NCBI GenBank assembly: GCA_946965045.2
Contig: OX337229.1
Coordinates: 6,014,001-6,078,000, forward strand
From: Epithemia pelagica
Taxonomy: Eukaryota > Protista > Bacillariophyta
Direction of reading: 5' to 3'
Length of the DNA: 64,000 nucleotides
In this document: piece by piece, positions 1 through 64,000 of the stretch
How the letters are laid out: the number at the start of each line of letters is the position of its first letter
How positions within the stretch are numbered: position 1 is the first letter of the stretch
The notes under the pieces: generated by a model
The model's input: the letters and a program-made list of their open reading frames with translations, nothing else
What the model was told of the DNA's origin: nothing
Database searches by the model: none
Translations under genes and position numbers: made by a program

Positions 1-765
1 ATGCTCGAAATGTGGTGTTGCATTTGAACGAGATAGCGCACCAAAAATACCAACCCTACCGTCAGAGCATTGAAACGCCAAATCTTTTGAGTCTCGTGAT
101 TCCGCCAAGTCATAAAATCGGAAAATCCCCAAATGGCTCCGACTAATGTGATACATCCAAGCAGACTGTGAGAAAATAGAACAAACGTGACTGCGGAATG
201 TTCTGCATGTTTACTTACCTGCTCCACACACTTCTAGAATAAGCTTGGTGGAAAAGACTTGAAGAAATCGAGTCAGTCGATGGACTTGAAGAGGCGGAGG
301 TGACGGGCCTTTCCGAGTCATATCATTGTAATACTCCTTCATGAGGGATAGATACCGGCAAAAGAAAATGAATCCAACAAACAGACAGCATGTGCGCCAG
401 AATTCTTGCGTTTCCTCGTTGCGGAGCGTAAGACAGGCAGATACTCCCCAAATAGCTCCACTTGCTCCCAGCACTTGCAGGACAAACTTTGTGACAATCG
501 TTTGCAAAAAAGACAAGAGCGTCTTCTCTTCCTTGCCCAGGAGATTGTAATGCGTCAACAGTTCCAGTATCAAGCGGACCGCAAACAAAGAGGAGGCGAA
601 GCGAGCCGTGTGTTGCCAGAATTCAAGAGTGTCCTCATTGCGCAAGGTCAAAATCTCGGCAGGTCCCCATATCGCTCCTCCTCCACCCAAGACTTCCAAC
701 ACGAACTTGGGGAGAAATACTTGCCACAAGTCACGCATTCCTCCTTGGTGGTGGTCGTGGGACAT
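1..765 (-). CDS. Multi-pass membrane protein with three repeats of a 'FVL(E/Q)VLG-x-GAIWG...TLRNxxT' unit; 3' end runs off the window
   Basis: Likely ATG at 765 (MSHDHHQ). A GT-AG intron at 218..143 joins CGA-V-GAIWGFSDFMTWRNHETQKIW, giving the third repeat. Hydrophobic segments alternate with the repeat. No family recognised. Confidence 0.75.
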
Positions 766-2157
766 GGTGGTGGTACGTGTCAGGGAGAGAGAGCCCGTGG
801 TGGTGGCAACTGGCAGAAGCCTGTGGGGAGAAGAGAGGTTGGATGAGTCTCGAAATATGAGACAGAAGGTATAGATAGATAGGGCGCCGTACAGTGTCAG
901 TGTGTGCCGTGGGGGTTGAGAACGAAAAAAAGTGCTGACGAATGAGTGTCGCCCCAAGACGAGAGTGTGGAGAGTCCTGCGCTTTGAAGGAGCCCCAACG
1001 CTCGAATCGTCCGTTGGGTGTTTTATTGTTATGGTACGCGTTCTTTGAACGTGTAATTCAAACCCCAGTGTCACGCAAGCACACGTGGGGCATGTATCAA
1101 TCCATCTGCATCGTCACTTATCTGCAGAGACTCAACGCTTGCCTTTCGGACGCCACACGCGTTCAGATACTTCGGTCTTCGGTACACATTACTCGAACCC
1201 GTTGAGAATTTTTCATATGGGAGTACCGCGCGGGGGCGTCTCTCCCGACTCCCGACACCTTCCACGAAGCAGGAACCAAAGTTTGGGGAGAGTCATCGCG
1301 CGCGGTTACGAATAGTTAGAGCGTAGCTTCTCAACGGACTTCTGTTGCTTTCCGTTGGTTCTATAACTAAATTGAATCCAGGACGTTCAACGGAAGAAAC
1401 GTCGGAAGAATTTTGAACCGACCATCGACAACGTCTGAAGTCATTTGATTTTTTTCGCTTGGAATTTTCCGTTGATCTTGGATGGTGGTTCACATCAAAA
1501 TCGGACAGAAGCATGGTCCGGAGTTCGAAGTATCATAGCCAGCGCTATAGCAATAGAGCCCTAGGAGTAATATGAGTCTCAACACATCTTATCCAGTGTT
1601 TCTGCCTACCTAGAGCTACGAGAACAAGTAAGATAAGAGAGCTTGGTCTCTATGGTTGCAGTCACTGCCCATAGGATTCACTGCTCCCACAGGCTATAGA
1701 CTCGAAAGGCGTGTTTTCGTCTGACACGGAACAGAGATACGATCACACGAGAACCAGCACACGTCCTGTTTTCCAGACGACACAAGATCGCACGCGCAAA
1801 ATGTTTGAGGGTTTGGTCCAGAACGCAACAGAGATTCGCTTCGACCAAAACCCAATCGATGGCTAGCGAACTCAACAGCTGTCCTAATAGTAGAGTAGTT
1901 GTTTAGTTCCAAACGAGTCCACCCTAGGTTTGCATTCAATCGGTACCATGAACAGGGACGTTTTTCTTTCACTGCGACAAATGGTAGTTCGTTTCTGGAC
2001 TGCACAGTTGCAGCCACCAACGGCTGCTCCACAGGTCGGAAGGGCTCCACTCGTCTCGAGAAAAGCACACAGTATATGCCACGGTACAGTGTGTGTGGGC
2101 GCGCTGGTCCAAAAGCGGCTGGTCGTCCTGTTCGTGTCCACTTCTCGCAGGACGGAC

Positions 2158-3919
2158 CTACAGCGTGTTGAGTTTTCCAGTCGTCATGGGAACGAGAAAG
2201 CTCGTCAAATCGTCGTCTCCCACTCCACCAGCATTACCCGGACCCGAGACGGCTTTGGTGGTTTCCATACTAGTGGGATTGGTTTTGGAGTGTTTGATAT
2301 TTTCCCATTCCACACGCAACAGATTCCACAAGGCTCGTCGAAAGACCTCGAGGAACTGCGTGCACAAGACAAAGGAATCCGAATCCGAAAAGAGTGTGGA
2401 TTTGGCAAATCGGAGCATCCAGGAAAACCTTAAGACACAGTCAATCAACAAAATCAAGGCGGACATGCCAATGCCAAATCGCAATCGTGGTCTCAGCAAG
2501 GAATGGACACAATTGGTTGGGTGGGATGCTGCCTTCCGTGGAGATTGAAGCAATGCCTTGGGTTTGGCGCCCGTGTTGCAAACAACGACCCCAATGGGGT
2601 TTTCTTGCATCATACCCCAATCCATGACAATATCCCAGTAGAGCGCAAAGACGGAATTGACAACCAGCAAAAACAACAAGCGGTTTTCGAGGTCTTCTCC
2701 GGCTCGTTTGGGAATGGTCTGTTGGTAGGCGGAAAGACAGAGAGGAAAGATACTGGTAGAGTATTTCAGGGCATTCCACAAATGAGAAAATCGGTTCCGT
2801 TCTTTTTGGATGCGTCCCACCGAGTACATGATGAGGCATTGACGAGCCCGAATGATATAGGGGACGGCCGCAAAGGCGGAGGGAATGAGAATATTGTGCG
2901 CCGAGGCAGGAACGGGGTCGGGATAGTGCGACGCCATGTGAATGAGCATTCCCCAATCAAAAAATACCTTGGACAAGGAACACATGGCATCGGCATAAAA
3001 AACATCGACAAAGGGAATAAAGCGAGGAGGTACCGTTCCGTCGTTGGTCATGCAATGACATCGCGGATTGATCAATTCAAAGGTACGTTGGAGGACAATA
3101 TAGGTAGCCTTTTGCAGCCATCGATTGCAACGAAAGGGCAACATGATGGAAAGAGAGACCAAGGTATAAAACATGAGCACAGCTCCAATCGTCCCTCCCT
3201 TTATTATTTCAAGCCACCAGCTGCAAGAGAACACAAAAGGCGCAAGCAGGTGGTTCGTGAGGGAACAGGAGGGATAAACTCGGTTCTTCCAAGGATATAG
3301 AGATCCAAAAAGTCATGGTAGTAAAGCGTTATGGGACGTACTAGTAGGTAGAATGAAGAAGGACCAGTAGCAAAGCAGAAAGTCCCACCAACTTTTGCCA
3401 TGAAATGGCATTGTCCGATTCGGAATGAGAATGCGTCAATTCGAGATGCTGTGGTTGTTGTTGGTCGTCTTCGTCCAGGACTTCTTCTTCGTCTTCGTCC
3501 AAAAGTTGAGAGGGTGAACTACTTTGATTGGTGGCTATCCCCGAGCCGGAAGCTGCAGCGAGAAGGGGGACTCCTGTACTTGGTTGTCGTTGTGTGAGTT
3601 GTTGAGACGGTGCCGGTGGTTGCGGCGATGCCGTCGACGTTCGTGGTTGTTGTGAGGAATGAGAGGTGCCTGACCGATGATGAGACACCGACAAGGAAGT
3701 GTCCTTGCTACTTTCTTGTAATTCCAGCTCGGATTCTTCCAGTTTCAGCAAATCATGCTTGAGGACTTTGACGTAATCGATTCGAAACAACCGAAAGAAG
3801 AACAAATTCATCCCCCACAGTCCCACCGAGGCAATCAACACGGTTGGGGATCGCAACATGGCATGTGCAGGGCCTTTGCCGGCTCCAAATATTTCTCCAG
3901 CTTCTTGAGTCGAAGACAT
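2158..3919 (-). CDS. EXS-domain membrane protein (ERD1/XPR1/PHO1 family) with no SPX domain
   Basis: Exons 3919-3342 and 3220-2158, joined in phase by a GT-AG intron. EXS motifs: 'FVDVFYADAMCSLSKVFFD', 'PYIIRARQCL', 'HLWNALKYSTS', 'YWDIVMDWG', 'LRFSW', 'LEVFRRALWNLLRVEWE'. Confidence 0.9.
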
Positions 3920-4292
3920 TTTGATGTAGGATAATGTTTTGTGGAACAATGATGAAGGAGCACAGTGTATGGTTTCTCACCGTTCCCATGGTCGATGTGC
4001 ACAACAAGGATGAAAGAATGCGACAGGGGACATTCTTGTCGGTATCCGCGACTGGATTGTGACTGTGCGCACGCCGACGTGGCGTCTGTCCGTAGTCAGT
4101 AGCTATGAGTTCTTAGGCGTCGCTATCAACCACATAGCACAAACTAAAAATGGCGTTTCCCCTCCTAGAAATGCCACTATACTTTTCAGAACATCCACGA
4201 AATTTCAAATGGTATCAAAAGAACAAACATCATCTATTTCAATTGGTTTCATTTCATGAACGAGGCACAGAGAGATGAACAAATCACGAAAG

Positions 4293-7200
4293 TTACGATA
4301 TTGTCCTTTGCGATCCGTTGATGAGCAATGATCCACCATTCTCGGCAATCGCTCCACACTGGATCGTCACTCCCGTAAAGCGGCCTCGTGCGCATGGCCC
4401 GGTCACGACAATGGCCTTACCCTGACTTCCCTCATTGTCAAAAGAACATTGATAGGCATCTACTCGTCCTTCGTCGCAGACCGTCAACAGATTCTTGGTC
4501 ATTGTTTCGCCCACAGCGTTGAGCTTTGGTCGACGAAAGGTAACTCCTTCCATCCATCCGCCGCGAGCCCGCCAATCCAAGACGGAACCACTCATTTCAA
4601 CAACCACATGACTGGGGTTGTGTTCATCACCAATGAGGCGAATGGGGATCGACACGATCATGTCTTCCGTCACCCAATAATGACCGTCTGCCAGTTCAAT
4701 TGTGTCACCTGCCTTGGCCACTTGCAAGGCGTCCTGTAAGGTCCGGTAATGGTTTCGTTCCATCTTGTTGTCGTCTCGTGTGTAGGCTCCCATTTCCACG
4801 GGGTACACATGCAAGACAAAGGACGGATCTCCCGCCGCTCGACGCCAATGACGACAAGCACGAGCCGCTACGGTTCGTTCCGGAAACGGAAGAAGAAAAG
4901 ACATGATACGAATCAATGGATTCAATGGGAGAGCACTCCATCGCTTTTCGTGAGCCATTTCATATTCTTCCAGTTCCAAGAGGACGCGGGGTTTGTCCCA
5001 AATGGCTTCTCCGGTGTCCACATTGTAGTAAAATTTGGCCTTGTAGCGAGCATCCATTCGTGTTTCCCAGTTTTCACCGGTCAATGTCCTTCGTTTCTTG
5101 GATGCCTTGAGACGAGCGCTTTCCCGTTGATATAGATTCCGATGTCGGGACAAGTCGGTCGGAAGAGGATTCGTTCCGAGCAACTCTCCATCCGCCAGCG
5201 CTTGGTGCTCTTCGTAGGCTTTTTCGCGTTCAATAGCATCAATGTCAATCTCATCATCCTCTTCTTCCTCCTCCTCGGCTTGTCTCTTGTATTCCAGAAC
5301 GGCGTAGAGAGATACAAAGGGATCCACATCATTGCGGAAACGAAACCCATAACGTTCCACGGGAGAGAGGGATGCTTCAATGGCATTCTTGTCCATCCCA
5401 ACTTTGGTTTGCCACGATTCAAACTCTTTTTCCATTTCCTTCTGCTCCGTCTCCTCGTCCATTTGGGATGTTTCCTTCTTTTTGCTTTCTGCCACCGTGT
5501 TGTTGTTGTTGTTGTTGTTGTTGTTGTCATCCCTTTTTGCATCCGCACCACCTTTGGCTTCTGCTCTATCATCAAATTCCTGCAATTCCTCCGATGCTTC
5601 TTTTCGGGCACCCTGCAATGCCGCAACATCATCTGCATCTTCCAACTGAGTCATTGCGTTCTCCATCTGCTCATTGGTAAGGTCTTTCTTCTCATCCACA
5701 GCGGAGGGATCTACTTCTTCTTCTTCTTTTGGAGCTTGTTCCTCTTGCTCGGTCACTCCCAAAATCGCTCGCAGGCCTCCTTTGGTGTACACGTCGCGCA
5801 TCTCCTGGGCCGAGTCGGATGACTCTTTGGACGACAAACGAGCGTTCCGGTCGTGCCGAAAGAGGTGTGATGAGTCAAACTTGCCTCGGTCCATGACCAG
5901 AATGTCCAGATTCTTCTTTTGTTTTGCCTTGATCAATATATTCTCCTCAATCGAGTGTTCCGTCACCAAGCGATACACTGCAATAGCGTCAGTGTCTTGA
6001 GCGACAATCTTCTATTGTTGACATTGCGCACAACTCAGACAACGCAACACAAACACGTACCGTGACAATCTCTTGTTTGACCGATACGGTGGACCCGGTC
6101 CTGTGCTTGTGCATCCATGGCAGGGTTCCAGTCGCTATCATAAAAGCTAAAGAAATATACAAGGTTAGAGCACACCGTGACGCTGGACCACAACACAGTA
6201 ATTGACAGGTTACTCACACCACTGTGTCCGCTCCAATCAAGTTGACTCCAGTCCCGCCACTTCGGGTGCTCAAAATAAAGCAAAAGATCTTGGGGTCATT
6301 GTTGAAACGGTCCATCAAACGTTGGCGTCGGTCCACTCCTGTGCTTCCATCCAGTCGCATATATGTGTGCCCATTCAAGTTTAGAAAAGCCTCTAGAATG
6401 TCCAGCATTTTACTCATTTGAGTAAATATCAAAGTGCGATGGCCGCCACGTTTCAGTTCTCGAAGGAGCTCCGCAAGAGTCTGAAGCTTGCCGGCGTCAA
6501 ACTGGACAAGTTTCTTGTCAGGGAAAAATGACGACAATCGAGCGCGCGCTCGATTGAACGGGCGCATGTATTCCTCCAAAGGTTCCAAAAGCATCTGATC
6601 AATTGGTTTCTGTTGGGTACTGCGTTTTTTGTGAGATGATGGTTTTACACCAGCCCGGGGCACACAAAACACAAACTTTTTTATCATGTCGTCGCACTCT
6701 TCAGCCCTCTGTTGTTGGCTCTTTCGTAGCTCGAGAAGCTGCGCCGGTGTCGATAGGTGATTGAAACTTGAAGTATGATTGCGCTGAATGAAATCCACTC
6801 GCTCAACGAGCCTCTCCGGGAAAGGAAAGCTTCGTGATTGACATCGCCAAGCACTGAGAGTGTTGAGAAAAGCAATTCTACTCGACTTGTCTTCAAACCT
6901 TTCTCTGTGATGACGCTGTTCGAGTTTCACAATATCTTCATTGATACTCATCTTGTCAAGGCCCTCTTTAGCAACATACACGGGTTGAGGAATTGATTTT
7001 CCAAGCGTTCGGAGTTCTTCGGATTCGATCTCATCGTGTTTGTACGCTTTTGCAATGTCTGGGATACCACCACTTCCACACCATAGGGGGACACGAATGG
7101 ACTCGCCAACTGCATCGAACAAGTTGATTGTTTCGCTCAAATAAAACATTGAAGGTAGCAACGGCATACTGACAGGTTCCAGAAGGAATGGTGTAACAAT

Positions 7201-9922
7201 GGATCGCGGTTCAAAGAGGTCGGGATGGTTACAAACTTTTCTGAGTTGCATCAAGACGTTCATCATGCCCAGGAAGTTGCCGCCCTTCCGCAATGCCTTT
7301 CGTGTCGATGACCTAGCCATGAATTCCTCGTACATGAGAAGCTGCCGTCGAGACAGGGAGCATTTGACTATATGTTCATATTTTCCCGGCATCTGTGTCT
7401 CGACATCCTTCTTGAGGCGCCGCAATACAAACGGTCGGATGATGCCATGAAGTCTGCCAATTACATTCTCGTTCTCACCAGTGGTACCTTCTATCATATT
7501 GTTCATTGGGTTTTCAAACCAGAAAGAAAACTCTTTTCGAGAGCGAAATATATAAGGCATCAAGAAATGAAGAAGAGACCATAGTTCCATCAAGCTGAAC
7601 ACATACCAAGGGTCAGAAGCATCCACAATCGACAAAGAACATCTCCTACTTACCTATTTTGAAGTGGGGTTCCTGTCAGTAACAATCGCCGTTGGGTGTT
7701 GAAGTTGATCAGCGTTTGCCATCTTTGACTTTGAAAGTTCTTGATATTCTGAGCCTCATCTAGCACCATGTAGTACCATTTCTTCCGTTTGAACGCAAAA
7801 GCATCCTGAACAGCCAACTGTGAAGACGGGAACCTGGACAAGTTAGTTCCAAAGGCACCTGCCTGCTGGAAACAATGAGCAGCTCACGCACCTGATATGA
7901 AGTTATCACAACATGGTTCCAATTGGTTCTCGTCCAGCCTGTTCTCAGTTCTTTCCTCCTTTTCGCCGATCCATAATAACATAGCACCTTGAGTCCCGGA
8001 CAAAATCGCTTGAACTCAGTCTCCCAATTGACAATCACTGATGTGGGGACAACGATCAGATGTGGGCCCCAAATTCCCTTGTATGCGGCCAAATACGCAA
8101 TCAACGCAATTGTCTGCAAAGTTTTGCCCAAGCCCATCTAACAAACGCGAAAGGCTCTTTTGTTAGCAACGACGAAAACGAAAGCCGAGCCAATTAGCTA
8201 TAATAACTCTCACCTCGTCTGCAAGAATACCATTCAACCTTCTAGATTGCAGTGATATCAGCCAGTTGAGACCAATCTGTTGATATTCACGAAGTTTGAC
8301 CCAGCTAGCCAAGAGGAACGGCCTCGTAGCCAAAGTGCTTTTCGCAAGCTCTGCATACTGCTCAAGCGCCGACAGGGAGCTAGTTCCTACAGTTGCTTCC
8401 CCTTCCTTTCGAGGCCTCTTTGAAGGAGATTCTGCATCCGTAGCCTTTGCTCGTTGTCTTTTCGATCTCCTCCGTGTATCCGTGACCTCAGACCCGTCTT
8501 GAGAATCGTCATGGTCCCCCTCATTCTCTTGACCCGTTGCTTCCGTCATTGCGTCCTCTGAACCAGTTTCGTCCTTCTTCTCAGCCTCTTCGAATGCTCC
8601 TGCGTACATGGCACGAAGTTCTTCGACCGACATTTCATTTTCACTTTTCAACAATGCCAGCTCGTCTTCATACGACATGTCGCGACCCAACCTTTCTTCT
8701 GCTTCGATTGTTGTTTCGTCGTCACGTTCTGTAGGATTCGGCTCAAATTCACCATCTTCCAGATCCTCCTTTGTACTGTCATTCTCAAGCAAGTGATTGG
8801 TACTGGATTCCTCCTGTTGCGTTGCGTCGCCAGCTTCGCCACTATCGTTGTCCTCCTCCTCGTCGTCAACGTTTGTCGATTCCGTTTCGGCTTGCATCCG
8901 AGCATACATATTTCGAAGTTCTTCTACTGGGATTTCATTTTCTTGTTTCAACAAGGCGAGTTCATCTTCGTAGGACATGTCACGACCCAACTTTTCTTCT
9001 GCTTCAATGGTCGTTTCGTCATCCACTCCTCCACCGGGTTCTGGTTCAAACTCGGCATCTTCGCTCTCCTCTGTTGCGCCGTCGTCGTTGTTGTGGGGAA
9101 TACTTGGGTCGGCAGATTCCTCGTTGGACGTATCGTCTTTGGTGGATTCTAATAGGTTGTCTGATGGATTCGTATTCTCCGTTGGAATGGCATATCGTGC
9201 TCGTAGTTCTTCGATCGACAAATTGTTTTCTTCTTCCAGCAAGGCAATTTCTTGCTGGGCCGTCATTTCTTGGGGCAAGCCTTCCTCTTCTTCCATGGTC
9301 GTTTCATCGTCGACCGCCACTCCATCATCCACATATTCCTGAGCATCGTCGTCGTCGTCCTTGTCTTGTACCATGTGTCCCGCCGCCAAGTCATGGACGG
9401 ACCCCATTCGAAAATCGTCCACATCACTGGCATCTCCATCGTCATCGGCATCTTCTCCAGGGTCATTCCTCGTTGTTGTACGTTGGGTGTTGGAAGAGTC
9501 CTTCGTTTGGTCGGGCTTTGTTTCCGATGCAAAATGAACCTGTTTGTTGCTGCGTCGTTCCGGAGGGGCAAGTTTCGCTTGGTCGTCGTCCTTTGGTGGG
9601 TGCGTCTCTCCTGGATCCTCCTCGACCACGAATAAGGTGGGTGGTTCTTGCTGTAAGCGTTCCAACACGAGTTGAATGTCCAGGGTGGCTTCTTCTTGTA
9701 GTTGTTCCAACTCGAGTGGGTCCGCCACAAAGGAGGAGGAATAGGATCCATCCTGCCGGGATGCTCCTTGTGGTTGTGGTACAGAACGCCGTTCCTCTTG
9801 TTCTTCTCGTTCGGCTTGGGCCAGTGTGGTTTCGTCATCTACACTGGAATCCGAACCAGGTTCATAGGAACCATCGGATCCCATGGAATCGTCCGTGGTG
9901 GATTCTCCATAGAGACTTGCAC

Positions 9923-9974
<52 letters not shown>

Positions 9975-11005
9975 GGCAGCAGGAGTGTCTTGTTGTTGTT
10001 CTTGTTGTTCCAATTGCGCCAATCGGGCATAGTCGTGGACTTTGCGTTTCCGTTGTCCTACCGCCAAGGCTTGTTCGATGCGCCATTGATGGAGTTGTTG
10101 GTCATTCTCCTCGTCCTCCTTATCGTGGTCGCCGCCATGCTTGTTCTTGTGGACGCCGACGAGCGATTTGGTGTAGTGTTCGGTTTGTTGGACCAATTTG
10201 ACGAGTTTGCGATTCATGGCCTGGTTTCGTTCTTGATCGTAGGTGACCTTTTGTTGGTAGGTGACAATTTGATCCATTTTGCCCCACCACTTGTTCCTGA
10301 CGAGACGACCCATGCGGGCCGCCAATCGTCGTCGTTTGCTTTCGGCTTGGGTCCAGGCGGCCAAGGCCCGACTGGACCGCGTTTTAAAGTATTGCAAGAC
10401 ACCATTGGACAGTTTGCGACGGCTTTGGAAATGACGTTTGCGTTCCGAAGTAAAATCTGTCGATAACCTATAGAATTGTGGTCGTGTATGTGCAGATTGT
10501 GGGTTGGTGTGTGAAGAAGAAGAAAAACGCCAACAGGAGCAGCGAGACAAAGAAACAATCAAAGCAACAACAACAACAACAACAAGGTTCTCCAGTGTGT
10601 GAGTCATGATTCCCTACAGGCAATGATTCCACGAAATACACCACGAAAAATGACCATGTTTGTGACGGACCATTGCATTTCCTTGAGGACAAAATCCCAA
10701 TGAGTATCGGTCTTGACACGCAAGGGTGCTTGATGCGGCACTAGAAAGGACGTGGTGGTGGTGGTATCAGACTTTTGCTTGTTGTGTTCCGACGACGACG
10801 ACGACGACAGGAGTTTGGTGGCCCGAGGAGCCGCACCGGGTGGGACGGGCAGTGTCATGGTGGCCAATCGTTCCTGAACTTGTGTGTGACGCACCGTCAA
10901 GGATTCATAGTCTCGTTCCAACTCTGCCTTGTCCTCCTCTTTGAATTTCGTGCCCCGGCCTCCTCCCGAGGAAGAGGGAGCCTTGCGCTTTTTGCGGGGA
11001 CTCAT
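4293..11005 (-). CDS. SWR1: SWR1/SRCAP/Domino-type SNF2 chromatin-remodelling ATPase with a C-terminal WW + F-box + beta-helix extension; multi-exon
   Basis: HSA region ('[18 protein letters not shown]'), four acidic 'DDETT..E..L..E..L..EEL' repeats and '[12 protein letters not shown]...[17 protein letters not shown]'. Also '[18 protein letters not shown]', '[10 protein letters not shown]', a split ATPase insertion, '[13 protein letters not shown]', '[17 protein letters not shown]' and '[24 protein letters not shown]'. Start at 11005 (MSPRKKRK) is inferred. Confidence 0.93.
9923..9974. repeat. (GTT/AAC)n microsatellite, about 17 units, encoding poly-Asn in SWR1
   Basis: Perfect trinucleotide run read directly. 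Confidence 0.95.
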
Positions 11006-11428
11006 GATTCTTCTCCTCGTCGTCGTTGTCGTTGTTGTGATGATTGGGCATGAATGAGATGCACCCCGCAAAGATTTTGTGCTACCCTGTGGGGATGGTG
11101 GCAAAGATACCCATAGCCGGACGCCGGACAGGTTTTCGGGAATGCCAAACTACCCATCGTTTGAAACGGGTGATAATACAAAAAAGATCTAATTAAAATT
11201 ATGCGTCACGATAGGGATCCTTCCTGGCAAAAAGTGCTTTGGGACGAAAAGCTCCACAAAAATGCTCCCCAAACGCTGCTTGGAAGAAATTGTGCATTGC
11301 ACCGTTTGGGATCCAGAGAGCGGAGAGATTGGACACGACTGTGTAGCGATTGGGGACGCGTCTCTTGTGGAGTAGTCCGAGTGTCGAAGCATTGAGAGCG
11401 AGAGAGCAGCAGCAACAACAACAACAAC
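11006..11428. promoter_or_regulatory. Probable bidirectional promoter between SWR1 (-) and LSM14 (+)
   Basis: Head-to-head start codons about 420 bp apart. No individual element was verified. Confidence 0.5.
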
Positions 11429-12847
11429 ATGGCGGAGGAGAATCCTCTCATTGGTACGTTTGGAGATCGAACCTGGATCTCGTTTTTCCTGTGGGGCTCT
11501 CGTTCGCGTTCTGGATGGTTGGTCGTTGTGTTCGAGCCATTGCAATGTCTCTCTTTTTCTCACGACATGCCGTATCACTTGATTGAATCTATCATCTCTA
11601 CATGATTCTTCTTCTTCTTTTTCTGAAAATGATTGTTAGGCAAGACGCTGTCCCTCATTTCCAAAAAGAATATTCGATATTTGGGAACCTTGTATTCCAT
11701 CAATGAACAGAATGCGACGGTGGCCTTGCAAAATGTAAAAAGCTATGGGACAGAAGGAAGAGAGGAGGAAGAAGGCAAATTTGTCGCACCAACGGATGCC
11801 GTCCATCCCTTTTTGTTGTTTCGGGGACAAGATATTAAAGACCTCCATGTCCATGAAGAAGCTTCCAAAGAAACCACGACGACCGAACCGTCTTCCACAA
11901 CCACCACGACCGACTCGAACGAAGGAGCCTCGGCGGCATCGTCGCAACCATCGGAGGCGATCCGGGAGAATCCCAACGGTACGACGACAGGGGCCACCGA
12001 GAAACCCGCCACGACGACGACGACACAATCCACACCCGCCCCACAACCCACTCCCGAGTCACAACCATTGCAACGGACGATGGAATCGAGCAGCAGCAAA
12101 CCAGCCGCTCCGAGAACCATGGCGGCAGTGGTCGCCTCGGGAATTGCCGGAGGACGAGGATCGGCCCCTCCTCCGCGTGCGGCCAAACCACAGCCACCAG
12201 CGCATGCGAATACTAGCAGCAGCAGCACGACGACATTTGGATCCACTACGAGGCGCACAGGTGGCCGCGGGCGAGGCAATGGTCGCAAAGTATCGGCCGC
12301 ACCGGGGACTGGTGCCTCGCTCTTGCATCGAACGGCACGAGGATCCAATCCGAACGAGGATACGACCAATTTCCAACAAGATTTTGACTTTCAGTCCAAT
12401 TTGGACGAATTTCAAAAGGAACCCAAGGACAACAATGACAACGAGGACAACGACGACCAGGAAGCGGGAGATACCCCGACCGCCGACGACACGGGAGCTA
12501 ATACGGCCGCCTATGACAAGGATGACTTTTTTGATTCCATATCGAACGATGCGTCCGATCGGGCCAATGGGATTGACAATCGATTGCGAGGACGAGAAGA
12601 ACGAAACTTGAATACGGAAACCTTTGGGGCTGTTGCACTCAATCATTCCGACCGACGTCGGGGTGGTGGCCGTGGTGGACGAGGCCGGGGCCGTGGACCG
12701 GGCAGTGGACGATGGCGTGGTGGTAGTGGACGCTATGGTACTAGCCGTGGTGGTGGACGAGGAGGAGGTCGTGGTGGTCGAGGACGTGGCAGCCACAATC
12801 CGTATCGCGATTCGACGGGTCGACCCACGGCAGCCACACGATCGTAA
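11429..12847 (+). CDS. LSM14: LSM14/Scd6/DCP5 mRNA decapping activator
   Basis: Exon 11429-11453 (MAEENPLI) splices via GT-AG intron 11454-11639 to 'GKTLSLISKKNIRYLGTLYSIN' (Lsm14 N-terminal domain). Also 'DFDFQSNLDEFQK' (DFDF), 'YDKDDFFDSIS' (FFD), 'ERNLNTETFG' (TFG) and an RGG tail. Confidence 0.95.
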
Positions 12848-13988
12848 CAGCGACAGACAAACGTGATTCTCGATCGAGGAGAGCAGGGTTTACCACACTG
12901 GTGTAACCTTCTGCGATGACATAATATCTTTTGCGCGATTGTGGTGTCATGGGTGGTTGGTTTCTCATCCTATATTCCATTATAGAGCTTACTAGCAGGG
13001 CAGACAAAAGTTTCACGAGCGGTCTAGCTTTTCTCGCAAGTATTTGTAAATGTATGGGTTGATTCTCCTCCTCTAGTAGATAGCGCTTGGATATAGAAGG
13101 ACTGTTCCTCCACAGGTGGCGGATGGCAATTGCGATACTCTTCCCATCCTGGTATTCCGTCCACAATCCACAAGGCCCTCGTTTCTCTACTCTACGAGTA
13201 GGACTCTCCTTGACTACCTAGACTGCTATTACGAGAACCTTCCGTTGGATCAATATCAACACCACACATAATAAGAGTCAGAAATGATATGATGATGTTC
13301 GTTCTTCGTTCCTTCTTCCTTGTGGCAAGTGTCAATCGCAAAAAAAAGCTCAACACCCACACGCACGGCGGGTATCGTTGCGACAATATCTGTGACAAAT
13401 TTGATCCAATCAAGACGCTCATCGCGCTAAGTACAATCAGTACTAGCCTCTACACAGAACCAAAGACGTTGCACGGTGGAAGATCTCTTGGTGGGAGGAG
13501 CATTCCAATCGGTGACCAGCAGCAGAGGGCAGCGAGATATATGTTGTTGAGCAGGAGTCTGTTGCAAAACATGGGTCACACCACCACCAACCTCCTTCTT
13601 CTATATCAGCGACAAACGGATCCTCCTTTCCAAAACCTCTTGGCCCAAGACTTGGTAGTAGGACACGATCCCTTACTCCTCCATTTCGAACGAGGCTGAT
13701 ACTAACACAAGTATAAGGTGTGTGTGTATGTGTATCTGTTTGTGTGAATAGATTAGATCCTATCGACTCTGCGCAGTGTTCATTGTCTTGCGTAGAAAGA
13801 GGAAGGAAGAATCAACCGGTTTGGAGTCGTGCATATCATCCGGGAAGTGCTGTTCCTTGCAGTGCCATTGTGATTCCGCAACGAACAATGCCGTGTTTGT
13901 CAGAGACTATAATGGAAAATGGAATTGGAGACTCATGGCTCGTTCTCTTACAATATACCCTGCAGTTCGTGGAAGACTCTAGTAAAGA

Positions 13989-16900
13989 ATGGTTCATCTG
14001 GTGGATAGCGCACACTACGACGATGATGAAGAAGCAGAAGAGGACATTGAAGAAGAGGAGGAGGAAGAAGAAGAACTCGAGGAGGACGAGGAAGTTGTAG
14101 CAGCGGCCGTGGTTCTTCCGCCACCAGACGACGACGAAGAAGAATCGGTAGCGACCGAAGACAATGAGGAAGAGGTGGCCGAAGTGGATGCCTCCGTGGA
14201 GGAAAACGACGACGACGAGGAAGAAGACGAAGAAGTCGTCATGGCGGCCGTCATAGTGGACACGAACAACAACGCGGAAGAGGACGACGAGGATGAAGTA
14301 GTCTCCGTAGCGGAACCGGTAGAAGTCGTTTCCACACCGCCTCCGGCCAAGAAACGAAAAAGAGCCCCAGCGGCCTCGACCAAGAAAGCTGCGACCGATG
14401 CCGCCACCAAAAAGAAAAAAGCGGCAGCAGCCACCTCGAAAAAGGGGGGTCGGAAGCGAACCGTCTCGGTCAAAGCCAAGGCGGCGAGTCAAAGTGGTAG
14501 TAGTGGCAAAGCGGGTGGTGGTTCAGAGTATGATTCGGCCGGAATTCCGGCACCGCGCATTGATGCGGCGGGTGCCGCGAGAAAGATGCTCCAGGATTCG
14601 GTAACGTACTTGCCGGCAAACTTGGGGGACTCACAAGTACGAGCGTTTGGAAGATTGCAAGCCACTACTGGTGCAAGCTCCTCTGCCCAGAATCCGTTTG
14701 CGACGTCCACGGCCTTGTATTCGGTCGGATTCTCCTGCGATCTTTACGACTTTTCTCCAGCACATGGTCGACTGTTGAAAATCCGTTGTTCCATTTTGGA
14801 CGGTCGACGGATTCTACAACAACGACGAGAGTTTGGTCTTTTGAATAGTGCCCGTCCTACGGAAGAACCCACAATCCATGAAGGGCCAGTCTTTCGTATC
14901 ATGTGGGGACGTGGTATCGACGAAGACGAAATGGATGAGTACAAGTATGACCCCTTTCTGCATTCCGACTATGTGCTCGTGAATGGCAAAGGAACTGCCA
15001 CAAAACGACAGACTCGTGCCATTCCGGTAGAAGATATGAGGGTGAAAACACGATTCGATCAAAACGAGTATTACATGGGAACGATTGTCAATGTCAAGAA
15101 GAAACCGTCGGATGGAAAGCAATCCGACAAGGTTTCGCTAACGATCCGATACGACGACGGAACGCACGAGCAAGCTGAATTTCCAGACCCTGATATACAA
15201 CTCTTTTTGCCCGGTACGTGTCTCTCTCAGATCCTTGTTGTTTCAGTACGGCAGTTCCTCACGGTGTGTTGGTTTGTCGATAGGCACGGACCCGGACATT
15301 GATCCGGAGGACGGGAAAGTAGGGCTTACACACATTGGAGGGAAGCCAGTCATGTCGGTGATTGGTTTCAGTCCCCTGGAAGCGTGGTGTCGAGCATTGA
15401 TCAAGCTGGGTCTGATAGACGAAGTGATGCAAGATGCAGGATTCGAGGAGGTGGACAAGCTCCGTTCCAAAGTTGGCCTACCAAAGGGAAAACCAAATAG
15501 CATTAGTCGTCGAAAAAGCGACTCAGCATCAGCTATACCAGATGAAACACCTTCCGGCGATACATCTGCTATAGTGAGTGAACAACACAGTGAAGATGAC
15601 GGAAGTCCTCGCCAACAATCAGAGAGAGAGAAGCACCTTCGTCGGGAGATTGATGCTCTGCTTGACGAGCTACGAGATGCGACGGACGAAGACCGTCAAG
15701 CCCAGAGATCCCTTGCAGAAGCGAGAATATCAGAGACTGGTCCATTTTTAGCCAACCCTTTCTACACAGATTCTACCAAATCACAGCAAATGACATGGCT
15801 GTCGGCTGCGATCAAGCGAGAGAGGAATCGCATGGGAAGCAACAAGCGCAAAGTCATTACAGCTGTCCACATTCTCGACAAAGGGGACACGTTCTACAAC
15901 CCTGACATCAATGCTCTGATGGAAGGCTTACCAGGAAGCGAGCTCTGTTCTTCCTACATTTTCCGGTCGCACCGTGGGAAAGCTGGTCAGAAGGCTGCAT
16001 CTGGACAAACTCGGCTGTTGGTCCAGGAATCGCGTAAACGACGGGAACCAGCCGAGACCAAGAAAGGCAAAATTACGAAAGCCGAAGCAATCAAAGAAAA
16101 GGAAGAGATTGAGAGGAAACGAAAGAGACAAGAACAAGAAGAAGAACGTGACAAACGAAAGCGGCAGAAGATGGAAGAAGAAGACCAGAGGAAGCAGATC
16201 CGTGTCAAAGAACGTCTGGATCGTTTGCGTGTTCAGGTTGAGGACCGCCTCTACAAAGATGTAAACCTGCAGCGCGAGAAAGTTGCATTTGCACTCGCCA
16301 GAACTTTGGGGAAGGAGTTTAGTCGAAGGCGAAGGGCTGCTGAAACTTTGGCTGCTCAAGTTGTTCTCGAATCAAAACGAAAGCTCAAGTCTAGTTTTAT
16401 GACTTCCTCACCCTCGGACAAAGCTCTACCCAGCCTGTTCAAGTGTTACAGCGAAGATGTCGTTCGAGTGTGGGACTTTATTTCTACGTTTGGAGAATTC
16501 CTGGTTGCGCGTGGGTACATAAACGAAGTTCCTGGACTAGATTCGCTTCAGTCTGCTCTGGACTGTCTGATGGGAAAGTCTGTGGTAGGGATGAGACGGG
16601 AGGATGCTGTCAGTGAACTTACAAACTTAGCTATCGCATTGTGCAAGCCATTGTCCGCAACACTGACTCGAGTTCTGTTTGCAAGCCTTATTGCTCTGAA
16701 CCCCAATCTCCAGAAAGAGTACGGTGCAGCTTTCTTCAACGAAATGAGTTCGGGCGAACCACCGAAAGAAGAAGATGCAATTAAAGCTGATGTTTTGCTT
16801 CCGGTGAACCCTCTTACCTGGCAGGAGGTTGCGCGCATGGCCTTCGTGGCGGACGCTCTGGGCGAGCTCGGTTTCCAACGTCACGAAGTGGCACATATGC

Positions 16901-19900
16901 TGCGTGGGTACCGTTCCGCAGGCCATCCCAACTCAAAAGAAGCTCAGAGGTTGCGAAAGGTAGAAGGGCATACAATTGCGATGACCAAACAAGAAGTAGC
17001 AGAAGGGAAACATGCCAAATCTAGACCGCCTGGTTCTCGGACGCGAATCGATATTCCTTGCACTCCTGTATGTGATTCATCATCGTATTGGTTTTATCTT
17101 CACATTTTCTCGTCGGTTCCGGAGAATGCAGTGACAGACATGCTCTCATGTCTACAAACAGCTATTGAAATGCTGAAGGATTCGACGGGCGAAAATCTCG
17201 CTTTACGAGGAGAACTTCTTTCAGTTCAGGAGACGCTGAAGAGTATTGTGGATCCCTCACAACCAACAAAACCCGAGCTGAAAGTCATTCGTAAGGCTCG
17301 CCGTCAGCTGCTAGTCGCTTTCGACAAATATGGGGGCAATCGGCTTTCGAGTAAAGAGGTGGCAACCAAAGACGGAAAATGGTCTTGGCAGATTGTGCGA
17401 TCTGATGCCTGGGCAGTTCGGCAGCAGATGGGCCTCTTGAAATCGCTTTCATTGACGAGGGAGGAATACAAAAAACTGACGCAAAAACGAGAGATGTATA
17501 TGGAAGATGCACTCCAAATGAAGGAGGAGATGGAACGTGAAAAGATCAAAGAAGAAGGAGAGGATGACGACGATGATTTCGAAGACGATGATGATGACGA
17601 AGGAGGAAACCAAGCAGAGGTGGTCACCGGTGGTGAGAATGGCTCGAAGAATGCGGAAAGTTTGGAGTCAGACGCAAAAGGGATACCAAAGATCGGCAAG
17701 GAAACACCTTATGACGAATTTTGTGCAGACGTTCCTGAAGCACCAGAGCTGATCCGTCGGTGTCTTGCTGTCCTTCGTACACTGGCCGTTACAAATGCTG
17801 CCGAACCGTTTTTATTTCCAGTTGACCCTCAAACAAACCCGGGGTACTATGATATGGTTCTTCGTCCTATGTGCCTCCGAGAAGCTGGAAGGCAGTTGCT
17901 GAAGGCAACCAACGCCGACAATGCCGATGTCGAACAAACTGTTTTGGATTTTGGGAGGAATGTAAGATTGATTTCTCAAAATTGTCTTTCTTATTCGAAC
18001 GCTGGTGCAATGGTGATCGCTGCTGGTGCCGAGATGTTAAGGATATTTGAGCGCTTGCTTTTTGATTGGGTTCTAGCTCCGGCACATCTTCTTCCACCCT
18101 TGGAATCCCTTGATGACGAAAAATGTATCGATCATCACCCTACGGACGAACAATCTACTGTTCTGTTGTGTGATAGCTGTGAGGGCAAATACAACATTCG
18201 TCGTCTAGAACCACCTCTGAAAGAGATTCCGAAAGGAGACTGGTACTGTCCTCGTTGTGTATCAGGGCGTTGGTGGGGATCTCTGGATCCTAGGATTGGG
18301 AAACGCGTCTCACGAAGTTCAGATGGGAGTTCGGGTCTTATTGCTCGCTGTTTTTTCAGTTACGGTGAAAATAGGGACGACTCTCCTTCTCTACTGTACG
18401 AAGTGAGATTCCCTGGCTTTTGTACAGAGTTCTGGTCACTGGAAAAGATTGACAGCGCTCTTAAATTTGCTGGTATTTCTGTTGATCCGATTCCTTGTCT
18501 TCAGGCAGTGGCGGAGAGTCCAGGGTACGGGGAGAGTGTCGACGCCAAGTTGCGAATGGATCATCTCGTTCCAGTCCCACTCGATCCTTACACTTCTGAT
18601 GCCGCCGCGAGGGCCGTGTTGGCGAGCTCAGTGTTTAGGGAAAGTCTTTTGGCATCTGCGACTTTGTTGTTGATAGACCCAAATGACATGAGTGCAGATG
18701 AATGGTTGCGTCTCCTTGTTCTCCTTGTAATGAAATGTTCAGCGAGTGATGTCATTCAAAATGTGGTATCGAAGATGGAGACTGAGGCTGCTGAGAGGAT
18801 GCAACCCAAGGTCGAAGCTCTTTCAAAGGTTTCTGACATCAAAACACTTCTTGCGGGCGCTGTAGATGATGATGATGATGAGGACGACGAGAACCAAGAA
18901 GAGATCTCAGAAACAAATATGGAGAACGGATCTAAGGTGGTCGAGACAAGAGAAGTTCCTGATGGCTCTGTTTCTTCCAGTCCACATGTCATGAAAGACG
19001 AGCCTGTTGTCGATGTGGATGCCGGTGCTGTGGAGGTTATAGAAGAAGTGGACGCTATTAGTGCGGCAGCAGTCACATCGAGTACACCAACACCTTCTCC
19101 TGAAGGTGTATCAGCTCCAGTGACTGCGAGTGCATCGTCAATCGAGGAAATCCGCGATCCCTTTAAGGAGAATCTCATAAGGAAGGCGAAGAGGCATAAA
19201 GTCATTGAAGATCTTTTTGTTGCTCACGCAATCAAGAACCAGATCAAAAGTGCTGTTGCTTCATTTGATGAGGATACCATTTCCGCTGTTGTGGATTCCG
19301 CGCTTTCTGGGGAATCCGTAGGGCTTGACTTTCGAAGTTTGCATTGTAGAGGATCAGTTTGTGCCTTTTGCGGTCTTTCTGACCAGGCTCTTGGATGTCC
19401 CCTCATGCGGGTGCCAAATTTTGAAGAATGGAACGAGCAGATTCCGTTTGCCGTGGCAAAACGGAGAACTCACTTGGTTGCTGACGATGTAAGAGAAAAT
19501 GTGGACAAGAAACTAGTTGCAGTCCGTGTGCGACTTGACGGCGATCTTATTTCGGAGTCTGATTCTGATCTTGAAAAATTCGATGATGGCGGAATCTTGG
19601 AGCTTGCGCCGCATGCAGAACGAGGTTTTCAGAACGAGTTACAGTTCCGGTACGAAACCGGACTTCCTTTTGTTACAGGATCGCTAGTCGCTCACGAGTG
19701 CTGTGCTGTGGCGGCTCACAACTCGAGAAAAGAGCAGATGATGCAAAACTACCGAGACACTCAAGCGGAAGTAATTGAGCAAGATGCAGGCCTGGAGTGC
19801 GGCCGTACGCTGGAAATTGGTACTGATCATAGCGGACGAGTCTACTGGAAACTCAAATCGGATCCTGATTCCCTCTTTGTCTGCCAAACGTCCAATTCCA

Positions 19901-20898
19901 AAGTCGAATGGTTTCGTTTCCCGGACTCCGTGACTGTGGCTGGGGTGATCGCATGCCTCGGGAAAGATCCAGTTGTAAAGAGCCTCAAGCGACTGTATTC
20001 TACAGCATTTGGATATGTCAAGGATGGTAGTTGGTCGAGCAGGATTCTTCAACGCCAATTTCCCAAGATAGCTGACCTTGTGGCTGCCGAAGCGGATGGA
20101 TCGGCCGCTGCGACGAGCCGGACTAATAACGAGATTCAGGTGGAGGGCGGCTACGATGCGTATGTGGAAGGAGAAAGCGTTTTGGTGGAGTCCAAGTCCA
20201 ACCTATTTTTATGGGACGCTTCAATTATCGAGCTATCGAGAAATGCCAAAGACTGTCCAATTGACGCCTACAAAGTCCAATACACTGGCTGGAGTTCTAG
20301 ATTTGTGGAATGGGTCCATCCCAGTCGAGTTGCCGAACCCAGCGAACACAACCGCGCGCTCCAATCCGAGCTATTGGAGGAACTGGCTTCCTCTCGTGCA
20401 GGTCTCCCCACAGATTTGAACTTTTTGATTGCCAAGGACTTTTTGCTTTCCGGGGATAGAGCGCGAGGGTCCGTTCCGCTCCCAGACTTTTGTAAAATAT
20501 CATGGACGGATGAAAGACGATCGACCAGCGAAAAGATTTTGGGCTTGATGAAGGTCGCCACGCTAGCGATTGAAGCTGCCTTACCAGTTGGGTCAATTCA
20601 TAACACGGAAACAGGAACATGGCGGAGCAGCTACGCCCGAGAATGGAGAGAATTGGTTCGAACCTGTGAGGGACCTGGTGCTCTGATGCGACTGGTGATT
20701 CATTTGGAAGACAGCATTTCTCCGGAATGGATGCGTGAAGACGTTGGTCACTTGAGGGCATGTTTGCCCAATCGATGGAAAGCCGTGGGAGAATCCTGTG
20801 CCTCGGGTCTCGCAATTCGAATTATTTTGCTCGATCGGTGTTTGAAGTATGGCTCTTTTGATCGCAAACGCTACGCCAAACGCAAACGACGAAGCTAA
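13989..20898 (+). CDS. Large chromatin protein with FYRN/FYRC, Tudor-like, DDT, bromodomain, PHD, WHIM and chromo-barrel motifs (BAZ/ACF1- or plant MBD9-like architecture)
   Basis: Intron 15214-15283. FYRN-like 'VGFSCDLYDF...IRCSILDG...GPVFRI'; FYRC-like 'GFSPLEAW' and 'LMEGLPGSELCSSYIFR'; DDT 'VVRVWDFISTFGEFL'. Bromodomain 'AEPFLFPVDPQTNPGYYDMVLRPM'; PHD 'LLCDSCEGKY...PPLKEIPKGDWYCPRC'; WHIM 'IGTDHSGRVYW'; chromo-barrel 'YKVQYTGWSSRFVEWV'. The true start may lie upstream. Confidence 0.85.
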
Positions 20899-21801
20899 GA
20901 AAACTACTAGCAAAGACCATTTTTCCAGACTGATGGAGTAGTTTTAGAATTTCGTATGACCCACATTCCTCGGTCTGCAAATATCTGTTTCCTTATGTTG
21001 GTTGGTCGGACGGTTTAATACACGAGCTCGTACTCTCCTACAAAGCAAGGATTCTCCCCTACATAGTGTTCGGAGCTAACACATACAACGAAGAAACAAC
21101 TTGCTGACCACACAAAAATCGCAAGACAGGTCTCAAGATGATGCTGATGCACGTGACAAAGTATAACTTGCATAGAAGACAGTGGGTGTTTGGATCCTGC
21201 TTCTCGCGTCATGTTTGTGTTTGTCTCGTGTGTGGTCTGGGCCTGTCAGGAACACATAGTGTCTCTTCTCCATCCGCAACAAACGACGTATGGTGCAGAT
21301 TCTTCAAGTCTTTACCGTTCTTACTCCTCACCCTTACCACTCAAGCAATATAATCCTTGGGAGGACCATTGGTGGAAGACGAAGAAGCACGCCATGGTAA
21401 TGGAAGGCGACAATTTTTTTCCCTCGCGGAGAAAGGGGCCCGTCCGAAACATTCAACCTGTGTCCACACCCCCTTCTATTCCAAGAAAAGAATGGGGTCA
21501 ATGACAGCCCCCCTTTTCCATCACATGGGTATAACTCTAACTCTAACGGAGGAGTACATACCTTAGCACGATGGGTTTTGTTGGGAATCCCCAGCGGGTT
21601 GAGTCATGAGGATTAGTGATAGAATGCACGATATGTAGAAGGGAATAAAGCGCAGCGCATTCGATCACGCGGGACTCAAACATCCTTGCTTGGGAGTACT
21701 TTGTTGGGTCTTGGGTCGAGTATAGAGGAGTAGGAGTAGGTAGTGTTTTGTTTTGAGGCATAGTTTTCTTGCAAAAACCAAAAAAGAGAGAGAGAGCGAC
21801 C

Positions 21802-23526
21802 ATGGTGAAACGTCAAAAGGAAAAGCAATACCTTTCGGCACGCGAACAACGTGATTATCAATCGATTCGATCGGGATCTTCCTCCTTGTCATCGTCCAAA
21901 TCTCGTCCCTTGCCCTTTTGGCATTGTGCCTTGACCTTGCAACCCATTACCCATACACCAGTGTGCAATGGCCAAGGCCTCTTGTTTGAACAAACCGCCT
22001 TGGCAGCCTTTGTGTTGCAACATCACAAGGATCCCGTCACTGGTGAACCCATGTCCACACGAGACATTATCGTCTTGACGAATATTGCCACGGATGACGA
22101 AACGGGAGACTGGCAATGTCCCATTTTGCAAAAATCCTTGCAACGCAACATCAAGGTGGTGGCCATTCGACAACGAACCAAACAGGAATCGAATAATGAA
22201 TCCAACGAAACCAACAATACCGCCAATGTGTATTCGTATCAAGCCTACCAGGAATTCAATGTCAAGGCCAAGAATTATACCGATCTCTTGACCGGTCTGG
22301 CCTTTGATCGCCACAAGGATGTCATTGTCTTGAACGATCCTGATCATCCCAAACCCGATATCAGTCAATTTTATCACATTCAACACGCACGAGAATTACT
22401 GCATGCAAACAACAACAACAGCCAGGACAAGAATGATATTCGTCACAACCGTACGGCGTCTCGTATTTTGGACAAGCTGGAGAAAAAGAAAAAGAAGAAG
22501 CGAACGGAGGACGAGGAGAAACAAAAGAAACGAGCTCGAGAACCACTCGTTAACAAAAAAGAAGAAACAAACAGTCCTAATAGTTACCATCATCCCTTGT
22601 TGGGCCAAGTCTTGGCGCAAGATGTAACGGGAGTGGCATACAATATCGCTCAAGGTGCCGCATCCTTTACGTCCACGCATGTGGCAGCGCCCGAGCAAGC
22701 AACAACCACGTCGTCCTTGGCACGACCGGCAACGTTGGAAGATCTCTTACAAGCCGAATTTCGAATCTTGACGACCGGTTCGTTCAAGGGACGCAAGGGA
22801 TTGGTGGAACTGACGGTGCAACTCGAACCCAACGACAAGGGAAAAAATGACCCACAATCCTTGACCTTGACGTTGGAATTGCACACGGACATTTGTCCTC
22901 GTACCTGTGCCAATTTTTTGGGCTTGTGTGCCGCCGGAGCGTACAATGGCAGTCCTTTTCATCGTCTCATTCCCAAATTCATGATTCAAGGAGGCCGCGC
23001 GGTACCACCAGCACCGGACCAAACCGTGTGGAACACGTCCTCCATGGTGGATGAATTGGATGACCGGTTGACGCATACCGGTCCCGGTATGGTGTCCATG
23101 GCCAATGCCGGTCCCAATACCAATACCCGGCAGTTCTTTGTCACCTTTGCGTCCTGTCGACACTTGGATCGCAAACATTCCGTCTTTGGACGAGTCGTAC
23201 GGGGACTCGAGCATTTAAAGACACTGGAACAAGTACCGACAACCGCCAAGAACAATGTTCCCAAACGAGCCATAACCATTGTCTCGACCAAAATCTTGGA
23301 CAATCCTGTTCAAGAGGCGCATGAACTGGAACTCGAGCGATTGCAAGGCATTGTGAATCAACGACAACGTCGACAAGAAAAGGAGCAGCCAACGACCAAA
23401 CGGGCCAAAACAACCCTGGGCCATTTCAAGACGTCGGCAAACGACGACGATACTACAAATGGGGTTGGAAAATACCTGGTCCATCGTCGCATGCAAAAAC
23501 AATCGTCGACGAAACCAAAACCATAA
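21802..23526 (+). CDS. PPIL2: U-box/RING-type cyclophilin (PPIL2/Cyp60/CYP65)
   Basis: N-terminal 'LPFWHCALTLQPI..PVC..QGLLFE...KDPVTGEPM' and 'WQCPILQK'. Cyclophilin core 'PRTCANFLGLC..GAYNGSPFHRLIPKFMIQGG' and 'SMANAGPNTNTRQFFVTF...HLDRKHSVFGRVV'. Confidence 0.92.
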   Translation: MVKRQKEKQYLSAREQRDYQSIRSGSSSLSSSKSRPLPFWHCALTLQPITHTPVCNGQGLLFEQTALAAFVLQHHKDPVTGEPMSTRDIIVLTNIATDDETGDWQCPILQKSLQRNIKVVAIRQRTKQESNNESNETNNTANVYSYQAYQEFNVKAKNYTDLLTGLAFDRHKDVIVLNDPDHPKPDISQFYHIQHARELLHANNNNSQDKNDIRHNRTASRILDKLEKKKKKKRTEDEEKQKKRAREPLVNKKEETNSPNSYHHPLLGQVLAQDVTGVAYNIAQGAASFTSTHVAAPEQATTTSSLARPATLEDLLQAEFRILTTGSFKGRKGLVELTVQLEPNDKGKNDPQSLTLTLELHTDICPRTCANFLGLCAAGAYNGSPFHRLIPKFMIQGGRAVPPAPDQTVWNTSSMVDELDDRLTHTGPGMVSMANAGPNTNTRQFFVTFASCRHLDRKHSVFGRVVRGLEHLKTLEQVPTTAKNNVPKRAITIVSTKILDNPVQEAHELELERLQGIVNQRQRRQEKEQPTTKRAKTTLGHFKTSANDDDTTNGVGKYLVHRRMQKQSSTKPKP

Positions 23527-24044
23527 GATTATGGCATGTGCCCAATGAGAAACACTGTGCATTTCCTGGACCCACCAGAAACTCATCAGTCCTTGTTTGT
23601 GTGTGTCGGAACCAAACCAAGGGCATCGTTTCCAATTGTGGGGATGCGAGACTACACCCGAGCATTTGGAGGGATCTATGATTATATATTGGAGTGTCAG
23701 AATGCGTTGCCAGCACGTGTGGACCCATGTGCTGTGTTCTTCTTCTCTTTGTCAAAGAATGACGTTTGCCGGACGAAAACGACGCACCTATTGCTGCTGC
23801 AATGCGCGCACCAGCAGCAGCAGTCTAGCAACACACAGCACTCTGTAAATAGTATACGAGCACACCTTTGAACAGAACCCGGCGACAGCGGAACTCATTC
23901 GTGTCACACTGCTCGCGAAAGGAACACAACGGATCAAACCGATTCTTTGATGCTAATACGACTGGTGGGTTGTCGACTGAACTTGATGCTAGCTATATAT
24001 TATTCTAGAAGTCCACAGATATAGTACTTCGTTTACGTTGGCTG

Positions 24045-27000
24045 TTAACTTCCGGATCCCAGGGCGGTGAGAGCTTTGGCAATGGCATCCTGAATTTCCC
24101 GGAGTGTCCCCTTTTGCCGCGCTCCAATAGCTACGGCAAGACCTCCCACCAGTTCTTCTCCCTTGCACAGTCGGTAGAGTTTTTGGAGTGCAATAACGCA
24201 TTCATTTCGAAGTGTGGTGCGGTAGGCTCGGACTGCCGTAACATGTTTCAAAATGCGAAGGGCACTCTTTTTGGAACCATGGAGGGAATCCATGACGGTG
24301 GTGGTTGTCGTCGTTGTCGTGGACGAGGAGTCCCCCGTCGACAAGAGTGTACTCACAGATACACCCGATGGTCCCAACACCAGAAAGAAACCTGCCACCA
24401 GCTGGGAAAGGGACCCCAACATGAGGGCTTGCGATGCCGCTGTTTCTCGTTGCCCGTACAAGACAATGGATTTGACGACCCCATCGGCAATGGCAATTCG
24501 TTCCGCCGGAGACAAGGATACCTGTTCCGATAACAACTTCATCAAGCTGGTCCAGTCCAAGGATACTTCCGGGACATGATGAATCAGCCAATCCAATTCT
24601 TCAAACGGCAAGCCTTGCTTGAACAAGGCAGCGGCAAGCCCTCTGCGACTGCAGACAATCCATCGTACCAAGGACTCGGTGGCAAAGGAACGCATGTTAG
24701 AAGCGCCAGGAACGGAACAAGCTGACGAGACCAGACATCGAACGGTCAATAAATCTCGTGTGGCTAACAGCTCTCGAGAACTAACCTCCCATTGAAACTG
24801 ATCTTTCATACGATGTTGCAAGACGGATGAATTGGCATTGACCAGCATCGTCAAGAGAAACAGAATGATTCTTCGAACCCCCGGACGCATCCAAACCTCT
24901 TTGATAGGGCACTTGAATAGGGTCAAGGGATCCTCTATCAGCTTGGTATACGTGACAAACACCGGGGGAGCATGGAGCCTGGAAAGGAGTGCACTGGCCG
25001 TGGTACTAACGAGCGTTTGGTCGCTACACGTCAAAAAGGCTTGCAGAAACAGTCGTTCTGGCCGGGATCCGGATCGATCCGCGTCTTTGGGGGATGATGA
25101 CAAGCTGGAATGAAGGCGATGTTGGAGTTCTTCCTGACCCATCATGGTATCCTGTTTGGTCCGTGTGAACAGAAAACGAGGACAGGACTCGAGTCTCTGA
25201 TGATAACGCGAGAGTTCTATAACATCGGGTGCATATTGATCCAGGCACTCGAGCAAAAAGGCTTTTAATGCTCCAGAAATGGCACGGTTCCCATCCTTTG
25301 AGGAGTGAAGGAACAACCACACTTGTCGGAGCGGCATCAACCGAGGATTAAAACCAAATGCATTTCCCGGTGATTTGTCAAGAAACACAAAACAGTACAC
25401 CAACTGCAGTAAAAAGATGGCGCACTCCGTATCTATTGGATTGCTGTGCCATGTTTGCAAAAAGGCGGTCGCTTGGAGTTCGATACGCAGGGAGCTGACA
25501 ATGGGAACGGTGGGTCCTTCCAGATTGTTCCAGTACGACACCATGTTGACCATGAGAGGAAGCGTTTGTCGATCGGTCAAAAGTTGCATGGCCAGAGATT
25601 TGGATGGCGTTAGAATCAATGTGGTGAGAATTCGTTCCACAGTCTCCTTGGATAAAACGCTTGGACATGCCTGCATCACGACCGGAACCGAGGATGCGTC
25701 CTCCCGTAGTGTCGTGTCATCCAGCGAGGCTACGACCAAGGGCAAGAGATTCAGGTCACGATTGGCACACCATTCCCGGAGAGCAACTTCATCCTCTGTC
25801 CATCGTGCTTTGTACAACAATATCACGTCATTGTTTGCTTTTAAGTAAGAAAGTAAAAAGCTTCGAAATAAATGGGGCTCTGCTGATGGAGAAGAAGAAA
25901 GCAAGGTCGAAGCGAGAGAACCCACAAAGGCTTTGGTTTTCAGAGTTCCAGCCGCCTTCCACAGCTCTTTCAAACGATTCATCATGGGCTCCAAACTATG
26001 CCGTTCCTTGTCATCTGTGCTGGACACCTCTATTCTCGATTTGTCCAGGATGTAGGTCATGTATAGGATACAGGGCAACCACAAACAATAAATGTCGTTG
26101 TCCCAATCCTGCTGGCTGTCGTCCGTCGTTTGATGTGGATGGAGCAAAGAGAGGAGACGATTCGTTTCTTGGAGCACCCGATTGGTACTGGCGGGGTCCA
26201 AGAATGGCACACGACGCAGGGTCGAAAAGTCTTGTGTCACGCATACCCACAACAAGGCTTGAAGCAATAAACGCCGCTGTGCTGGACCAATATTACCACA
26301 ACCACTCGTACGGGGCAACAAGCCAAGAGTCAAAACATGGAGAATTCGAGGAATCCATGTTTCCACCCGGTTGACAATGGACTGCACCATGGACGGATGG
26401 AATGGATCCTGGTTGCTGCTCGGGTCCAGGAATGACGATGACGACGACAAGTGCTGCACTAACAAACAGGCGACCGTGATGGGATCCGCCGGATCCTCCA
26501 AGGCCAATTCCAGTTGGACATTGAGTAACATGTTGGTTCCTCGTAACGTGGTTCGAATGCGGTGTCGTTCTCGTGGTGACAGACTCGCCAATTCCAAGAG
26601 CGAGGCCCGAGCCAGTTGGTATTGTTGCGTCGACCAGCCAGACGACGACAAGGACGAGTGGGACGATGCCATGACCGTGGCCGAGGGGATTGTCGTGGTC
26701 GTTGTTGTTGTTGTTGGAATTGGATTGTCACTCGTGGGCAAGACAGGGGCAGCAGTAGCAGCATCCAACATTGGACGTTCCTGGTCGTTGTTGCTGTTGT
26801 TGTTGGTAGTGTCATCGTGGGTGTTTCCGTGAGAATGTAAAAGAACGAGCAGGCATCCGCGGACCAAACAGGGGAGCGCGGAGGGACAATTGACGGCCAA
26901 TCGTTTGAGGAGGACAGGTGTTTGCGGTTGTCCGGCCCGACACAAGGCCGCCGCCAAATGGGTATACCGAAGGACGGGGGCATGATACAAGAGCGAGGCA

Positions 27001-28049
27001 CAGGTGGCCCCCAAATCGGTGGACCCCGCACCACTTCCACTGGTTTCGGAAACGACACGAACTTGGGCCAAAATGGATTCTTCCATGGAGACACGCTGTC
27101 GTGGTTGTTGTTGTTCTGCCGGCTGGATGATGGTGGTGGTTGCGTTTGTCGTACTCTGTTTCGTTGGCTCGATCGGTGCCGTGGTAGGATCTGTAGGAGT
27201 AGGAATAGAAGACCATTGTTGTCGTTGTTGCTGGTGATGATGATCTGTTTCGTGTTGCAAATATCCCGCCACCAGCAATGCCAATTCGGACAGCGTCTTG
27301 GTACAAAAGGCTTCTTGGGAATCCTCGGCTTCTCCCCGTGCCAAGAGAATGGACTCGCGTTCTCCTGTTCCAGTCGTTGTTGTTGTTGTAATCGTCGAGC
27401 CGAGCGACAAAAGGCGTTTGCGTTTGGGGACACGTGGAGGTGGAGCTGGACAATGACGAGAATCTTGTGGTTGTGGCAGTTCGACATCCGAGTCCTCTTC
27501 CTCCTGGTCCTCGTCTTCTTCGTCTGGGTCTCCCAAACTCAAATCCTCGTCACCGGTTGTCGCACCGGCATCACTAGTGTGGTGTTGTTGTTGCTGTTGT
27601 TGTTGGGATGTTTTGGCCCGTTTCGTTTGGGTGCTCGTCGCTCCCGAGGCACGTTGGTTGTGTTGGTGTTGGGATGGTGCTTGTTGAAATCGGGAACTGG
27701 AGGGATTGAGTGCGACGGCCATGAGCGGTGCCGTATTCCACTGATAAGGGTTGTTTGTACGCTGGAGAGGCGGCAGTTTGGCAATTTTGCGACAGACAAA
27801 GGGGGACAAGTGACAGGCAACAACTTCGACACTTTCCGAGACGGAATAGACGGCGGCTCGATCTTCCAATCGTTGAACGGCCTGTTCCAATTCCGAATCG
27901 TAACTGGAGGAAGGAGGATGCTGGTCGTCGTCTTTCCTGACTGCTGTATCATCATGAGGAGGATTTGGGGGGTCGTCCTGGGTATTGTTGTGGTCCTCAT
28001 TGTCTTCTTGTTCTTCTTGTTGGGGGAGGTTCTGGTTGTTCCGTGTCGT

Positions 28050-28136
<87 letters not shown>

Positions 28137-28514
28137 TTGTAGACTGGTCCAGACAGAGGTTGTGGAGGTGGCCAAGGGTCGACTTTGAGACAATATTCGA
28201 AGCAAGAGTGGCAATCGTTCGACTTCGGCCTTTTGCCACTCCTCCTCCTCGTTGTCGTTGTGGTTGTTGTCGTCGTTGTGGTCGTCTCGACTGGTAGGAC
28301 AACGACGACGATTCCGTAACAATCCTTGTTCAAAATTCCCCAACGCTACGGAATCATGCAACTTATACAATGGATTTGGTTGGACCGCAGGGCCAGAGGA
28401 ACGATTCTTGTCGTCGTTGTCGTCGTCCTGCACAGGATGGATGACGGTGGTGGTGTGGGGAGCATCCATTCTCGTAGAACAAGAATGGATCCTGCTAGAC
28501 ACGTCCGTCTGCAT
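24045..28514 (-). CDS. INTS2: Probable Integrator complex subunit 2, with poly-Q and acidic insertions
   Basis: 1489-aa ORF. Segments recalled as INTS2-like: 'RLAVNCPSALPCLVRGCL', 'ARASLLELASLSP', 'EDPLTLFKCP...RRIILFLL' and 'ALFKQGLPFEELDWLIHHVPE'. Assignment is by eye. Confidence 0.65.
28051..28134. repeat. (TGT/CAA)28 microsatellite encoding poly-Gln in the INTS2-like gene
   Basis: Perfect run of about 84 bp. Confidence 0.95.
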
Positions 28515-29144
28515 GCCCGATTACTGCCTGTCCTCGAATAGGAATCGTTCCAACAAAAGGGCAGCAGAGAAGTCTCCAGCACCACCAGCACAAAACCAGT
28601 TCACTTCATGGTCTTCGTCGGGAGTCACCAACTATTACTCCTTCATAGAAACTATTCCTATCTACTATAGCTATCTGCAGAAAGGATTGGGTATCTCCTT
28701 CCCGTTTCGATCCCGGTCCGCTATAGTACGTCATCAGCTTCCGGATAAGCGCGACCTGATAGGGGACTTAATCCGTTCATGAAACTGACGTCAGTATATG
28801 GCGATCACGGAAAAAGGGCGGGTATCTATGCAATAGAATCTTTTGTGTCTCAGTTGCGTCGATGGTTTGGTGTGTTCTTGTTTTCTTCGATTGACACAAG
28901 CAATCTTACCATACGATTGATCTTCTTGTTCGTTTGTTTGTTCAGTGAAAACGAGAGAGAGCAACAAACAAACAAAAAAATGACCCTGTCGTGGCTGTTG
29001 CCTCGTCGCTTGGCGACTGCCCGTGTCGTCATTGGTCGATCCTTTTCGGCCGCCTTGTCGTCGTCGTCGTCGTCCCCAGTCCCCAACCACAACAACTACG
29101 ACAACACGACGCTTTCCCTATGCGGAATCCTTACCCTGGGCCAC
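28309..29144 (+). repeat. Left arm of an inverted segmental duplication (INTS2 5' end + promoter + P5CDH-like 5' end)
   Basis: Reverse complement of 33518-34290. For example, 'ccgtaacaatccttgttcaaaattcccc' and 'atgaccctgtcgtggctgttgcctcgtcgcttggcgactgc' are shared, with scattered substitutions and indels. Confidence 0.9.
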
Positions 29145-30458
29145 GGTCGATCCCTTGCAATTGAATGGATTGTTGATTTCCAAACTAGGCTTCCTCCTTC
29201 GAGACTCATCTGAGACAACGAAGAAGGAGAATAATGCCTTTGCCATTCCTTCCTTGACCGCTTTGGGATATACTAGTGCGGAACAACAGGAGGATGGATT
29301 GCAACACCGCGTCAAGGGTGGTATCGACTTTATGGGTGGAGAAATGGCCGGTCTGACACTTTTGGATACCATGATGCAACGTCATCAATGGGTCGCCACC
29401 TTTGAAAAACCCAAGACGAGTCCCAATGCCTTGACGGTCGATACGACCGGCTTGAGTCCCTATAAGTGACGACCGAACCGAACGAATCCACCGCCAGTAT
29501 ATATGTGTGTGCGTGTGCGCCGTACGTCCCCTCATGTTGCTGGCGTTTTTCTTGTGTGTGTGTGCGTTTCCGATGTCTGTGTATTTTATATTCTAGATGT
29601 CAAACATGGCTGTGTGTCACCGCGTCGCTTTTTTATGCCCTATCGGCCGTCTATACCAAGTTTCCCGCCCGGGAACGATCCAAACCCCCCGTCTCCTTGC
29701 ACGGTCAACTCATGTGGCGCGAATACAACTCTTCAATGGGCTACAGTACCCCCAATTTTGATCAAATGGTGGACAATCCCGTGGCGCGACAAATTCCCTG
29801 GGACGATGATCCCGCCTTGCTCCAGGCGTGGCGGAATTCGCAAACGGGATATCCTTTTATCGATGCCATCATGACGCAACTTCGGGAAACGGGATGGATT
29901 CATCATTTAGCACGACATGCCGTGGCATGCTTTTTGACGGGAGGGGATTTGTGGCAATCTTGGGTACCTGCAGCAGTATAATATGGTTGGTCCGTTTCGT
30001 TTCGCTTGGTATATCTGCTGCATAACCTATTATGCGACGCATGATTGCCCTCGCATATAATAGGATTGCACGACCACACTCTCACTTATCTCTTCTGCAA
30101 ATGGCTCCCTCAATTCAAGTACATGCCCAAAGCGTTTATCTATAAACCGTGGGAAGTACCTATTGAGGTACAACGAAAATGCGGTGTTGTCATTGGAAAG
30201 GATTATCCACCGCCCATTGTTAGTCTAGGTAACGTCGTCGTCGTGGTTTGTTCTCGGTGGGTGCTATGATTAGTGGCTCAATTTTCTGACGCCTTCTCTT
30301 CGAACGACCCCCAGGTGGATCACAGTGTCATTTCCAAGGCCAATATGGGCCGCATGAAACAAGCCTACGACCAACAAAACGGCGCCAATGCGGCTCCACC
30401 CGCCGCTCCGAAAGAACCAGCAGGAAACGAATCGGGCCGCAAACGACGGAGAACGTGA
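28980..30458 (+). pseudogene. Chimeric pseudogene: P5CDH 5' end fused to the C-terminal half of a (6-4) photolyase/cryptochrome (CPF1-like)
   Basis: MTLSWLLPRR... then a frameshift to 'YAESLPWATVDPLQL', then 'GGEMAGL...WVATFEKPKTSPNAL..TTGLSPY', 'HGCVSPR' and 'PPVSLHGQLMWREY'. Next come 'QTGYPFIDAIMTQLRETGWIHHLARHAVACFLTGGDLWQSW', 'KWLPQF..IYKPWE..GVVIGKDYPPPIV' and 'VDHSVISKANMGRMKQAY'. The N-terminal domain and the segment between DLWQSW and KWLP are missing. Confidence 0.85.
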
Positions 30459-30849
30459 CGATGAAATATAACACAATGATGAGTGTCATTGTGCTCGCAA
30501 GTATCTACTCATTAGATAGATGACACGGTTTATGATAGGATTGCAAACCATTATACCAACAACAGAAATACAATAATAGAAAGACTCAAACCCTCATATT
30601 GGGCTGGGTGACCGAGGATTGGGAGGTGACTGTGATACCAAATGAGTGAGGTTGTCTAGAGCAAGTTTTCAGCAGATACAAATCCTGTTCTTTAGAGACA
30701 CATATAGAAGCGCATCCATCTCAAGGAACCGTTTCGTCTTGGAAAATCAGCACGAGCACCTTAGTAACACCACACACGTATTCATGCTCCATGATCTTCC
30801 GTCGTTGAGTTTCAAAAAGATTCTTCCTCAAACTTCCTCACCTTCGAAC

Positions 30850-33648
30850 CTAGTTCTCCTCCTCCTCCTCCTCCTCCTCGGCGTCACGGAGTTGAAAGGT
30901 GGATATGGTCGGTTCCAACATTTCACGAAACCAAACACGGGCGCGCTTGTAATCGGGAATAGGGAATTCTGCATTAGGCGGTTCGCGGAAGCTGCACGCC
31001 ATGATGCGATCACCGAGAGATATTGTTGCCGATGGATACTCTTGCTGTAACCGTGTCTCCAACAGACTGCGCAGGGCCTCCAAACCAGTGTAAGAGTATC
31101 CAGCTTTACCAACTTTGGGGCTGGAATCGTTGTTTTGAAATGAAATTCCGAGGGACGCCCACCAGGATTTAGTTTTTTTGGCACTCGCCATTGTCGTATG
31201 ATGTTTGCATTGGATCGTTACTAGCTCACCGGTCTTGCTTTTGTTGTCGAAAAGAAGAGCAAGGACAACCCCACCTTGCGCAGAAGCTGTTCCTTGGGAA
31301 AAGACAATGCACTCCCGACCATCTTCTTGTCCGATGGAAAGGTTAGGTAGCTCCATCTCCGATTGCTTTGCTAGCTTCTTTTTCAGATCCTTGATAACCG
31401 CGGCGGTAATATTGTCATCACGTTTGTTAGACATGGGTGGCCATGCATACCGTAGCGTGACACGCTGCGAACGATATCCTTGAATTTCCATTAAACGCTG
31501 GTAATGTAAAGCTGTCAACTCTTCCAATTCATTGCCAAATGAAGGCCGGATAGGACAGGTTAAACCAAAACAGGACATGTATTTGAGAGCTGCTGAGGTA
31601 CCCGACTTGACAGCAAGGCCCACTTCGAAGATCTCGTTTGAAGGCTTCTTGAGTTCTTTCACTTTCTCTCGCTCAATCTGTCGAATTTTCGAGACAGTTG
31701 CGTGTTCTCTCAGTGGTGGTCGAATCGCTGTCGAGAGATGATACACAAAGGATTCTGCCAACAACTCATCCCGCCTATTCGAGGACAAGTCACCCATAAT
31801 ATTCTTGGTGACAAAGAACCTGACCCCGTAATCCATGAGTGGGCCAAACGATGCAATGGCCTTCAGTCTTTCCTTGTATCGTCTTTTCTTCGTTTGAGGA
31901 TCAAAGTTACCGTCGACTGAGTGAAAACCTTGTCGAAGAACGGGGAGGATCCCTCTAAAGAGCATTCTTGAGTTGGTCTGGAGAACTCGAGAGAACAGCC
32001 CGTTGGATACTGCCCGACTTATTTCTGGTTTTATCACGCCTATCTTTTCAAGATGCTGCAGATCTGGTCCTTTCATTCGAATTAGTCTACTATAGGCAGG
32101 GTTTGTTCCTATCTGATTGCCATCACGGATTAAATCCAAACCAGTGCCCACCAGGACAAGAATGATCTGTTCCTTGACTAAACCATTCATCTCGCGGTAC
32201 GTCTGCCTCACAGTGTCAATCAAGCCCTCGACCAGATCAATATCCGTTGCCTCATCAAGAATCAGTGCAACCTTACTTGGCAATGCATCACTCGACCAAC
32301 AACCCTCGCTCCATGATCGGGCGTTTGCATCGCCTTCACAAAATTTCTTGAAAGCTTGTTTGAGAATCTCCCTCGCCCATTTGTTTCGTGATACGTCAAG
32401 CTTGGTCTTCAAGCTATCGATGACATCAATATGATTGCTGCTCTTTTCTTTGTGAACGTTTAGGACCCCCTGCAAAAACTTATGTATGTGTGGAAACTCG
32501 CTTTCTGGCTTCCTGGCGTAGACCTCGGAAACATCGGTCCTCTTACCCTCTCCTTTCTCCTCCTTGTTACTTTCTTCGTCCCCTTTCTTGTCCTCTCCCT
32601 CGTTCTCCCTTTGGTTTTTACTCATGCGTAGCAACATGTACAGTGGGATAAAACCACGCTCCATTGATTCAAGGCAAGAAAATACAGATTTACCACTGCC
32701 GCTTTCTCCGGCCACCACCAACGCATACGATTTGTCGTTTTGGATGTTGCTGTCTAGATTGTCAAATTCATTGACGCCATGAACTTGCACGTATTCCCTT
32801 TTTGTGGGGAGAACGCCGTTCTCATCGCTATCTCGGATAGGTAGGAGCTGCGACTCGCAAAATTTCTTGAATTCGTCCCTGTTTCCCTTGATTCGACCCA
32901 GTGCCTTGTCGGCGGTGTACCTGGTGTACTCGTCTTTGTCTTGGTAGAAGACAATATATTGTCCTCTAACGTCTTCACCGCTCCGAAAAGAGACTATCAG
33001 TTGCAGTTCTTTTCCTTCGACAGTCGAATCGGTTGCCGCCTCCAAGAGTTTCTCTGCTGACCCATATTCCTTTGCTACAAAGATATGTCTCCAGTCAACA
33101 GCAACGGAAACCACATTCATCCACTTTTTATCCTCCACCAGAGCATTCAACACATACTCTAGAAAATCTGGGTAACTCAAGGGTTGGTCGACTTTTGCTT
33201 TGCTGTGAGCATTTACGTCACTGTCACTGTCACTGCTGCAGCTGCTGTTGCCCTCATTGTCGATGCTACGACTATCGATAACATATGCAATGTCGGCGTC
33301 TCGATCTTGAATCAATTTTTCCAGCAAGGAATACTCGTCGACACTGAGGAGTGCTTGCGCAGCATCAAGCTCTTTTTTCAGTGCCCCTGATTCTTAATCC
33401 GGTTCTTCTTCTTGTTCTTGTGCAAGGGACGACGACAAGATTCCCAGATTCCTCCTCCTTGGGACCACAGCGGTCGTCGTCGTGGAAGCAGATGGGGAAA
33501 ATGCTTCCACCCTTTTGGTGGCCCAGGGTAAGGATTCCGCATAGGACAAGCGTCGTGTTGACGACGACGACAAGGCCGTCGAAAAGGATCGACCAATGAC
33601 GACAAGGGCAGTCGCCAAGCGACGAGGCAACAACCACGACAGGGTCAT
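30850..33648 (-). pseudogene. Crinkler/RHS-like P-loop NTPase + PD-(D/E)xK-like nuclease ORF with a chimeric leader; a single in-frame TAA at 33396-33394
   Basis: Walker A 'VVAGESGSGKS', Walker B 'LILDEA' and C-terminal 'SQGTASAQGGVVL...VTIQCK'. The 825-aa ORF has only a TTG start. The upstream ATG at 33648 (MTLSWLLPRR) is in the same frame, interrupted by one stop. Confidence 0.6.
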
Positions 33649-34290
33649 TTTTGTGTTGGTTAGTTGCTCTCTCTCGTCGTCTTCAATGAACAAACAAACA
33701 AGAAGATTGATTGTGTCAATCGAAGAAAACAAAAGAACACACCAAACCATCGACGCAAGACTACCCGCCCTCTCCGTGATCGCCATATACTGACGTCATT
33801 TTCATGAACGGATTGAGTCCCTTAGTAGGTCGCGCTTGTCCGGAAACAGATGACGTACTATAGCGGACCGGGATCGAAACGGGAAGGAGATACCCAATCC
33901 TTTCTGCAGATATCTAGTACAAGTTTCATAGAGTAGGAGTATAGTTGGTGAGAGTTGGTGACACCCGACGAAGACCATGAAGTGAAGATTCTCTCTCTGG
34001 TTTTGTGCTGGTGGTGCTGGAGACTTCTCTGCTGCTTTTCTGTTGGAACGATTCCTAATGTACGAGGAGAGGCAGTGTCCGAGCATGCAGACGGACGTGT
34101 CTAGCAGGATCCATTCTTGTTCTACGAGAATGGATGCTCCCCACACCACCACCGTCATCCATCCTGCGCAGGACGACGACAACGACGACAAGAATCGTCC
34201 TTCTGGCCCTGCTGTCACACCAAATCCATTGTATAAGTTGCATGATTCCGTAGCCTTGGGGAATTTTGAACAAGGATTGTTACGGAATCG
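33518..34290 (-). repeat. Right arm of the inverted segmental duplication
   Basis: Reverse-complement match to 28309-29144. Confidence 0.9.
34085..34290 (+). pseudogene. Truncated duplicate of the INTS2-like 5' coding end
   Basis: 'MQTDVSSRIHSCSTRMDAPHTTTVIHPAQDDDNDDKNRPSGPAVTPNPLYKLHDSVALGNFEQGLLRNR', then divergence and a stop. Confidence 0.85.
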
Positions 34291-35380
34291 ACTGCTGTAG
34301 TAGTAGTCCAGCCGCTCCACACTCCTCCGCCAGCCTGGAACATCTCATGGCTCCGACGCAGCATACGATTGGTGCCATTGCCGAAGAACAATGGGCTCGT
34401 CAAGGCATGGACTTTTAAAGTCGGGCCGAACAAGGCATTGGACTGCAACAGTAACTCCAACAACAACAACAAGCCTATGATCCATCCACTTCGTCGTCCG
34501 TCGTGTTATCCAATTTACTCCAACAAAGTTTGGTCTACGATCAATACGATCGAATCCAACACCAACACAATCAAGTCCTATGACCCCACCACCACAACAA
34601 CAACAGCAGCAACAACAACGAGACCCACAATCGACCCAGTCACCCACAAGGAATGAACCATCCAACCAACAAAATAATCAGTGCAGTCCCAACAGTCCCC
34701 AAACAAAACATGAAAGAAAGCATGTCCATGGCGTCCCGATCCACCGCCCTGGATACGCACTGCTGTCGGTACACACGACGAGAGAGGGACAGGGCCATTC
34801 GTGGTGGGGCCGTACTTATGGGACACTGGTTCCGTGATTTATTGATTTCCATCGTTGGAACAACCCAAGGTTACTGAATGCTTGGGTCGTCCTGTTGTGT
34901 TTCACTCTCTGATGGCAGTCGTATGAATCATCACGGGGCTGCAGAGGATACTGGGAGTATCCATTGACAAATGAAAAAGAAGAAACAGAAAACGTGTCTC
35001 TATGCACGCGCATGTTCCAGTGATTTCTGATCTTTTTCTGCGTTTGGTTGTGGGAGCGTAGACTCAGAGAGAAACAACCACAACAACCAGGAGGAACAAG
35101 GTAAACCAACAAAAGAAAGCGAGAGACGAAGAAAACTAGTGTGGGCCCTTGTTTCTCACTCAATTCTAGTTATCCTATTCGGAAGGTATTGGATCCAACC
35201 GTCCCGAGCGTCTGTTGCTTCGCTTGGGTGAACAATCAATACGAACCAACCAATAAAATGGCTGATTTTCCAAATACTCTCCCTCGCGGATGGTGATATA
35301 TAATGACTACAAAGTACTCCTATGGATAGGTAGGTGTAGTAAGAACTATCTAGGAGTACCTATTGTCGCATTACCTATCA

Positions 35381-37626
35381 TTACGTGGGTGGTGGTTGGA
35401 TCCAATCGGTGGGAATGGGGGCATGATCGGTAATAATTTCTCGATGACAGGACCACACGAGTTGTATGGCTTCGGGTGTCCCAATGCCGGCGCCTCGCGG
35501 ATCCCCCGCCGGTCCAAACCAATGGTTTTGGGGAGCGCCCGTGGTGCGGGCCCGTCGTCCCGTATAGGTTGTCCCATTCACGGTATGGGCCAAGACGTGT
35601 TGACAAAAGTCCACGTCATTGGAAACCACAGCAGCCGTCAAATGATGCGACATGCCTTCCATCAAGTCTAGGACGATCGGTAAGGTTTGGTCGTTGTAAT
35701 AGGAAATTACCTGAAAGGGAGCAAACAATTCTGTCGTACACAGGTCGACATGTTGGGGTTTGACCAATTCTTGCAACGGTACGTAGACTGCCGTGGGTTC
35801 CACGGCACCGTATTGTGGGGGAATGGTGTGCTGTTTGAGTTCCTGACCTCCAAACAAGACTTGGGCACCGGGGATACTCGACACTTGTTGGACATGATTC
35901 AAAAAGGTTTCCGTCGTGACCGTCATGGTCGGACCAACCGTCAAATCGGCCAAGCTTCGATGGGCGGCCGTGGCCTCGAGTCGTTCCATGAAATTTGTCG
36001 TCTTCCAATTCTCATGGACCAAGAGTATGGATTGGGCCGAACATTTTTGCCCCGCACAAGCGTAGGCATCTTGATCGCATTGCCAGGCAACATGGTTGAC
36101 CGTTTGTGGTTGTTCCGCAGTCGGCACGTCAGGTCCCAAAATCTTCCAATCAAAGCCGGCATCTTCCAATTTGATCTTGCCGCGCGTCACCGTGGCCAGC
36201 CGTTCTCCGACACGAGAGGATCCGGTAAATTGCGTCATGCGAATCGGAGCCTTGACCAAGAGTTGTTCCATGACGGGGCCTTGACAATTCAACTGCAAAA
36301 TGTAGAATAGAAATTGAGAATGGTGGAATGTGCGGGGTATAATATAAAAGGAATGACACAAGCCAGGGAGAAAACAACATCCGCATCGTCTGTGAGCAAC
36401 AGTTGTTTTTAGGGCGCTGCATACTGTGACCAATACAGGACGACAGTCGCCGAAAACAAAAACGTACCAAATCGCAATCGGATGGATCCATTCCACAATA
36501 ATGCAAGAGTCTCAGAAATTGTTCCATGACAATCTGCAATTAGTATTATCGAAACAAGTGAGGTCGGGTTGCAACAAACAGACAGAACGCGTGTGAGAGT
36601 GTCGGATCGTCCTTCCTTGCGTATTGTGCTCTCTAGTTTGTTCCAAGACAAAAGTGCTTGGAGGGTTTGCCACGACAGTAGATAGAAAGAAAGAGAACAC
36701 ACACACTCTCTCTGTAGATATACATGATACACACGAGCATGTGGCCCCCGTTCGATGGAACAGCAAGAAGAAGAAGAACCGCACAATATGCCACCATCAC
36801 AACAACAACAACAACAACAACAACGTATTGTACGTACTGACGCTGGCTCCGAGGGTTTGAGGACAGCCTTGTTGCCCATGAAGAGTGCTCCCATGACTTG
36901 CAAGACGGGAATTTCCAAAGGAAAATTAAAGGGACAAATGACCGCCACGGAACCGTACGGCCATCGATGACCGACCGACATTTGACCCACGTGATCACCG
37001 GGTACACCAAAGGATGTGGCCAAGCGACGGACATTGTCGCCGGCAAAATTGTTCAAAAACGAGGCCGTGACACGGACTTCTCCCATGGCTTGGTCATACG
37101 ATTTGGGAACACAGGCTTGAATGCATCGCGCAAAAAAGTCAGAGCCAGCCGGAGAGGACAAGACGTGACCGGCCTTTCGCGCAATGTCGCCCCATTCCAA
37201 ATAGCGATGTACATCTTTCAGGGGATTGTGCAAGCCACTCTTGGGGACCTTGGCCAAACTTTGACAAAAGAGTATCAATTCGTCCGTTTCGTTGGTTTTG
37301 GGAATGCTAAACAAGGCATGAGGGGCATTTCGATCCAAAGGTGCCGGAATGTCCAAGCGATCTTGTTGTTCATGCCCAGTCCATTTGCCGTCGCACAAGT
37401 TTTGGATGCGATAGGGATTGGGATCGTATCCAGTCAATTGCAAGGGATCGACCGTGGCCCACGGTAAGGATTCCGCATACGACAAGCGTGTAGAAGACGT
37501 TGTTTTTGTTGTTGTTGTTGTTGCGGACGACGACGACGACGACGACGACAAGGCGGCCGAAAAGGATCGCCCAATGACGACACGGGCAGTCACCAAGCGA
37601 CGAGGCAACAGCCACGACAGGGTCAT
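35381..37626 (-). CDS. ALDH12: Mitochondrial delta-1-pyrroline-5-carboxylate dehydrogenase, plant-type (ALDH12)
   Basis: Exons 37626-36838, 36533-36468 and 36292-35381 join in frame at GT-AG sites. Motifs 'WPYGSVAVICPFNFPLEIP', 'FTGSSRV', 'KLEDAGFDWKILGPD', 'AYACAGQKCSAQS', 'ELFAPFQV' and 'GAPQNHWFGPAGDPRGAGIGTPEAI'. The N-terminus is R/S/T-rich, like a mitochondrial presequence. Confidence 0.95.
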
Positions 37627-38080
37627 TTTTTGGTTGGTTTGTTGCTCTCTCTCGTCTTCACTGAACAAACAAACAAACAAGAAGATCAATCGTAGTATGG
37701 GAAGATTGCTTCTGTCAATAGAAGAAAACAAGAACACCCCAAACCGTCGACGCAGATGTAAAACAAGAGAGAAAAGAGAATGCTCTTGCTTTGTGTTCTC
37801 AAAGAATCGCGGAAGATTCCCTCCCTCATTGATCAGTCGCTCAAAACAACTCAAGACTCAACCAACAACGAATGTAATAAGGTTCGGGATATACTGTGTA
37901 GGACTATCCAGGCTACCATTGGACCGCTTCGCGGTAAAGAGTCGACTAAGTTCAGTATCTGTTATCTGTGCAGTGGAATCCGTGACTGAACGAACCAGAA
38001 GTACTGAAATATGTAGACTACTTAGGAGTGAGAATAAAGAGAGACGGTGTAACTGAACTTCCTGGGAGTAGTTGTGGAAT

Positions 38081-38543
38081 TCTAGTATCCACAGGTTTCG
38101 GAATGTGAAAACGTTGTCACTTATATTCCACGCCATACGATATCTGATGATGCAATGCAATTTGGGTGCGGCAACTCTAATGGTATAGTTGTTCCTGTTC
38201 GACTTGAGGCTATAGTACTATAAGATTTGTCGCCATTTGTTTCGCGTGAGAACAACTCTAGTATCCACAGGTTTTGGAATGTGAAAATGGTGTCACTTAA
38301 AGTCCACGCCATAAGGTATCTGATAATGCAATGCAATTTGGGTTCGGCAACTTTGATGGTATACTTGTTCCTGTTCGACTTGAGGCTATATTACTACAAG
38401 ATTTGTCGCCATTTGTTTCGCGTGAGAACAACTCTAGTATCCACAGGTTTTGGAATGTGAAAATGGTGTCACTTATAGTCCACGCCATAAGGTATCTGAT
38501 AATGTAATGCAATTTGGGATCGGCAACTTTGATGGTATACTTG
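38081..38543. repeat. 176-bp satellite, left edge of the array (about 2.6 monomers)
   Basis: Same monomer as the larger blocks: ...gaggctatagtactataagatttgtcgccatttgtttcgcgtgagaacaactctag... Confidence 0.95.
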
Positions 38544-39299
38544 TGTTAGGATTCTCACCTTTAACTAGGTGATGGTGGAATCTACAACACATCGACTGAT
38601 GCTAGTATTTTATGGCATCCGATGACATTTTCCTAAAAGTGAGAAAAGAATGTCGGCATGCTCGCGAAACTATAAATTTGGCCACGGCATGCTCGCAGTG
38701 CACGCGTTATCGGCGACCGCTCGGATATTAACTATGGCCCAACACGTGCGCGCCCAAAACTATCAAGTGCGCGCCTCTACTATCCGAGTACGCGCATCCA
38801 CGATTCGACCTAACGGTCTATGTAATCAAAGCACGAATCACGATCACGCGAGACCATATCTCTGTTCCCACAAATCCAAGAATGCAAACAGCAACGCGCC
38901 CAGGACAAGACTTATACCACGACAAAGCAAGAGCTGTTGCATCCCATACATGTTATCCATCACCCTATACATTCAATACACACCAATGCCGGTCTACTCC
39001 AACCAGTGAGGACCTATCACACCAGATCCATGGCCGTATACAAGAGCAAGGACTTCGGCACCATCAACCACCTTAGTTAGTAATCGTCTCACAATCATTA
39101 ATATCACCATTTTAACACTCATCTTAAGACTAACCTCTTATCAGTGGACCGACTGCCCCCACCCACGGCGGACTTCGACTTGCAACTCTTCTCTGACCCG
39201 TGGAGGATTGTTGTATCGGTTGGTGATCGATTGTCGGCTCAGCGAGCCTTTTACCCAACTACCTATTACCCTTCTGAATTCTCAATGAGAGTTCTGCTA
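38544..39299 (+). repeat. 5' LTR (TGTTAG...CTGCTA)
   Basis: No difference from the 3' LTR in the lines compared by eye; the embedded 119-aa and 64-aa ORFs translate identically. Confidence 0.93.
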
Positions 39300-39318
39300 G
39301 ATTAACAGTCTCATCGCT
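39300..39318 (+). promoter_or_regulatory. Primer-binding site complementary to the D-stem/anticodon arm of a tRNA-Asn(GUU)
   Basis: GATTAACAGTCTCATCGCT; reverse complement AGCG-A-TGAGA-CTGTTAA-TC. It abuts the LTR end. Confidence 0.75.
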
Positions 39319-39803
39319 CATTGCCCTGCAGTCGCATTGGAGATCATACTTACCCATCTACATTGAGTACAGATTGAGCTACACCAACAAACAAGAGTTA
39401 GAGGTCAAAGCTACCCAACCCAACAACAGGGCCAGCCTGGCTAAGGCTAGGGTCATCAACCCTCTCCTATTCCAGGACCTCAAGCTGGACCAGGACTTCG
39501 TGCAACTACCTTCCCAATACTCACCTGACCAGTACTTTGCTGAGGACTACGAGCAAGACGAGGAAGCTACCATTATTCCTGACTCCCCGGTTCAACTCGA
39601 TCACCGCAACGAGTCCGGAAGTGACCAAGGATAAGTATCTTTAAGTAGTTTCCACAACAAACCAGAGACAAAACCGAGTTCCGCACATCCGGGTTCCCAG
39701 CACAACACACATCCGGGTACTTACATACGTGGCACACACGTGGTACATCCGGGTTCAGATCACACCACACATTAAATAAACAACGAACCAACCATATACT
39801 ACC

Positions 39804-41717
39804 ATGGATCCAACATACCCCAAGACACCTTCTCTTCCTTCTGACGACTCAGTACCGCCCGACATATCAGATACACAAGTGTTCAATCATATCACCCAGC
39901 ATCTATTTGAATGTGATGAGGAACGAGCTCAAGCCCTTCATCAATGGATAAAACATAGTGGTTTCGAACACATTCTGAATGTCATCGACTATCTTGCAGT
40001 CAATCCAGAAAAGAATATCAAGGACCTTGGACAATACAAGTATGGGAACAAGACGATGAACCTGAAGACGTATACAAGGCATCAACTGAAGATCCTAGCA
40101 TATTGGTCACGAGAACAAACCTCAACCCTGCAGCAGTGTGATATATCCCGTTCAACCTGGTTGAACCTCAACAAGGCCGATTATGATCATTGGAGAATCA
40201 ATGCAGACTTCACCAAGCTTTGCCTGAACCAAGGTTGGATTTCGTCATTTCGTTTAGCAAAAAGAGAGGTCTTACGTCTTAACAACTACATTTCCAATCT
40301 TTGTCTCGATGATTCATGGCACGGCACAACCTATCAGTTTCTTCTCCACTTTCAACACCAATTCCATCTTCTCGACAATCTGGGATCAATGTTTGATCAC
40401 ATTCCTGGCCACTCCACTAGGATGACCTTCCTGATGAAAGCCGTTGAAAAGGTACCTGATTTACGACAAGTCAACATCTTGTCTGGTGCAAAGACACTTT
40501 GTTATCAATCATATTTCCGTCTTCTCCTTGATGCCGCATATGATCATGACCAAGCAACTCGAGCACCAAAGTCTAACCGACTTAAGCATACCAAGCAATG
40601 CGACTTTCAATATGATCAAGATTTTGATATCAAAGATCTATCACCCAAAGAAAAACACCGCATGATTAAGAGAACTAACGTGAAGACCAAGAAATCATCT
40701 TCGCTTTGTCCAAAGATCAGTCTTCCAAGAGATCTGTGGAGTAAACTCAACGACAATAGTCGTCAAGTAATCATTGCGTACAACAAGTCTACCCAGAATC
40801 CGTCATCAACAACTGCATGCATGGAACAGACGCATACTCTTGACATTGATCCGGAACCTGATCCCGACCCTGGTCGTGCATGGATTGACGACATGATTCA
40901 AGATGATTCCCAAGACCATCAAGATAATTTCTTTGATCTGATTACCCGGTTGGTTCCACAAGTTGTGACCAATCTTGTTGTCAATCATCCAACATCTAAT
41001 CTTGCTAATTTGGAATCCAATACCAAGACAACATCCATCCCTAATGATTGTCCCAAGAACAACAATTGTAAACAGAAAGTTCAGACATCTCGACATCTGC
41101 TCTCTCGCATGTCTACTTTCTCCGGCGACAATCACATGACTGGCTTTAATTGGCATCTTGATCCCATGCAAGATACGGCACCTTCTTTGAGGACTGTTGA
41201 AAATGATGGCAATCCAAATGATGCGTTTGGGAAATATACCAATCGTGTTGTCTGTAACCTCAACCTTCTCTTGGATTTACCTTACGATCATGGACCCGAT
41301 ACACCTTCCTTCTTCACACCCATACTTGGAGAGTACGGTTCCAAATCATACCTCCAAGATCAGAACATGGCTGAGAACCGTTGTCAGACCGTTAAGAGGA
41401 CAACATACGTCGTGACCATTTCGGGCCATATCTCTCTTGAGATCCTCAATGGTCGCCCACCCGGCATTACCCACCCTCTTTTCTTCCTTATCTGGGACAA
41501 GGCCCCCTACTTTACCGCATCATATGCCCTCTCCCACCGTCCCTACCGTCCCTACCCTCCCTCTTTTGTCACGACACTTGGCTACTGGCTTGTTTTTGCC
41601 CCTCCTATTGGTGATACTTTGTCTCTGGACACTCAAACCCTTTGTTACTCTGCCATTCTTCATGATGCACCCACGCCACCCAGCAACCTTTGTGTGGATA
41701 CCTCTTCAGGGGAGTAA
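39804..41717 (+). pseudogene. Copia gag with decayed integrase remnants (637-aa open frame)
   Basis: 'LNNYISNLCLDDSWHGTTYQFLLHFQHQFHLLD' (CoDi gag-like) and 'SLEILNGRPPGITHPLFFLIWDKAPY' (integrase C-terminal remnant). No protease D(S/T)G or integrase D,D-35-E seen. Confidence 0.75.
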
Positions 41718-42023
41718 TCGCTTCCAAGTGAACCCAACGGCAAGCAAGCTGACATTGTTTTCATTTGTAGCAAAGGTGAAGATCCATCCACGCAAATTCC
41801 AACGATCAAACATGATGACACTATTGGACAACCTTTCCTTGTTTATGATCCAGAGGAAAATGGGGAGCAACCACAACCGTATAATGGGGAGCAACCACAA
41901 CCGTGTCTTATAAGATGCGTCATTGATTTAGAACAAGATGCTCTCAAGCAAGAAGACTGTATCAAGTACACTTTCTGCAAATCCATTTCCGACATTGACA
42001 AGATAATTTCATACCGTCAACAT

Positions 42024-43154
42024 ATGGAATACATCAAACAGGACAACCAAGCACAGGAAACTGAAGATGACGTTTTCCAGTTCAGAGACGTTGTTGCAGA
42101 TCAAGAACCGTCAAGTATTAGCAACAATCCTGACTACAAAAGAAGTCACTGTAATATACTTGTTGATTGGGAGACTGGGGCGATGATCTATGAGCCTCCG
42201 TCACTCGTGGTAAATGATGCCTATGCCAAGAAACATGATCTATTGAATGAACTTGGATGGAAACATCTCAAGCATTTTGTCAAGACCAGTAAATGCCTTG
42301 TTCAAGCTGCCAAACAGCAGTCAAGAATCAAGCAAGTCTGTCGTTCCATCAAGTACAAGTTTGGTTATCAAGTTTCAAAGACAAATGAAGAATTAGTTGT
42401 TTTGTTAGACAAGCAACATGGTAAAAGAAAGTGGCACAACACTACCGAAGTTGAGCTCTTTCAGGCTTCACTGATCCAATCCCTCACAAAAGTCAAGGAT
42501 TGCGTTCAAGCTCAGTGCAAGAGAAGGGAAATGATAAATGCATCACCAGAAGAGTATCACAAGAACAAGATTCGAATCCATCTTGTAAAACATGATGATA
42601 GTCGCCCAGCACTTCTCATCACAGACGAGGCTTTTACCAAAGAACCAGTTGAGGCAATCTTTTTGTGTACTACTTCCATTCACAACTTCCATACAACCAC
42701 CTGTCTTGGGATTCTCAATGATATGGATATATGGGGAGCAAAAGTTGGAATTGCACACGACCTGGAAGCTTTATCTGGAGAGAAGATCTTGATAGTTGCA
42801 AGACAAGAACTCAAGGAATCAGGTCACATCTTGATTACGCACAAGGCATCCAAGGGATTAAAATCTTCAGGAGCATGTCGGCATGACTGTTTCTTTGACA
42901 CCCCCATTGATATGGATTTGTCACCAACTAAAGCAGATCCCAATGTTTGGATGAAGAAGGCACCTGGGGAGCATAGCTCAAAGGGCATCGACAAGACCTA
43001 CCAACTCAAGAATGATGACTATGAGAACATCCAGGAGACATTCTCAACAAGCATTGGAAATTCTCAAAAGTATGGACCATGTTCAAGATCATATTCTTCT
43101 GGGGAGGAAACGTTCAGAAGCATGACAAGGAAAATAACAATCCTCACTCGATGA
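42024..43154 (+). pseudogene. Decayed copia pol (integrase-RT linker and RT N-terminal part), 376-aa open frame
   Basis: 'NPDYKRSHCNILVDWETG..YEP', 'AYAKKHDLLNELGWKHLK', 'KYKFGYQV', 'KIRIHLVKHDD', 'KASKGLKSSGA' and 'PTKADPNVWMK'. No YVDD and no RNase H. Confidence 0.85.
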
Positions 43155-43159
43155 ATTGT

Positions 43160-43165
43160 GGGGAG
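43160..43165 (+). promoter_or_regulatory. Short polypurine tract (GGGGAG)
   Basis: Immediately precedes the 3' LTR TG. Confidence 0.7.
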
Positions 43166-43921
43166 TGTTAGGATTCTCACCTTTAACTAGGTGATGGTGG
43201 AATCTACAACACATCGACTGATGCTAGTATTTTATGGCATCCGATGACATTTTCCTAAAAGTGAGAAAAGAATGTCGGCATGCTCGCGAAACTATAAATT
43301 TGGCCACGGCATGCTCGCAGTGCACGCGTTATCGGCGACCGCTCGGATATTAACTATGGCCCAACACGTGCGCGCCCAAAACTATCAAGTGCGCGCCTCT
43401 ACTATCCGAGTACGCGCATCCACGATTCGACCTAACGGTCTATGTAATCAAAGCACGAATCACGATCACGCGAGACCATATCTCTGTTCCCACAAATCCA
43501 AGAATGCAAACAGCAACGCGCCCAGGACAAGACTTATACCACGACAAAGCAAGAGCTGTTGCATCCCATACATGTTATCCATCACCCTATACATTCAATA
43601 CACACCAATGCCGGTCTACTCCAACCAGTGAGGACCTATCACACCAGATCCATGGCCGTATACAAGAGCAAGGACTTCGGCACCATCAACCACCTTAGTT
43701 AGTAATCGTCTCACAATCATTAATATCACCATTTTAACACTCATCTTAAGACTAACCTCTTATCAGTGGACCGACTGCCCCCACCCACGGCGGACTTCGA
43801 CTTGCAACTCTTCTCTGACCCGTGGAGGATTGTTGTATCGGTTGGTGATCGATTGTCGGCTCAGCGAGCCTTTTACCCAACTACCTATTACCCTTCTGAA
43901 TTCTCAATGAGAGTTCTGCTA
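43166..43921 (+). repeat. 3' LTR
   Basis: Direct repeat of 38544-39299, followed by the TSD and resumption of the satellite in register. Confidence 0.93.
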
Positions 43922-46900
43922 ACTTGTTCCTGTTCGACTTGAGGCTATAGTACTATAAGATTTGTCGCCATTTGTTTCGCGTGAGAACAACTCTAGTATC
44001 CACAGGTTTTGGAATGTGAAACTGTTGTCACTTATAGTCCACGCCAGAAGGTATCTGATAATGCAATGCAATTTGGGTTCGGCAACTTTGATGGTATACT
44101 TGTTCCTGTTCGACTTGAGGCTATAGTACTATAAGATTTGTCGCCATTTGTTTCGCGTGAGAACAACTCTAGAATCCGCATGTTTTGGAATGTGAAAAAG
44201 GTGTCACTTATAGTCCACGCCATAAGGTATCTGATGATGTAATGCAATTTGGGTTCGGCAACTTTGATGGTATACTTGTTCCTGTTCGACTTGAGGCTAT
44301 TGTACTATAAGATTTGTCGCCATTTGTTTCGCGTGAGAACAACTCTAGAATCCACAGGTTTTGGAATGTGAAACTGTTGTCACTTATAGTCCACGCCATA
44401 AGGTATCTGATAATGCAATGCAATTTGGGTTCGGCAACTATGATGGTATACTTGTACCTGTGCGACTTGAGGCTATACTACTATAAGATTTGTCGCCATT
44501 TGTTTCGCGTGAGAACAACTCTAGTATTTCATGTTTTGGAATGTGAACCTGTTGTCACTTATAGTCCACGCCATAAGGTATTTGATAATTCAATGCAATT
44601 TGGGTTCGGCAACTTAAATGGTATACTTGTTCCTGTTCGACTTGAGGCTATATTACTACAAGATTTGTCGCCATTTGTCTCGCGTGAGAACAACTCTAGA
44701 ATCCACAGGTTTTGGAATGTGAAACTGTTGTCACTTATAGTCCACGCCAGAAGGTATCTGATAATGCAATGCAATTTGGGTTCGGCAACTTTGATGGTAT
44801 ACTTGTTCCTGTTCGACTTGAGGCTATAGTACTATAAGATTTGTCGCCATTTGTTTCGCGTGAGAACAACTCTAGTATCCACAGGTTTTGGAATGTGAAC
44901 CTGTTGTCACTTATAGTCCACGCCAGAAGGTATTTGATAATGCAATGCAATTTGGGTTCGGCAACTATGATGGTATACTTGTACCTGTGCGACTTGAGGC
45001 TATACTACTATAAGATTTGTCGCCATTTGTTTCGCGTGAGAACAACTCTAGTATCCACAGGTTTTGGAATGTGAACCTGTTGTCACTTATAGTCCACGCC
45101 AGAAGGTATTTGATAATGCAATGTAATTTGGGTTCGGCAACTTTGATGGTATACTTGTTCCTGTTCGACTTGAGGCTATAGTACTATAAGATTTGTCGCC
45201 ATTTGTTTCGCGTGAGAACAACTCTAGTATCCTCATGTTTTGGAATGTCAAACTGGTGTCACTTATAGTCCACGCCATAAGGTATCTGATAATGCAATGC
45301 AATTTGGGTTCGGCAACTATGATGGTATACTTGTACCTGTTCGACTTGAGGCTATACTACTATAAGATTTGTCGCCATTTGTTTCGCGTGAGAACAACTC
45401 TAGAATCCGCATGTTTTGGAATGTGAAAAAGGTGTCACTTATAGCCCACGCCATAAGGTATCTGATGATGTAATGCAATTTGGGTTCGGCAACTTTGATG
45501 GTATACTTGTTCCTGTTCGACTTGAGGCTATTGTACTATAAGATTTGTCGCCATTTGTTTCGCGTGAGAACAACTCTAGAATCCACAGGTTTTGGAATGT
45601 GAAACTGTTGTCACTTATAGTCCACGCCAGAAGGTATCTGATAATGCAATGCAATTTGGGTTCGGCAACTTTGATGGTATACTTGTTCCTGTTCGACTTG
45701 AGGCTATAGTACTATAAGATTTGTCGCCATTTGTTTCGCGTGAGAACAACTCTAGAATCCGCATGTTTTGGAATGTGAAAAAGGTGTCACTTATAGTCCA
45801 CGCCATAAGGTATCTGATGATGTAATGCAATTTGGGTTCGGCAACTTTGATGGTATACTTATTCCTGTTCGACTTGAGGCTATTGTACTATAAGATTTGT
45901 CGCCATTTGTTTCGCGTGAGAACAACTCTAGAATCCACAGGTTTTGGAATGTGAAACTGTTGTCACTTATAGTCCACGCCATAAGGTATCTGATAATGCA
46001 ATGCAATTTGGGTTCGGCAACTTAAATGGTATACTTGCTCCTGTTCGACTTGAGGCTATAGTACTATAAGATTTGTCGCCATTTGTTTCGCGTGAGAACA
46101 ACTCTAGTATCCACATGTTTTGGAATGTCAAACTTTTGTCACTTATAGTCCACGCCATAAGTTATCTGATGATGCAATGCAATTTGGGTTCGGCAACTAT
46201 GATGGTATACTTGTACCTGTTCGACTTGAGGCTATAGTACTATAAGATTTGTCGCCATTTGTTTCGCGTGAGAACAACTCTAGTATCCACAGGTTTTGGA
46301 ATGTGAACCTGTTGTCACTTATAGTCCACGCCATAAGGTATTTGATAATGCAATGCAATTTGGGTTCGGCAACTTTGATGGTATACTTGTTCCTGTTCGA
46401 CTTGAGGCTATATTACTACAAGATTTGTCGCCATTTGTTTCGCGTGAGAACAACTCTAGAATCCACAGGTTTTGGAATGTGAAACTGTTGTCACTTATAG
46501 TCCACGCCAGAAGGTATCTGATAATGCAATGCAATTTGGGTTCGGCAACTTTGATGGTATACTTGTTCCTGTTCGACTTGAGGCTATAGTACTATAAGAT
46601 TTGTCGCCATTTGTTTCGCGTGAGAACAACTCTAGTATCCACAGGTTTTGGAATGTGAACCTGTTGTCACTTATAGTCCACGCCATAAGGTATCTGATAA
46701 TGCAATGCAATTTGGGTTCGGCAACTATGATGGTATACTTGTACCTGTGCGACTTGAGGCTATACTACTATAAGATTTGTCGCCATTTGTTTCGCGTGAG
46801 AACAACTCTAGTATCCACAGGTTTTGGAATGTGAACCTGTTGTCACTTATAGTCCACGCCATAAGGTATCTGATGATGTAATGCAATTTGGGTTCGGCAA

Positions 46901-46941
46901 CTTTAATGGTATACTTGTTCCTGTTCGACTTGAGGCTATAG
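43922..46941. repeat. 176-bp satellite block (about 17 monomers)
   Basis: Head-to-tail monomers with 176-bp periodicity (ORF-track artefacts recur every 176 bp). A representative monomer is about 40% GC by hand count. Confidence 0.98.
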
Positions 46942-47449
46942 CATCTAAGGAAGGAACGGTACGCCAGTTTATGGCGGTTTAATTATCGATAAGAAAGCAC
47001 CCCTAAGCGCATCCTACTAGAATCATCCGCGCGCAGGACACGCGCACACCTACAAGAACACGCGCACACCTACAAGAACATGCGCATGGCCCTTCCTCAC
47101 GTTATTACTAAAAATGTGCTTTCCAGAACCAGCAAGCGCATGACCCACATTTCACCAACTTCAACACCATGCACAGTCAAGAACCAATAGTCATCACATC
47201 CCTCCACCTTCATGCACAGTCAAGAACCAACAGTCATCACATACCCTCCTATGTATGCACTCATCCTTGATTGTGTCACATCACCATCATGCGCATTACT
47301 CCAGCATCAAGTGCAAGCAAGTTGAACACAGTGCATTTAACTAACACCATGCACACACTCCCACTAACAACCAGCGAATGAATGGAACACAATACATGTA
47401 GCTATATAGGAGTAGTATATGAAATGAAACCAATTGTCACTCTGATCAA

Positions 47450-49442
47450 TCACTGCCATGACCGTTTTCGTGGCCTTTTAGAAGGCCTTGTCACAGCATC
47501 ATCATCTGCATACCCCATTCGAGAGCGATATTGCCCATTGAGAAACATCATGAACCAGATACCACGGTCGCCTGCTCTGTCTTCACGAGCGATTTTCTCT
47601 TCCATATCCTCAAAATAGTCCATACCATCCTCATTCATACATCGACTTGAGTTCCAACTGCCTGAATATTTGAAGCGAGGATACCTTGCTGAGGATGTAT
47701 CAATCATTTGATCAACACCATTTTCATTGTACCACCTTGGATTTAATTCAAATAGTTTTGCCTTGAAAGTGGTCTTGCCCATGTGAGTCCACACATCCCA
47801 GCAATCCACAAGGATGGTCAATATGAACGCCTCGTCACTTGAAGTGAATAACTTCAAGGCCTTTTCGCAATGTTCCTTTCCCTGCTGCTCAGTGTGGTCA
47901 CCAAAATTGAAATCAATCACGGTTTTATGCATATTCTCACCATAGACACATGGACCAAACAATTGCAAGAGATATGAATAGGCATAGTTGTCACACTTCT
48001 CTCCTCTCAATAACAGAAATTCTTCCAGGGTAGGCATTGGCCCAAAGTCTTCACAGTCGTTCAAAAGGCATGGATACCTCCGCTGGAAATTACTGTCACG
48101 CCATAGATCAAGACCCACATGTTCTAGATTCAGCAACAAATTATCTCACATCTCTTTATGAGAAGACGACGTGATGAACCAACACATTCACTCTTCGATT
48201 GACACTTACTTATGAATGCTTTTCGCATGGAAGCCAGAACATTTGATCGTTTGCTTCGGAACTTGTCAAGCATATAAGGTGAATGTTCAATCCACCACTC
48301 CTCTTGTTGTTTTGCATCCGTAATACCTTTGCCTTTGAAATAGTGCTCAGTAAAATATGTTTTGCCATACTTCCCCCAAAGACCATTCGGATCTGCCTTA
48401 GTATCTTCGGACATGGAGAAATACTTGACATAACGCCATGCCACCTTCCGAACAAATGTATCAAAGAACTTCTCCGATACCACCTCAGGCTTTTTCTTCG
48501 GCTTTTGCTTCTTACTCTTGTCCTTTTCAACAGAACCTTTGTGTGTAGTGGATGTTACAATCGTACTTGTCGGGCAAGATGATTGATTTTGGTATACTGT
48601 TGTTGTCTGTGTTTCCTGTGCCAACTGATTTTGAATATCGTCTTGTAGAAGAGTTTCCATCGCCTGATCAGGCCCTGTTGTTAGCAAAGTAGATGACGAA
48701 GATGACGACATATCCGAAAGGGAAGAAACGTCGTTAGCAAAGGTATCACCTGATGCATTCAACCCACAAACACCCCCGTCATTAGAGCCGTCTCACCGAC
48801 AAATTGTCCTCCTCCATTTTGTGCATCTAACAACTTACTGACAAGTCCTCCAGCAGGAAAATGTCTTTCATTAGGATCAAAATCATCTCCATCATACTCA
48901 CTGGGTCCATTGCTCATATTCTGCAATGCTCGTTGCATTTCAGGTCCAGTGAGAATATTTACACCGACATCGTCTTCCTCCATGTTATTAACTGCCGTGT
49001 TTGTTGGTTGCGCAAAACCAGATGATGGTTGTGTTCTCAGCCCACCCTGTTCATTATTGCTATCATCTGCTGAAGTCACATCGGCTCCATCTCTTTCTGA
49101 ATTTGTTGCCTGCTCCAAAAGATTACCACTCCCTTCCACAGTTGTGCCTTCTTGTGCTTGTGCTTGATCGTTGTTCATCGAGATCTGTTCCTCTTCTTCC
49201 TCGTCATCAGAACTATCTTCTTGGAGTACTAAACCTCCATTGGCTGCTGCAATAAGAGCATCTTTGTTTGTAATTGTCCCATCCTTGTTAGGAAGATTCT
49301 CTTTATTTCTTGTTGCCACTGCTGCCAAGATGCTTCTTCGTTGTCGTTCAACCTCTTTCTGATTACTTCCATAGTTTGCATTTCGGACTGCTAAGGGTCG
49401 ACGCCTCGTTGAAGCTGCATTTCTGGTGGTGACTCCTGCCAT
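47450..49442 (-). CDS. Transposon accessory protein (about 600 aa, 3 exons), possibly TnpA-like
   Basis: Exons 49442-48839, 48749-48210 and 48123-47450 are joined in phase by GTAAGT...AG introns of 89 and 86 nt. C-terminal 'LFTSSDEAFILTILVDCWDVW...KYSGSW...EDGMDYFEDMEEKI'; basic C-terminus. Confidence 0.7.
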
Positions 49443-50006
49443 CGTTTATCTTGGATGCTCCGTCTGATTTATGACAAGGATATGAACAAGAGCAGGGTGA
49501 CAACAAGTCCTCTGATGGACAACCATTCAAATTCAAATGCTGGAATGCTCCATGTTTGAATCATAAACTCCGTGTTTGAACGATGGTCCTTTGGAGAACG
49601 TATGAAGATGAGCATAGGTGGTTTCAAGTACATCATACTTGTCAGATGGAACATTGGTGCATGGGTTTGAATGATTGTCATTTCCTTTCTAATGTCGACA
49701 GTGTAGGTATCCTCGGCATTGACACAGTGTTTGAATTCCAATCGCTGCTATCACCGTTGGTATATAACCCGGCAGGCTGGATTGGATTAAGTAAATACAC
49801 ACGACCGTTTGAAAATATTATGATCCGTTCATGTACATAAGCGATTTTCAGTCGCTTTTATGCACCAACGTCGGCCGATCCACCCAATGCGGAGAAATTC
49901 TGATATATGCCACAAGATTGACCACCGATGTCTCAATTTGCAGAAATCGATTACAGAGCATTTTTCATTCCAAACCAAAATCTAAAACCACCAGCATCGT
50001 ACCATC

Positions 50007-53000
50007 ATGGGCCAGCGTCGTAAAGTAAAAAAGAAGTCGCGAAAGAGATGCTCAAATACAAGCCAACAAGAGGAGTCCTTCATATCCTTTCAAGTGTGTC
50101 GTTTCTGTCAATCACGTTTCGATGCAAGAGGAATCAGCCGTCACGAAACAGTTTGTGAATTGAAAATGAACACACAAAGGAAATGGCCAAATGTTGGCGA
50201 TGACAACAATGATTGTGCCAGTAATATGAATGCTGATCCAATGAATATTGATATCATGGACAATGAAACCACTATTCCGCATGCTGACCCACCAAAAGCA
50301 TACTATGTACCTGGTGATACAGATAATATTATTCTGCGCAACAGCAAGGAGTGCCCGGTTGATTTTCCTGCGTTCCTTGATAGAGATGGGAAGCAATTGA
50401 AACTTCATAAACACGATGCAGCCTTGGTCTCACTTATGATGTTACTTCGGAAAGCTGGTTGCCCCAAATATTTGTACAATTCGATCCTGGCATGGTCGAG
50501 TGACACATACTCAAGATGCGGTCCTGGGTTCTTCCTGGACAACCATTCAAAGAGGAAAACGTTCATCGAAAAGTTTTCTACCAAAGGTTTCAATTATCCC
50601 AAGGCAAAATTTTTCCCGGTACCAATGGAATTCACCCAAAAACAGGGTGTGGTTGTACCAGAGAGTGAGAAATCAATAACAACACCAGTATTTGATTTGA
50701 TCAGTCAACTACAGCGTGTATTACAAGATCCCGATGCAACCAAGAAAGAAAATACGATCCTCGATGATGACGATCCGTATCGTCCATATGTTCCAAACAA
50801 GCACATCCAAAATATACAAGACGGAGAAGTATTTCGGAAAACAGTGGAAAAATATAGAGATGATCCAGATGCCTTCGTGGTTGGTCTTGTCTGTTATATG
50901 GACAAAACACATGCAACAGGGGATGGAAGATATACATCGGAGCCTGTTGTAATGGTGCCATCTTTTCTAACGGAAACACAAATGAGGAAAGCAAGGCGAC
51001 AGATCATCCTTGGGACTATTACAGACATGGAAAGAAAATCATCGGCGGCAAAACATATCCTCGATAAAGGGACTCCTTGCCGAAATTATCATGCTCAATT
51101 GACTAAGATCCTCGAAGGTCTTGTCAGTATCCAAAAACAGGAAGGTTTATGGATGAAACTACGCCTCCATGGGATTATCAAAGTTGTCCCTTTGATATTG
51201 CCAATGATTGTTGTCAAAGGAGATGGGAAGTCTCAGGATAACCTTGCAGGTCGGTATGCCTCGCATCATCCAAGTGTTGGAAGACTATCATGGTGTTGCA
51301 ATATTAAACCAAGGGATAGCAGATACCCATGGCATGAATGTTCTTATATCAACGCTGCAAGTACATACAAAATGTGCTTGAATGCATTGGGTCTTAATGA
51401 AAATCGAGAAAAACTGACTGAACAGGATGTTGATTACCAAGAGAGAGACAATGATACATTTTCAACTTTGACTGTTCCTACCTGTTTGAGCACATCACAA
51501 GTAAGTCAAGAAAATAGCAGAGATGGAGGGGTCAATACCCTTGTGTCAGCTGCAAAAACCCAATTGCATGACATGGGACAATATGCAGTCGATCTTTGTT
51601 TTTCCAAGGTTTACCTGGGTGAAGGAACCAATTCTGAACATGGGATTTTCTCGGCCAGTAGTTGTGATGTTCTTCATACATTGAAATCTGGGATAATGAG
51701 ATACATCATGATTGACTTTTTCACGTTGATGACAAAAACTGAACGGGCCATGTTTGATTATGTCTACAATTCAATCTTTCGGGCAAGTAGACAGACTGTA
51801 TTCTCGTATTCATCGAAACTTGGATATCCTGGAACATCATTCTCGACCGGGATCAGTAACCTGTCAAAAGTAACTGCCAATGAGTGGGTTGGGATCATGT
51901 TTGCTTCAGCAGCTCTATGTGCCACTGCCAGAGGTCGCCTTATATTTGCGAAGAATATGGCAAAGAAATGGAACAAGGTGGTTGCGGAATGGAAAAAACG
52001 ACAAGCAAAGCAAACATCCAAAACCACCAACAAGACATGTCAAGCGGACATGGATCAAGTGCAAGAGACAAGTGAACCTATTGCTGACAATGAGGATGAT
52101 ACTCCACCAGATGAAGAGTACGAACGTACACGTCTTGATGATGATGATAGTGTTGACATTGATATCACAGCTGAAACTGTTTTTGATGATGACCCAGTTG
52201 CTTACAGGTCTATCTGGGATGTTGATGAGCGGGAACCATACATAGACTTCCTGCATCTATTCGAGACTCTTTTGTGTTTCAACAGCTGGATTTGTATGGA
52301 TACATTCTGGGAAACAGACCCAGACTCACAAGAAGGACAAACAACAGCTTCCAAGTCTCTCGAATCAGTGCGGATTTTGATGGATGGCATCAGGAGATAT
52401 GCACCCAGGCTCGATAAAAAAGGCAAATTGATGTCCAACGGGTGGATGATACCAAAATTCCACAATCTCATACACATTATACAACAGATTCAGAATTTTG
52501 GACCAGCACGACTGCTTGATGTGGAGTCAGAGGAAAGTAATCACAAGGAAATTGTGAAATTGAATGCAAAAACGGTACAGAAACGTGGAAAAGGAATTTT
52601 TGAGTCGCAACTTGCAGAAAATATCTGGTGGATGCAAAGCTTGGAAATGCTGCAGGAAGCAACAGGTCTTGAAGAAGATCATGTCACCTTTCTCCAGGAA
52701 GGGAAGTCGCCTTATGAAATAAGGAGAAAAAAGGGATCCCAAAACCAACTCCCTACCACATCAACCTCAAATAGTCGTGGAACGGTCATAGTAGTATCCA
52801 TGACCAGAGAAAAATGTTTGATTCCAGTACCTCACACGAACGTACACACTTCTGGTGATAATCAAGACCAGTCATCAAATGAAATAGAAAAGGATCTTCC
52901 GTCTCCATTGGGTATGTCGATTCAAGTTCCAGGCACGACCAGAAAAGAACAAGACGGATCAAACCGAAACCAGACGAGTAGTGTACACAGGCGATTGACA

Positions 53001-53060
53001 GCAGCACCACACGAGGAGGATGTGGTATCAGTGAATATCGAATTCCAACGCCTAGAATGA
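50007..53060 (+). CDS. Plavaka-like transposase
   Basis: N-terminal 'CRFC...RHETVC' zinc finger. Also 'GLVCYMDKT', 'EPVVM', 'NYHAQLTKIL', 'IVVKGDGKSQD', 'CDVLHTLKSG' and 'PKFHNLIHIIQQIQNFGP...DVESEESNHK'. The frame is open for 1017 aa; a 3' intron is possible. Confidence 0.8.
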   Translation: MGQRRKVKKKSRKRCSNTSQQEESFISFQVCRFCQSRFDARGISRHETVCELKMNTQRKWPNVGDDNNDCASNMNADPMNIDIMDNETTIPHADPPKAYYVPGDTDNIILRNSKECPVDFPAFLDRDGKQLKLHKHDAALVSLMMLLRKAGCPKYLYNSILAWSSDTYSRCGPGFFLDNHSKRKTFIEKFSTKGFNYPKAKFFPVPMEFTQKQGVVVPESEKSITTPVFDLISQLQRVLQDPDATKKENTILDDDDPYRPYVPNKHIQNIQDGEVFRKTVEKYRDDPDAFVVGLVCYMDKTHATGDGRYTSEPVVMVPSFLTETQMRKARRQIILGTITDMERKSSAAKHILDKGTPCRNYHAQLTKILEGLVSIQKQEGLWMKLRLHGIIKVVPLILPMIVVKGDGKSQDNLAGRYASHHPSVGRLSWCCNIKPRDSRYPWHECSYINAASTYKMCLNALGLNENREKLTEQDVDYQERDNDTFSTLTVPTCLSTSQVSQENSRDGGVNTLVSAAKTQLHDMGQYAVDLCFSKVYLGEGTNSEHGIFSASSCDVLHTLKSGIMRYIMIDFFTLMTKTERAMFDYVYNSIFRASRQTVFSYSSKLGYPGTSFSTGISNLSKVTANEWVGIMFASAALCATARGRLIFAKNMAKKWNKVVAEWKKRQAKQTSKTTNKTCQADMDQVQETSEPIADNEDDTPPDEEYERTRLDDDDSVDIDITAETVFDDDPVAYRSIWDVDEREPYIDFLHLFETLLCFNSWICMDTFWETDPDSQEGQTTASKSLESVRILMDGIRRYAPRLDKKGKLMSNGWMIPKFHNLIHIIQQIQNFGPARLLDVESEESNHKEIVKLNAKTVQKRGKGIFESQLAENIWWMQSLEMLQEATGLEEDHVTFLQEGKSPYEIRRKKGSQNQLPTTSTSNSRGTVIVVSMTREKCLIPVPHTNVHTSGDNQDQSSNEIEKDLPSPLGMSIQVPGTTRKEQDGSNRNQTSSVHRRLTAAPHEEDVVSVNIEFQRLE

Positions 53061-56000
53061 TCGTTGTGTCCAGGATGACTGTCTCTAAGTGACAAATGGT
53101 GCCTGGAATGTTCGTTGTATCCAGGGAATCTCTCCCAATCCATCGGATGTCGATTAGACCATTGATTGTGGCTATCTCTGTATACCGAATGGTGCCTTGT
53201 ATGTTCTCTTGAATGTTCGTTGTATCCAGAGAATCTCCTCCAATCCATCGAATGTCGATTAGACAATTGATTTTGATTATCATGTCTTCTTTTTCTATCC
53301 CGGTAAGTGTTTTCCATGATTTGATCTCTTCTCCCTCTAGACTCGTCTTGGTGGTTATCATGGTATCCAGGTTGGTCTTGTCGTTCAATGACTCCTCTTC
53401 TAGTTTGTTGGTTATCTTGATCGAAATGTGAATGACGAGACCCATGATAATCTGATGTATTAGATCCTCTCGATCCTGGATGATCATCATTGAATCGATT
53501 CTGTCCATGCTGACAATACACTGGCCTGTCATGTTCAGGTTGCGAACCCCACTCATTTGTTCTGGGGCTTCGAGCTATCGACAGGACGTTGTTCTGATTC
53601 CGTCCTCCCCATAGCCCATGTGGATTCTCTCTCTTGTCCTTGGTTCTTTCGTTATCATGTTGGGTTTGCTCTGTTCTATGTCTTTCTTCAGGCAGCTCAC
53701 TCCGGTTACCCCAATTCGCAGGCATTGCAACGGAACGTGATGAGTTATTTCCTCCCCGTTGCTGGTATTTAGGCTTCTCACCATCTGGTGACTGATAGAT
53801 TGCTTTGTGTTCAGAAGGATGAGTATATGTTCTTTGAACAGAACGTGTCATAGGACAGAAGTACAATAGACTTTGAATATCCTGGCTGCACACCATACAT
53901 GTGTTGTGGCCCCGCTGCATCCAATCTCCAACACATTCCCGACAAAATGTATGTCTACAAAGAAACAGTTCGCAATCCACTTTTCTGGTCATACAAATCG
54001 AACAAACCTCGGGCTTGTAATTTGCCTCACCTCCTCTTTGTTCTAGTGTTGACGGCTTGTTACTCACAGGTGATTTTTTTGATGATTCTTCAGGGCGTCC
54101 CTCAATCGTAGTTGTAGTGTCTTCGACTGTTTCCCTATGTCCCTCTTCAGGGAATCCCTCGCTCGTAGTTGTAGTTTCTTCCACTGTTTTCTTGTGTCCC
54201 TCTATCTTCTCCGCACCAAACATGTGGATGTTACTCTTGATCTTTTGTCCACACTGGGGACACCATACATTATGATACTTGAACCGTATTCGTAAGCAAT
54301 TTCCGTGAACCAGATGTCCACATGGGATGAGGGTACAGACTTCGCTGTCTGTATCTGTTTTCAATGCCCTGTTACAGCATACACAAGAATCTGGACAATA
54401 TACAACGGTCGGTAGCAATCGATTTATATCTCTCTTGGAAAGTTTGGAGTCAAGTAACACCTCCTTGGGTTCTAATCCCACCTTCGGGCACGGTATGAAC
54501 AATATGTCACCATCCGTAGTCCACGTCTCTGAACACCCACCATCAGATAGATCGACGTTCTCCGTGTATTCGTATTTATCGGTACCACGTGAAAACCCCA
54601 CTTCAACAGGATCGTCGTCGCTGTTGCCATCGAAATTGTCAGGTCCCAACACCAAAGGAGAAATCGAATTGCCTTCGACAGCATGCTCTAGTCCTCTCGA
54701 AAATTCATTATTGTACCGTATTTGATTACTCGAAAAACAATTGGATATCGTCATACTCATGTCTATCTGACCTTCTTTCCGACCCGGGTTTGGTCGACTA
54801 CTCATTATGTTTCCAAGCATTCTGATCACGATAGCTTGTGGCATTGGCTTTGGAGTATCCTTCTTAGGTTCTGGCATTTTCACAATGCGATATCGCCACT
54901 TGTTACATTCCTTGTTTGTATCATGTGTTGTCTCATCTTCTTCCACTAATGATGGGTCATAACATAGACTGACTGGCGGGGAACCTTTTGACGTATTGAC
55001 CAGGTCCCATTTCCGTAGTACATGACGCGTCGTTCCTTCCCAGTATTGGTCTGATCGATTATGTATTGGTTCGTAGATATGAAGTATCTTTTTGTCGATT
55101 TCGAAGGCCAATAAAGCTGGGTCGCTGACATCAGTTGCTGTTGTCAAGGCAATGATCGCCAATATCAGTGTGTTCGGATCCTGTTGTCTCCATGATGACA
55201 TAGGAATTTTCTTAGGAAATGGGTTCCTGATTGCTTCATCAAATGTTACTTTGTCAACATATACTAGGTTCTGATGGTTGTGATGGACCATCAATTTCAA
55301 ACAAGTATAGAAAGACTCAATCGGCATGCCCGTCCTTGAAGTGTTGTAGCAAAGATCTCTCCGACGATGTCTATGTGGGATATGCAAAACACGCGTTGTA
55401 GGGTCCTGGTCATTCATCAACCCACTGTAAGACATGCATAGTGTGCACCTAAATAATGTCTTGATTTCGACATGCGTGTTGTCCTTCCCCATACTCTTAG
55501 CATACTGGGTTGCTAGCTTCATGGCCGACTTGATGTTCTCGTTGTTTCTGTTAGTTTGTTTTTCTGCGAACTTGTCTAAGTAACCGTCACCAATGTTGTC
55601 GATGGATTCATTCGAGTCCCATGAGTCTTTTCTTCTCTTCTGGTTTTCTATAGGATCAAGAACGTGTGGAATTTCAATGAAAGGCGGTGGTACCACACCA
55701 TCACCTGTCTCCTCATTTCCCTTGTTTATGGAAGCACAACGTCTCTAAGACAAAGAGATCAATCATTTTTGAGATTGTCTAATCCTTCTCAATTCTTGAC
55801 AAGTCGCTCGAACATCTTACCTCGTTGTCTGCGGTTTTTTCATTGTCGTCGCTTATAATCTTCCTGACCTCTTCCACACGGTCTGATTTGAGGACGACTT
55901 GGTTCGACGTTGTAATGGAAGTTGGTAGTACTTGTTCCTTTCTCTCGTTAGTAGGATCATTACCAGCCACGACCTTCTGTCTCTTTTTTGCCGGCGAGTC

Positions 56001-56945
56001 TGTACTCCGACGTTGCACGGCAATTTCTTTCGATTTCCTGGCAGACAGTAACTCTTGTTTTTCTATATAAACCAGTAGATCGTAGAACATACCGCCATCG
56101 TCTCCGTTTCTTCCATATTGTACCAAAGAATCTCTTTCTTCAAGGTACATCTTGAACCATGTGTCAGGCATCGTATACAACAGTGCTTTCTCCATTTGGA
56201 TATTGGAAATCACGTCCATGTTCTCGTCCGATGTCGATTCTGAGATGAAACGGTGTATGGCCACCATATGTTCGATAACCCATGCGATTTTACCAACAGG
56301 TACGAGACGCGGTTTCCTGTAAAGGGAGGAATCATCTAGAAGGTATCGTTTCAATGCTTCTCCAATCCCACCGATCCCCTTGCGTGTCTTCTTAGAGACT
56401 AAGCCATGAGAGGAAAGAAATCTGATAATGGTTTGTCTCAGATTCTCAGTACTGTCTATCACTGTCGTCCCAAATGCCTGATTCCAAATATTGGAAACAG
56501 GACTGTAGAGAGTCTTTTTGAACAACAGTCGAGCAACCATTGGAGTCAACTTGTCATCATCATCCATCTCGTTCTTAATTCTTGTGAAACAGAAAACGGA
56601 GTGACAGATGATATCTTGGAATGCAGGCGAATAACAGATTGGTAGGAATATCTTCACATAATGGCCGTCATGTGGTACCTCCACTGTTGTCCATTTTCCT
56701 GATTTGTCTTGGAAAACACTTTCATACCAATTGAGGACACTTTCGTATGTAATGGGCATAATACCGGTGTAGTGAGATTCCTCGCTTGTGTGTGTTCGAA
56801 GTGTATGATTGGTACCAGAAACAGTCATAGTCGACACGTCCTTTCTTTTGTTTCGCACTTCATCATTCATTGAAGAAGGGTCACCAGGATTCTTGGCGGT
56901 CGGTGGCTTTTTGTAGCGAGGGCCCTTGATGCGGTTGCCCGCCAT
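52922..56945 (-). CDS. Transposon cargo protein of about 1300 aa: unknown N-domain, degenerate Ulp1-like region, two RING fingers and a repetitive tail
   Basis: The 388-aa and 924-aa ORFs join in phase 0 via a GTAAGA...TTAG intron at 55820-55745. RING 1 'CVCC...PCGHLVHGNC...CPQC'; RING 2 'CSIC...CRHTFCREC...CMVC'. Ulp1-like 'LLAFEIDKKILHIYEP' lacks the catalytic His and Cys. Confidence 0.75.
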
Positions 56946-56962
56946 TTTGTACTTGTCACGAT

Positions 56963-58082
56963 GCGCTTTTTGTGTAGCGTCTTTGTTTCAACAACAACAA
57001 CAACAAGGGTAGTCGAGGAAGCGCTTTAATTGTAGCGTCTTTGAGACAACCTTGTGTACTTGTCTAAACAGTAAAAAGTGTGCGCTGAATTGTGTAGCGT
57101 CTTTGGTTTGGTCCTGAACTCTGGTGGTAACAAAACAACAACCAAATCGAAGGAATACACTACGACGCGCTTTATGTGTAGCGTCTTGTTCGTTGTGATC
57201 CAACAATCGGTGCCAGAATTTGCTACTCCAAAACCAGGGGTTGGTTGGTTGTCCAAGCAATCTCGCGACAAGAATAGAACAGAAGCAACTGGCTACCACC
57301 GTGTCACACTGCTTGCTTTGGGTCTGTTCTATTCAAGTCGGAGTATCACGAGGACAGGAGGGTTCTTGATAAACAATCTAACAGATAGCCCGAAACCGCT
57401 TTAATTGTAATAGCGTGATTGGAATGAAGGACAGAGCTGAGTGAAACAAGCAACAATCAGACAGATGCCCCAAGCCGCTTTAATTGTAGCGTGGTGATTG
57501 GAATGGCAGAGCTGCAAGATAGTGCAAGTGTCAAAGATAAGACAAATGTCGACAATATTTCGAATGCTCTGGTGGTCGTTCTTCTTCTTGGGTTCCTCTT
57601 CTTCTTGTTTTCCTGTTGTAGCGGTTTTGGAGTGAAGGTCGTGGTTGAAAGGAAGCAAGCAACAATCAGACAGATGCCCCAAGCCGCTTTAGTTGTAGCG
57701 TGATTGGAATGGCAGAGCTGCAAGATAGTGCAAGTGTCAATGTCTCGAATGCTCTGGCCGTGCTTGAGTTCCTCTTCCTCTTCTTCTGGTGCAGCGGTTT
57801 TGGAGTGAAGGTGGCTGAAGAGGAAGCAAGCAACAAAAAGGTGGCTGAAAAGGAATCAAGCAACAATCAGACAGATGCCCCAAGCCGCTTTAATTGTAGC
57901 GTGATTGGAATGGCAGAGCTGTTAGGTTGGTGAAAGAAGTTGGATAGGTGAAAGGATTGAAAAGGGAATCTCGGCAGAGAGAAAGCAAGCAACAAAAAGG
58001 TGGCTGAAAAGGAACCAAGAAACAATCAGACAGATGCCCCAAGCCGCTTTAATTGTAGCGTGATTGGAATGGCAGAGCTGTT
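56963..58082. repeat. Array of nine CGCT-N(8-11)-AGCG palindromes; four sit inside a repeated ~58-bp core
   Basis: Motifs near 56964, 57022, 57083, 57168, 57397, 57476, 57686, 57886 and 58045. Core CAATCAGACAGATGCCCCAAGCCGCTTTAATTGTAGCGTGATTGGAATGGCAGAGCTG starts at 57454, 57663, 57864 and 58023. Confidence 0.85.
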
Positions 58083-58802
58083 AGGTTGATGAAAGAAGCT
58101 GGATAGATAATGGGATTGAACAGGGGAATCTCGATAGCGTTGGGTGATCGATTGCTGTTGTTGCTGCTGCTGCTGTTGTTGTTTGTTGTGGTGTGTTGGG
58201 TGGAGGTGGAGGGAGATGAATGAGCATCGATTCTGGTGGTCGTTGATTGTTGAATGACTAGTATGCTAAGTTGTTCGGTTTTGTTCGATGGATCAGAGTG
58301 TCGAGTTGGTAATCCCCGCGGTTAGGGTGATTGGGAAGGAGGATCCATCTGAGACATTCTTTGGGACATCCATGTGCGTCAGTCTTTCTGGCAGCTGCTG
58401 TGTGATGTGGTGGGAGTGGAAATTCGTGATTCAAAGGTGAGGGGACAGACGCTTGCGCATGAGGGTTGCGTCATGCGCGTCTCGGGGGGGTCGAGCGCGC
58501 CAGATAGTTGTAGTGCGCATTATCGGAGTGTGGCGCGCGTTATTCGTGGTTTGATCGCGGGCTTGTGCGCATTAAAATTGTTGCATGCGCGTGATAGTCA
58601 GCTCGATCTCTAGAACTAGCTAGAGAAATGTGCATTGTTAGACCTAGATTTGCAGATTTAGTTGGGAAAGCAGGATTATAGTTAAAAACTGCGCATATAA
58701 AAATAAACTGCGCATAAAAAATTTTAATTCGGCGAATTTTTTCTAGAAATTCGCTTTTGGGGGTGGAAATCAAGCGCCAGGGCCCATTTCCCTCCTTAGA
58801 TG

Positions 58803-61800
58803 AGTACTATAAGATTTGTCGCCATTTGTTTCGCGTGAGAACAACTCTAGTATCCACAGGTTTTGGAATGTGAAAATGGCGTCACTTATAGTCCACGCCA
58901 TAAGGTATCTGATGATGTAATGCAATTTGGGTTCGGCAACTTTGATGGTATACTTGTTCCTGTTCGACTTGAGGCTATAGTACTATAAGATTTGTCGCCA
59001 TTTGTTTCGCGTGAGAACAACTCTAGAATCCGCATGTTTTGGAATGTGAAAAAGGTGTCACTTATAGTCCACGCCATACGGTATCTGATGATGTAATGCA
59101 ATTTGGGTTCGGCAACTTTGATGGTATACTTGTTCCTGTTCGACTTGAGGCTATAGTACTATAAGATTTGTCGCCATTTGTTTCGCGTGAGAACAACTCT
59201 AGAATCCACAGGTTTTGGAATGTGAACCTGTTGTCACTTATAGTCCACGTCATAAGGTATCTGATAATGCAATGCAATTTGGGTGCGGCAACTTTGATGG
59301 TATACTTGTTCCTGTTCGACTTGAGGCTATAGTACTATAAGATTTGTCGCCATTTGTTTCGCGTGAGAACAACTCTAGTATCCACAGGTTTTGGAATATG
59401 AACCTGTTGTCACTTATAGTCCACGCCATAAGTTATCTGATGATGCAATGCAATTTGGGTTTGGCAACTTTGATGGTATACTTGTTCCTGTTCGACTTGA
59501 GGCTATAGTACTATAAGATTTGTCGCCATTTGTTTCGCGTGAGAACAACTCTAGTATCCTCATGTTTTGGAATGTGAAAATGGTGTCACTTATAGTCCAC
59601 GTCATAAGGTATCTGATAATGCAATGCAATTTGGGTGCGGCAACTTTGATGGTATACTTGTTCCTGTTCGACTTGAGGCTATAGTACTATAAGATTTGTC
59701 GCCATTTGTTTCGCGTGAGAACAACTCTAGTATCCACAGGTTTTGGAATGTGAAAATGGTGTCACTTATAGTCCACGCCATAAGGTATCTGATGATGTAA
59801 TGCAATTTGGGTGCGGCAACTTTGATGGTATACTTGCTCCTGTTCAACTTGAGGCTATTGTACTATAAGATTTGTCGCCATTTGTTTCGCGTGAGAACAA
59901 CTCTAGAATCCACAGGTTTTGGAATGTGAAAATGGTGTCACTTATAGTCCACGCCATAAGGTATCTGATAATTCAATGCAATTTGGGTTCGACAACTTTG
60001 ATGGTATACTTGTTCCTGTTCAACTTGAGGCTATTGTACTATAAGATTTGTCGCCATTTGTTTCGCGTGAGAACAACTCTAGAATCCACAGGTTTTGGAA
60101 TGTGAAAATGGTGTCACTTATAGTCCACGCCATAAGGTATCTGATAATTCAATGCAATTTGGGTTCGGCAACTTAAATGGTATACTTGTTCCTGTTCGAC
60201 TTGAGGCTATAGTACTATAAGATTTGTCGCCATTTGTTTCGCGTGAAAACAACTCTAGTATCCACAGGTTTTGGAATGTGAAAATGGTGTCACTTATAGT
60301 CCACGTCATAAGGTATCTGATAATGCAATGCAATTTGGGTGCGGCAACTTTGATGGTATACTTGTTCCTGTTCGACTTGAGGCTATACTACTATAAGATT
60401 TGTCGCCATTTGTTTCGCGTGAGAACAACTCTAGTATCCACAGGTTTTGGAATGTGAAAAAGGTGTCACTTATAGTCCACGCCATAAGGTATCTGATGAT
60501 GTAATGCAATTTGGGTGCGGCAACTTTGATGGTATACTTGTTCCTGTTCCCCTTGAGGCTATTGTACTATAAGATTTGTCGCCATTTGTTTCGCGTGAGA
60601 ACAACTCTAGAATCCACAGGTTTTGGAATGTGAAAATGGTGTCACTTATAGTCCACGCCATAAGGTATCTGATGATGTAATGCAATTTGGGTTCGGCAAC
60701 TTTGATGGTATACTTGTTCCTGTTCCACTTGAGGCTATTGTACTATAAGATTTGTCGCCATTTGTTTCGCGTGAGAACAACTCTAGAAACCACAGGTTTT
60801 GGAATGTGAAAATGGTGTCACTTATAGTCCACGCCATAAGGTATCTGATGATGCAATGCAATTTGGGTTCGGCAACTTAAATGGTATACTTGTTCCTGTT
60901 CGACTTGAGGCTATTGTACTATAAGATTTGTCGCCATTTGTTTCGCGTGAGAACAACTCTAGAATCCACAGGTTTTGGAATGTGAAAATGGTGTCACTTA
61001 TAGTCCACGCCATAAGGTATCTGATGATGCAATGCAATTTGGGTTCGGCAACTTAAATGGTATACTTGTTCCTGTTCGACTTGAGGCTATTGTACTATAA
61101 GATTTGTCGCCATTTGTTTCGCGTGAGAACAACTCTAGTATCCACAGGTTTTGGAATATGAACCTGTTGTCACTTATAGTCCACGCCATAAGGTATCTGA
61201 TGATGTAATGCAATTTGGGTTCGGCAACTTTGATGGTATACTTGTTCCTGTTCGACTTGAGGCTATAGTACTATAAGATTTGTCGCCATTTGTTTCGCGT
61301 GAGAACAACTCTAGTATCCACAGGTTTTGGAATGTGAAAATAGTGTCACTTAAAGTCCACGCCATAAGTTATCTGATGATGCAATGCAATTTGGGTGCGG
61401 CAACTTTGATGGTATACTTGCTCCTGTTCAACTTGAGGCTATTGTACTATAAGATTTGTCGCCATTTGTTTCGCGTGAGAACAACTCTAGTATCCACAGG
61501 TTTTGGAATGTGAAAATGGTGTCACTTATAGTCCACGCCATAAGGTATCTGATGATGTAATGCAATTTGGGTGCGGCAACTTTGATGGTATACTTGCTCC
61601 TGTTCAACTTGAGGCTATTGTACTATAAGATTTGTCGCCATTTGTTTCGCGTGAGAACAACTCTAGAATCCACAGGTTTTAAAATGTGAAAATGGTGTCA
61701 CTTATAGTCCACGCCATAAGGTATCTGATAATTCAATGCAATATCTGATGATGCAATGCAATTTGGGTTCGGCAACTTTGATGGTATACTTGTTCCTGTT

Positions 61801-64000
61801 CGACTTGAGGCTATAGTACTATAAGATTTGTCGCCATTTGTTTCGCGTGAGAACAACTCTAGAATCCGCATGTTTTGGAATGTGAAAAAGGTGTCACTTA
61901 TAGTCCACGCCATAAGGTATCTGATGATGTAATGCAATTTGGGTTCGGCAACTTTGATGGTATACTTGTTCCTGTTCGACTTGAGGCTATACTACTATAA
62001 GATTTGTCGCCATTTGTTTCGCGTGAGAACAACTCTAGAATCCACAGGTTTTGGAATGTGAAAATGGTGTCACTTATAGTCCACGCCATAAGGTATCTGA
62101 TAATGCAATGCAATTTGGGTTCGGCAACTTTGATGGTATACTTGTTCCTGTTCGACTTGAGGCTATAGTACTATAAGATTTGTCGCCATTTGTTTCGCGT
62201 GAGAACAACTCTAGTATCCACAGGTTTTGGAATGTCAAAATGGTGTCACTTATAGTCCACGCCATAAGGTATCTGATGATGCAATGCAATTTGGGTGCGG
62301 CAACTTTGATGGTATACTTGTTCCTGTTCGCCTTGAGGCTATAGTACTATAAGATTTGTCGCCATTTGTTTCGCATGAGAACAACTCTAGAATCCACAGG
62401 TTTTGGAATGTGAAAAAGGTGTCACTTATAGTCCACGCCATAAGGTATCTGATGATGTAATGCAATTTGGGTTCGGCAACTTTGATGGTATACTTGTTCC
62501 TGTTCCACTTGAGGCTATTGTACTATAAGATTTGTCGCCATTTGTTTCGCGTGAGAACAACTCTAGAATCCACAGGTTTTGGAATGTGAAAATGGTGTCA
62601 CTTATAGTCCACGCCATAAGGTATCTGATGTTGCAATGCAATTTGGGTTCGGCAACTTAAATGGTATACTTGTTCCTGTTCGACTTGAGGCTATTGTACT
62701 ATAAGATTTGTCGCCATTTGTTTCGCGTGAGAACAACTCTAGAATCCACAGGTTTTGGAATGTGAAAATGGTGTCACTTATAGTCCACGCCATAAGGTAT
62801 CTGATGATGCAATGCAATTTGGGTTCGGCAACTTAAATGGTATACTTGTTCCTGTTCGACTTGAGGCTATTGTACTATAAGATTTGTCGCCATTTGTTTC
62901 GCGTGAGAACAACTCTAGTATCCACAGGTTTTGGAATATGAACCTGTTGTCACTTATAGTCCACGCCATAAGGTATCTGATGATGTAATGCAATTTGGGT
63001 TCGGCAACTTTGATGGTATACTTGTTCCTGTTCGACTTGAGGCTATAGTACTATAAGATTTGTCGCCATTTGTTTCGCGTGAGAACAACTCTAGTATCCA
63101 CAGGTTTTGGAATATGAACCTGTTGTCACTTATAGTCCACGCCATAAGGTATCTGATGATGCAATGCAATTTGGGTTCGGCAACTTAAATGGTATACTTG
63201 TTCCTGATCGACTTGAGGCTATTGTACTATAAGATTTGTCGCCATTTGTTTCGCGTGAGAACAACTCTAGAATCCACAGGTTTTGGAATGTGAAAATGGT
63301 GTCACTTATAGTCCACGCCATAAGGTATCTGATGTTGTTATGCAATTTGGGTGCGGCAACTTTGATGGTATACTTGCTCCTGTTCAACTTGAGGCTATTG
63401 TACTATAAGATTTGTCGCCATTTGTTTCGCGTGAGAACAACTCTAGAATCCACAGGTTTTGGAATGTGAAAATGGTGTCACTTATAGTCCACGCCATAAG
63501 GTATCTGATAATTCAATGCAATTTGGGTTCGACAACTTTGATGGTATACTTGTTCCTGTTCGACTTGAGGCTATAGTACTATAAGATTTGTCGCCATTTG
63601 TTTCGCGTGAAAACAACTCTAGTATCCACAGGTTTTGGAATGTGAAAATGGTGTCACTTATAGTCCACGCCATAAGGTATCTGATAATTCAATGCAATTT
63701 GGGTTCGACAACTTTGATGGTATACTTGTTCCTGTTCGACTTGAGGCTATAGTACTATAAGATTTGTCGCCATTTGTTTCGCGTGAGAACAACTCTAGTA
63801 TCCACATGTTTTGGAATGTGAAAAAGGTGTCACTTATATTCCACGCCATACGATATCTGATGATGCAATGCAATTTGGGTGCGGCAACTTTGATGGTATA
63901 CTTGTTCCTGTTCGCCTTGAGGCTATAGTACTATAAGATTTGTCGCCATTTGTTTCGCATGAGAACAACTCTAGAATCCACAGGTTTTGGAATGTGAAAA
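58803..64000. repeat. 176-bp satellite block (about 29.5 monomers), continuing beyond the window
   Basis: Head-to-tail monomers; one has a 20-bp internal duplication near 61725-61760. Confidence 0.98.

What the first reader, a model, noticed from the sequence alone, without database searches (positions are those of the whole stretch)
4293..5978. SWR1 remodeller fused in frame to WW + F-box + right-handed beta-helix
Seen: the exon that ends the helicase C-domain ('[14 protein letters not shown]') continues without a stop into a WW domain ('[27 protein letters not shown]') and an F-box ('[16 protein letters not shown]...ARACRHWR'). It then enters a beta-helix start ('[24 protein letters not shown]'). 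Established: yeast Swr1, plant PIE1 and animal SRCAP/p400 have no F-box (they carry SANT or AT-hooks), and F-box + beta-helix is the FBXO11-type SCF adaptor layout. Inference: this H2A.Z-depositing ATPase may recruit Skp1/Cullin1 directly.
Basis: partly seen in the sequence, partly recalled or inferred. Interest (0 to 1): 0.75.

Follow-up and report, generated by a model that had tools for sequence, protein, structure and literature searches.

The report
SWR1 remodeller carrying an F-box tail
The only SWR1/SRCAP-type chromatin remodelling ATPase gene of this alga ends, in the same exon and the same mRNA, in a WW + F-box + short beta-helix module; this fusion is conserved across ochrophyte algae and suggests, but does not prove, that the histone H2A.Z exchange machine is wired directly to an SCF ubiquitin ligase.

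Summary
A seven-exon, 2048-codon gene on the minus strand (11005-4293) encodes an HSA + split-SNF2 ATPase. Its best solved relatives are SRCAP and yeast Swr1.

The last exon (5977-4293) runs without a stop from the end of the helicase C-domain, through a 289-residue acidic tail, into three parts:
- a WW domain (Pfam 29.1 bits, cut-off 26.9);
- an F-box-like domain (27.8 bits, cut-off 24.3);
- a right-handed beta-helix of about 155 residues (AF2 pLDDT 93; VIA Z 15.0).

Spliced RNA-like contigs of one run join this exon to the ATPase exons. They show no joint inside it and end about 75 nt after the stop.

The fusion is old, not local. Of 222 module-bearing proteins, 201 carry the SWR1 tail upstream, and no sufficiently complete one lacks it. 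Named members are diatoms (Odontella, Cyclophora), Aureococcus and Chrysoparadoxa. This is the genome's only SWR1-type gene and its only F-box + beta-helix gene.

As a whole the module resembles plant SKIP5-like F-box proteins (TM 0.68/0.69) more than FBXO11. It has no UBR finger and no triple CASH domains.

Skp1 docking has only weak computed support (ipSAE 0.60, best control 0.08). SCF recruitment remains an inference. I found no paper describing the fusion. The scan's earlier notes on this genome do not mention it.

The parts
10671..11005 (-). Exon 1: start ATG at 11005-11003 (MSPRKKRK...) and the first half of the HSA domain (..[12 protein letters not shown])
   Evidence: Read from the sequence. 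The frame is open and the donor is GT. This exon and the 203-nt intron 10670-10468 are inferred; the laid reads do not cover them.
8214..10467 (-). Exon 2: rest of the HSA domain (about 10466-10323), a poly-Asn tract, three 42-aa acidic DDETT repeats, and the start of the SNF2 ATPase
   Evidence: Pfam HSA match is weak on this piece alone (14.9 bits); orthologues P0203, P0241 and P0261 pass the HSA cut-off. The RNA contig covers 8214-9400.
7892..8137 (-). Exon 3: SNF2 N-lobe (MGLGKTLQ..)
   Evidence: PF00176, 82.7 bits. Spliced joints 8137|8214 and 7817|7892 are seen in run X1.
7654..7817 (-). Exon 4: SNF2 N-lobe, continued
   Evidence: Spliced joints in run X1; frame check.
6218..7594 (-). 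Exon 5: end of the SNF2 N-lobe, the long insertion of about 240 residues typical of the SWR1/INO80 group, and most of Helicase_C
   Evidence: PF00176 96.8 bits and PF00271 57.2 bits, separated by about 240 residues. Best PDB matches are SRCAP 352 bits and Swr1 275 bits.
6061..6146 (-). Exon 6: Helicase_C motif [28 protein letters not shown]
   Evidence: Joints 6146|6218 and 5977|6061 in run X1; sequence.
4293..5977 (-). Exon 7, the last exon: end of Helicase_C, tail, WW, F-box, beta-helix, and stop TAA at 4295-4293
   Evidence: Open frame. RNA-like contigs lie on 5536-5977 (spliced to upstream exons), 5200-5563 and 4218-5149, with no joint inside the exon.
5112..5977 (-). Conserved acidic SWR1 C-terminal tail (289 residues; motifs EFxSWQ..VG.D..IE..L.P.ERY..FR..DPF and [12 protein letters not shown]), with a poly-Asn tract at 5489-5535
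   Evidence: All 118 word-search homologues align from this tail onward. A tail HMM hits 201 of 222 module-bearing proteins.
4989..5075 (-). WW domain, PRPF40/FBP11-like
   Evidence: PF00397, 29.1 bits against cut-off 26.9. The family profile hits the PRPF40A WW at E 1.2e-6 and TCERG1 at 1.3e-4. Three strands in the AF2 model.
4818..4940 (-). F-box ([36 protein letters not shown])
   Evidence: PF12937, 27.8 bits against cut-off 24.3. It ranks 9th of 18 F-box-like matches in the genome. The profile hits the FBXL5 and SKP2 F-boxes. Helices at model residues 63-93. Skp1 docking: ipSAE 0.60 against 0.08 for the best control.
4296..4754 (-). Short right-handed parallel beta-helix (about 155 residues) with an N-terminal cap helix
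   Evidence: AF2 pLDDT mostly above 90. VIA Z 15.0 (6kfn) and 14.3 (1qjv). Foldseek probability 1.0 to pectin methylesterases and PL6 lyases. Orthologues pass PF13229.
4218..4292 (-). 3' untranslated region (minimum extent)
   Evidence: The RNA-like contig of run X1 ends at 4218. X1 has no depth over 3894-4090, while the DNA runs cover that stretch.

Best explanation
Shown:
- This is the genome's single SWR1/SRCAP-type ATPase gene: 7 exons, 2048 codons.
- Its C-terminal tail is fused in one exon and one mRNA to a WW + F-box + short right-handed beta-helix module.
- The fusion is ancestral to at least the Ochrophyta and is kept under purifying selection.
- Within the sequences sampled here, the module is never seen detached from SWR1.

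Inferred:
- The F-box docks Skp1, so the remodeller's tail acts as a built-in SKIP5/FBXO11-like substrate receptor.
- That receptor would bring an SCF (Skp1-Cul1-Rbx1) ubiquitin ligase to the nucleosomes where SWR1 exchanges H2A for H2A.Z.
- The beta-helix would be the substrate-binding face.
- The PRPF40/FBP11-type WW domain would be a second docking site for a proline-rich or phospho-Ser-Pro ligand, for example the RNA polymerase II CTD or a transcription or splicing factor.

The substrate is unknown. Candidates are evicted H2A-H2B, H2A.Z itself, a promoter-bound factor, or SWR1 itself.
For: Gene and transcript
- The frame is open through all seven exons and every intron is GT..AG.
- A spliced 3608-nt contig of run X1 joins 5536-5977 to five upstream exons with 0-2 mismatches.
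- Further X1 contigs cover 5200-5563 and 4218-5149. There are no joints inside the last exon, and no X1 depth at 3894-4090.

SWR1 identity
- PDB ranking is SRCAP 352 bits > Swr1 275 > p400 212 > Ino80 199.
- It is the only gene in the genome that matches across the insertion: 1045 bits for itself against 86 for the next hit.

Domains
- Pfam WW and F-box-like both exceed their cut-offs.
- The AF2 model has pLDDT 93.1 and pTM 0.79.
- The beta-helix scores Z 15.0.

Conservation
- 115 word-search homologues were found, many with Helicase_C and/or SNF2 plus F-box in one protein.
- P0117, P0241 and P0261 hold SNF2 + Helicase_C + F-box + beta-helix in a single protein; P0241 and P0261 also carry HSA and WW.
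- MMETSP transcript P0037 spans Helicase_C to the beta-helix.
- 201 of 222 module proteins carry the SWR1 tail.
- Aureococcus, Chrysoparadoxa, Odontella and Cyclophora are named members.
- Mean majority-residue frequency per column (share of the 63 sequences with the commonest residue) is WW 0.72, F-box 0.65, first half of the beta-helix 0.69.

SCF plausibility
- The genome has two Skp1 genes and several cullins.
- The F-box scores like the other F-boxes of this genome.
- Docking the F-box on the canonical Skp1 gave ipSAE 0.60 against a best control of 0.08, judged 'weak support'. The runs agree in at least 79% of contacts, and partner pLDDT is at least 59. The mark was reached by 51 of 78 solved complexes and 2 of 108 mismatches, but scores of 0.60 or less by only 5 of those 78 solved complexes and by all 4 mismatches that passed (of 180).
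- The nearest structural family, plant SKIP5, binds ASK1 in Y2H and BiFC (PMC11906370).
- In rice, the C-terminal extension of the SWR1 orthologue TED1 promotes assembly of SCF(D3)-D14-D53 (PMC13556982). This is an independent precedent for a SWR1 tail working with an SCF ligase.
Against: - No experiment shows Skp1, Cul1 or ubiquitin-ligase activity on this protein.
- The docking score falls in the band the tool calls more often wrong than right unless the prior was high, and Skp1/F-box complexes may be recalled from memory.
- Skp1 had to be given as its third exon only (131 residues), because spliced sequences were not to be joined.
- The canonical Leu-Pro of the F-box is not among the columns at least 90% conserved.
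- The contigs leave a 50-nt assembly hole at 5150-5199. It is also broken in the DNA runs. The RNA-like contigs cannot exclude an additional internal transcript.
- Some F-box proteins use Skp1 without a cullin.
Confidence: 0.55

Rival explanations
1. Skp1-independent module. The F-box-like helices have become a structural adaptor. The WW + beta-helix tail would then simply recruit SWR1 to a partner (RNA polymerase II CTD, a histone dimer, a complex subunit) without any ubiquitin ligase.
For: - The F-box scores only just above the Pfam cut-off (27.8 against 24.3).
- PF00646 is below its cut-off (15.6 against 20.5).
- The Leu-Pro pair is not among the near-invariant columns.
- Docking support is only weak.
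- The WW is of a CTD- or proline-rich-binding type.
Against: - The F-box core residues (L66, M70, L73, P75, P77, C86, W89) are at least 90% conserved across the 63 modules of alignment A1.
- The docking controls scored 0.00-0.08.
- The closest structural family, SKIP5, is a proven ASK1 binder (PMC11906370).
Confidence: 0.22
2. Skp1 is bound but no cullin ligase forms. Skp1 would be a stable non-SCF subunit or chaperone of the SWR1 complex, as in yeast RAVE, Rcy1 or Ctf13/CBF3. Alternatively the F-box serves only to make SWR1 itself unstable.
For: Non-SCF Skp1/F-box complexes are established in yeast (my knowledge). Nothing here tests Cul1. concerns Skp1 only.
Against: The F-box is followed by a well-conserved beta-helix, as in the receptor-type F-box proteins FBXO11, FBXO10 and SKIP5. 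This fits substrate presentation better than a mere anchor.
Confidence: 0.18
3. Gene-model artefact. Two neighbouring genes, SWR1 and an F-box protein, only appear fused because the frame happens to stay open. Alternatively the module is normally expressed from its own internal promoter.
For: - RNA evidence is from assembled contigs, which cannot show transcript starts.
- There is a 50-nt contig break at 5150-5199.
- The 3' contigs have about twice the k-mer depth of the upstream contig (30.8-36.3 against 16.4). The tool warns that this depth is not interpretable.
Against: - The 289-codon linker is open and conserved as protein in all homologues.
- Single ORFs in intron-poor relatives hold SNF2 + Helicase_C + F-box + beta-helix.
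- An MMETSP transcript of another species spans the junction.
- No module protein with at least 60 upstream residues lacks the SWR1 tail.
- The contig break is also present in the DNA runs.
Confidence: 0.04

Closest known systems
Swr1 (yeast) / SRCAP (human) / PIE1 and TED1 (plants): catalytic subunits of the H2A.Z-depositing SWR1 complex
   Same: - HSA domain and a split SNF2 ATPase with a long insertion.
- Best sequence matches among solved structures.
- Single orthologue in the genome.
- About 2000 residues, like rice TED1.
- TED1's C-terminal extension also cooperates with an SCF ligase (PMC13556982).
   Different: - None of these carries an F-box, a WW domain or a beta-helix. They have SANT, AT-hooks or other tails (my knowledge).
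- In rice the SCF link works through binding of D14 and D53, not through a built-in F-box.
Plant SKIP5 (SKP1-interacting partner 5) and SKIP5-like F-box proteins, about 260-275 aa
   Same: - An F-box followed directly by a short right-handed beta-helix.
- Best whole-module structural match: TM 0.68/0.69, 210 residues aligned, rmsd 2.8.
- Top language-model feature hits, 0.91-0.92.
- AtSKIP5 binds ASK1 (PMC11906370).
   Different: - SKIP5 is a free-standing small protein without a WW domain.
- No sequence-level link was recovered by the word-based profile search, so homology as opposed to convergence is not settled.
FBXO11 / FBXO10 (animal F-box proteins with CASH beta-helix domains)
   Same: F-box followed by a right-handed beta-helix used as substrate receptor. 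Structural match TM 0.57 by query for FBXO11 and 0.49 for FBXO10; feature score 0.85-0.89.
   Different: - FBXO11 is about 900 aa with three CASH domains and a C-terminal UBR zinc finger (my knowledge).
- Here there is one helix of about 155 residues and nothing after it. TM by target is only 0.19.
Motor proteins with built-in E3 parts: Fbh1 (F-box + UvrD-type helicase) and the Rad5/HLTF/SHPRH/Rad16 group (SNF2 ATPase with an embedded RING)
   Same: A DNA-translocating ATPase and a ubiquitin-ligase element in one polypeptide (my knowledge). This is the conceptual precedent for the proposed mechanism.
   Different: - Different ATPase families and different E3 elements.
- None is a histone-exchange enzyme.
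- No sequence relation was tested here.

Membership tests
SWR1/SRCAP subfamily of SNF2 ATPases | Closest to SWR1/SRCAP rather than INO80, p400 or other SNF2 subfamilies | tested here: met
   SRCAP 352 bits, Swr1 275, p400 212, Ino80 199, Snf2/Sth1 about 175.
SWR1/SRCAP subfamily of SNF2 ATPases | ATPase lobes split by a long insertion | tested here: met
   PF00176 ends at residue 140 and PF00271 starts at residue 383 of the same exon.
SWR1/SRCAP subfamily of SNF2 ATPases | N-terminal HSA domain | tested here: met
   The HSA domain is split by an intron here (14.9 bits on exon 2 alone; [15 protein letters not shown] in exon 1). Orthologues P0203 (45.5 bits) and P0261 (51.3 bits) pass the cut-off.
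SWR1/SRCAP subfamily of SNF2 ATPases | H2A to H2A.Z exchange activity within a SWR1 complex | not testable with these tools
   Context only: YL1_C-domain genes are present.
F-box proteins (SCF substrate receptors) | F-box HMM above the curated threshold | tested here: met
   PF12937, 27.8 bits against 24.3; 32.4 bits in the genome scan. PF00646 is below its cut-off.
F-box proteins (SCF substrate receptors) | Binds Skp1 | tested here: inconclusive
   ipSAE 0.60 against a best control of 0.08, verdict 'weak support'. No experiment.
F-box proteins (SCF substrate receptors) | Assembles with Cul1/Rbx1 and ubiquitylates a substrate | not testable with these tools
   Cullin genes exist in the genome. 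Nothing more is known.
WW domain | HMM above cut-off; two Trp about 22 residues apart and a terminal Pro | tested here: met
   PF00397, 29.1 bits against 26.9. W15, W38 and P41 of the module are at least 90% conserved. Three-stranded sheet in the model.
Right-handed parallel beta-helix (pectin-lyase fold) | Fold match to solved beta-helices | tested here: met
   VIA Z 15.0, rmsd 2.3, 145 aligned (6kfn); Z 14.3 (1qjv). Foldseek probability 1.0. Pfam is below threshold in this protein but passes in orthologues.
FBXO11-type F-box proteins | Three CASH (beta-helix) domains | tested here: not met
   There is a single helix of about 155 residues that ends at the stop codon. No remnant lies downstream.
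FBXO11-type F-box proteins | C-terminal UBR-type zinc finger | tested here: not met
   No such Pfam hit in this protein or in the long-form orthologues.
SKIP5-like F-box proteins | F-box directly followed by one short beta-helix, about 270 aa in total | tested here: met
   row 1: TM 0.68/0.69 over query residues 4-272.
SKIP5-like F-box proteins | Detectable sequence homology to SKIP5 | tested here: inconclusive
   The profile word search returned only in-family hits. The exhaustive profile search lists only its best 150, all in-family or WW-repeat proteins.

The most novel reading that the evidence does not exclude
In ochrophyte algae (diatoms, pelagophytes, PX clade) the SWR1 complex is a bifunctional machine. 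The catalytic subunit would itself be the substrate receptor of an SCF ubiquitin ligase, so that H2A.Z deposition and ubiquitylation of a chromatin-bound target happen in one complex, guided by a CTD- or proline-rich-binding WW domain. Candidate targets are evicted H2A-H2B, H2A.Z, RNA polymerase II or a promoter factor.
Probability: 0.35. Interest if true: 0.8.

Novelty: new variant of a known kind. Interest (0 to 1): 0.62.

Why it matters
SWR1/SRCAP is one of the most conserved chromatin machines. Its catalytic subunit is not known to carry a ubiquitin-ligase element in yeast, plants or animals.

A hard-wired F-box receptor on the only SWR1 of a whole algal phylum makes a concrete hypothesis testable: that histone-variant exchange is coupled to SCF ubiquitylation. 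Diatoms are major marine primary producers, and some are genetically tractable. A 2026 rice study reports that the C-terminal extension of the plant SWR1 orthologue promotes SCF(D3) action (PMC13556982). This suggests that SWR1 tails may have been recruited to SCF pathways more than once.

The finding also corrects annotation. In many assemblies this gene is split into a 'helicase' and an 'F-box or hypothetical protein'.

Tried and rejected
- **Longer beta-helix downstream of the stop.** tblastn with the tails of long-form orthologues found nothing in 3950-4293. The closest relatives, P0002 and P0003, end at the same place. A midpoint-rooted tree puts long tails in the outgroups, so the short form looks derived.
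- **Free-standing copies of the module.** The own-genome protein search found none. No other F-box sits next to a Pfam beta-helix on the same strand. Among 222 module proteins, the 21 without a tail match have fewer than 60 upstream residues, or in one case are WW-repeat noise.
- **Sequence link to SKIP5 or FBXO11.** The word-based profile search did not recover one.
- **Organism names.** Most hits are unnamed. The taxon of the 2198-aa UniParc protein P0261 and of run SRR15309574 could not be found, so I cannot say whether non-photosynthetic stramenopiles share the fusion.
- **Literature.** Four searches for SWR1/SNF2 with F-box in diatoms or stramenopiles found no paper on the fusion. The eukaryote-wide chromatin survey 10.1101/2021.11.30.470311 has no occurrence of 'F-box' in its main text.
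- **NCBIfam.** Nothing useful.
- **Skp1 docking.** It gave only 'weak support' (ipSAE 0.60, best control 0.08) and is not counted as evidence of binding.
- **Joined sequence.** The spliced protein was never joined or searched as one sequence. Skp1 was therefore given as its third exon only.
Full report
**1. What is in the sequence**

The region 4293-5978 is a 561-codon open frame on the minus strand.

Pfam places three things in it:
- a WW domain at ORF residues 302-330, 29.1 bits against a curated cut-off of 26.9;
- an F-box-like domain at residues 347-387, 27.8 bits against 24.3;
- only a weak beta-helix signal (DUF1565, E 0.038).

NCBIfam adds a weak NosD match over residues 414-480. The frame begins with the last helicase motif ([15 protein letters not shown]). 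Between that motif and the WW domain lie 289 acidic residues without a stop. By my own estimate, (61/64)^289 is about 1e-6, so chance does not explain this.

**2. Gene model**

Upstream open frames carry the HSA domain, the SNF2 N-lobe, a long insertion and Helicase_C. I derived a seven-exon model from the sequence and from the spliced contigs described below:
- 11005-10671
- 10467-8214
- 8137-7892
- 7817-7654
- 7594-6218
- 6146-6061
- 5977-4293

All six introns are GT..AG. Checked exon by exon with split codons, the frame stays open for 2048 codons up to the TAA at 4295-4293. The first intron (10670-10468) is inferred from the sequence only. I did not build or search a joined protein; every search was done exon by exon by reference.

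**3. Transcript evidence**

Four public runs from one study hold this stretch. Laid on 3500-9400, runs X2-X4 behave as DNA, because their contigs include introns and intergenic sequence.

Run X1 behaves as RNA:
- One 3608-nt contig with 0-2 mismatches lies on 5536-5977, 6061-6146, 6218-7594, 7654-7817, 7892-8137 and 8214-9400. It skips five segments whose ends read GT..AG on the minus strand.
- Further X1 contigs lie on 5200-5563 and 4218-5149.
- No joint falls inside the last exon.
- X1 has no depth at 3894-4090, whereas the DNA runs cover it. The transcript therefore ends at least 75 nt after the stop and before the next gene.

The only hole, 5150-5199, is also a contig break in the DNA runs, so it is an assembly bubble. 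That condition is not met.

Contigs cannot show transcript starts, so an additional internal transcript cannot be excluded.

**4. The ATPase is SWR1-type and is the only one**

Exon 5 matches human SRCAP best (352 bits, E 5.5e-104). Yeast Swr1 follows (275), then p400 (212) and Ino80 (199). In the organism's own 60.5-Mb genome, no second locus matches across the insertion: the gene itself scores 1045 bits, and the next hit scores 86 bits over motor motifs only. YL1_C-domain genes are present. H2A.Z exchange is therefore inferred from orthology, not shown.

**5. The fusion is conserved and old**

- A word search with ORF residues 290-561 returned 115 proteins. Many hold Helicase_C and/or SNF2 together with F-box-like in one polypeptide.
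- An MMETSP transcript of another species (P0037) runs from Helicase_C through the WW and F-box into a longer beta-helix. Its cluster mate P0117 (1279 aa) has SNF2 + Helicase_C + F-box + Beta_helix in one uninterrupted ORF.
- An exhaustive profile search found 148 representatives at E of 1e-30 or better.
- Long members show the full architecture. P0241 (1643 aa) and P0261 (2198 aa, a UniParc entry) both have HSA, SNF2, Helicase_C, WW, F-box and beta-helix.
- Of 222 proteins with the F-box part of the module, 201 have a match to the SWR1 tail upstream. The other 21 have fewer than 60 upstream residues, or in one case are a WW-repeat protein. No free-standing version was seen.
- Named members are Odontella and Cyclophora (diatoms), Aureococcus anophagefferens (XP_009041253.1; Pfam) and Chrysoparadoxa australica (CAM9514029.1, PX clade).

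This range spans the Ochrophyta. Whether other stramenopiles share the fusion could not be settled.

Mean majority-residue frequency per column across 63 modules is 0.72 for the WW, 0.65 for the F-box and 0.69 for the first half of the beta-helix, which points to constraint.

**6. Structure of the module**

AlphaFold2 with the 63-sequence alignment gave pLDDT 93.1 and pTM 0.79. The model shows, in order:
- a short helix;
- a three-stranded WW;
- a long connecting helix;
- the F-box helices;
- a right-handed beta-helix.

VIA-align gives Z 15.0 (alginate lyase 6kfn) and 14.3 (pectin methylesterase 1qjv) over model residues 94-272. Foldseek agrees.

The beta-helix here is short, about 155 residues. 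Relatives outside the window's subclade carry 70-350 further residues. The window has no remnant downstream. On a midpoint-rooted tree the short form is derived.

**7. Which known family it resembles**

A structural search of the ESM Atlas gave the following:

| Match | TM by query / by target | Aligned residues |
|---|---|---|
| Plant F-box cluster, 270 aa | 0.68 / 0.69 | 210 (rmsd 2.8) |
| FBXO11 | 0.57 / 0.19 | 189 |
| SHCBP1 | 0.53 / 0.24 | 156 |
| FBXO10 | 0.49 / 0.15 | 148 |

The best row covers the whole module. It appears to be the third of the three SKIP5-like clusters that the feature search ranked first, at 0.91-0.92; it has the same name, size and membership. AtSKIP5 is a 274-aa F-box protein that binds ASK1 (PMC11906370). 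So 'FBXO11-type' is right in layout, but the module lacks FBXO11's defining triple CASH domains and UBR finger. 'SKIP5-like' is the closer description. No sequence-level link was recovered.

The family profile places the WW domain next to PRPF40A (E 1.2e-6), TCERG1, Prp40 and Pin1. These are nuclear WW domains that, from my knowledge, bind proline-rich motifs and the phosphorylated RNA polymerase II CTD. The FYYN/FWYN aromatic run fits the FBP11/PRPF40 class rather than the PPxY class; this is my own reading of the sequence.

**8. Does it recruit SCF?**

- The genome has a canonical three-exon Skp1, a second Skp1-like gene and several cullins.
- The window's F-box scores mid-field among the 18 F-box-like matches of the genome.
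- It reads LP..LI.IM.FL.P.PER......C..W..AA, which parallels the SKP2 F-box (my reading; PDB hits).
- Docking ORF residues 335-410 on the third exon of Skp1 gave ipSAE 0.58-0.60 against controls of 0.00-0.08. The verdict was 'weak support'. The runs agree in at least 79% of contacts and partner pLDDT is at least 59.
- The tool's calibration: 51 of 78 solved complexes and 2 of 108 mismatches reach the mark. Scores of 0.60 or less were seen in only 5 of those 78 solved complexes and in all 4 mismatches that passed (of 180). Known complex types may also be recalled from memory.

I treat this as compatible with Skp1 binding, not as evidence for it. No tool here can address Cul1 or substrates.

**9. 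Precedent and novelty**

Four literature searches found no paper on an F-box-bearing SWR1. The broad chromatin-evolution survey has no occurrence of 'F-box' in its main text.

A 2026 paper shows that the C-terminal extension of rice TED1, the PIE1/SWR1 orthologue, promotes assembly of SCF(D3)-D14-D53 and degradation of D53 (PMC13556982). This is a functional parallel without a built-in F-box. From my knowledge, Fbh1 and the RING-bearing SNF2 proteins (Rad5, HLTF, SHPRH) are precedents for motor-E3 fusions.

I therefore rate this a new variant of a known kind. It is real, conserved and apparently undescribed, but its mechanism is inferred.

**10. Verdict**

| Claim | My confidence |
|---|---|
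| Real single-gene fusion | about 0.95 |
| The F-box binds Skp1 | about 0.6-0.65 |
| An active SCF ligase forms on SWR1 | about 0.35-0.4 |

Noticed in passing
window 9311-9183, 9023-8895, 8723-8595 (minus strand); partial copy at 9839-9711: Exon 2 of the SWR1 gene holds three full acidic repeats of about 42 aa (DDETT[IM]E.EE..G..M...E[IL]ALL..EN..[SP][IV]EELR..YA), plus a fourth DDETT start. It looks like a triplication of the acidic motif that precedes the ATPase in SWR1/SRCAP proteins. From memory, that region is implicated in histone-dimer binding.
   Followed up: partly
window 5489-5535 and 9924-9974 (minus strand): There are (AAC)n poly-asparagine tracts inside the coding sequence. Contigs of the public runs show 12-nt gaps over stretches that include the first tract, so its length may vary. 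Assemblies break at that tract.
   Followed up: partly
window 3949-2158 (minus strand): The next gene downstream is an EXS-family (ERD1/XPR1/SYG1-type) membrane protein (PF03124, 181 bits on the 2158-3234 frame). It starts about 370 bp after the SWR1 stop and has at least one intron.
   Followed up: no
run X1 on window 3500-9400: A public run whose kind is not on record ('?') is evidently RNA or cDNA. Its contigs are spliced at GT..AG introns and lack the intergenic stretch. The other three runs of the same study are DNA and differ from the window at many sites, so they come from another haplotype or strain.
   Followed up: yes
L002:1138-1641 (G000 C3, about 2219835-2220338): A second, intronless Skp1-like gene (167 aa) lacks the canonical C-terminal WCEE helix of the main Skp1 (L001). 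It could be a specialised Skp1 paralogue.
   Followed up: no
homologues P0093, P0105, P0065 and about 40 others with 51% query coverage: In many relatives the gene has an intron right after the conserved 'PGDTI' of the beta-helix cap. Prokaryote-style gene calling therefore truncates or reads through the protein there. The window's lineage has no intron at that point.
   Followed up: partly

Follow-up and report, generated by a model that had tools for sequence, protein, structure and literature searches.

That proteins can gain mitochondrial presequences when genes are duplicated or recombine, or when exons are shuffled, is well established, examples being plant cytochrome c1, with a presequence from GAPDH, and rice RPS14/SDHB (PMC6198282). 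In diatoms, plastid presequences carry the ASAFAP motif, in which an aromatic residue or Leu is required at position +1 (PMC2173943). A further system that bears comparison is that of the Crinkler (CRN) proteins of oomycetes and fungi, with C-terminal NTPase and REase modules as outlined in PMC5289972 (after Zhang et al. 2016).

Here we analysed a stretch of 64,000 nucleotides from the genome of the diatom Epithemia pelagica (the window, whose numbering is used throughout) that holds a chimeric gene on its minus strand. As in the described cases of presequence gain (PMC6198282), a mitochondrial targeting sequence together with its upstream DNA appears to have been copied in frame onto an unrelated coding region. 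The locus differs from those cases in that the recipient was already addressed, through a bipartite plastid-type leader of which only the signal peptide was displaced, in that the join falls within an exon at a microhomology and not at an intron, and in that the donor lies 4 kb away and the product is now interrupted by a stop codon. We put at about 0.6 the probability that a signal peptide was exchanged for a P5CDH leader, that the resulting chimera was then held under constraint, and that its two descendant copies were afterwards broken independently.

The chimeric frame and the source of its leader

The leader begins at a minus-strand ATG (33648-33646), from which the frame runs through 84 leader codons, one stop and 847 core codons (932 in total). 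In reading order, a P5CDH-like part extending to T44 is followed by KR-VEAF-SPS...EEEPD and then by TAA at 33396-33394, the only stop among the 932 codons; the codons past it (ESGALKKELDAAQ...) share the frame of the 825-aa ORF (30850-33327), which is open up to 33393. This TAA (33394..33396, minus strand) is codon 85 and arises from AAA (Lys) by one substitution, A to T: the eight paralogues in the alignment, the sister copy described below among them, read GAT AAA GAA, and the window copy GAT TAA GAA. Since no stop interrupts this stretch in eight paralogues, which keep the frame and have AAA at the site of the TAA, the continuity of the frame is not due to chance, and the claim of the preliminary description that leader and 825-aa ORF are continuous but for this one codon was confirmed (one stop in 932 codons). 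Judged by the paralogue alignments, the TAA is a genuine nonsense mutation, which sets the window copy apart from all relatives, and not a read-through feature. An intron reaching from a GT at 33510 to an AG at 33370 (141 nt, phase 0) would excise the TAA and fuse the presequence to LDAAQALL..., and both dinucleotides are indeed found at in-frame positions; its donor (GTGGAA) and acceptor (AAGAG) are, however, unlike those of the local P5CDH introns (GTACGT...TTGCAG) and the eight paralogues clearly use the stretch as coding sequence, free of stops, so that we rejected this intron as extremely improbable.

The first 44 codons of the frame (M1..T44, 33517..33648, minus strand) align to the head of a neighbouring P5CDH gene and are a copy of its mitochondrial-type presequence. 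The captured module also takes in about 110 bp upstream of the ATG (33649..33757, minus strand), promoter-proximal and 5' UTR DNA of the P5CDH gene, and homology both to the donor and to the sister locus starts there. In the donor the module (copy B, 37428..37770, minus strand) stands in its place at the 5' end of an ALDH12-type P5CDH gene, the body of which spans 35381-37626 on the same strand, with introns, 4 kb from the chimera. The leader of the chimera (copy A) shares 80% identity with copy B in a gapped alignment of 33560-33757 to 37538-37754, in which some blocks reach 92-96%, and its derivation from P5CDH, as first proposed, is thereby upheld. Searching the P5CDH exons singly, and leader and core as separate pieces, we found that the first exon of the donor gives a match to ALDH12 (6d97) with E 1e-59. 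ALDH12 is the plant mitochondrial P5CDH, an enzyme of the mitochondrial matrix. The similarity of copy B to ALDH12 does not begin until residue 55, so the leader lies wholly within the N-terminal extension of the donor.

A third copy of the module, with its upstream arm (copy C, 28309..29170, plus strand), runs at 29170/29171 into the 3' half of a cryptochrome/photolyase gene. Copy C is the only one to share, in inverted orientation (28309-28838), the further upstream arm of the chimera (33758..34290, minus strand; 87% identity over 33800-34290), which is a bidirectional promoter region and contains the opening ~75 codons of a 1489-aa neighbour gene as a truncated copy. These alignments point to the 5' end of the P5CDH gene as the origin of the captured leader, with either copy B or copy C as its probable direct source.

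By crude measures of composition and hydropathy, residues 1-46 of the leader have the properties of a mitochondrial presequence. They are Arg-rich with few acidic residues (7 K/R vs 1 D/E, the first acidic residue being at position 38), amphipathic (maximum hydrophobic moment of 0.57 over 18 residues) and without a hydrophobic core of signal-peptide grade (maximum Kyte-Doolittle score of 1.39 in a 15-residue window), and the ALDH12 match of the donor adds derivation from a presumably mitochondrial protein. The P5CDH piece could instead now serve as promoter and 5' UTR only, its 84 codons forming a uORF and the core being translated from an internal start, the first in-frame ATG being at 33120, as a leaderless cytosolic or nuclear protein. 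Members of the family that are leaderless or NLS-like do exist (L002 and L008 have a short N-terminus with a basic KRQR cluster, and P0019 has PPKRRKA) and the core is intact, but we find such a start very unlikely, as it loses about 90 residues that include the family-conserved ELDAAxxLL, and reinitiation after an ORF of 84 codons is inefficient.

The displaced signal peptide and the junction

In at least five paralogues (L017, L018, L019 twice, and the L022 gene besides L020) a hydrophobic signal peptide directly precedes VEA↓F, the arrow marking the cleavage site. Their leaders read M..MTRRRQR..IPPWIWALFVVAVWAIVP(TKK/NNACWG)VEA↓FSPSGSTTTT..., and their hydrophobic cores score 2.25-2.35 (Kyte-Doolittle, 15 residues) beside 1.89 for the signal peptide of an FCP from the same genome. 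By hydropathy alone, L017-L022 therefore carry ER signal peptides, whereas the window copy, Arg-rich and scoring no higher than 1.39 on the same scale, does not. Light-harvesting proteins of this genome have the sites AAA↓FAP, ASA↓FNF and ASA↓FLP, and since they use xxA↓F sites the ASAFAP rule is valid in E. pelagica. The window copy retains such a site, V47-E48-A49↓F50-S-P, with a small residue at -1 and F at +1 as in the FCP sites, which agrees with the ASAFAP-like character that had been ascribed to VEAFSPS; because no signal peptide precedes it, it is a mere remnant there.

The paralogues resemble the diatom bipartite presequence in having an n-region, a hydrophobic core, V-E-A with small residues at -3 and -1, F at +1 and P at +3, and then an S/T-rich basic stretch as in the FCP leaders of the same genome. 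Downstream of VEA, the next 34 residues of an L018-type paralogue contain 4 K/R, 1 D/E and 32% S/T, a transit-peptide-like composition, and the window copy resembles this type up to a Q/E-rich linker. It differs from the bipartite presequence in having no signal peptide and in keeping only the remnant of the cleavage site and the transit-like part.

Alignment of the DNA with the paralogues places the junction at 33514..33521 (minus strand), at a microhomology CCA-C. With the join marked by a slash, P5CDH reads ..GGGCCAC/GGTC, the signal-peptide-type paralogue ..GTTCCAAC/CAAGAAGG and the chimera ..GGGCCAC/CAAAAGGG. The junction falls three codons ahead of VEA↓F, exactly between signal peptide and VEA↓F, and the swap took away the former while leaving the transit-peptide-like part. 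What was retained of the family leader, codons 45-84 (33397..33516, minus strand), is 88-94% identical to the corresponding stretch of L017-L022 and consists in order of K45 R46, V47-E48-A49↓F50, the S/T-rich basic transit-like stretch and the Q/E-rich linker. V47-E48-A49↓F50 would accordingly correspond to a former signal-peptidase site. Paralogues and junction alignment together support, at the level of DNA, the replacement of a signal peptide by a mitochondrial-type presequence that the preliminary description had inferred. That description had named as its refutation the lack of a signal peptide ahead of VEAF in the paralogues, and the outcome favours it.

The putative ATPase-nuclease core

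The open core of 847 codons (30850..33393, minus strand; listed as an ORF of 825 aa from a TTG at 33327) belongs to a putative ATPase-nuclease family, an intact paralogue of which lies at C7:970598-973042. On the minus strand it carries Walker A GESGSGKS (32686-32709), Walker B ILDEATD (32242-32262) and QCK (31204-31212), and the first two motifs, unchanged in 12 of 12 homologues, identify it as a P-loop NTPase. MMETSP transcripts are among the core homologues; transcript-derived proteins were also sought in the protein cluster, the members of which were all ENA genome-derived. A structural model of residues 160-545 matches the AAA+/STAND ATPases ORC/Cdc6, RFC, NOD2 and Apaf-1 with Foldseek E values of ~1e-3 and low TM-scores (0.25-0.33). 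In Pfam, AAA_22 was found in 3 of 12 members and the window protein has a sub-threshold KaiC match (E 0.021); NCBIfam and PDB profile searches of the family gave no match.

The model of the C-terminal domain (pLDDT 77) has an alpha-beta-beta-beta-alpha-beta core, for which the best VIA-align matches were Card1, Cdn1, AF1548, VC1899, PaqCI, FokI, Can2 and Hjc, at Z 4-5.8, a range under the reliability level of the tool. Foldseek gave weak matches to CE-clan proteases (TM 0.2-0.3), which we did not adopt, as a restriction-endonuclease-like core agrees better with the topology, the motif and the VIA-align matches; at such weak fold scores that core is the preferred model, neither being secure. 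A GGD...IQCK motif is conserved in the family. In the window copy it reads GGV, GTT (Val687; 31267..31269, minus strand) replacing an Asp that is present in every other-species homologue and in half of the paralogues. Asp687 is a putative metal-binding residue of the restriction-endonuclease-like D...QxK motif, and D687V removes a conserved and likely catalytic Asp.

The family recalls the NTPase-REase Crinklers, as far as the account in PMC5289972 describes them, in having a P-loop NTPase followed by an alpha-beta-beta-beta-alpha-beta domain with a D...QxK motif (at REase fold scores that are weak, Z 4-5.8) and in consisting of multi-copy, fast-evolving genes in transposon-rich regions. Its language-model look-alikes include hypothetical proteins of oomycetes and fungi and clusters with a Crinkler N-domain. 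The Crinkler/Ubl header domain PF20147, sought with Pfam, gave no match in the window protein and 11 homologues. The N-termini also differ, being organelle-type or NLS-like leaders and not host-translocation headers, and the host is here a free-living photosynthetic diatom.

Constraint, breakage and the meaning of the swap

A sister copy 51 kb away (locus L054), which aligns to the window copy from 33757 downward, has the identical junction. It is broken differently, by a TAG at codon 5 (from TGG) and by a frame-shifting tandem duplication of 534 bp; the TAG is unique to the sister, copies A, B and C all having TGG. As the TAA of the window copy and the TAG of the sister are each unique, parsimony gives their common ancestor an intact chimeric ORF, and the two copies appear to have been broken independently. 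Most likely, the window copy is today a gene that was recently inactivated or has at least been uncoupled from its leader. Taking the alignments together, the chimera is real and probably was once a functional retargeting chimera, now most likely inactivated.

We leave a small chance that it still works, the TAA being an assembly error, a haplotype-specific allele or a codon that is read through, and a mitochondrion-targeted ATPase-nuclease being made. The core has an intact ORF that bears signs of constraint, a single base substitution accounts for the only stop in the 932 codons, the promoter arm has been kept, and the family members L060 and L069 have Arg-rich non-signal-peptide leaders on open frames. 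Against this, the TAA recurs in a contig-level ENA assembly (ERZ21939226, ctg1257l; 100% identity over 14.5 kb), although, being probably built from the same reads, this contig is not an independent confirmation. The sister copy has likewise lost its leader frame, and D687V affects a residue that does not vary among other-species homologues and that about half of the paralogues retain.

A graver objection is that the fusion never worked and was a neutral by-product of segmental duplication, its open frames reflecting youth and gene conversion from intact paralogues. The region is a patchwork in which the P5CDH module occurs three times, a second chimera contains a photolyase fragment, and transposons and Helitron-associated 176-bp satellite arrays are found, and a junction is in frame by chance once in three times. 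Most close paralogues are broken by stops or frameshifts, because of which the whole subfamily may be drifting, and pairwise dN/dS among copies is only 0.5-0.74. However, with a divergence of ~5% between window and sister copies and of 13% between the upstream arm and its counterpart in copy C, the fusion is not very young, yet both cores are free of stops. With 4.6% of random substitutions giving a stop and ~64 changes per lineage, about 3 stops would be expected under neutrality in the 847 core codons and none was found. Core changes in the window lineage comprise 15 synonymous and 15 non-synonymous ones where site counts predict ~1:3.6 (binomial P 6.5e-4), a synonymous excess that may have been inflated by transition bias (14 of the 33 window-specific changes are G-to-A) and by gene conversion (7 of the 33 are shared with the L009 cluster), and 103 of 104 columns invariant among other-species homologues are kept in the window copy. 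We therefore consider a fusion that never functioned improbable, while giving it some weight, and these comparisons suggest that some constraint acted on the chimera for a while.

The preferred reading, a leader swap followed by constraint and independent breakage, would run as follows. A module of ~240 bp (~110 bp of promoter-proximal and 5' UTR DNA with codons 1-44) would have been copied from the head of the neighbouring P5CDH gene and fused to a gene from a multi-copy diatom family whose members combine an AAA+-like P-loop ATPase with a restriction-endonuclease-like-fold domain. The join would have been non-homologous, at CCA-C three codons before VEA↓F, losing the signal peptide, keeping the transit-like stretch and yielding an in-frame chimeric ORF of 932 codons, in a single event that preceded duplication into window and sister copies. 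Deprived of its signal peptide, the product would have been unable to pass through the ER to the plastid, and its Arg-rich amphipathic N-terminus would have redirected it to mitochondria, with the P5CDH promoter piece driving expression. Both descendants would later have been broken, by AAA to TAA at codon 85 here and by TGG to TAG at codon 5 and the 534-bp duplication in the sister.

Because the window copy is interrupted by a stop, the immediate biological consequence is probably nil. Address changes are usually inferred long afterwards; because donor, unswapped paralogues, junction and sister copy all survive, this swap can be retraced base by base and its steps placed in temporal order. 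It suggests that a diatom bipartite plastid leader may be converted in one step into a presumed mitochondrial leader by replacement of the signal peptide alone. That leader keeps a transit-peptide-like tail, which bears on the similarity between plastid transit peptides and mitochondrial presequences.

Within this one genome the leaders of the family comprise signal peptides followed by F, short NLS-like heads and at least three Arg-rich leaders that are not signal peptides, namely the P5CDH leader of the window, a 60-residue extension at C9:264189 and another at C2:5.59 Mb; a search of the genome's own DNA for the donor of the 60-residue leader returned weak matches (71-73%) on C5 only. That the ATPase-nuclease family has been recurrently re-addressed under selection to each of the compartments that hold DNA (nucleus, plastid and mitochondrion), by capturing the promoter-plus-leader cassettes of its neighbours, is a speculation we hold to be doubtful. 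If it were true, these would be nucleases policing or attacking organelle genomes, as in defence, selfish behaviour or the control of organelle inheritance, and should leader capture prove to be selected, the family would be one of ATPase-nucleases aimed at organelle DNA.

The chimeric reading frame and its donor

Translation of the minus strand from the ATG at 33648 gave the leader as the preliminary description had it, interrupted by a TAA at 33396-33394, and placed it in one frame with the 825-aa ORF (30850-33327), whose open frame reaches up to 33393; the chimeric frame amounts to 932 codons with a single stop. In an alignment of nine 5' regions the window reads GAT TAA GAA at this point against GAT AAA GAA in all eight other copies, the TAA being a nonsense change of one base. 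The TAA is also present in a second assembly of the genome, which is probably not independent of the assembly containing the window. An intron spanning the stop (GT 33510 to AG 33370) was rejected because its splice signals are poor compared with those of the adjacent P5CDH introns (GTACGT...TTGCAG) and because the same stretch is coding in all paralogues.

The leader had been described as derived from P5CDH, and its origin could be located: 33519-33757 duplicates the 5' end of an aldehyde dehydrogenase gene (35381-37626, minus strand), taking in codons 1-44 and some 110 bp ahead of the ATG. Both proteins of this gene match Pfam Aldedh, and exon 1, searched on its own, retrieved ALDH12, the plant mitochondrial P5CDH (6d97; E 1e-59). 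Because the ALDH12 alignment begins at residue 55, the copied 44 codons lie wholly inside the N-terminal extension. The leader is Arg-rich, with seven K/R against one D/E in residues 1-46 and no acidic residue before position 38; it is amphipathic (hydrophobic moment 0.57), and hydropathy analysis found no signal-peptide-grade hydrophobic core in these first 46 residues. The targeting assignments made here come from sequence composition and are putative. Two introns of the P5CDH gene (36536-36837 and 36296-36474, minus strand) have GTACGT donors and TTGCAG acceptors, and the former holds a (GTT)n run that a mechanical ORF list reads as poly-Cys.

This P5CDH module is found in the chimera leader (copy A, 33519-33757, minus strand), at the head of the P5CDH gene proper (copy B) and at 28309-29170 on the plus strand (copy C). 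Copies A and C lie in the two arms of an inverted repeat (about 800 bp, 81% identity; 28309-29144, plus; 34290-33518, minus), each of which carries the first ~75 codons of a 1489-aa gene (24045-28514, minus) and the module. The 4.35-kb segment between the arms is made up of the family gene and a cryptochrome/photolyase 3' half, an arrangement that resembles the outcome of a fold-back or a template switch. A second chimera (28980-30270, plus) joins copy C at 29170/29171 to the photolyase 3' half in the P5CDH frame; its photolyase part carries Pfam FAD_binding_7 in the gene call, and reading from its ATG breaks down within a Ser/Thr repeat. Since the photolyase gene is present in full length both at the sister locus and on C7 (~959-962 kb), copy C represents a second, later junction. 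Arrays of a 176-bp satellite occupy 38078-38544, 43922-46941 and 58803-64000, starting 300 bp upstream of copy B, and may explain why copy B is without the upstream arm common to A and C.

The recipient family and the junction

The 825-aa ORF is a member of a multi-copy family, with 48 matching segments in a genome search, at least 10 of them close copies (84-90% amino-acid identity) clustered at C2 5.96-6.10 Mb, C7 0.95-0.97 Mb and C18 1.35 Mb; many contain stops or frameshifts. Upstream of the core, at least five close copies start with Met and an Arg-rich n-region, continue with a hydrophobic core of 17 residues and VEA/FSPSGSTTTT (the slash marking the putative signal-peptidase site), and pass through an S/T-rich basic stretch into PD-K-ESGALKKELDAA. 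In a 15-residue Kyte-Doolittle window these hydrophobic cores score 2.25-2.35, against 1.89 for a fucoxanthin-chlorophyll protein (FCP) signal peptide of the same genome used as control. The FCP sites of this genome (AAA/FAP, ASA/FNF and ASA/FLP) are of the xxA/F type, and therefore the ASAFAP rule for plastid presequences (PMC2173943) holds for Epithemia pelagica; VEA/FSP agrees with it at -3, -1, +1 and +3, as had been proposed. Among homologues in other species, which include complete MMETSP transcripts, P0007, P0020 and P0021 have a signal peptide followed by F, and P0009-P0014 and P0019 have no signal peptide.

At the join, P5CDH reads ..GGGCCAC/GGTC, the signal-peptide-type paralogue ..GTTCCAAC/CAAGAAGGTGGAAGC and the window chimera ..GGGCCAC/CAAAAGGGTGGAAGC, the slash here marking the join, which sits in a CCA-C microhomology three codons upstream of VEA/F. 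Of the family leader, the chimera has lost the whole signal peptide but still has what is left of the cleavage site, together with the stretch resembling a transit peptide. Paralogues were found to carry a signal peptide directly before VEA/F, and because the junction removes that peptide and keeps the VEA/F remnant, its replacement by a mitochondrial presequence, suggested in the preliminary description, is supported at the DNA level by the nine-sequence alignment. The swap is real and of the kind proposed: in a bipartite leader of plastid type, the signal peptide gave way to a mitochondrial presequence that came with a piece of its promoter.

Against Pfam the window protein gave a sub-threshold KaiC match (E 0.021), AAA_22 was present in 3 of 12 aligned homologues, and NCBIfam and PDB profile searches returned no matches. 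The model of residues 160-545 (pLDDT 69) matches ATPases of the ORC/Cdc6, RFC, NOD2 and Apaf-1 type. For residues 545-825 the model (pLDDT 77) shows an alpha-beta-beta-beta-alpha-beta core that hints at the fold of restriction endonucleases; VIA-align ranks Card1, Cdn1, AF1548, PaqCI, FokI, Can2 and Hjc highest for it, with Z of 4-5.8 lying under the safe level, and Foldseek gave weak CE-clan protease matches. The look-alikes returned by a language model were hypothetical proteins of oomycetes and fungi, and clusters that include the Crinkler N-domain. The commonest Crinkler C-terminal architecture is NTPase plus REase (PMC5289972). The Crinkler header domain is absent here, so that we speak of resemblance to Crinkler and not of membership.

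Age of the fusion and constraint on the core

The sister copy (C2:6098991, 51 kb beyond the locus of the window copy) is joined at exactly the same point and has AAA as its codon 85. Its codon 5 is TAG instead of TGG, and a 534-bp tandem duplication, 99.8% identical (C2:6100062-6101128; L054:3563-4629 in the segment carrying it), is present, with the frame shifted after codon 578; the duplication is very recent and this copy is clearly dead. By parsimony, the ancestor of both copies would have held an intact 932-codon chimeric ORF, each being later broken separately. The fusion is not brand new, because the window and sister cores are about 5% different (dS 0.086) and the window upstream arm is 13% different from copy C.

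With the sister copy and two paralogues as outgroups used to polarise changes, the window lineage has 15 synonymous and 15 non-synonymous changes against an expectation of about 1:3.6 from site counts (binomial P 6.5e-4). Two caveats apply to this excess of synonymous changes: of the 33 that are specific to the window, 14 are G-to-A transitions (coding strand, 30850-33393) and 7 are common to another cluster of copies. The former bias may stem from deamination of cytosines, or from their methylation, on the opposite strand, and the common changes suggest gene conversion. Corresponding ratios were 8:21 in the sister and 3:18 in the C18 copy, as expected of pseudogenes. About 4.6% of random substitutions in the ORF make a stop, predicting some 3 stops per lineage, and there were none in the window core or the sister core. 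Furthermore, the window retains 103 of the 104 columns invariant among other-species homologues, the sole loss being Asp687 to Val in the GGD...IQCK motif (31267-31269, minus). Val is also found here in the C2 5.96-5.99 Mb copies and Asp is kept in the sister, C7 and C18 copies, a distribution pointing to gene conversion or to a window core that is a mosaic. Pairwise dN/dS of 0.5-0.74 is a caveat on reading constraint into these data. The chimera was probably constrained for a time after the ancestral intact state; in the window copy a nonsense mutation now interrupts the frame, and the conserved Asp is gone.

Leader differences elsewhere in the genome

A metallophosphoesterase ORF (L056:488-2800; C2:5992487 onward, plus), open over about 770 codons and bearing the motifs GDLH, GNHD and GHFH, is likewise headed by the leader of signal peptide, VEA/F and S/T-rich stretch, along with about 60 bp of the DNA preceding it; two unrelated genes are thus served by one leader cassette of plastid type. 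Among distant members of the family of the window core, homologous cores follow a signal peptide in segment L067 (C2:5.40 Mb, minus) and an Arg-rich leader in L069 (L069:1246; C2:5594045, plus). Segment L060 (L060:1390; C9:264189, plus) carries an Arg-rich extension of 60 residues, none of them acidic, which is absent from the leaderless L057 and L058, and L066 (C11:2.145 Mb, minus) has a classic signal peptide, ..GCSA/FGG. The swap is a well-documented example of a known route, presequence capture via duplication and recombination, and such capture appears, from the leaders compared, to recur repeatedly in this family.

Follow-up and report, generated by a model that had tools for sequence, protein, structure and literature searches.

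An internally deleted copy of a giant Plavaka-lineage transposon family in satellite DNA of a diatom-like alga

A satellite array in the DNA analysed here (the window: a stretch of 64,000 nucleotides from contig OX337229.1 of Epithemia pelagica) is interrupted by a transposon, which the initial annotation described as a complete, intact three-gene Plavaka-like element with ubiquitin/SUMO-type cargo in place of TET/JBP. The locus raises the question of whether this copy represents its family, in its transposase and in its cargo. Several lines of evidence indicate that it does not. Very probably, it is a cut-and-paste transposon that falls in the Plavaka lineage, has PlavakaB-like termini, belongs to a young family of about 50 copies of 18.2-18.5 kb, was inserted into a 176-bp satellite with duplication of AG, and has undergone an internal deletion of 6,375 bp with loss of a probable TET/JBP-like domain. 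The family lies within the EnSpm/CACTA-Mirage-Chapaev-Transib clade.

Ends, target site and flanking satellite

The inserted element spans window positions 46942-58802 (11,861 bp). Its boundaries are defined by the following features:

43922..46941, no strand: 176-bp satellite array, left flank; its final AG (46940-46941) is the left copy of the target-site duplication
46942..46956, plus strand: left terminal inverted repeat, CATCTAAGGAAGGAA, with the same sequence in every other copy
46957..47400, no strand: left subterminal region with short tandem repeats and ATGCGCAT motifs
57819..58133, no strand: 159-bp tandem repeat, two copies, in the interval from the 388-aa ORF to the right end
58454..58715, plus strand: five TGCGCAT motifs clustered in the right subterminal region
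58788..58802, minus strand: right terminal inverted repeat, TTCCCTCCTTAGATG as plus-strand letters
58803..64000, no strand: 176-bp satellite, right flank, in register; its initial AG is the right copy of the target-site duplication

The termini are 15-nt inverted repeats, CATCTAAGGA[A/G]GGAA, and the left and right repeats are complementary at 14 of 15 positions. The dinucleotide AG flanks both ends (46940-46941 and 58803-58804), and when one AG is taken out the satellite consensus GAGGCTATAGTACTATAAG is restored. Tandem Repeats Finder assigned the left array a period of 176, with 17.2 copies and 94% matches. Many 15-nt imperfect inverted repeats are listed within the 12-kb element and are commonplace at chance level; the terminal pair is considered real because it lies at both satellite junctions and recurs with 2-bp duplications in six other copies. 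These six, from the same assembly, have identical termini and perfect 2-bp duplications, making seven of seven copies with both ends when the window copy is counted (AG, TG, GA, TA, AG, CA and AC). The junction sequences and these recurrences uphold the proposal of an insertion bounded by inverted repeats, with an AG duplication and the satellite resuming in register.

The left subterminal region carries a 20-bp repeat in 2.5 copies (47038-47086) and a 43-bp repeat in 2.2 copies (47168-47260), and nine of the ten TGCGCAT sites of the window fall within about 360 bp of one of the two element ends. These repeats and motifs are candidate binding sites for the transposase. The copy number of the 159-bp repeat differs among family members.

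Specialisation for heterochromatin had also been suggested as a possibility. A preference of the family for satellite was rejected: satellite borders the window copy alone and is absent within the retrieved flanking DNA of all nine others (L001 and L004-L011). The same array also hosts an LTR element with identical LTRs. The array tolerates recent insertions, both the Plavaka copy and the LTR element, and there is no sign that the family favours it.

The transposase and the internal deletion

Two features locate the transposase and the deletion:

50007..53060, plus strand: truncated Plavaka-type DDE transposase, an open ORF of 1017 aa
53047..53048, no strand: blunt deletion junction, at which 6,375 bp are absent, corresponding to positions 6127-12501 of copy L005

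Full-length members of the family measure 18.2-18.5 kb. There are about 50 of these giant copies, mutually 98-99.7% identical, and by this measure the family is young, in agreement with the original view that the element is probably recent. When the window copy is aligned with L004 and L005 the alignment is collinear, with 98-99% identity on either side of the junction and the 6,375 bp absent. Contigs of public runs break at 53047/53048, and their loose ends run on into full-length sequence. The deletion takes the conserved C-terminal 271 aa of a 1285-aa transposase and two paralogous Cys-rich genes, and it deprives a double-RING protein of ~1700 aa of its C-terminal ~877 aa. The window transposase accordingly consists of residues 1-1014 of the 1285-aa protein followed by three foreign residues. 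The full gene set of the family, with a 1285-aa transposase in about 18.5 kb, is not present in the window copy, which is an internal-deletion derivative and not a complete element. The terms "complete" and "intact" must be withdrawn, as must the count of three genes, since the full-length parent carries additional ORFs. We had also considered that the window copy and L001 might represent two subfamilies with different middles, one of them carrying RING cargo; comparison with the full-length copies identifies the two as deletion derivatives. For annotation, the locus is unsuitable as a reference for the family, and alone it misleads about the cargo (RING only) and the length of the transposase.

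The catalytic part of the transposase is preserved. The ORF is open, as first described, and the candidate D, D and E residues proved invariant in the family (D299, D406 and E843), as is H819; H823 is nearly so (KFHNLIH; H819-x3-H823). Cysteines C431 and C445, 13 residues apart, are invariant, and no CxxC was seen there. Of 28 distant homologues, 26 have the C-terminal domain that the window copy lacks.

Assignment to Plavaka is transitive: in Pfam the 1017-aa ORF did not itself match PF18759 at E<=1, and a Pfam scan of the window ORFs found RING fingers alone, with no Plavaka, tnp2 or C48. A search for homologues of the transposase returned 1350 at E<=1e-3, with matches ranging from E 1e-30 to 1e-160. 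Of 30 aligned homologues, 14 match PF18759 (Plavaka; best E 2.8e-12), and none matches another family. The nearest clusters in a protein language model are also Plavaka (0.97). By sequence homology, the 1017-aa ORF is a divergent transposase of the Plavaka type, within the Plavaka homology group. The original label "Plavaka-like" stands as regards the homology group, the CATC ends and the 2-bp duplication; a direct match to the Plavaka profile was not obtained at E<=1.

The window copy is probably non-autonomous, as we infer that a transposase without the C-terminal domain would be inactive. The 1285-aa transposases of full-length copies would be able to move it in trans, which is expected because its terminal repeats and subterminal TGCGCAT clusters are intact. 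The deletion may go back to gap repair that was aborted, or to some comparable error, as in Ds and dSpm/I, which derive by internal deletion from the autonomous class II elements Ac and En/Spm respectively. Like Ds and dSpm, the window copy keeps its termini and subterminal repeats, has lost an internal segment with part of the transposase gene, and shares the genome with autonomous copies; unlike them, its deleted form is single-copy, and mobilisation in trans is here a prediction.

The RING protein and its missing C-terminus

The other genes of the window copy are all on the minus strand:

47450..49442, minus strand: accessory gene A, made up of three ORFs in succession (227, 210 and 229 aa), no known domain
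52922..55696, minus strand: truncated RING-protein ORF, 924 aa
about 53870-54004, minus strand: C3HC4 RING, within the RING ORF
about 54233-54385, minus strand: RING-H2-like finger, within the RING ORF
55779..56945, minus strand: 388-aa ORF, no function assigned, lying upstream of the RING ORF in the same orientation

Gene A occurs in all copies, and the sister family L002 has a counterpart at the same position with 27-44% amino acid identity. A candidate intron of 76 nt (GTAAGA...TTAG, 55820-55745) would fuse the 388-aa and RING ORFs in frame; no run identified as RNA contains the element. The 924-aa ORF comprises 883 aa from the N-terminal half of the ~1700-aa protein, so that the window version breaks off at about residue 825 of ~1700, and its last 41 aa are antisense of the transposase gene, past the junction.

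The RING fingers are real. The Pfam family zf-C3HC4 scores 32.5 bits against a curated cut-off of 21 (E 7.6e-8), zf-RING_2 matches two stretches at 31 bits (cut-off 27.3), and zf-C3HC4_3 scores 29.8 bits (cut-off 27). The protein carries, at the level of sequence, the zinc-finger signature of RING-type E3 ligases (C3HC4/RING-H2). The proposed SUMO component found no counterpart: Peptidase_C48 (Ulp1/SENP) has no Pfam match at E<=1 in the window ORFs or in the full-length RING protein P0203, although a degenerate fold could escape such a search.

The part of the RING protein that is missing from the window copy contains a domain with an invariant HxD...H...R motif. Three proteins that share 26-58% identity in this comparison, P0203, P0281 and L012, have H287-Y-D289, H349 and R379 (numbering of alignment A4) without variation, and the block in which these residues lie is identical between the two paralogue families. 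In a protein language model, Tet_JBP sets make up 66 of the 100 nearest clusters for residues 1120-1702 of P0203 and 68 of 100 for the homologue on L012 (top score 0.96), and the models of these neighbours resemble Tet_JBP models. On L012, an unrelated contig, the TET-like ORF is convergent with a Plavaka-like transposase.

Conventional searches gave no match for this domain at E<=10 in Pfam (including PF12851), PHROGs or PDB sequences; they covered several sub-ranges with single proteins and, for the PDB, also a three-sequence profile. AlphaFold2 models of the domain from four- and three-sequence alignments both had a pLDDT of 29. In a metagenome scan the alignment query recovered one relative, L012, and a single-protein query none; a scan of viral contigs found no relatives, and the L012 homologue had no tblastn match in phage genomes. 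The neighbourhood of a distant transposase homologue (P0026/L013) contains no relative of the RING/TET protein.

Considering motif and language-model neighbours together, the ~1700-aa RING protein probably ends in a TET/JBP-like dioxygenase domain in full-length copies. The contrast first drawn between a ubiquitin/SUMO module and TET/JBP is not supported for the family, because the lost part of the RING protein holds the probable TET-like domain. In full-length copies the RING-dioxygenase would oxidise methylated bases on the element, which would thereby escape silencing, and perhaps would also ubiquitinate chromatin factors; this anti-silencing role is modelled on a proposal for fungal TET+ transposons. 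A broader picture, which is distinctly tentative, would be of a giant, recently active Plavaka of a diatom-like alga whose main cargo is a single protein of ~1700-2100 aa in which two RING E3 fingers and a TET/JBP-like DNA-base dioxygenase are combined, and which so couples ubiquitination to base oxidation in self-directed anti-silencing. The window copy, with the RING half only, would then be a natural separation-of-function allele.

How far the window copy could be what it first appeared to be, a complete autonomous three-gene element with native cargo of the RING/SUMO type and not TET/JBP, can be judged from these results. Both its ends are intact, its catalytic core is open and keeps D, D and E, and its RING fingers are genuine. 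Nonetheless we regard this reading as extremely improbable: full-length copies of 18.2-18.5 kb encode a transposase of 1285 aa and a RING protein of ~1700 aa, the window forms are unique truncations (the 1017-aa and 924-aa ORFs occur on one contig each, the 1285-aa and ~1700-aa forms on many), C48/Ulp1 has no match, and the TET-like domain sits in the missing part. A separate concern is faulty assembly: the 6.4-kb deletion could stem from a repeat that was collapsed or mis-joined, the copy in the satellite being full length in reality. The family has about 50 near-identical copies. Because none of the listed contigs of three public runs bridges 53047/53048, the assembly is the sole source of the junction. 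However, breaks at a single-copy junction are expected because Logan contigs drop rare variants; the junction is clean, collinear and in the same orientation within a 335-kb contig, and copies L001 and L010 carry other, independent internal deletions, as expected of class II elements. An artefact seems very improbable.

It is very improbable, too, that the deleted copy is functional in its own right, either through its truncated transposase acting as a repressor, in the way that the KP repressor acts on P elements, or through a RING-only protein with E3 activity minus the dioxygenase. Every ORF left in it is open, even where truncated, and it is 98-99% identical to active-looking copies; however, a young copy is expected to have open frames whatever its function, and this form is a single copy with no signal of spread or selection. 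Our preferred reading is still that of an internal-deletion derivative of a young, giant family.

Comparison with known Plavaka elements

Plavaka was reportedly first named by Iyer et al. in 2014. PlavakaB, known from Agaricomycete fungi and with TET+ families in Agaricus bisporus and Gymnopus confluens, has as its defining features CATCA..TGATG termini and duplications of 2-3 bp (Kojima 2025, PMC12730594). All copies of the present family have CATCT..AGATG, which agrees at four of five positions; CATC termini with a 2-bp duplication are therefore not new, being the published PlavakaB signature. The 2-bp duplication and a transposase homologous to PF18759 members are further likenesses, and as in the fungal TET+ families the cargo includes a probable TET/JBP-like dioxygenase. 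Unlike PlavakaB, the host is a diatom-like alga and not a fungus, and the element is ~18.5 kb long with several accessory genes. The dioxygenase-like domain also differs: it forms the C-terminus of a ~1700-aa double-RING protein, a fusion of which PMC12730594 makes no mention, and is too divergent for Pfam PF12851, besides being lost from the window copy.

In size the family resembles the giant Plavaka elements of the red alga Bostrychia moritziana (17.4-19.1 kb, with PAG1-3; bioRxiv 10.1101/2025.02.11.637652). Both have a Plavaka transposase with several accessory genes, and in both tandem repeat arrays adjoin accessory genes. The cargo differs by description: a DNA-methylase+SET protein and a ParB-like+oxygenase protein in Bostrychia (same source), as opposed to a double-RING+TET-like protein, two Cys-rich paralogues, gene A and the 388-aa ORF. 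The proposed logic, a transposon protein that would remove or prevent silencing marks on its own family, is analogous to that of VANC of Arabidopsis VANDAL, which the same preprint cites as anti-silencing transposon cargo; the protein families are unrelated.

No description of a Plavaka family from diatom-like algae was found in the searchable literature, in keeping with the initial suggestion that the system is undescribed, and an earlier description of a RING-dioxygenase fusion was likewise not found. The family extends the TET-carrying Plavaka elements of fungi and the giant ones of red algae to a diatom-like alga. Transposons are known to be methylated in this host group, whereas no erasure of that methylation is known. 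An active dioxygenase would make the family a test case for the self-protection of transposons against DNA methylation.

An internally deleted Plavaka-type element

The window copy (46942-58802, 11,861 bp) is an internal-deletion derivative of a Plavaka-type cut-and-paste transposon with 2-bp target-site duplications (TSDs).

Features of the element and its surroundings (ORFs from an ORF scan of the window; junction from alignment to full-length copies)
38078-38544, 43922-46941 and 58803-64000: 176-bp satellite
47450-49442, minus strand: gene A, three consecutive ORFs
50007-53060, plus strand: 1017-aa transposase ORF
52922-55696, minus strand: 924-aa RING ORF
between 53047 and 53048: deletion junction, blunt
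55779-56945, minus strand: 388-aa ORF

Exhaustive searching of 1.8 billion representatives with phmmer returned 1350 homologues of the 1017-aa ORF at E<=1e-3, of which 30 were aligned. The ORF itself had no match in a Pfam search; fourteen of the aligned homologues hit the Plavaka family PF18759 (best E 2.8e-12), with no hit to any other family, and the clusters nearest to the ORF in a protein language model are Plavaka (0.97). Residues D299 (YMDKTH), D406 (GDGKSQD), H819 and E843 are invariant in the alignment and H823 is nearly so. Plavaka sits in the EnSpm-Mirage-Chapaev-Transib clade, and PlavakaB is defined by the termini CATCA..TGATG and 2-3-bp TSDs (Kojima 2025, PMC12730594); the window element has CATCT..AGATG and a 2-bp TSD. 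These ends fit the definition, with four of five terminal positions agreeing, and the "Plavaka-like" call of the initial annotation therefore holds, on this ground as on the homologues and language-model neighbours; the end features then thought unusual are the published PlavakaB signature (PMC12730594).

The nearest database protein, P0001, is 99% identical to the 1017-aa ORF and measures 1285 aa; its final 271 aa are found nowhere in the window. This C-terminal domain (residues 1015-1285) bears an HPNY...GPW.DW motif and can be aligned to 26 of 28 distant homologues, and thus belongs to the conserved portion of these proteins. By cluster look-up, the same assembly (ENA ERZ21939226) yielded 53 variants of the transposase, of which five or more are 1285 aa long, and 47 RING-protein variants, 1683-1757 aa at full length; the 1017-aa and 924-aa forms each occur on one contig only. 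Full-length copies are arranged as follows: gene A (three ORFs), transposase (1285 aa), ORFs of 95, 342 and 313/318 aa, the ~1700-aa RING ORF and the 388-aa ORF. Four copies of 18.2-18.5 kb (L005, L006, L008 and L009; mutual identity 98.4-99.7% by alignment) are collinear with the window copy except that 6,375 bp (L005 positions 6127-12501) are gone from the latter. All ORFs first reported are present (1017-aa, three on the minus strand, 388-aa and 924-aa), but the element is not complete. Deletions differ among copies: L001 lacks another 5.7 kb, RING gene included, and in L010 the transposase gene has lost 1.6 kb internally. In three public runs of the organism, contigs break exactly at 53047/53048 and go on as full-length sequence on each side, the expected outcome if the junction is rare.

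Other variation was also seen. In copy L007 (11019-20742), transposase-like ORFs of 1079 and 1325 aa stand in tandem, and the 95-aa and 314-aa ORFs occur a second time; this arrangement may reflect partial duplication inside the element or a nested self-insertion of the family. Tandem units of ~159 bp upstream of the 388-aa ORF (window 57819-58133 and equivalents) vary in number, accounting for part of the length differences between copies. Element pieces (window 52300-57300, 95-99% identity, low depth) appear in marine biofilm, sediment and seawater metagenomes (public runs X4-X10), so those samples contain either the host or a close relative that has the family.

Insertion into satellite DNA

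At the left junction (46941/46942) the satellite breaks off after ...GAGGCTATAG, and at the right (58802/58803) it restarts with AGTACTATAAG...; unbroken units read GAGGCTATAGTACTATAAG, and the insertion was therefore precise and duplicated AG. The 2-bp TSD proposed initially is borne out by all seven copies having both ends, the window copy included; their TSDs are perfect (AG, TG, GA, TA, AG, CA, AC) and have no obvious target consensus. Among the fetched copies compared, satellite flanks the window copy only. The element starts with CATCTAAGGAAGGAA and ends with TTCCCTCCTTAGATG; these form a 15-nt inverted repeat, mismatched at one position. Pairs of this kind turn up readily by chance in 12 kb, and the terminal repeat is credible because it is sited at both satellite junctions and recurs in other copies. 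TGCGCAT occurs ten times in the 64-kb window, and all but one of these sites are close to an end of the element (within ~360 bp); the clusters they form are candidate transposase-binding subterminal repeats, a feature that CACTA elements likewise have.

The same satellite holds a second insertion, an LTR retrotransposon of ~5.4 kb (38543-43921) with ORFs of 637 and 376 aa. Its direct repeats (38543-38842 and 43165-43464) share 100% identity over 300 nt or more, and the retrotransposon looks very young.

The RING protein and other accessory genes

The deletion cost the RING protein ~877 C-terminal aa; the 924-aa ORF retains both RING fingers (Pfam), followed by 41 codons antisense of the transposase gene. 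Residues ~1300-1700 of P0203, the full-length protein, include SHYDIHDASVSFTIWTE and GIAIAWDGRIIRHGTS, blocks reminiscent of the HxD and distal-His strands found in TET enzymes. Both are identical in the paralogue family of P0281 (59% identical), and a relative on contig L012 (26% identical) retains H-Y-D, R-H-x-T-S and a downstream Arg. Tet_JBP sets make up 66 of the 100 nearest language-model clusters for P0203 1120-1702 and 68 of 100 for the L012 homologue (top score 0.96). HMM tests of the lost domain for TET/JBP were all negative (Pfam, PHROGs, PDB sequences), and two AlphaFold runs gave no confident model (pLDDT 29). We regard the lost C-terminus as probably a TET/JBP-like dioxygenase. 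The earlier reading of the cargo as RING instead of TET/JBP is wrong for the family either way. The SUMO/Ulp1 component was not supported, with no Ulp1/C48 signal in the window ORFs or full-length P0203.

On L012 the TET-like ORF and a Plavaka-like transposase (26% identity, E 1e-28) are convergent, which makes the contig an independent and distant example of a Plavaka and TET-like partnership. The contig (JFJP01048784.1, positions 1-3148, metagenome or WGS) holds a TET-like ORF of 415 aa, without RING fingers and with 24-26% identity to the RING-protein C-terminus, and a transposase fragment of 596 aa.

A sister family, L002, has gene A homologues (27-44% identity) in a matching divergent position and a transposase that is 59% identical; gene A is therefore a conserved accessory gene. 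The L002 copy, in the same genome (7427-12939; ERZ21939226 ctg1362l), looks fragmented, and the sister family's TET-like protein, P0281, lies on another contig. A candidate canonical intron of 76 nt (GTAAGA...TTAG, 55820-55745) would, if spliced out, fuse the 388-aa ORF in frame with the RING ORF. The deletion also took two convergent Cys-rich genes, whose products P0266 and P0251 are mutual paralogues (E 1e-8); the window copy has neither. These genes (318 and 342 aa; L005 15702-17748, also L001 14153-16199) share the motifs ...FVW.FC... and ...NYMP.F..C... and match no Pfam family.

Relation to known elements and proposed mechanism

Plavaka elements with TET/JBP genes are already described in fungi (PMC12730594), as are giant Plavaka elements with accessory genes in red algae (bioRxiv 10.1101/2025.02.11.637652). 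A literature search turned up no paper reporting such cargo in diatom Plavaka or EnSpm elements, and no mention of a RING fusion was found in PMC12730594. What the window adds is a defective copy and a satellite insertion.

The window copy is probably non-autonomous, and transposases of full-length copies should be able to mobilise it. Interrupted gap repair is the probable origin of the 6,375-bp deletion, by analogy with Ds and dSpm, deletion derivatives attributed to that process. In full-length copies the RING-dioxygenase protein would probably oppose methylation-based silencing, an anti-silencing role of the kind put forward for TET+ transposons in fungi (PMC12730594) and for the accessory genes that giant Plavaka elements carry in red algae (bioRxiv 10.1101/2025.02.11.637652).
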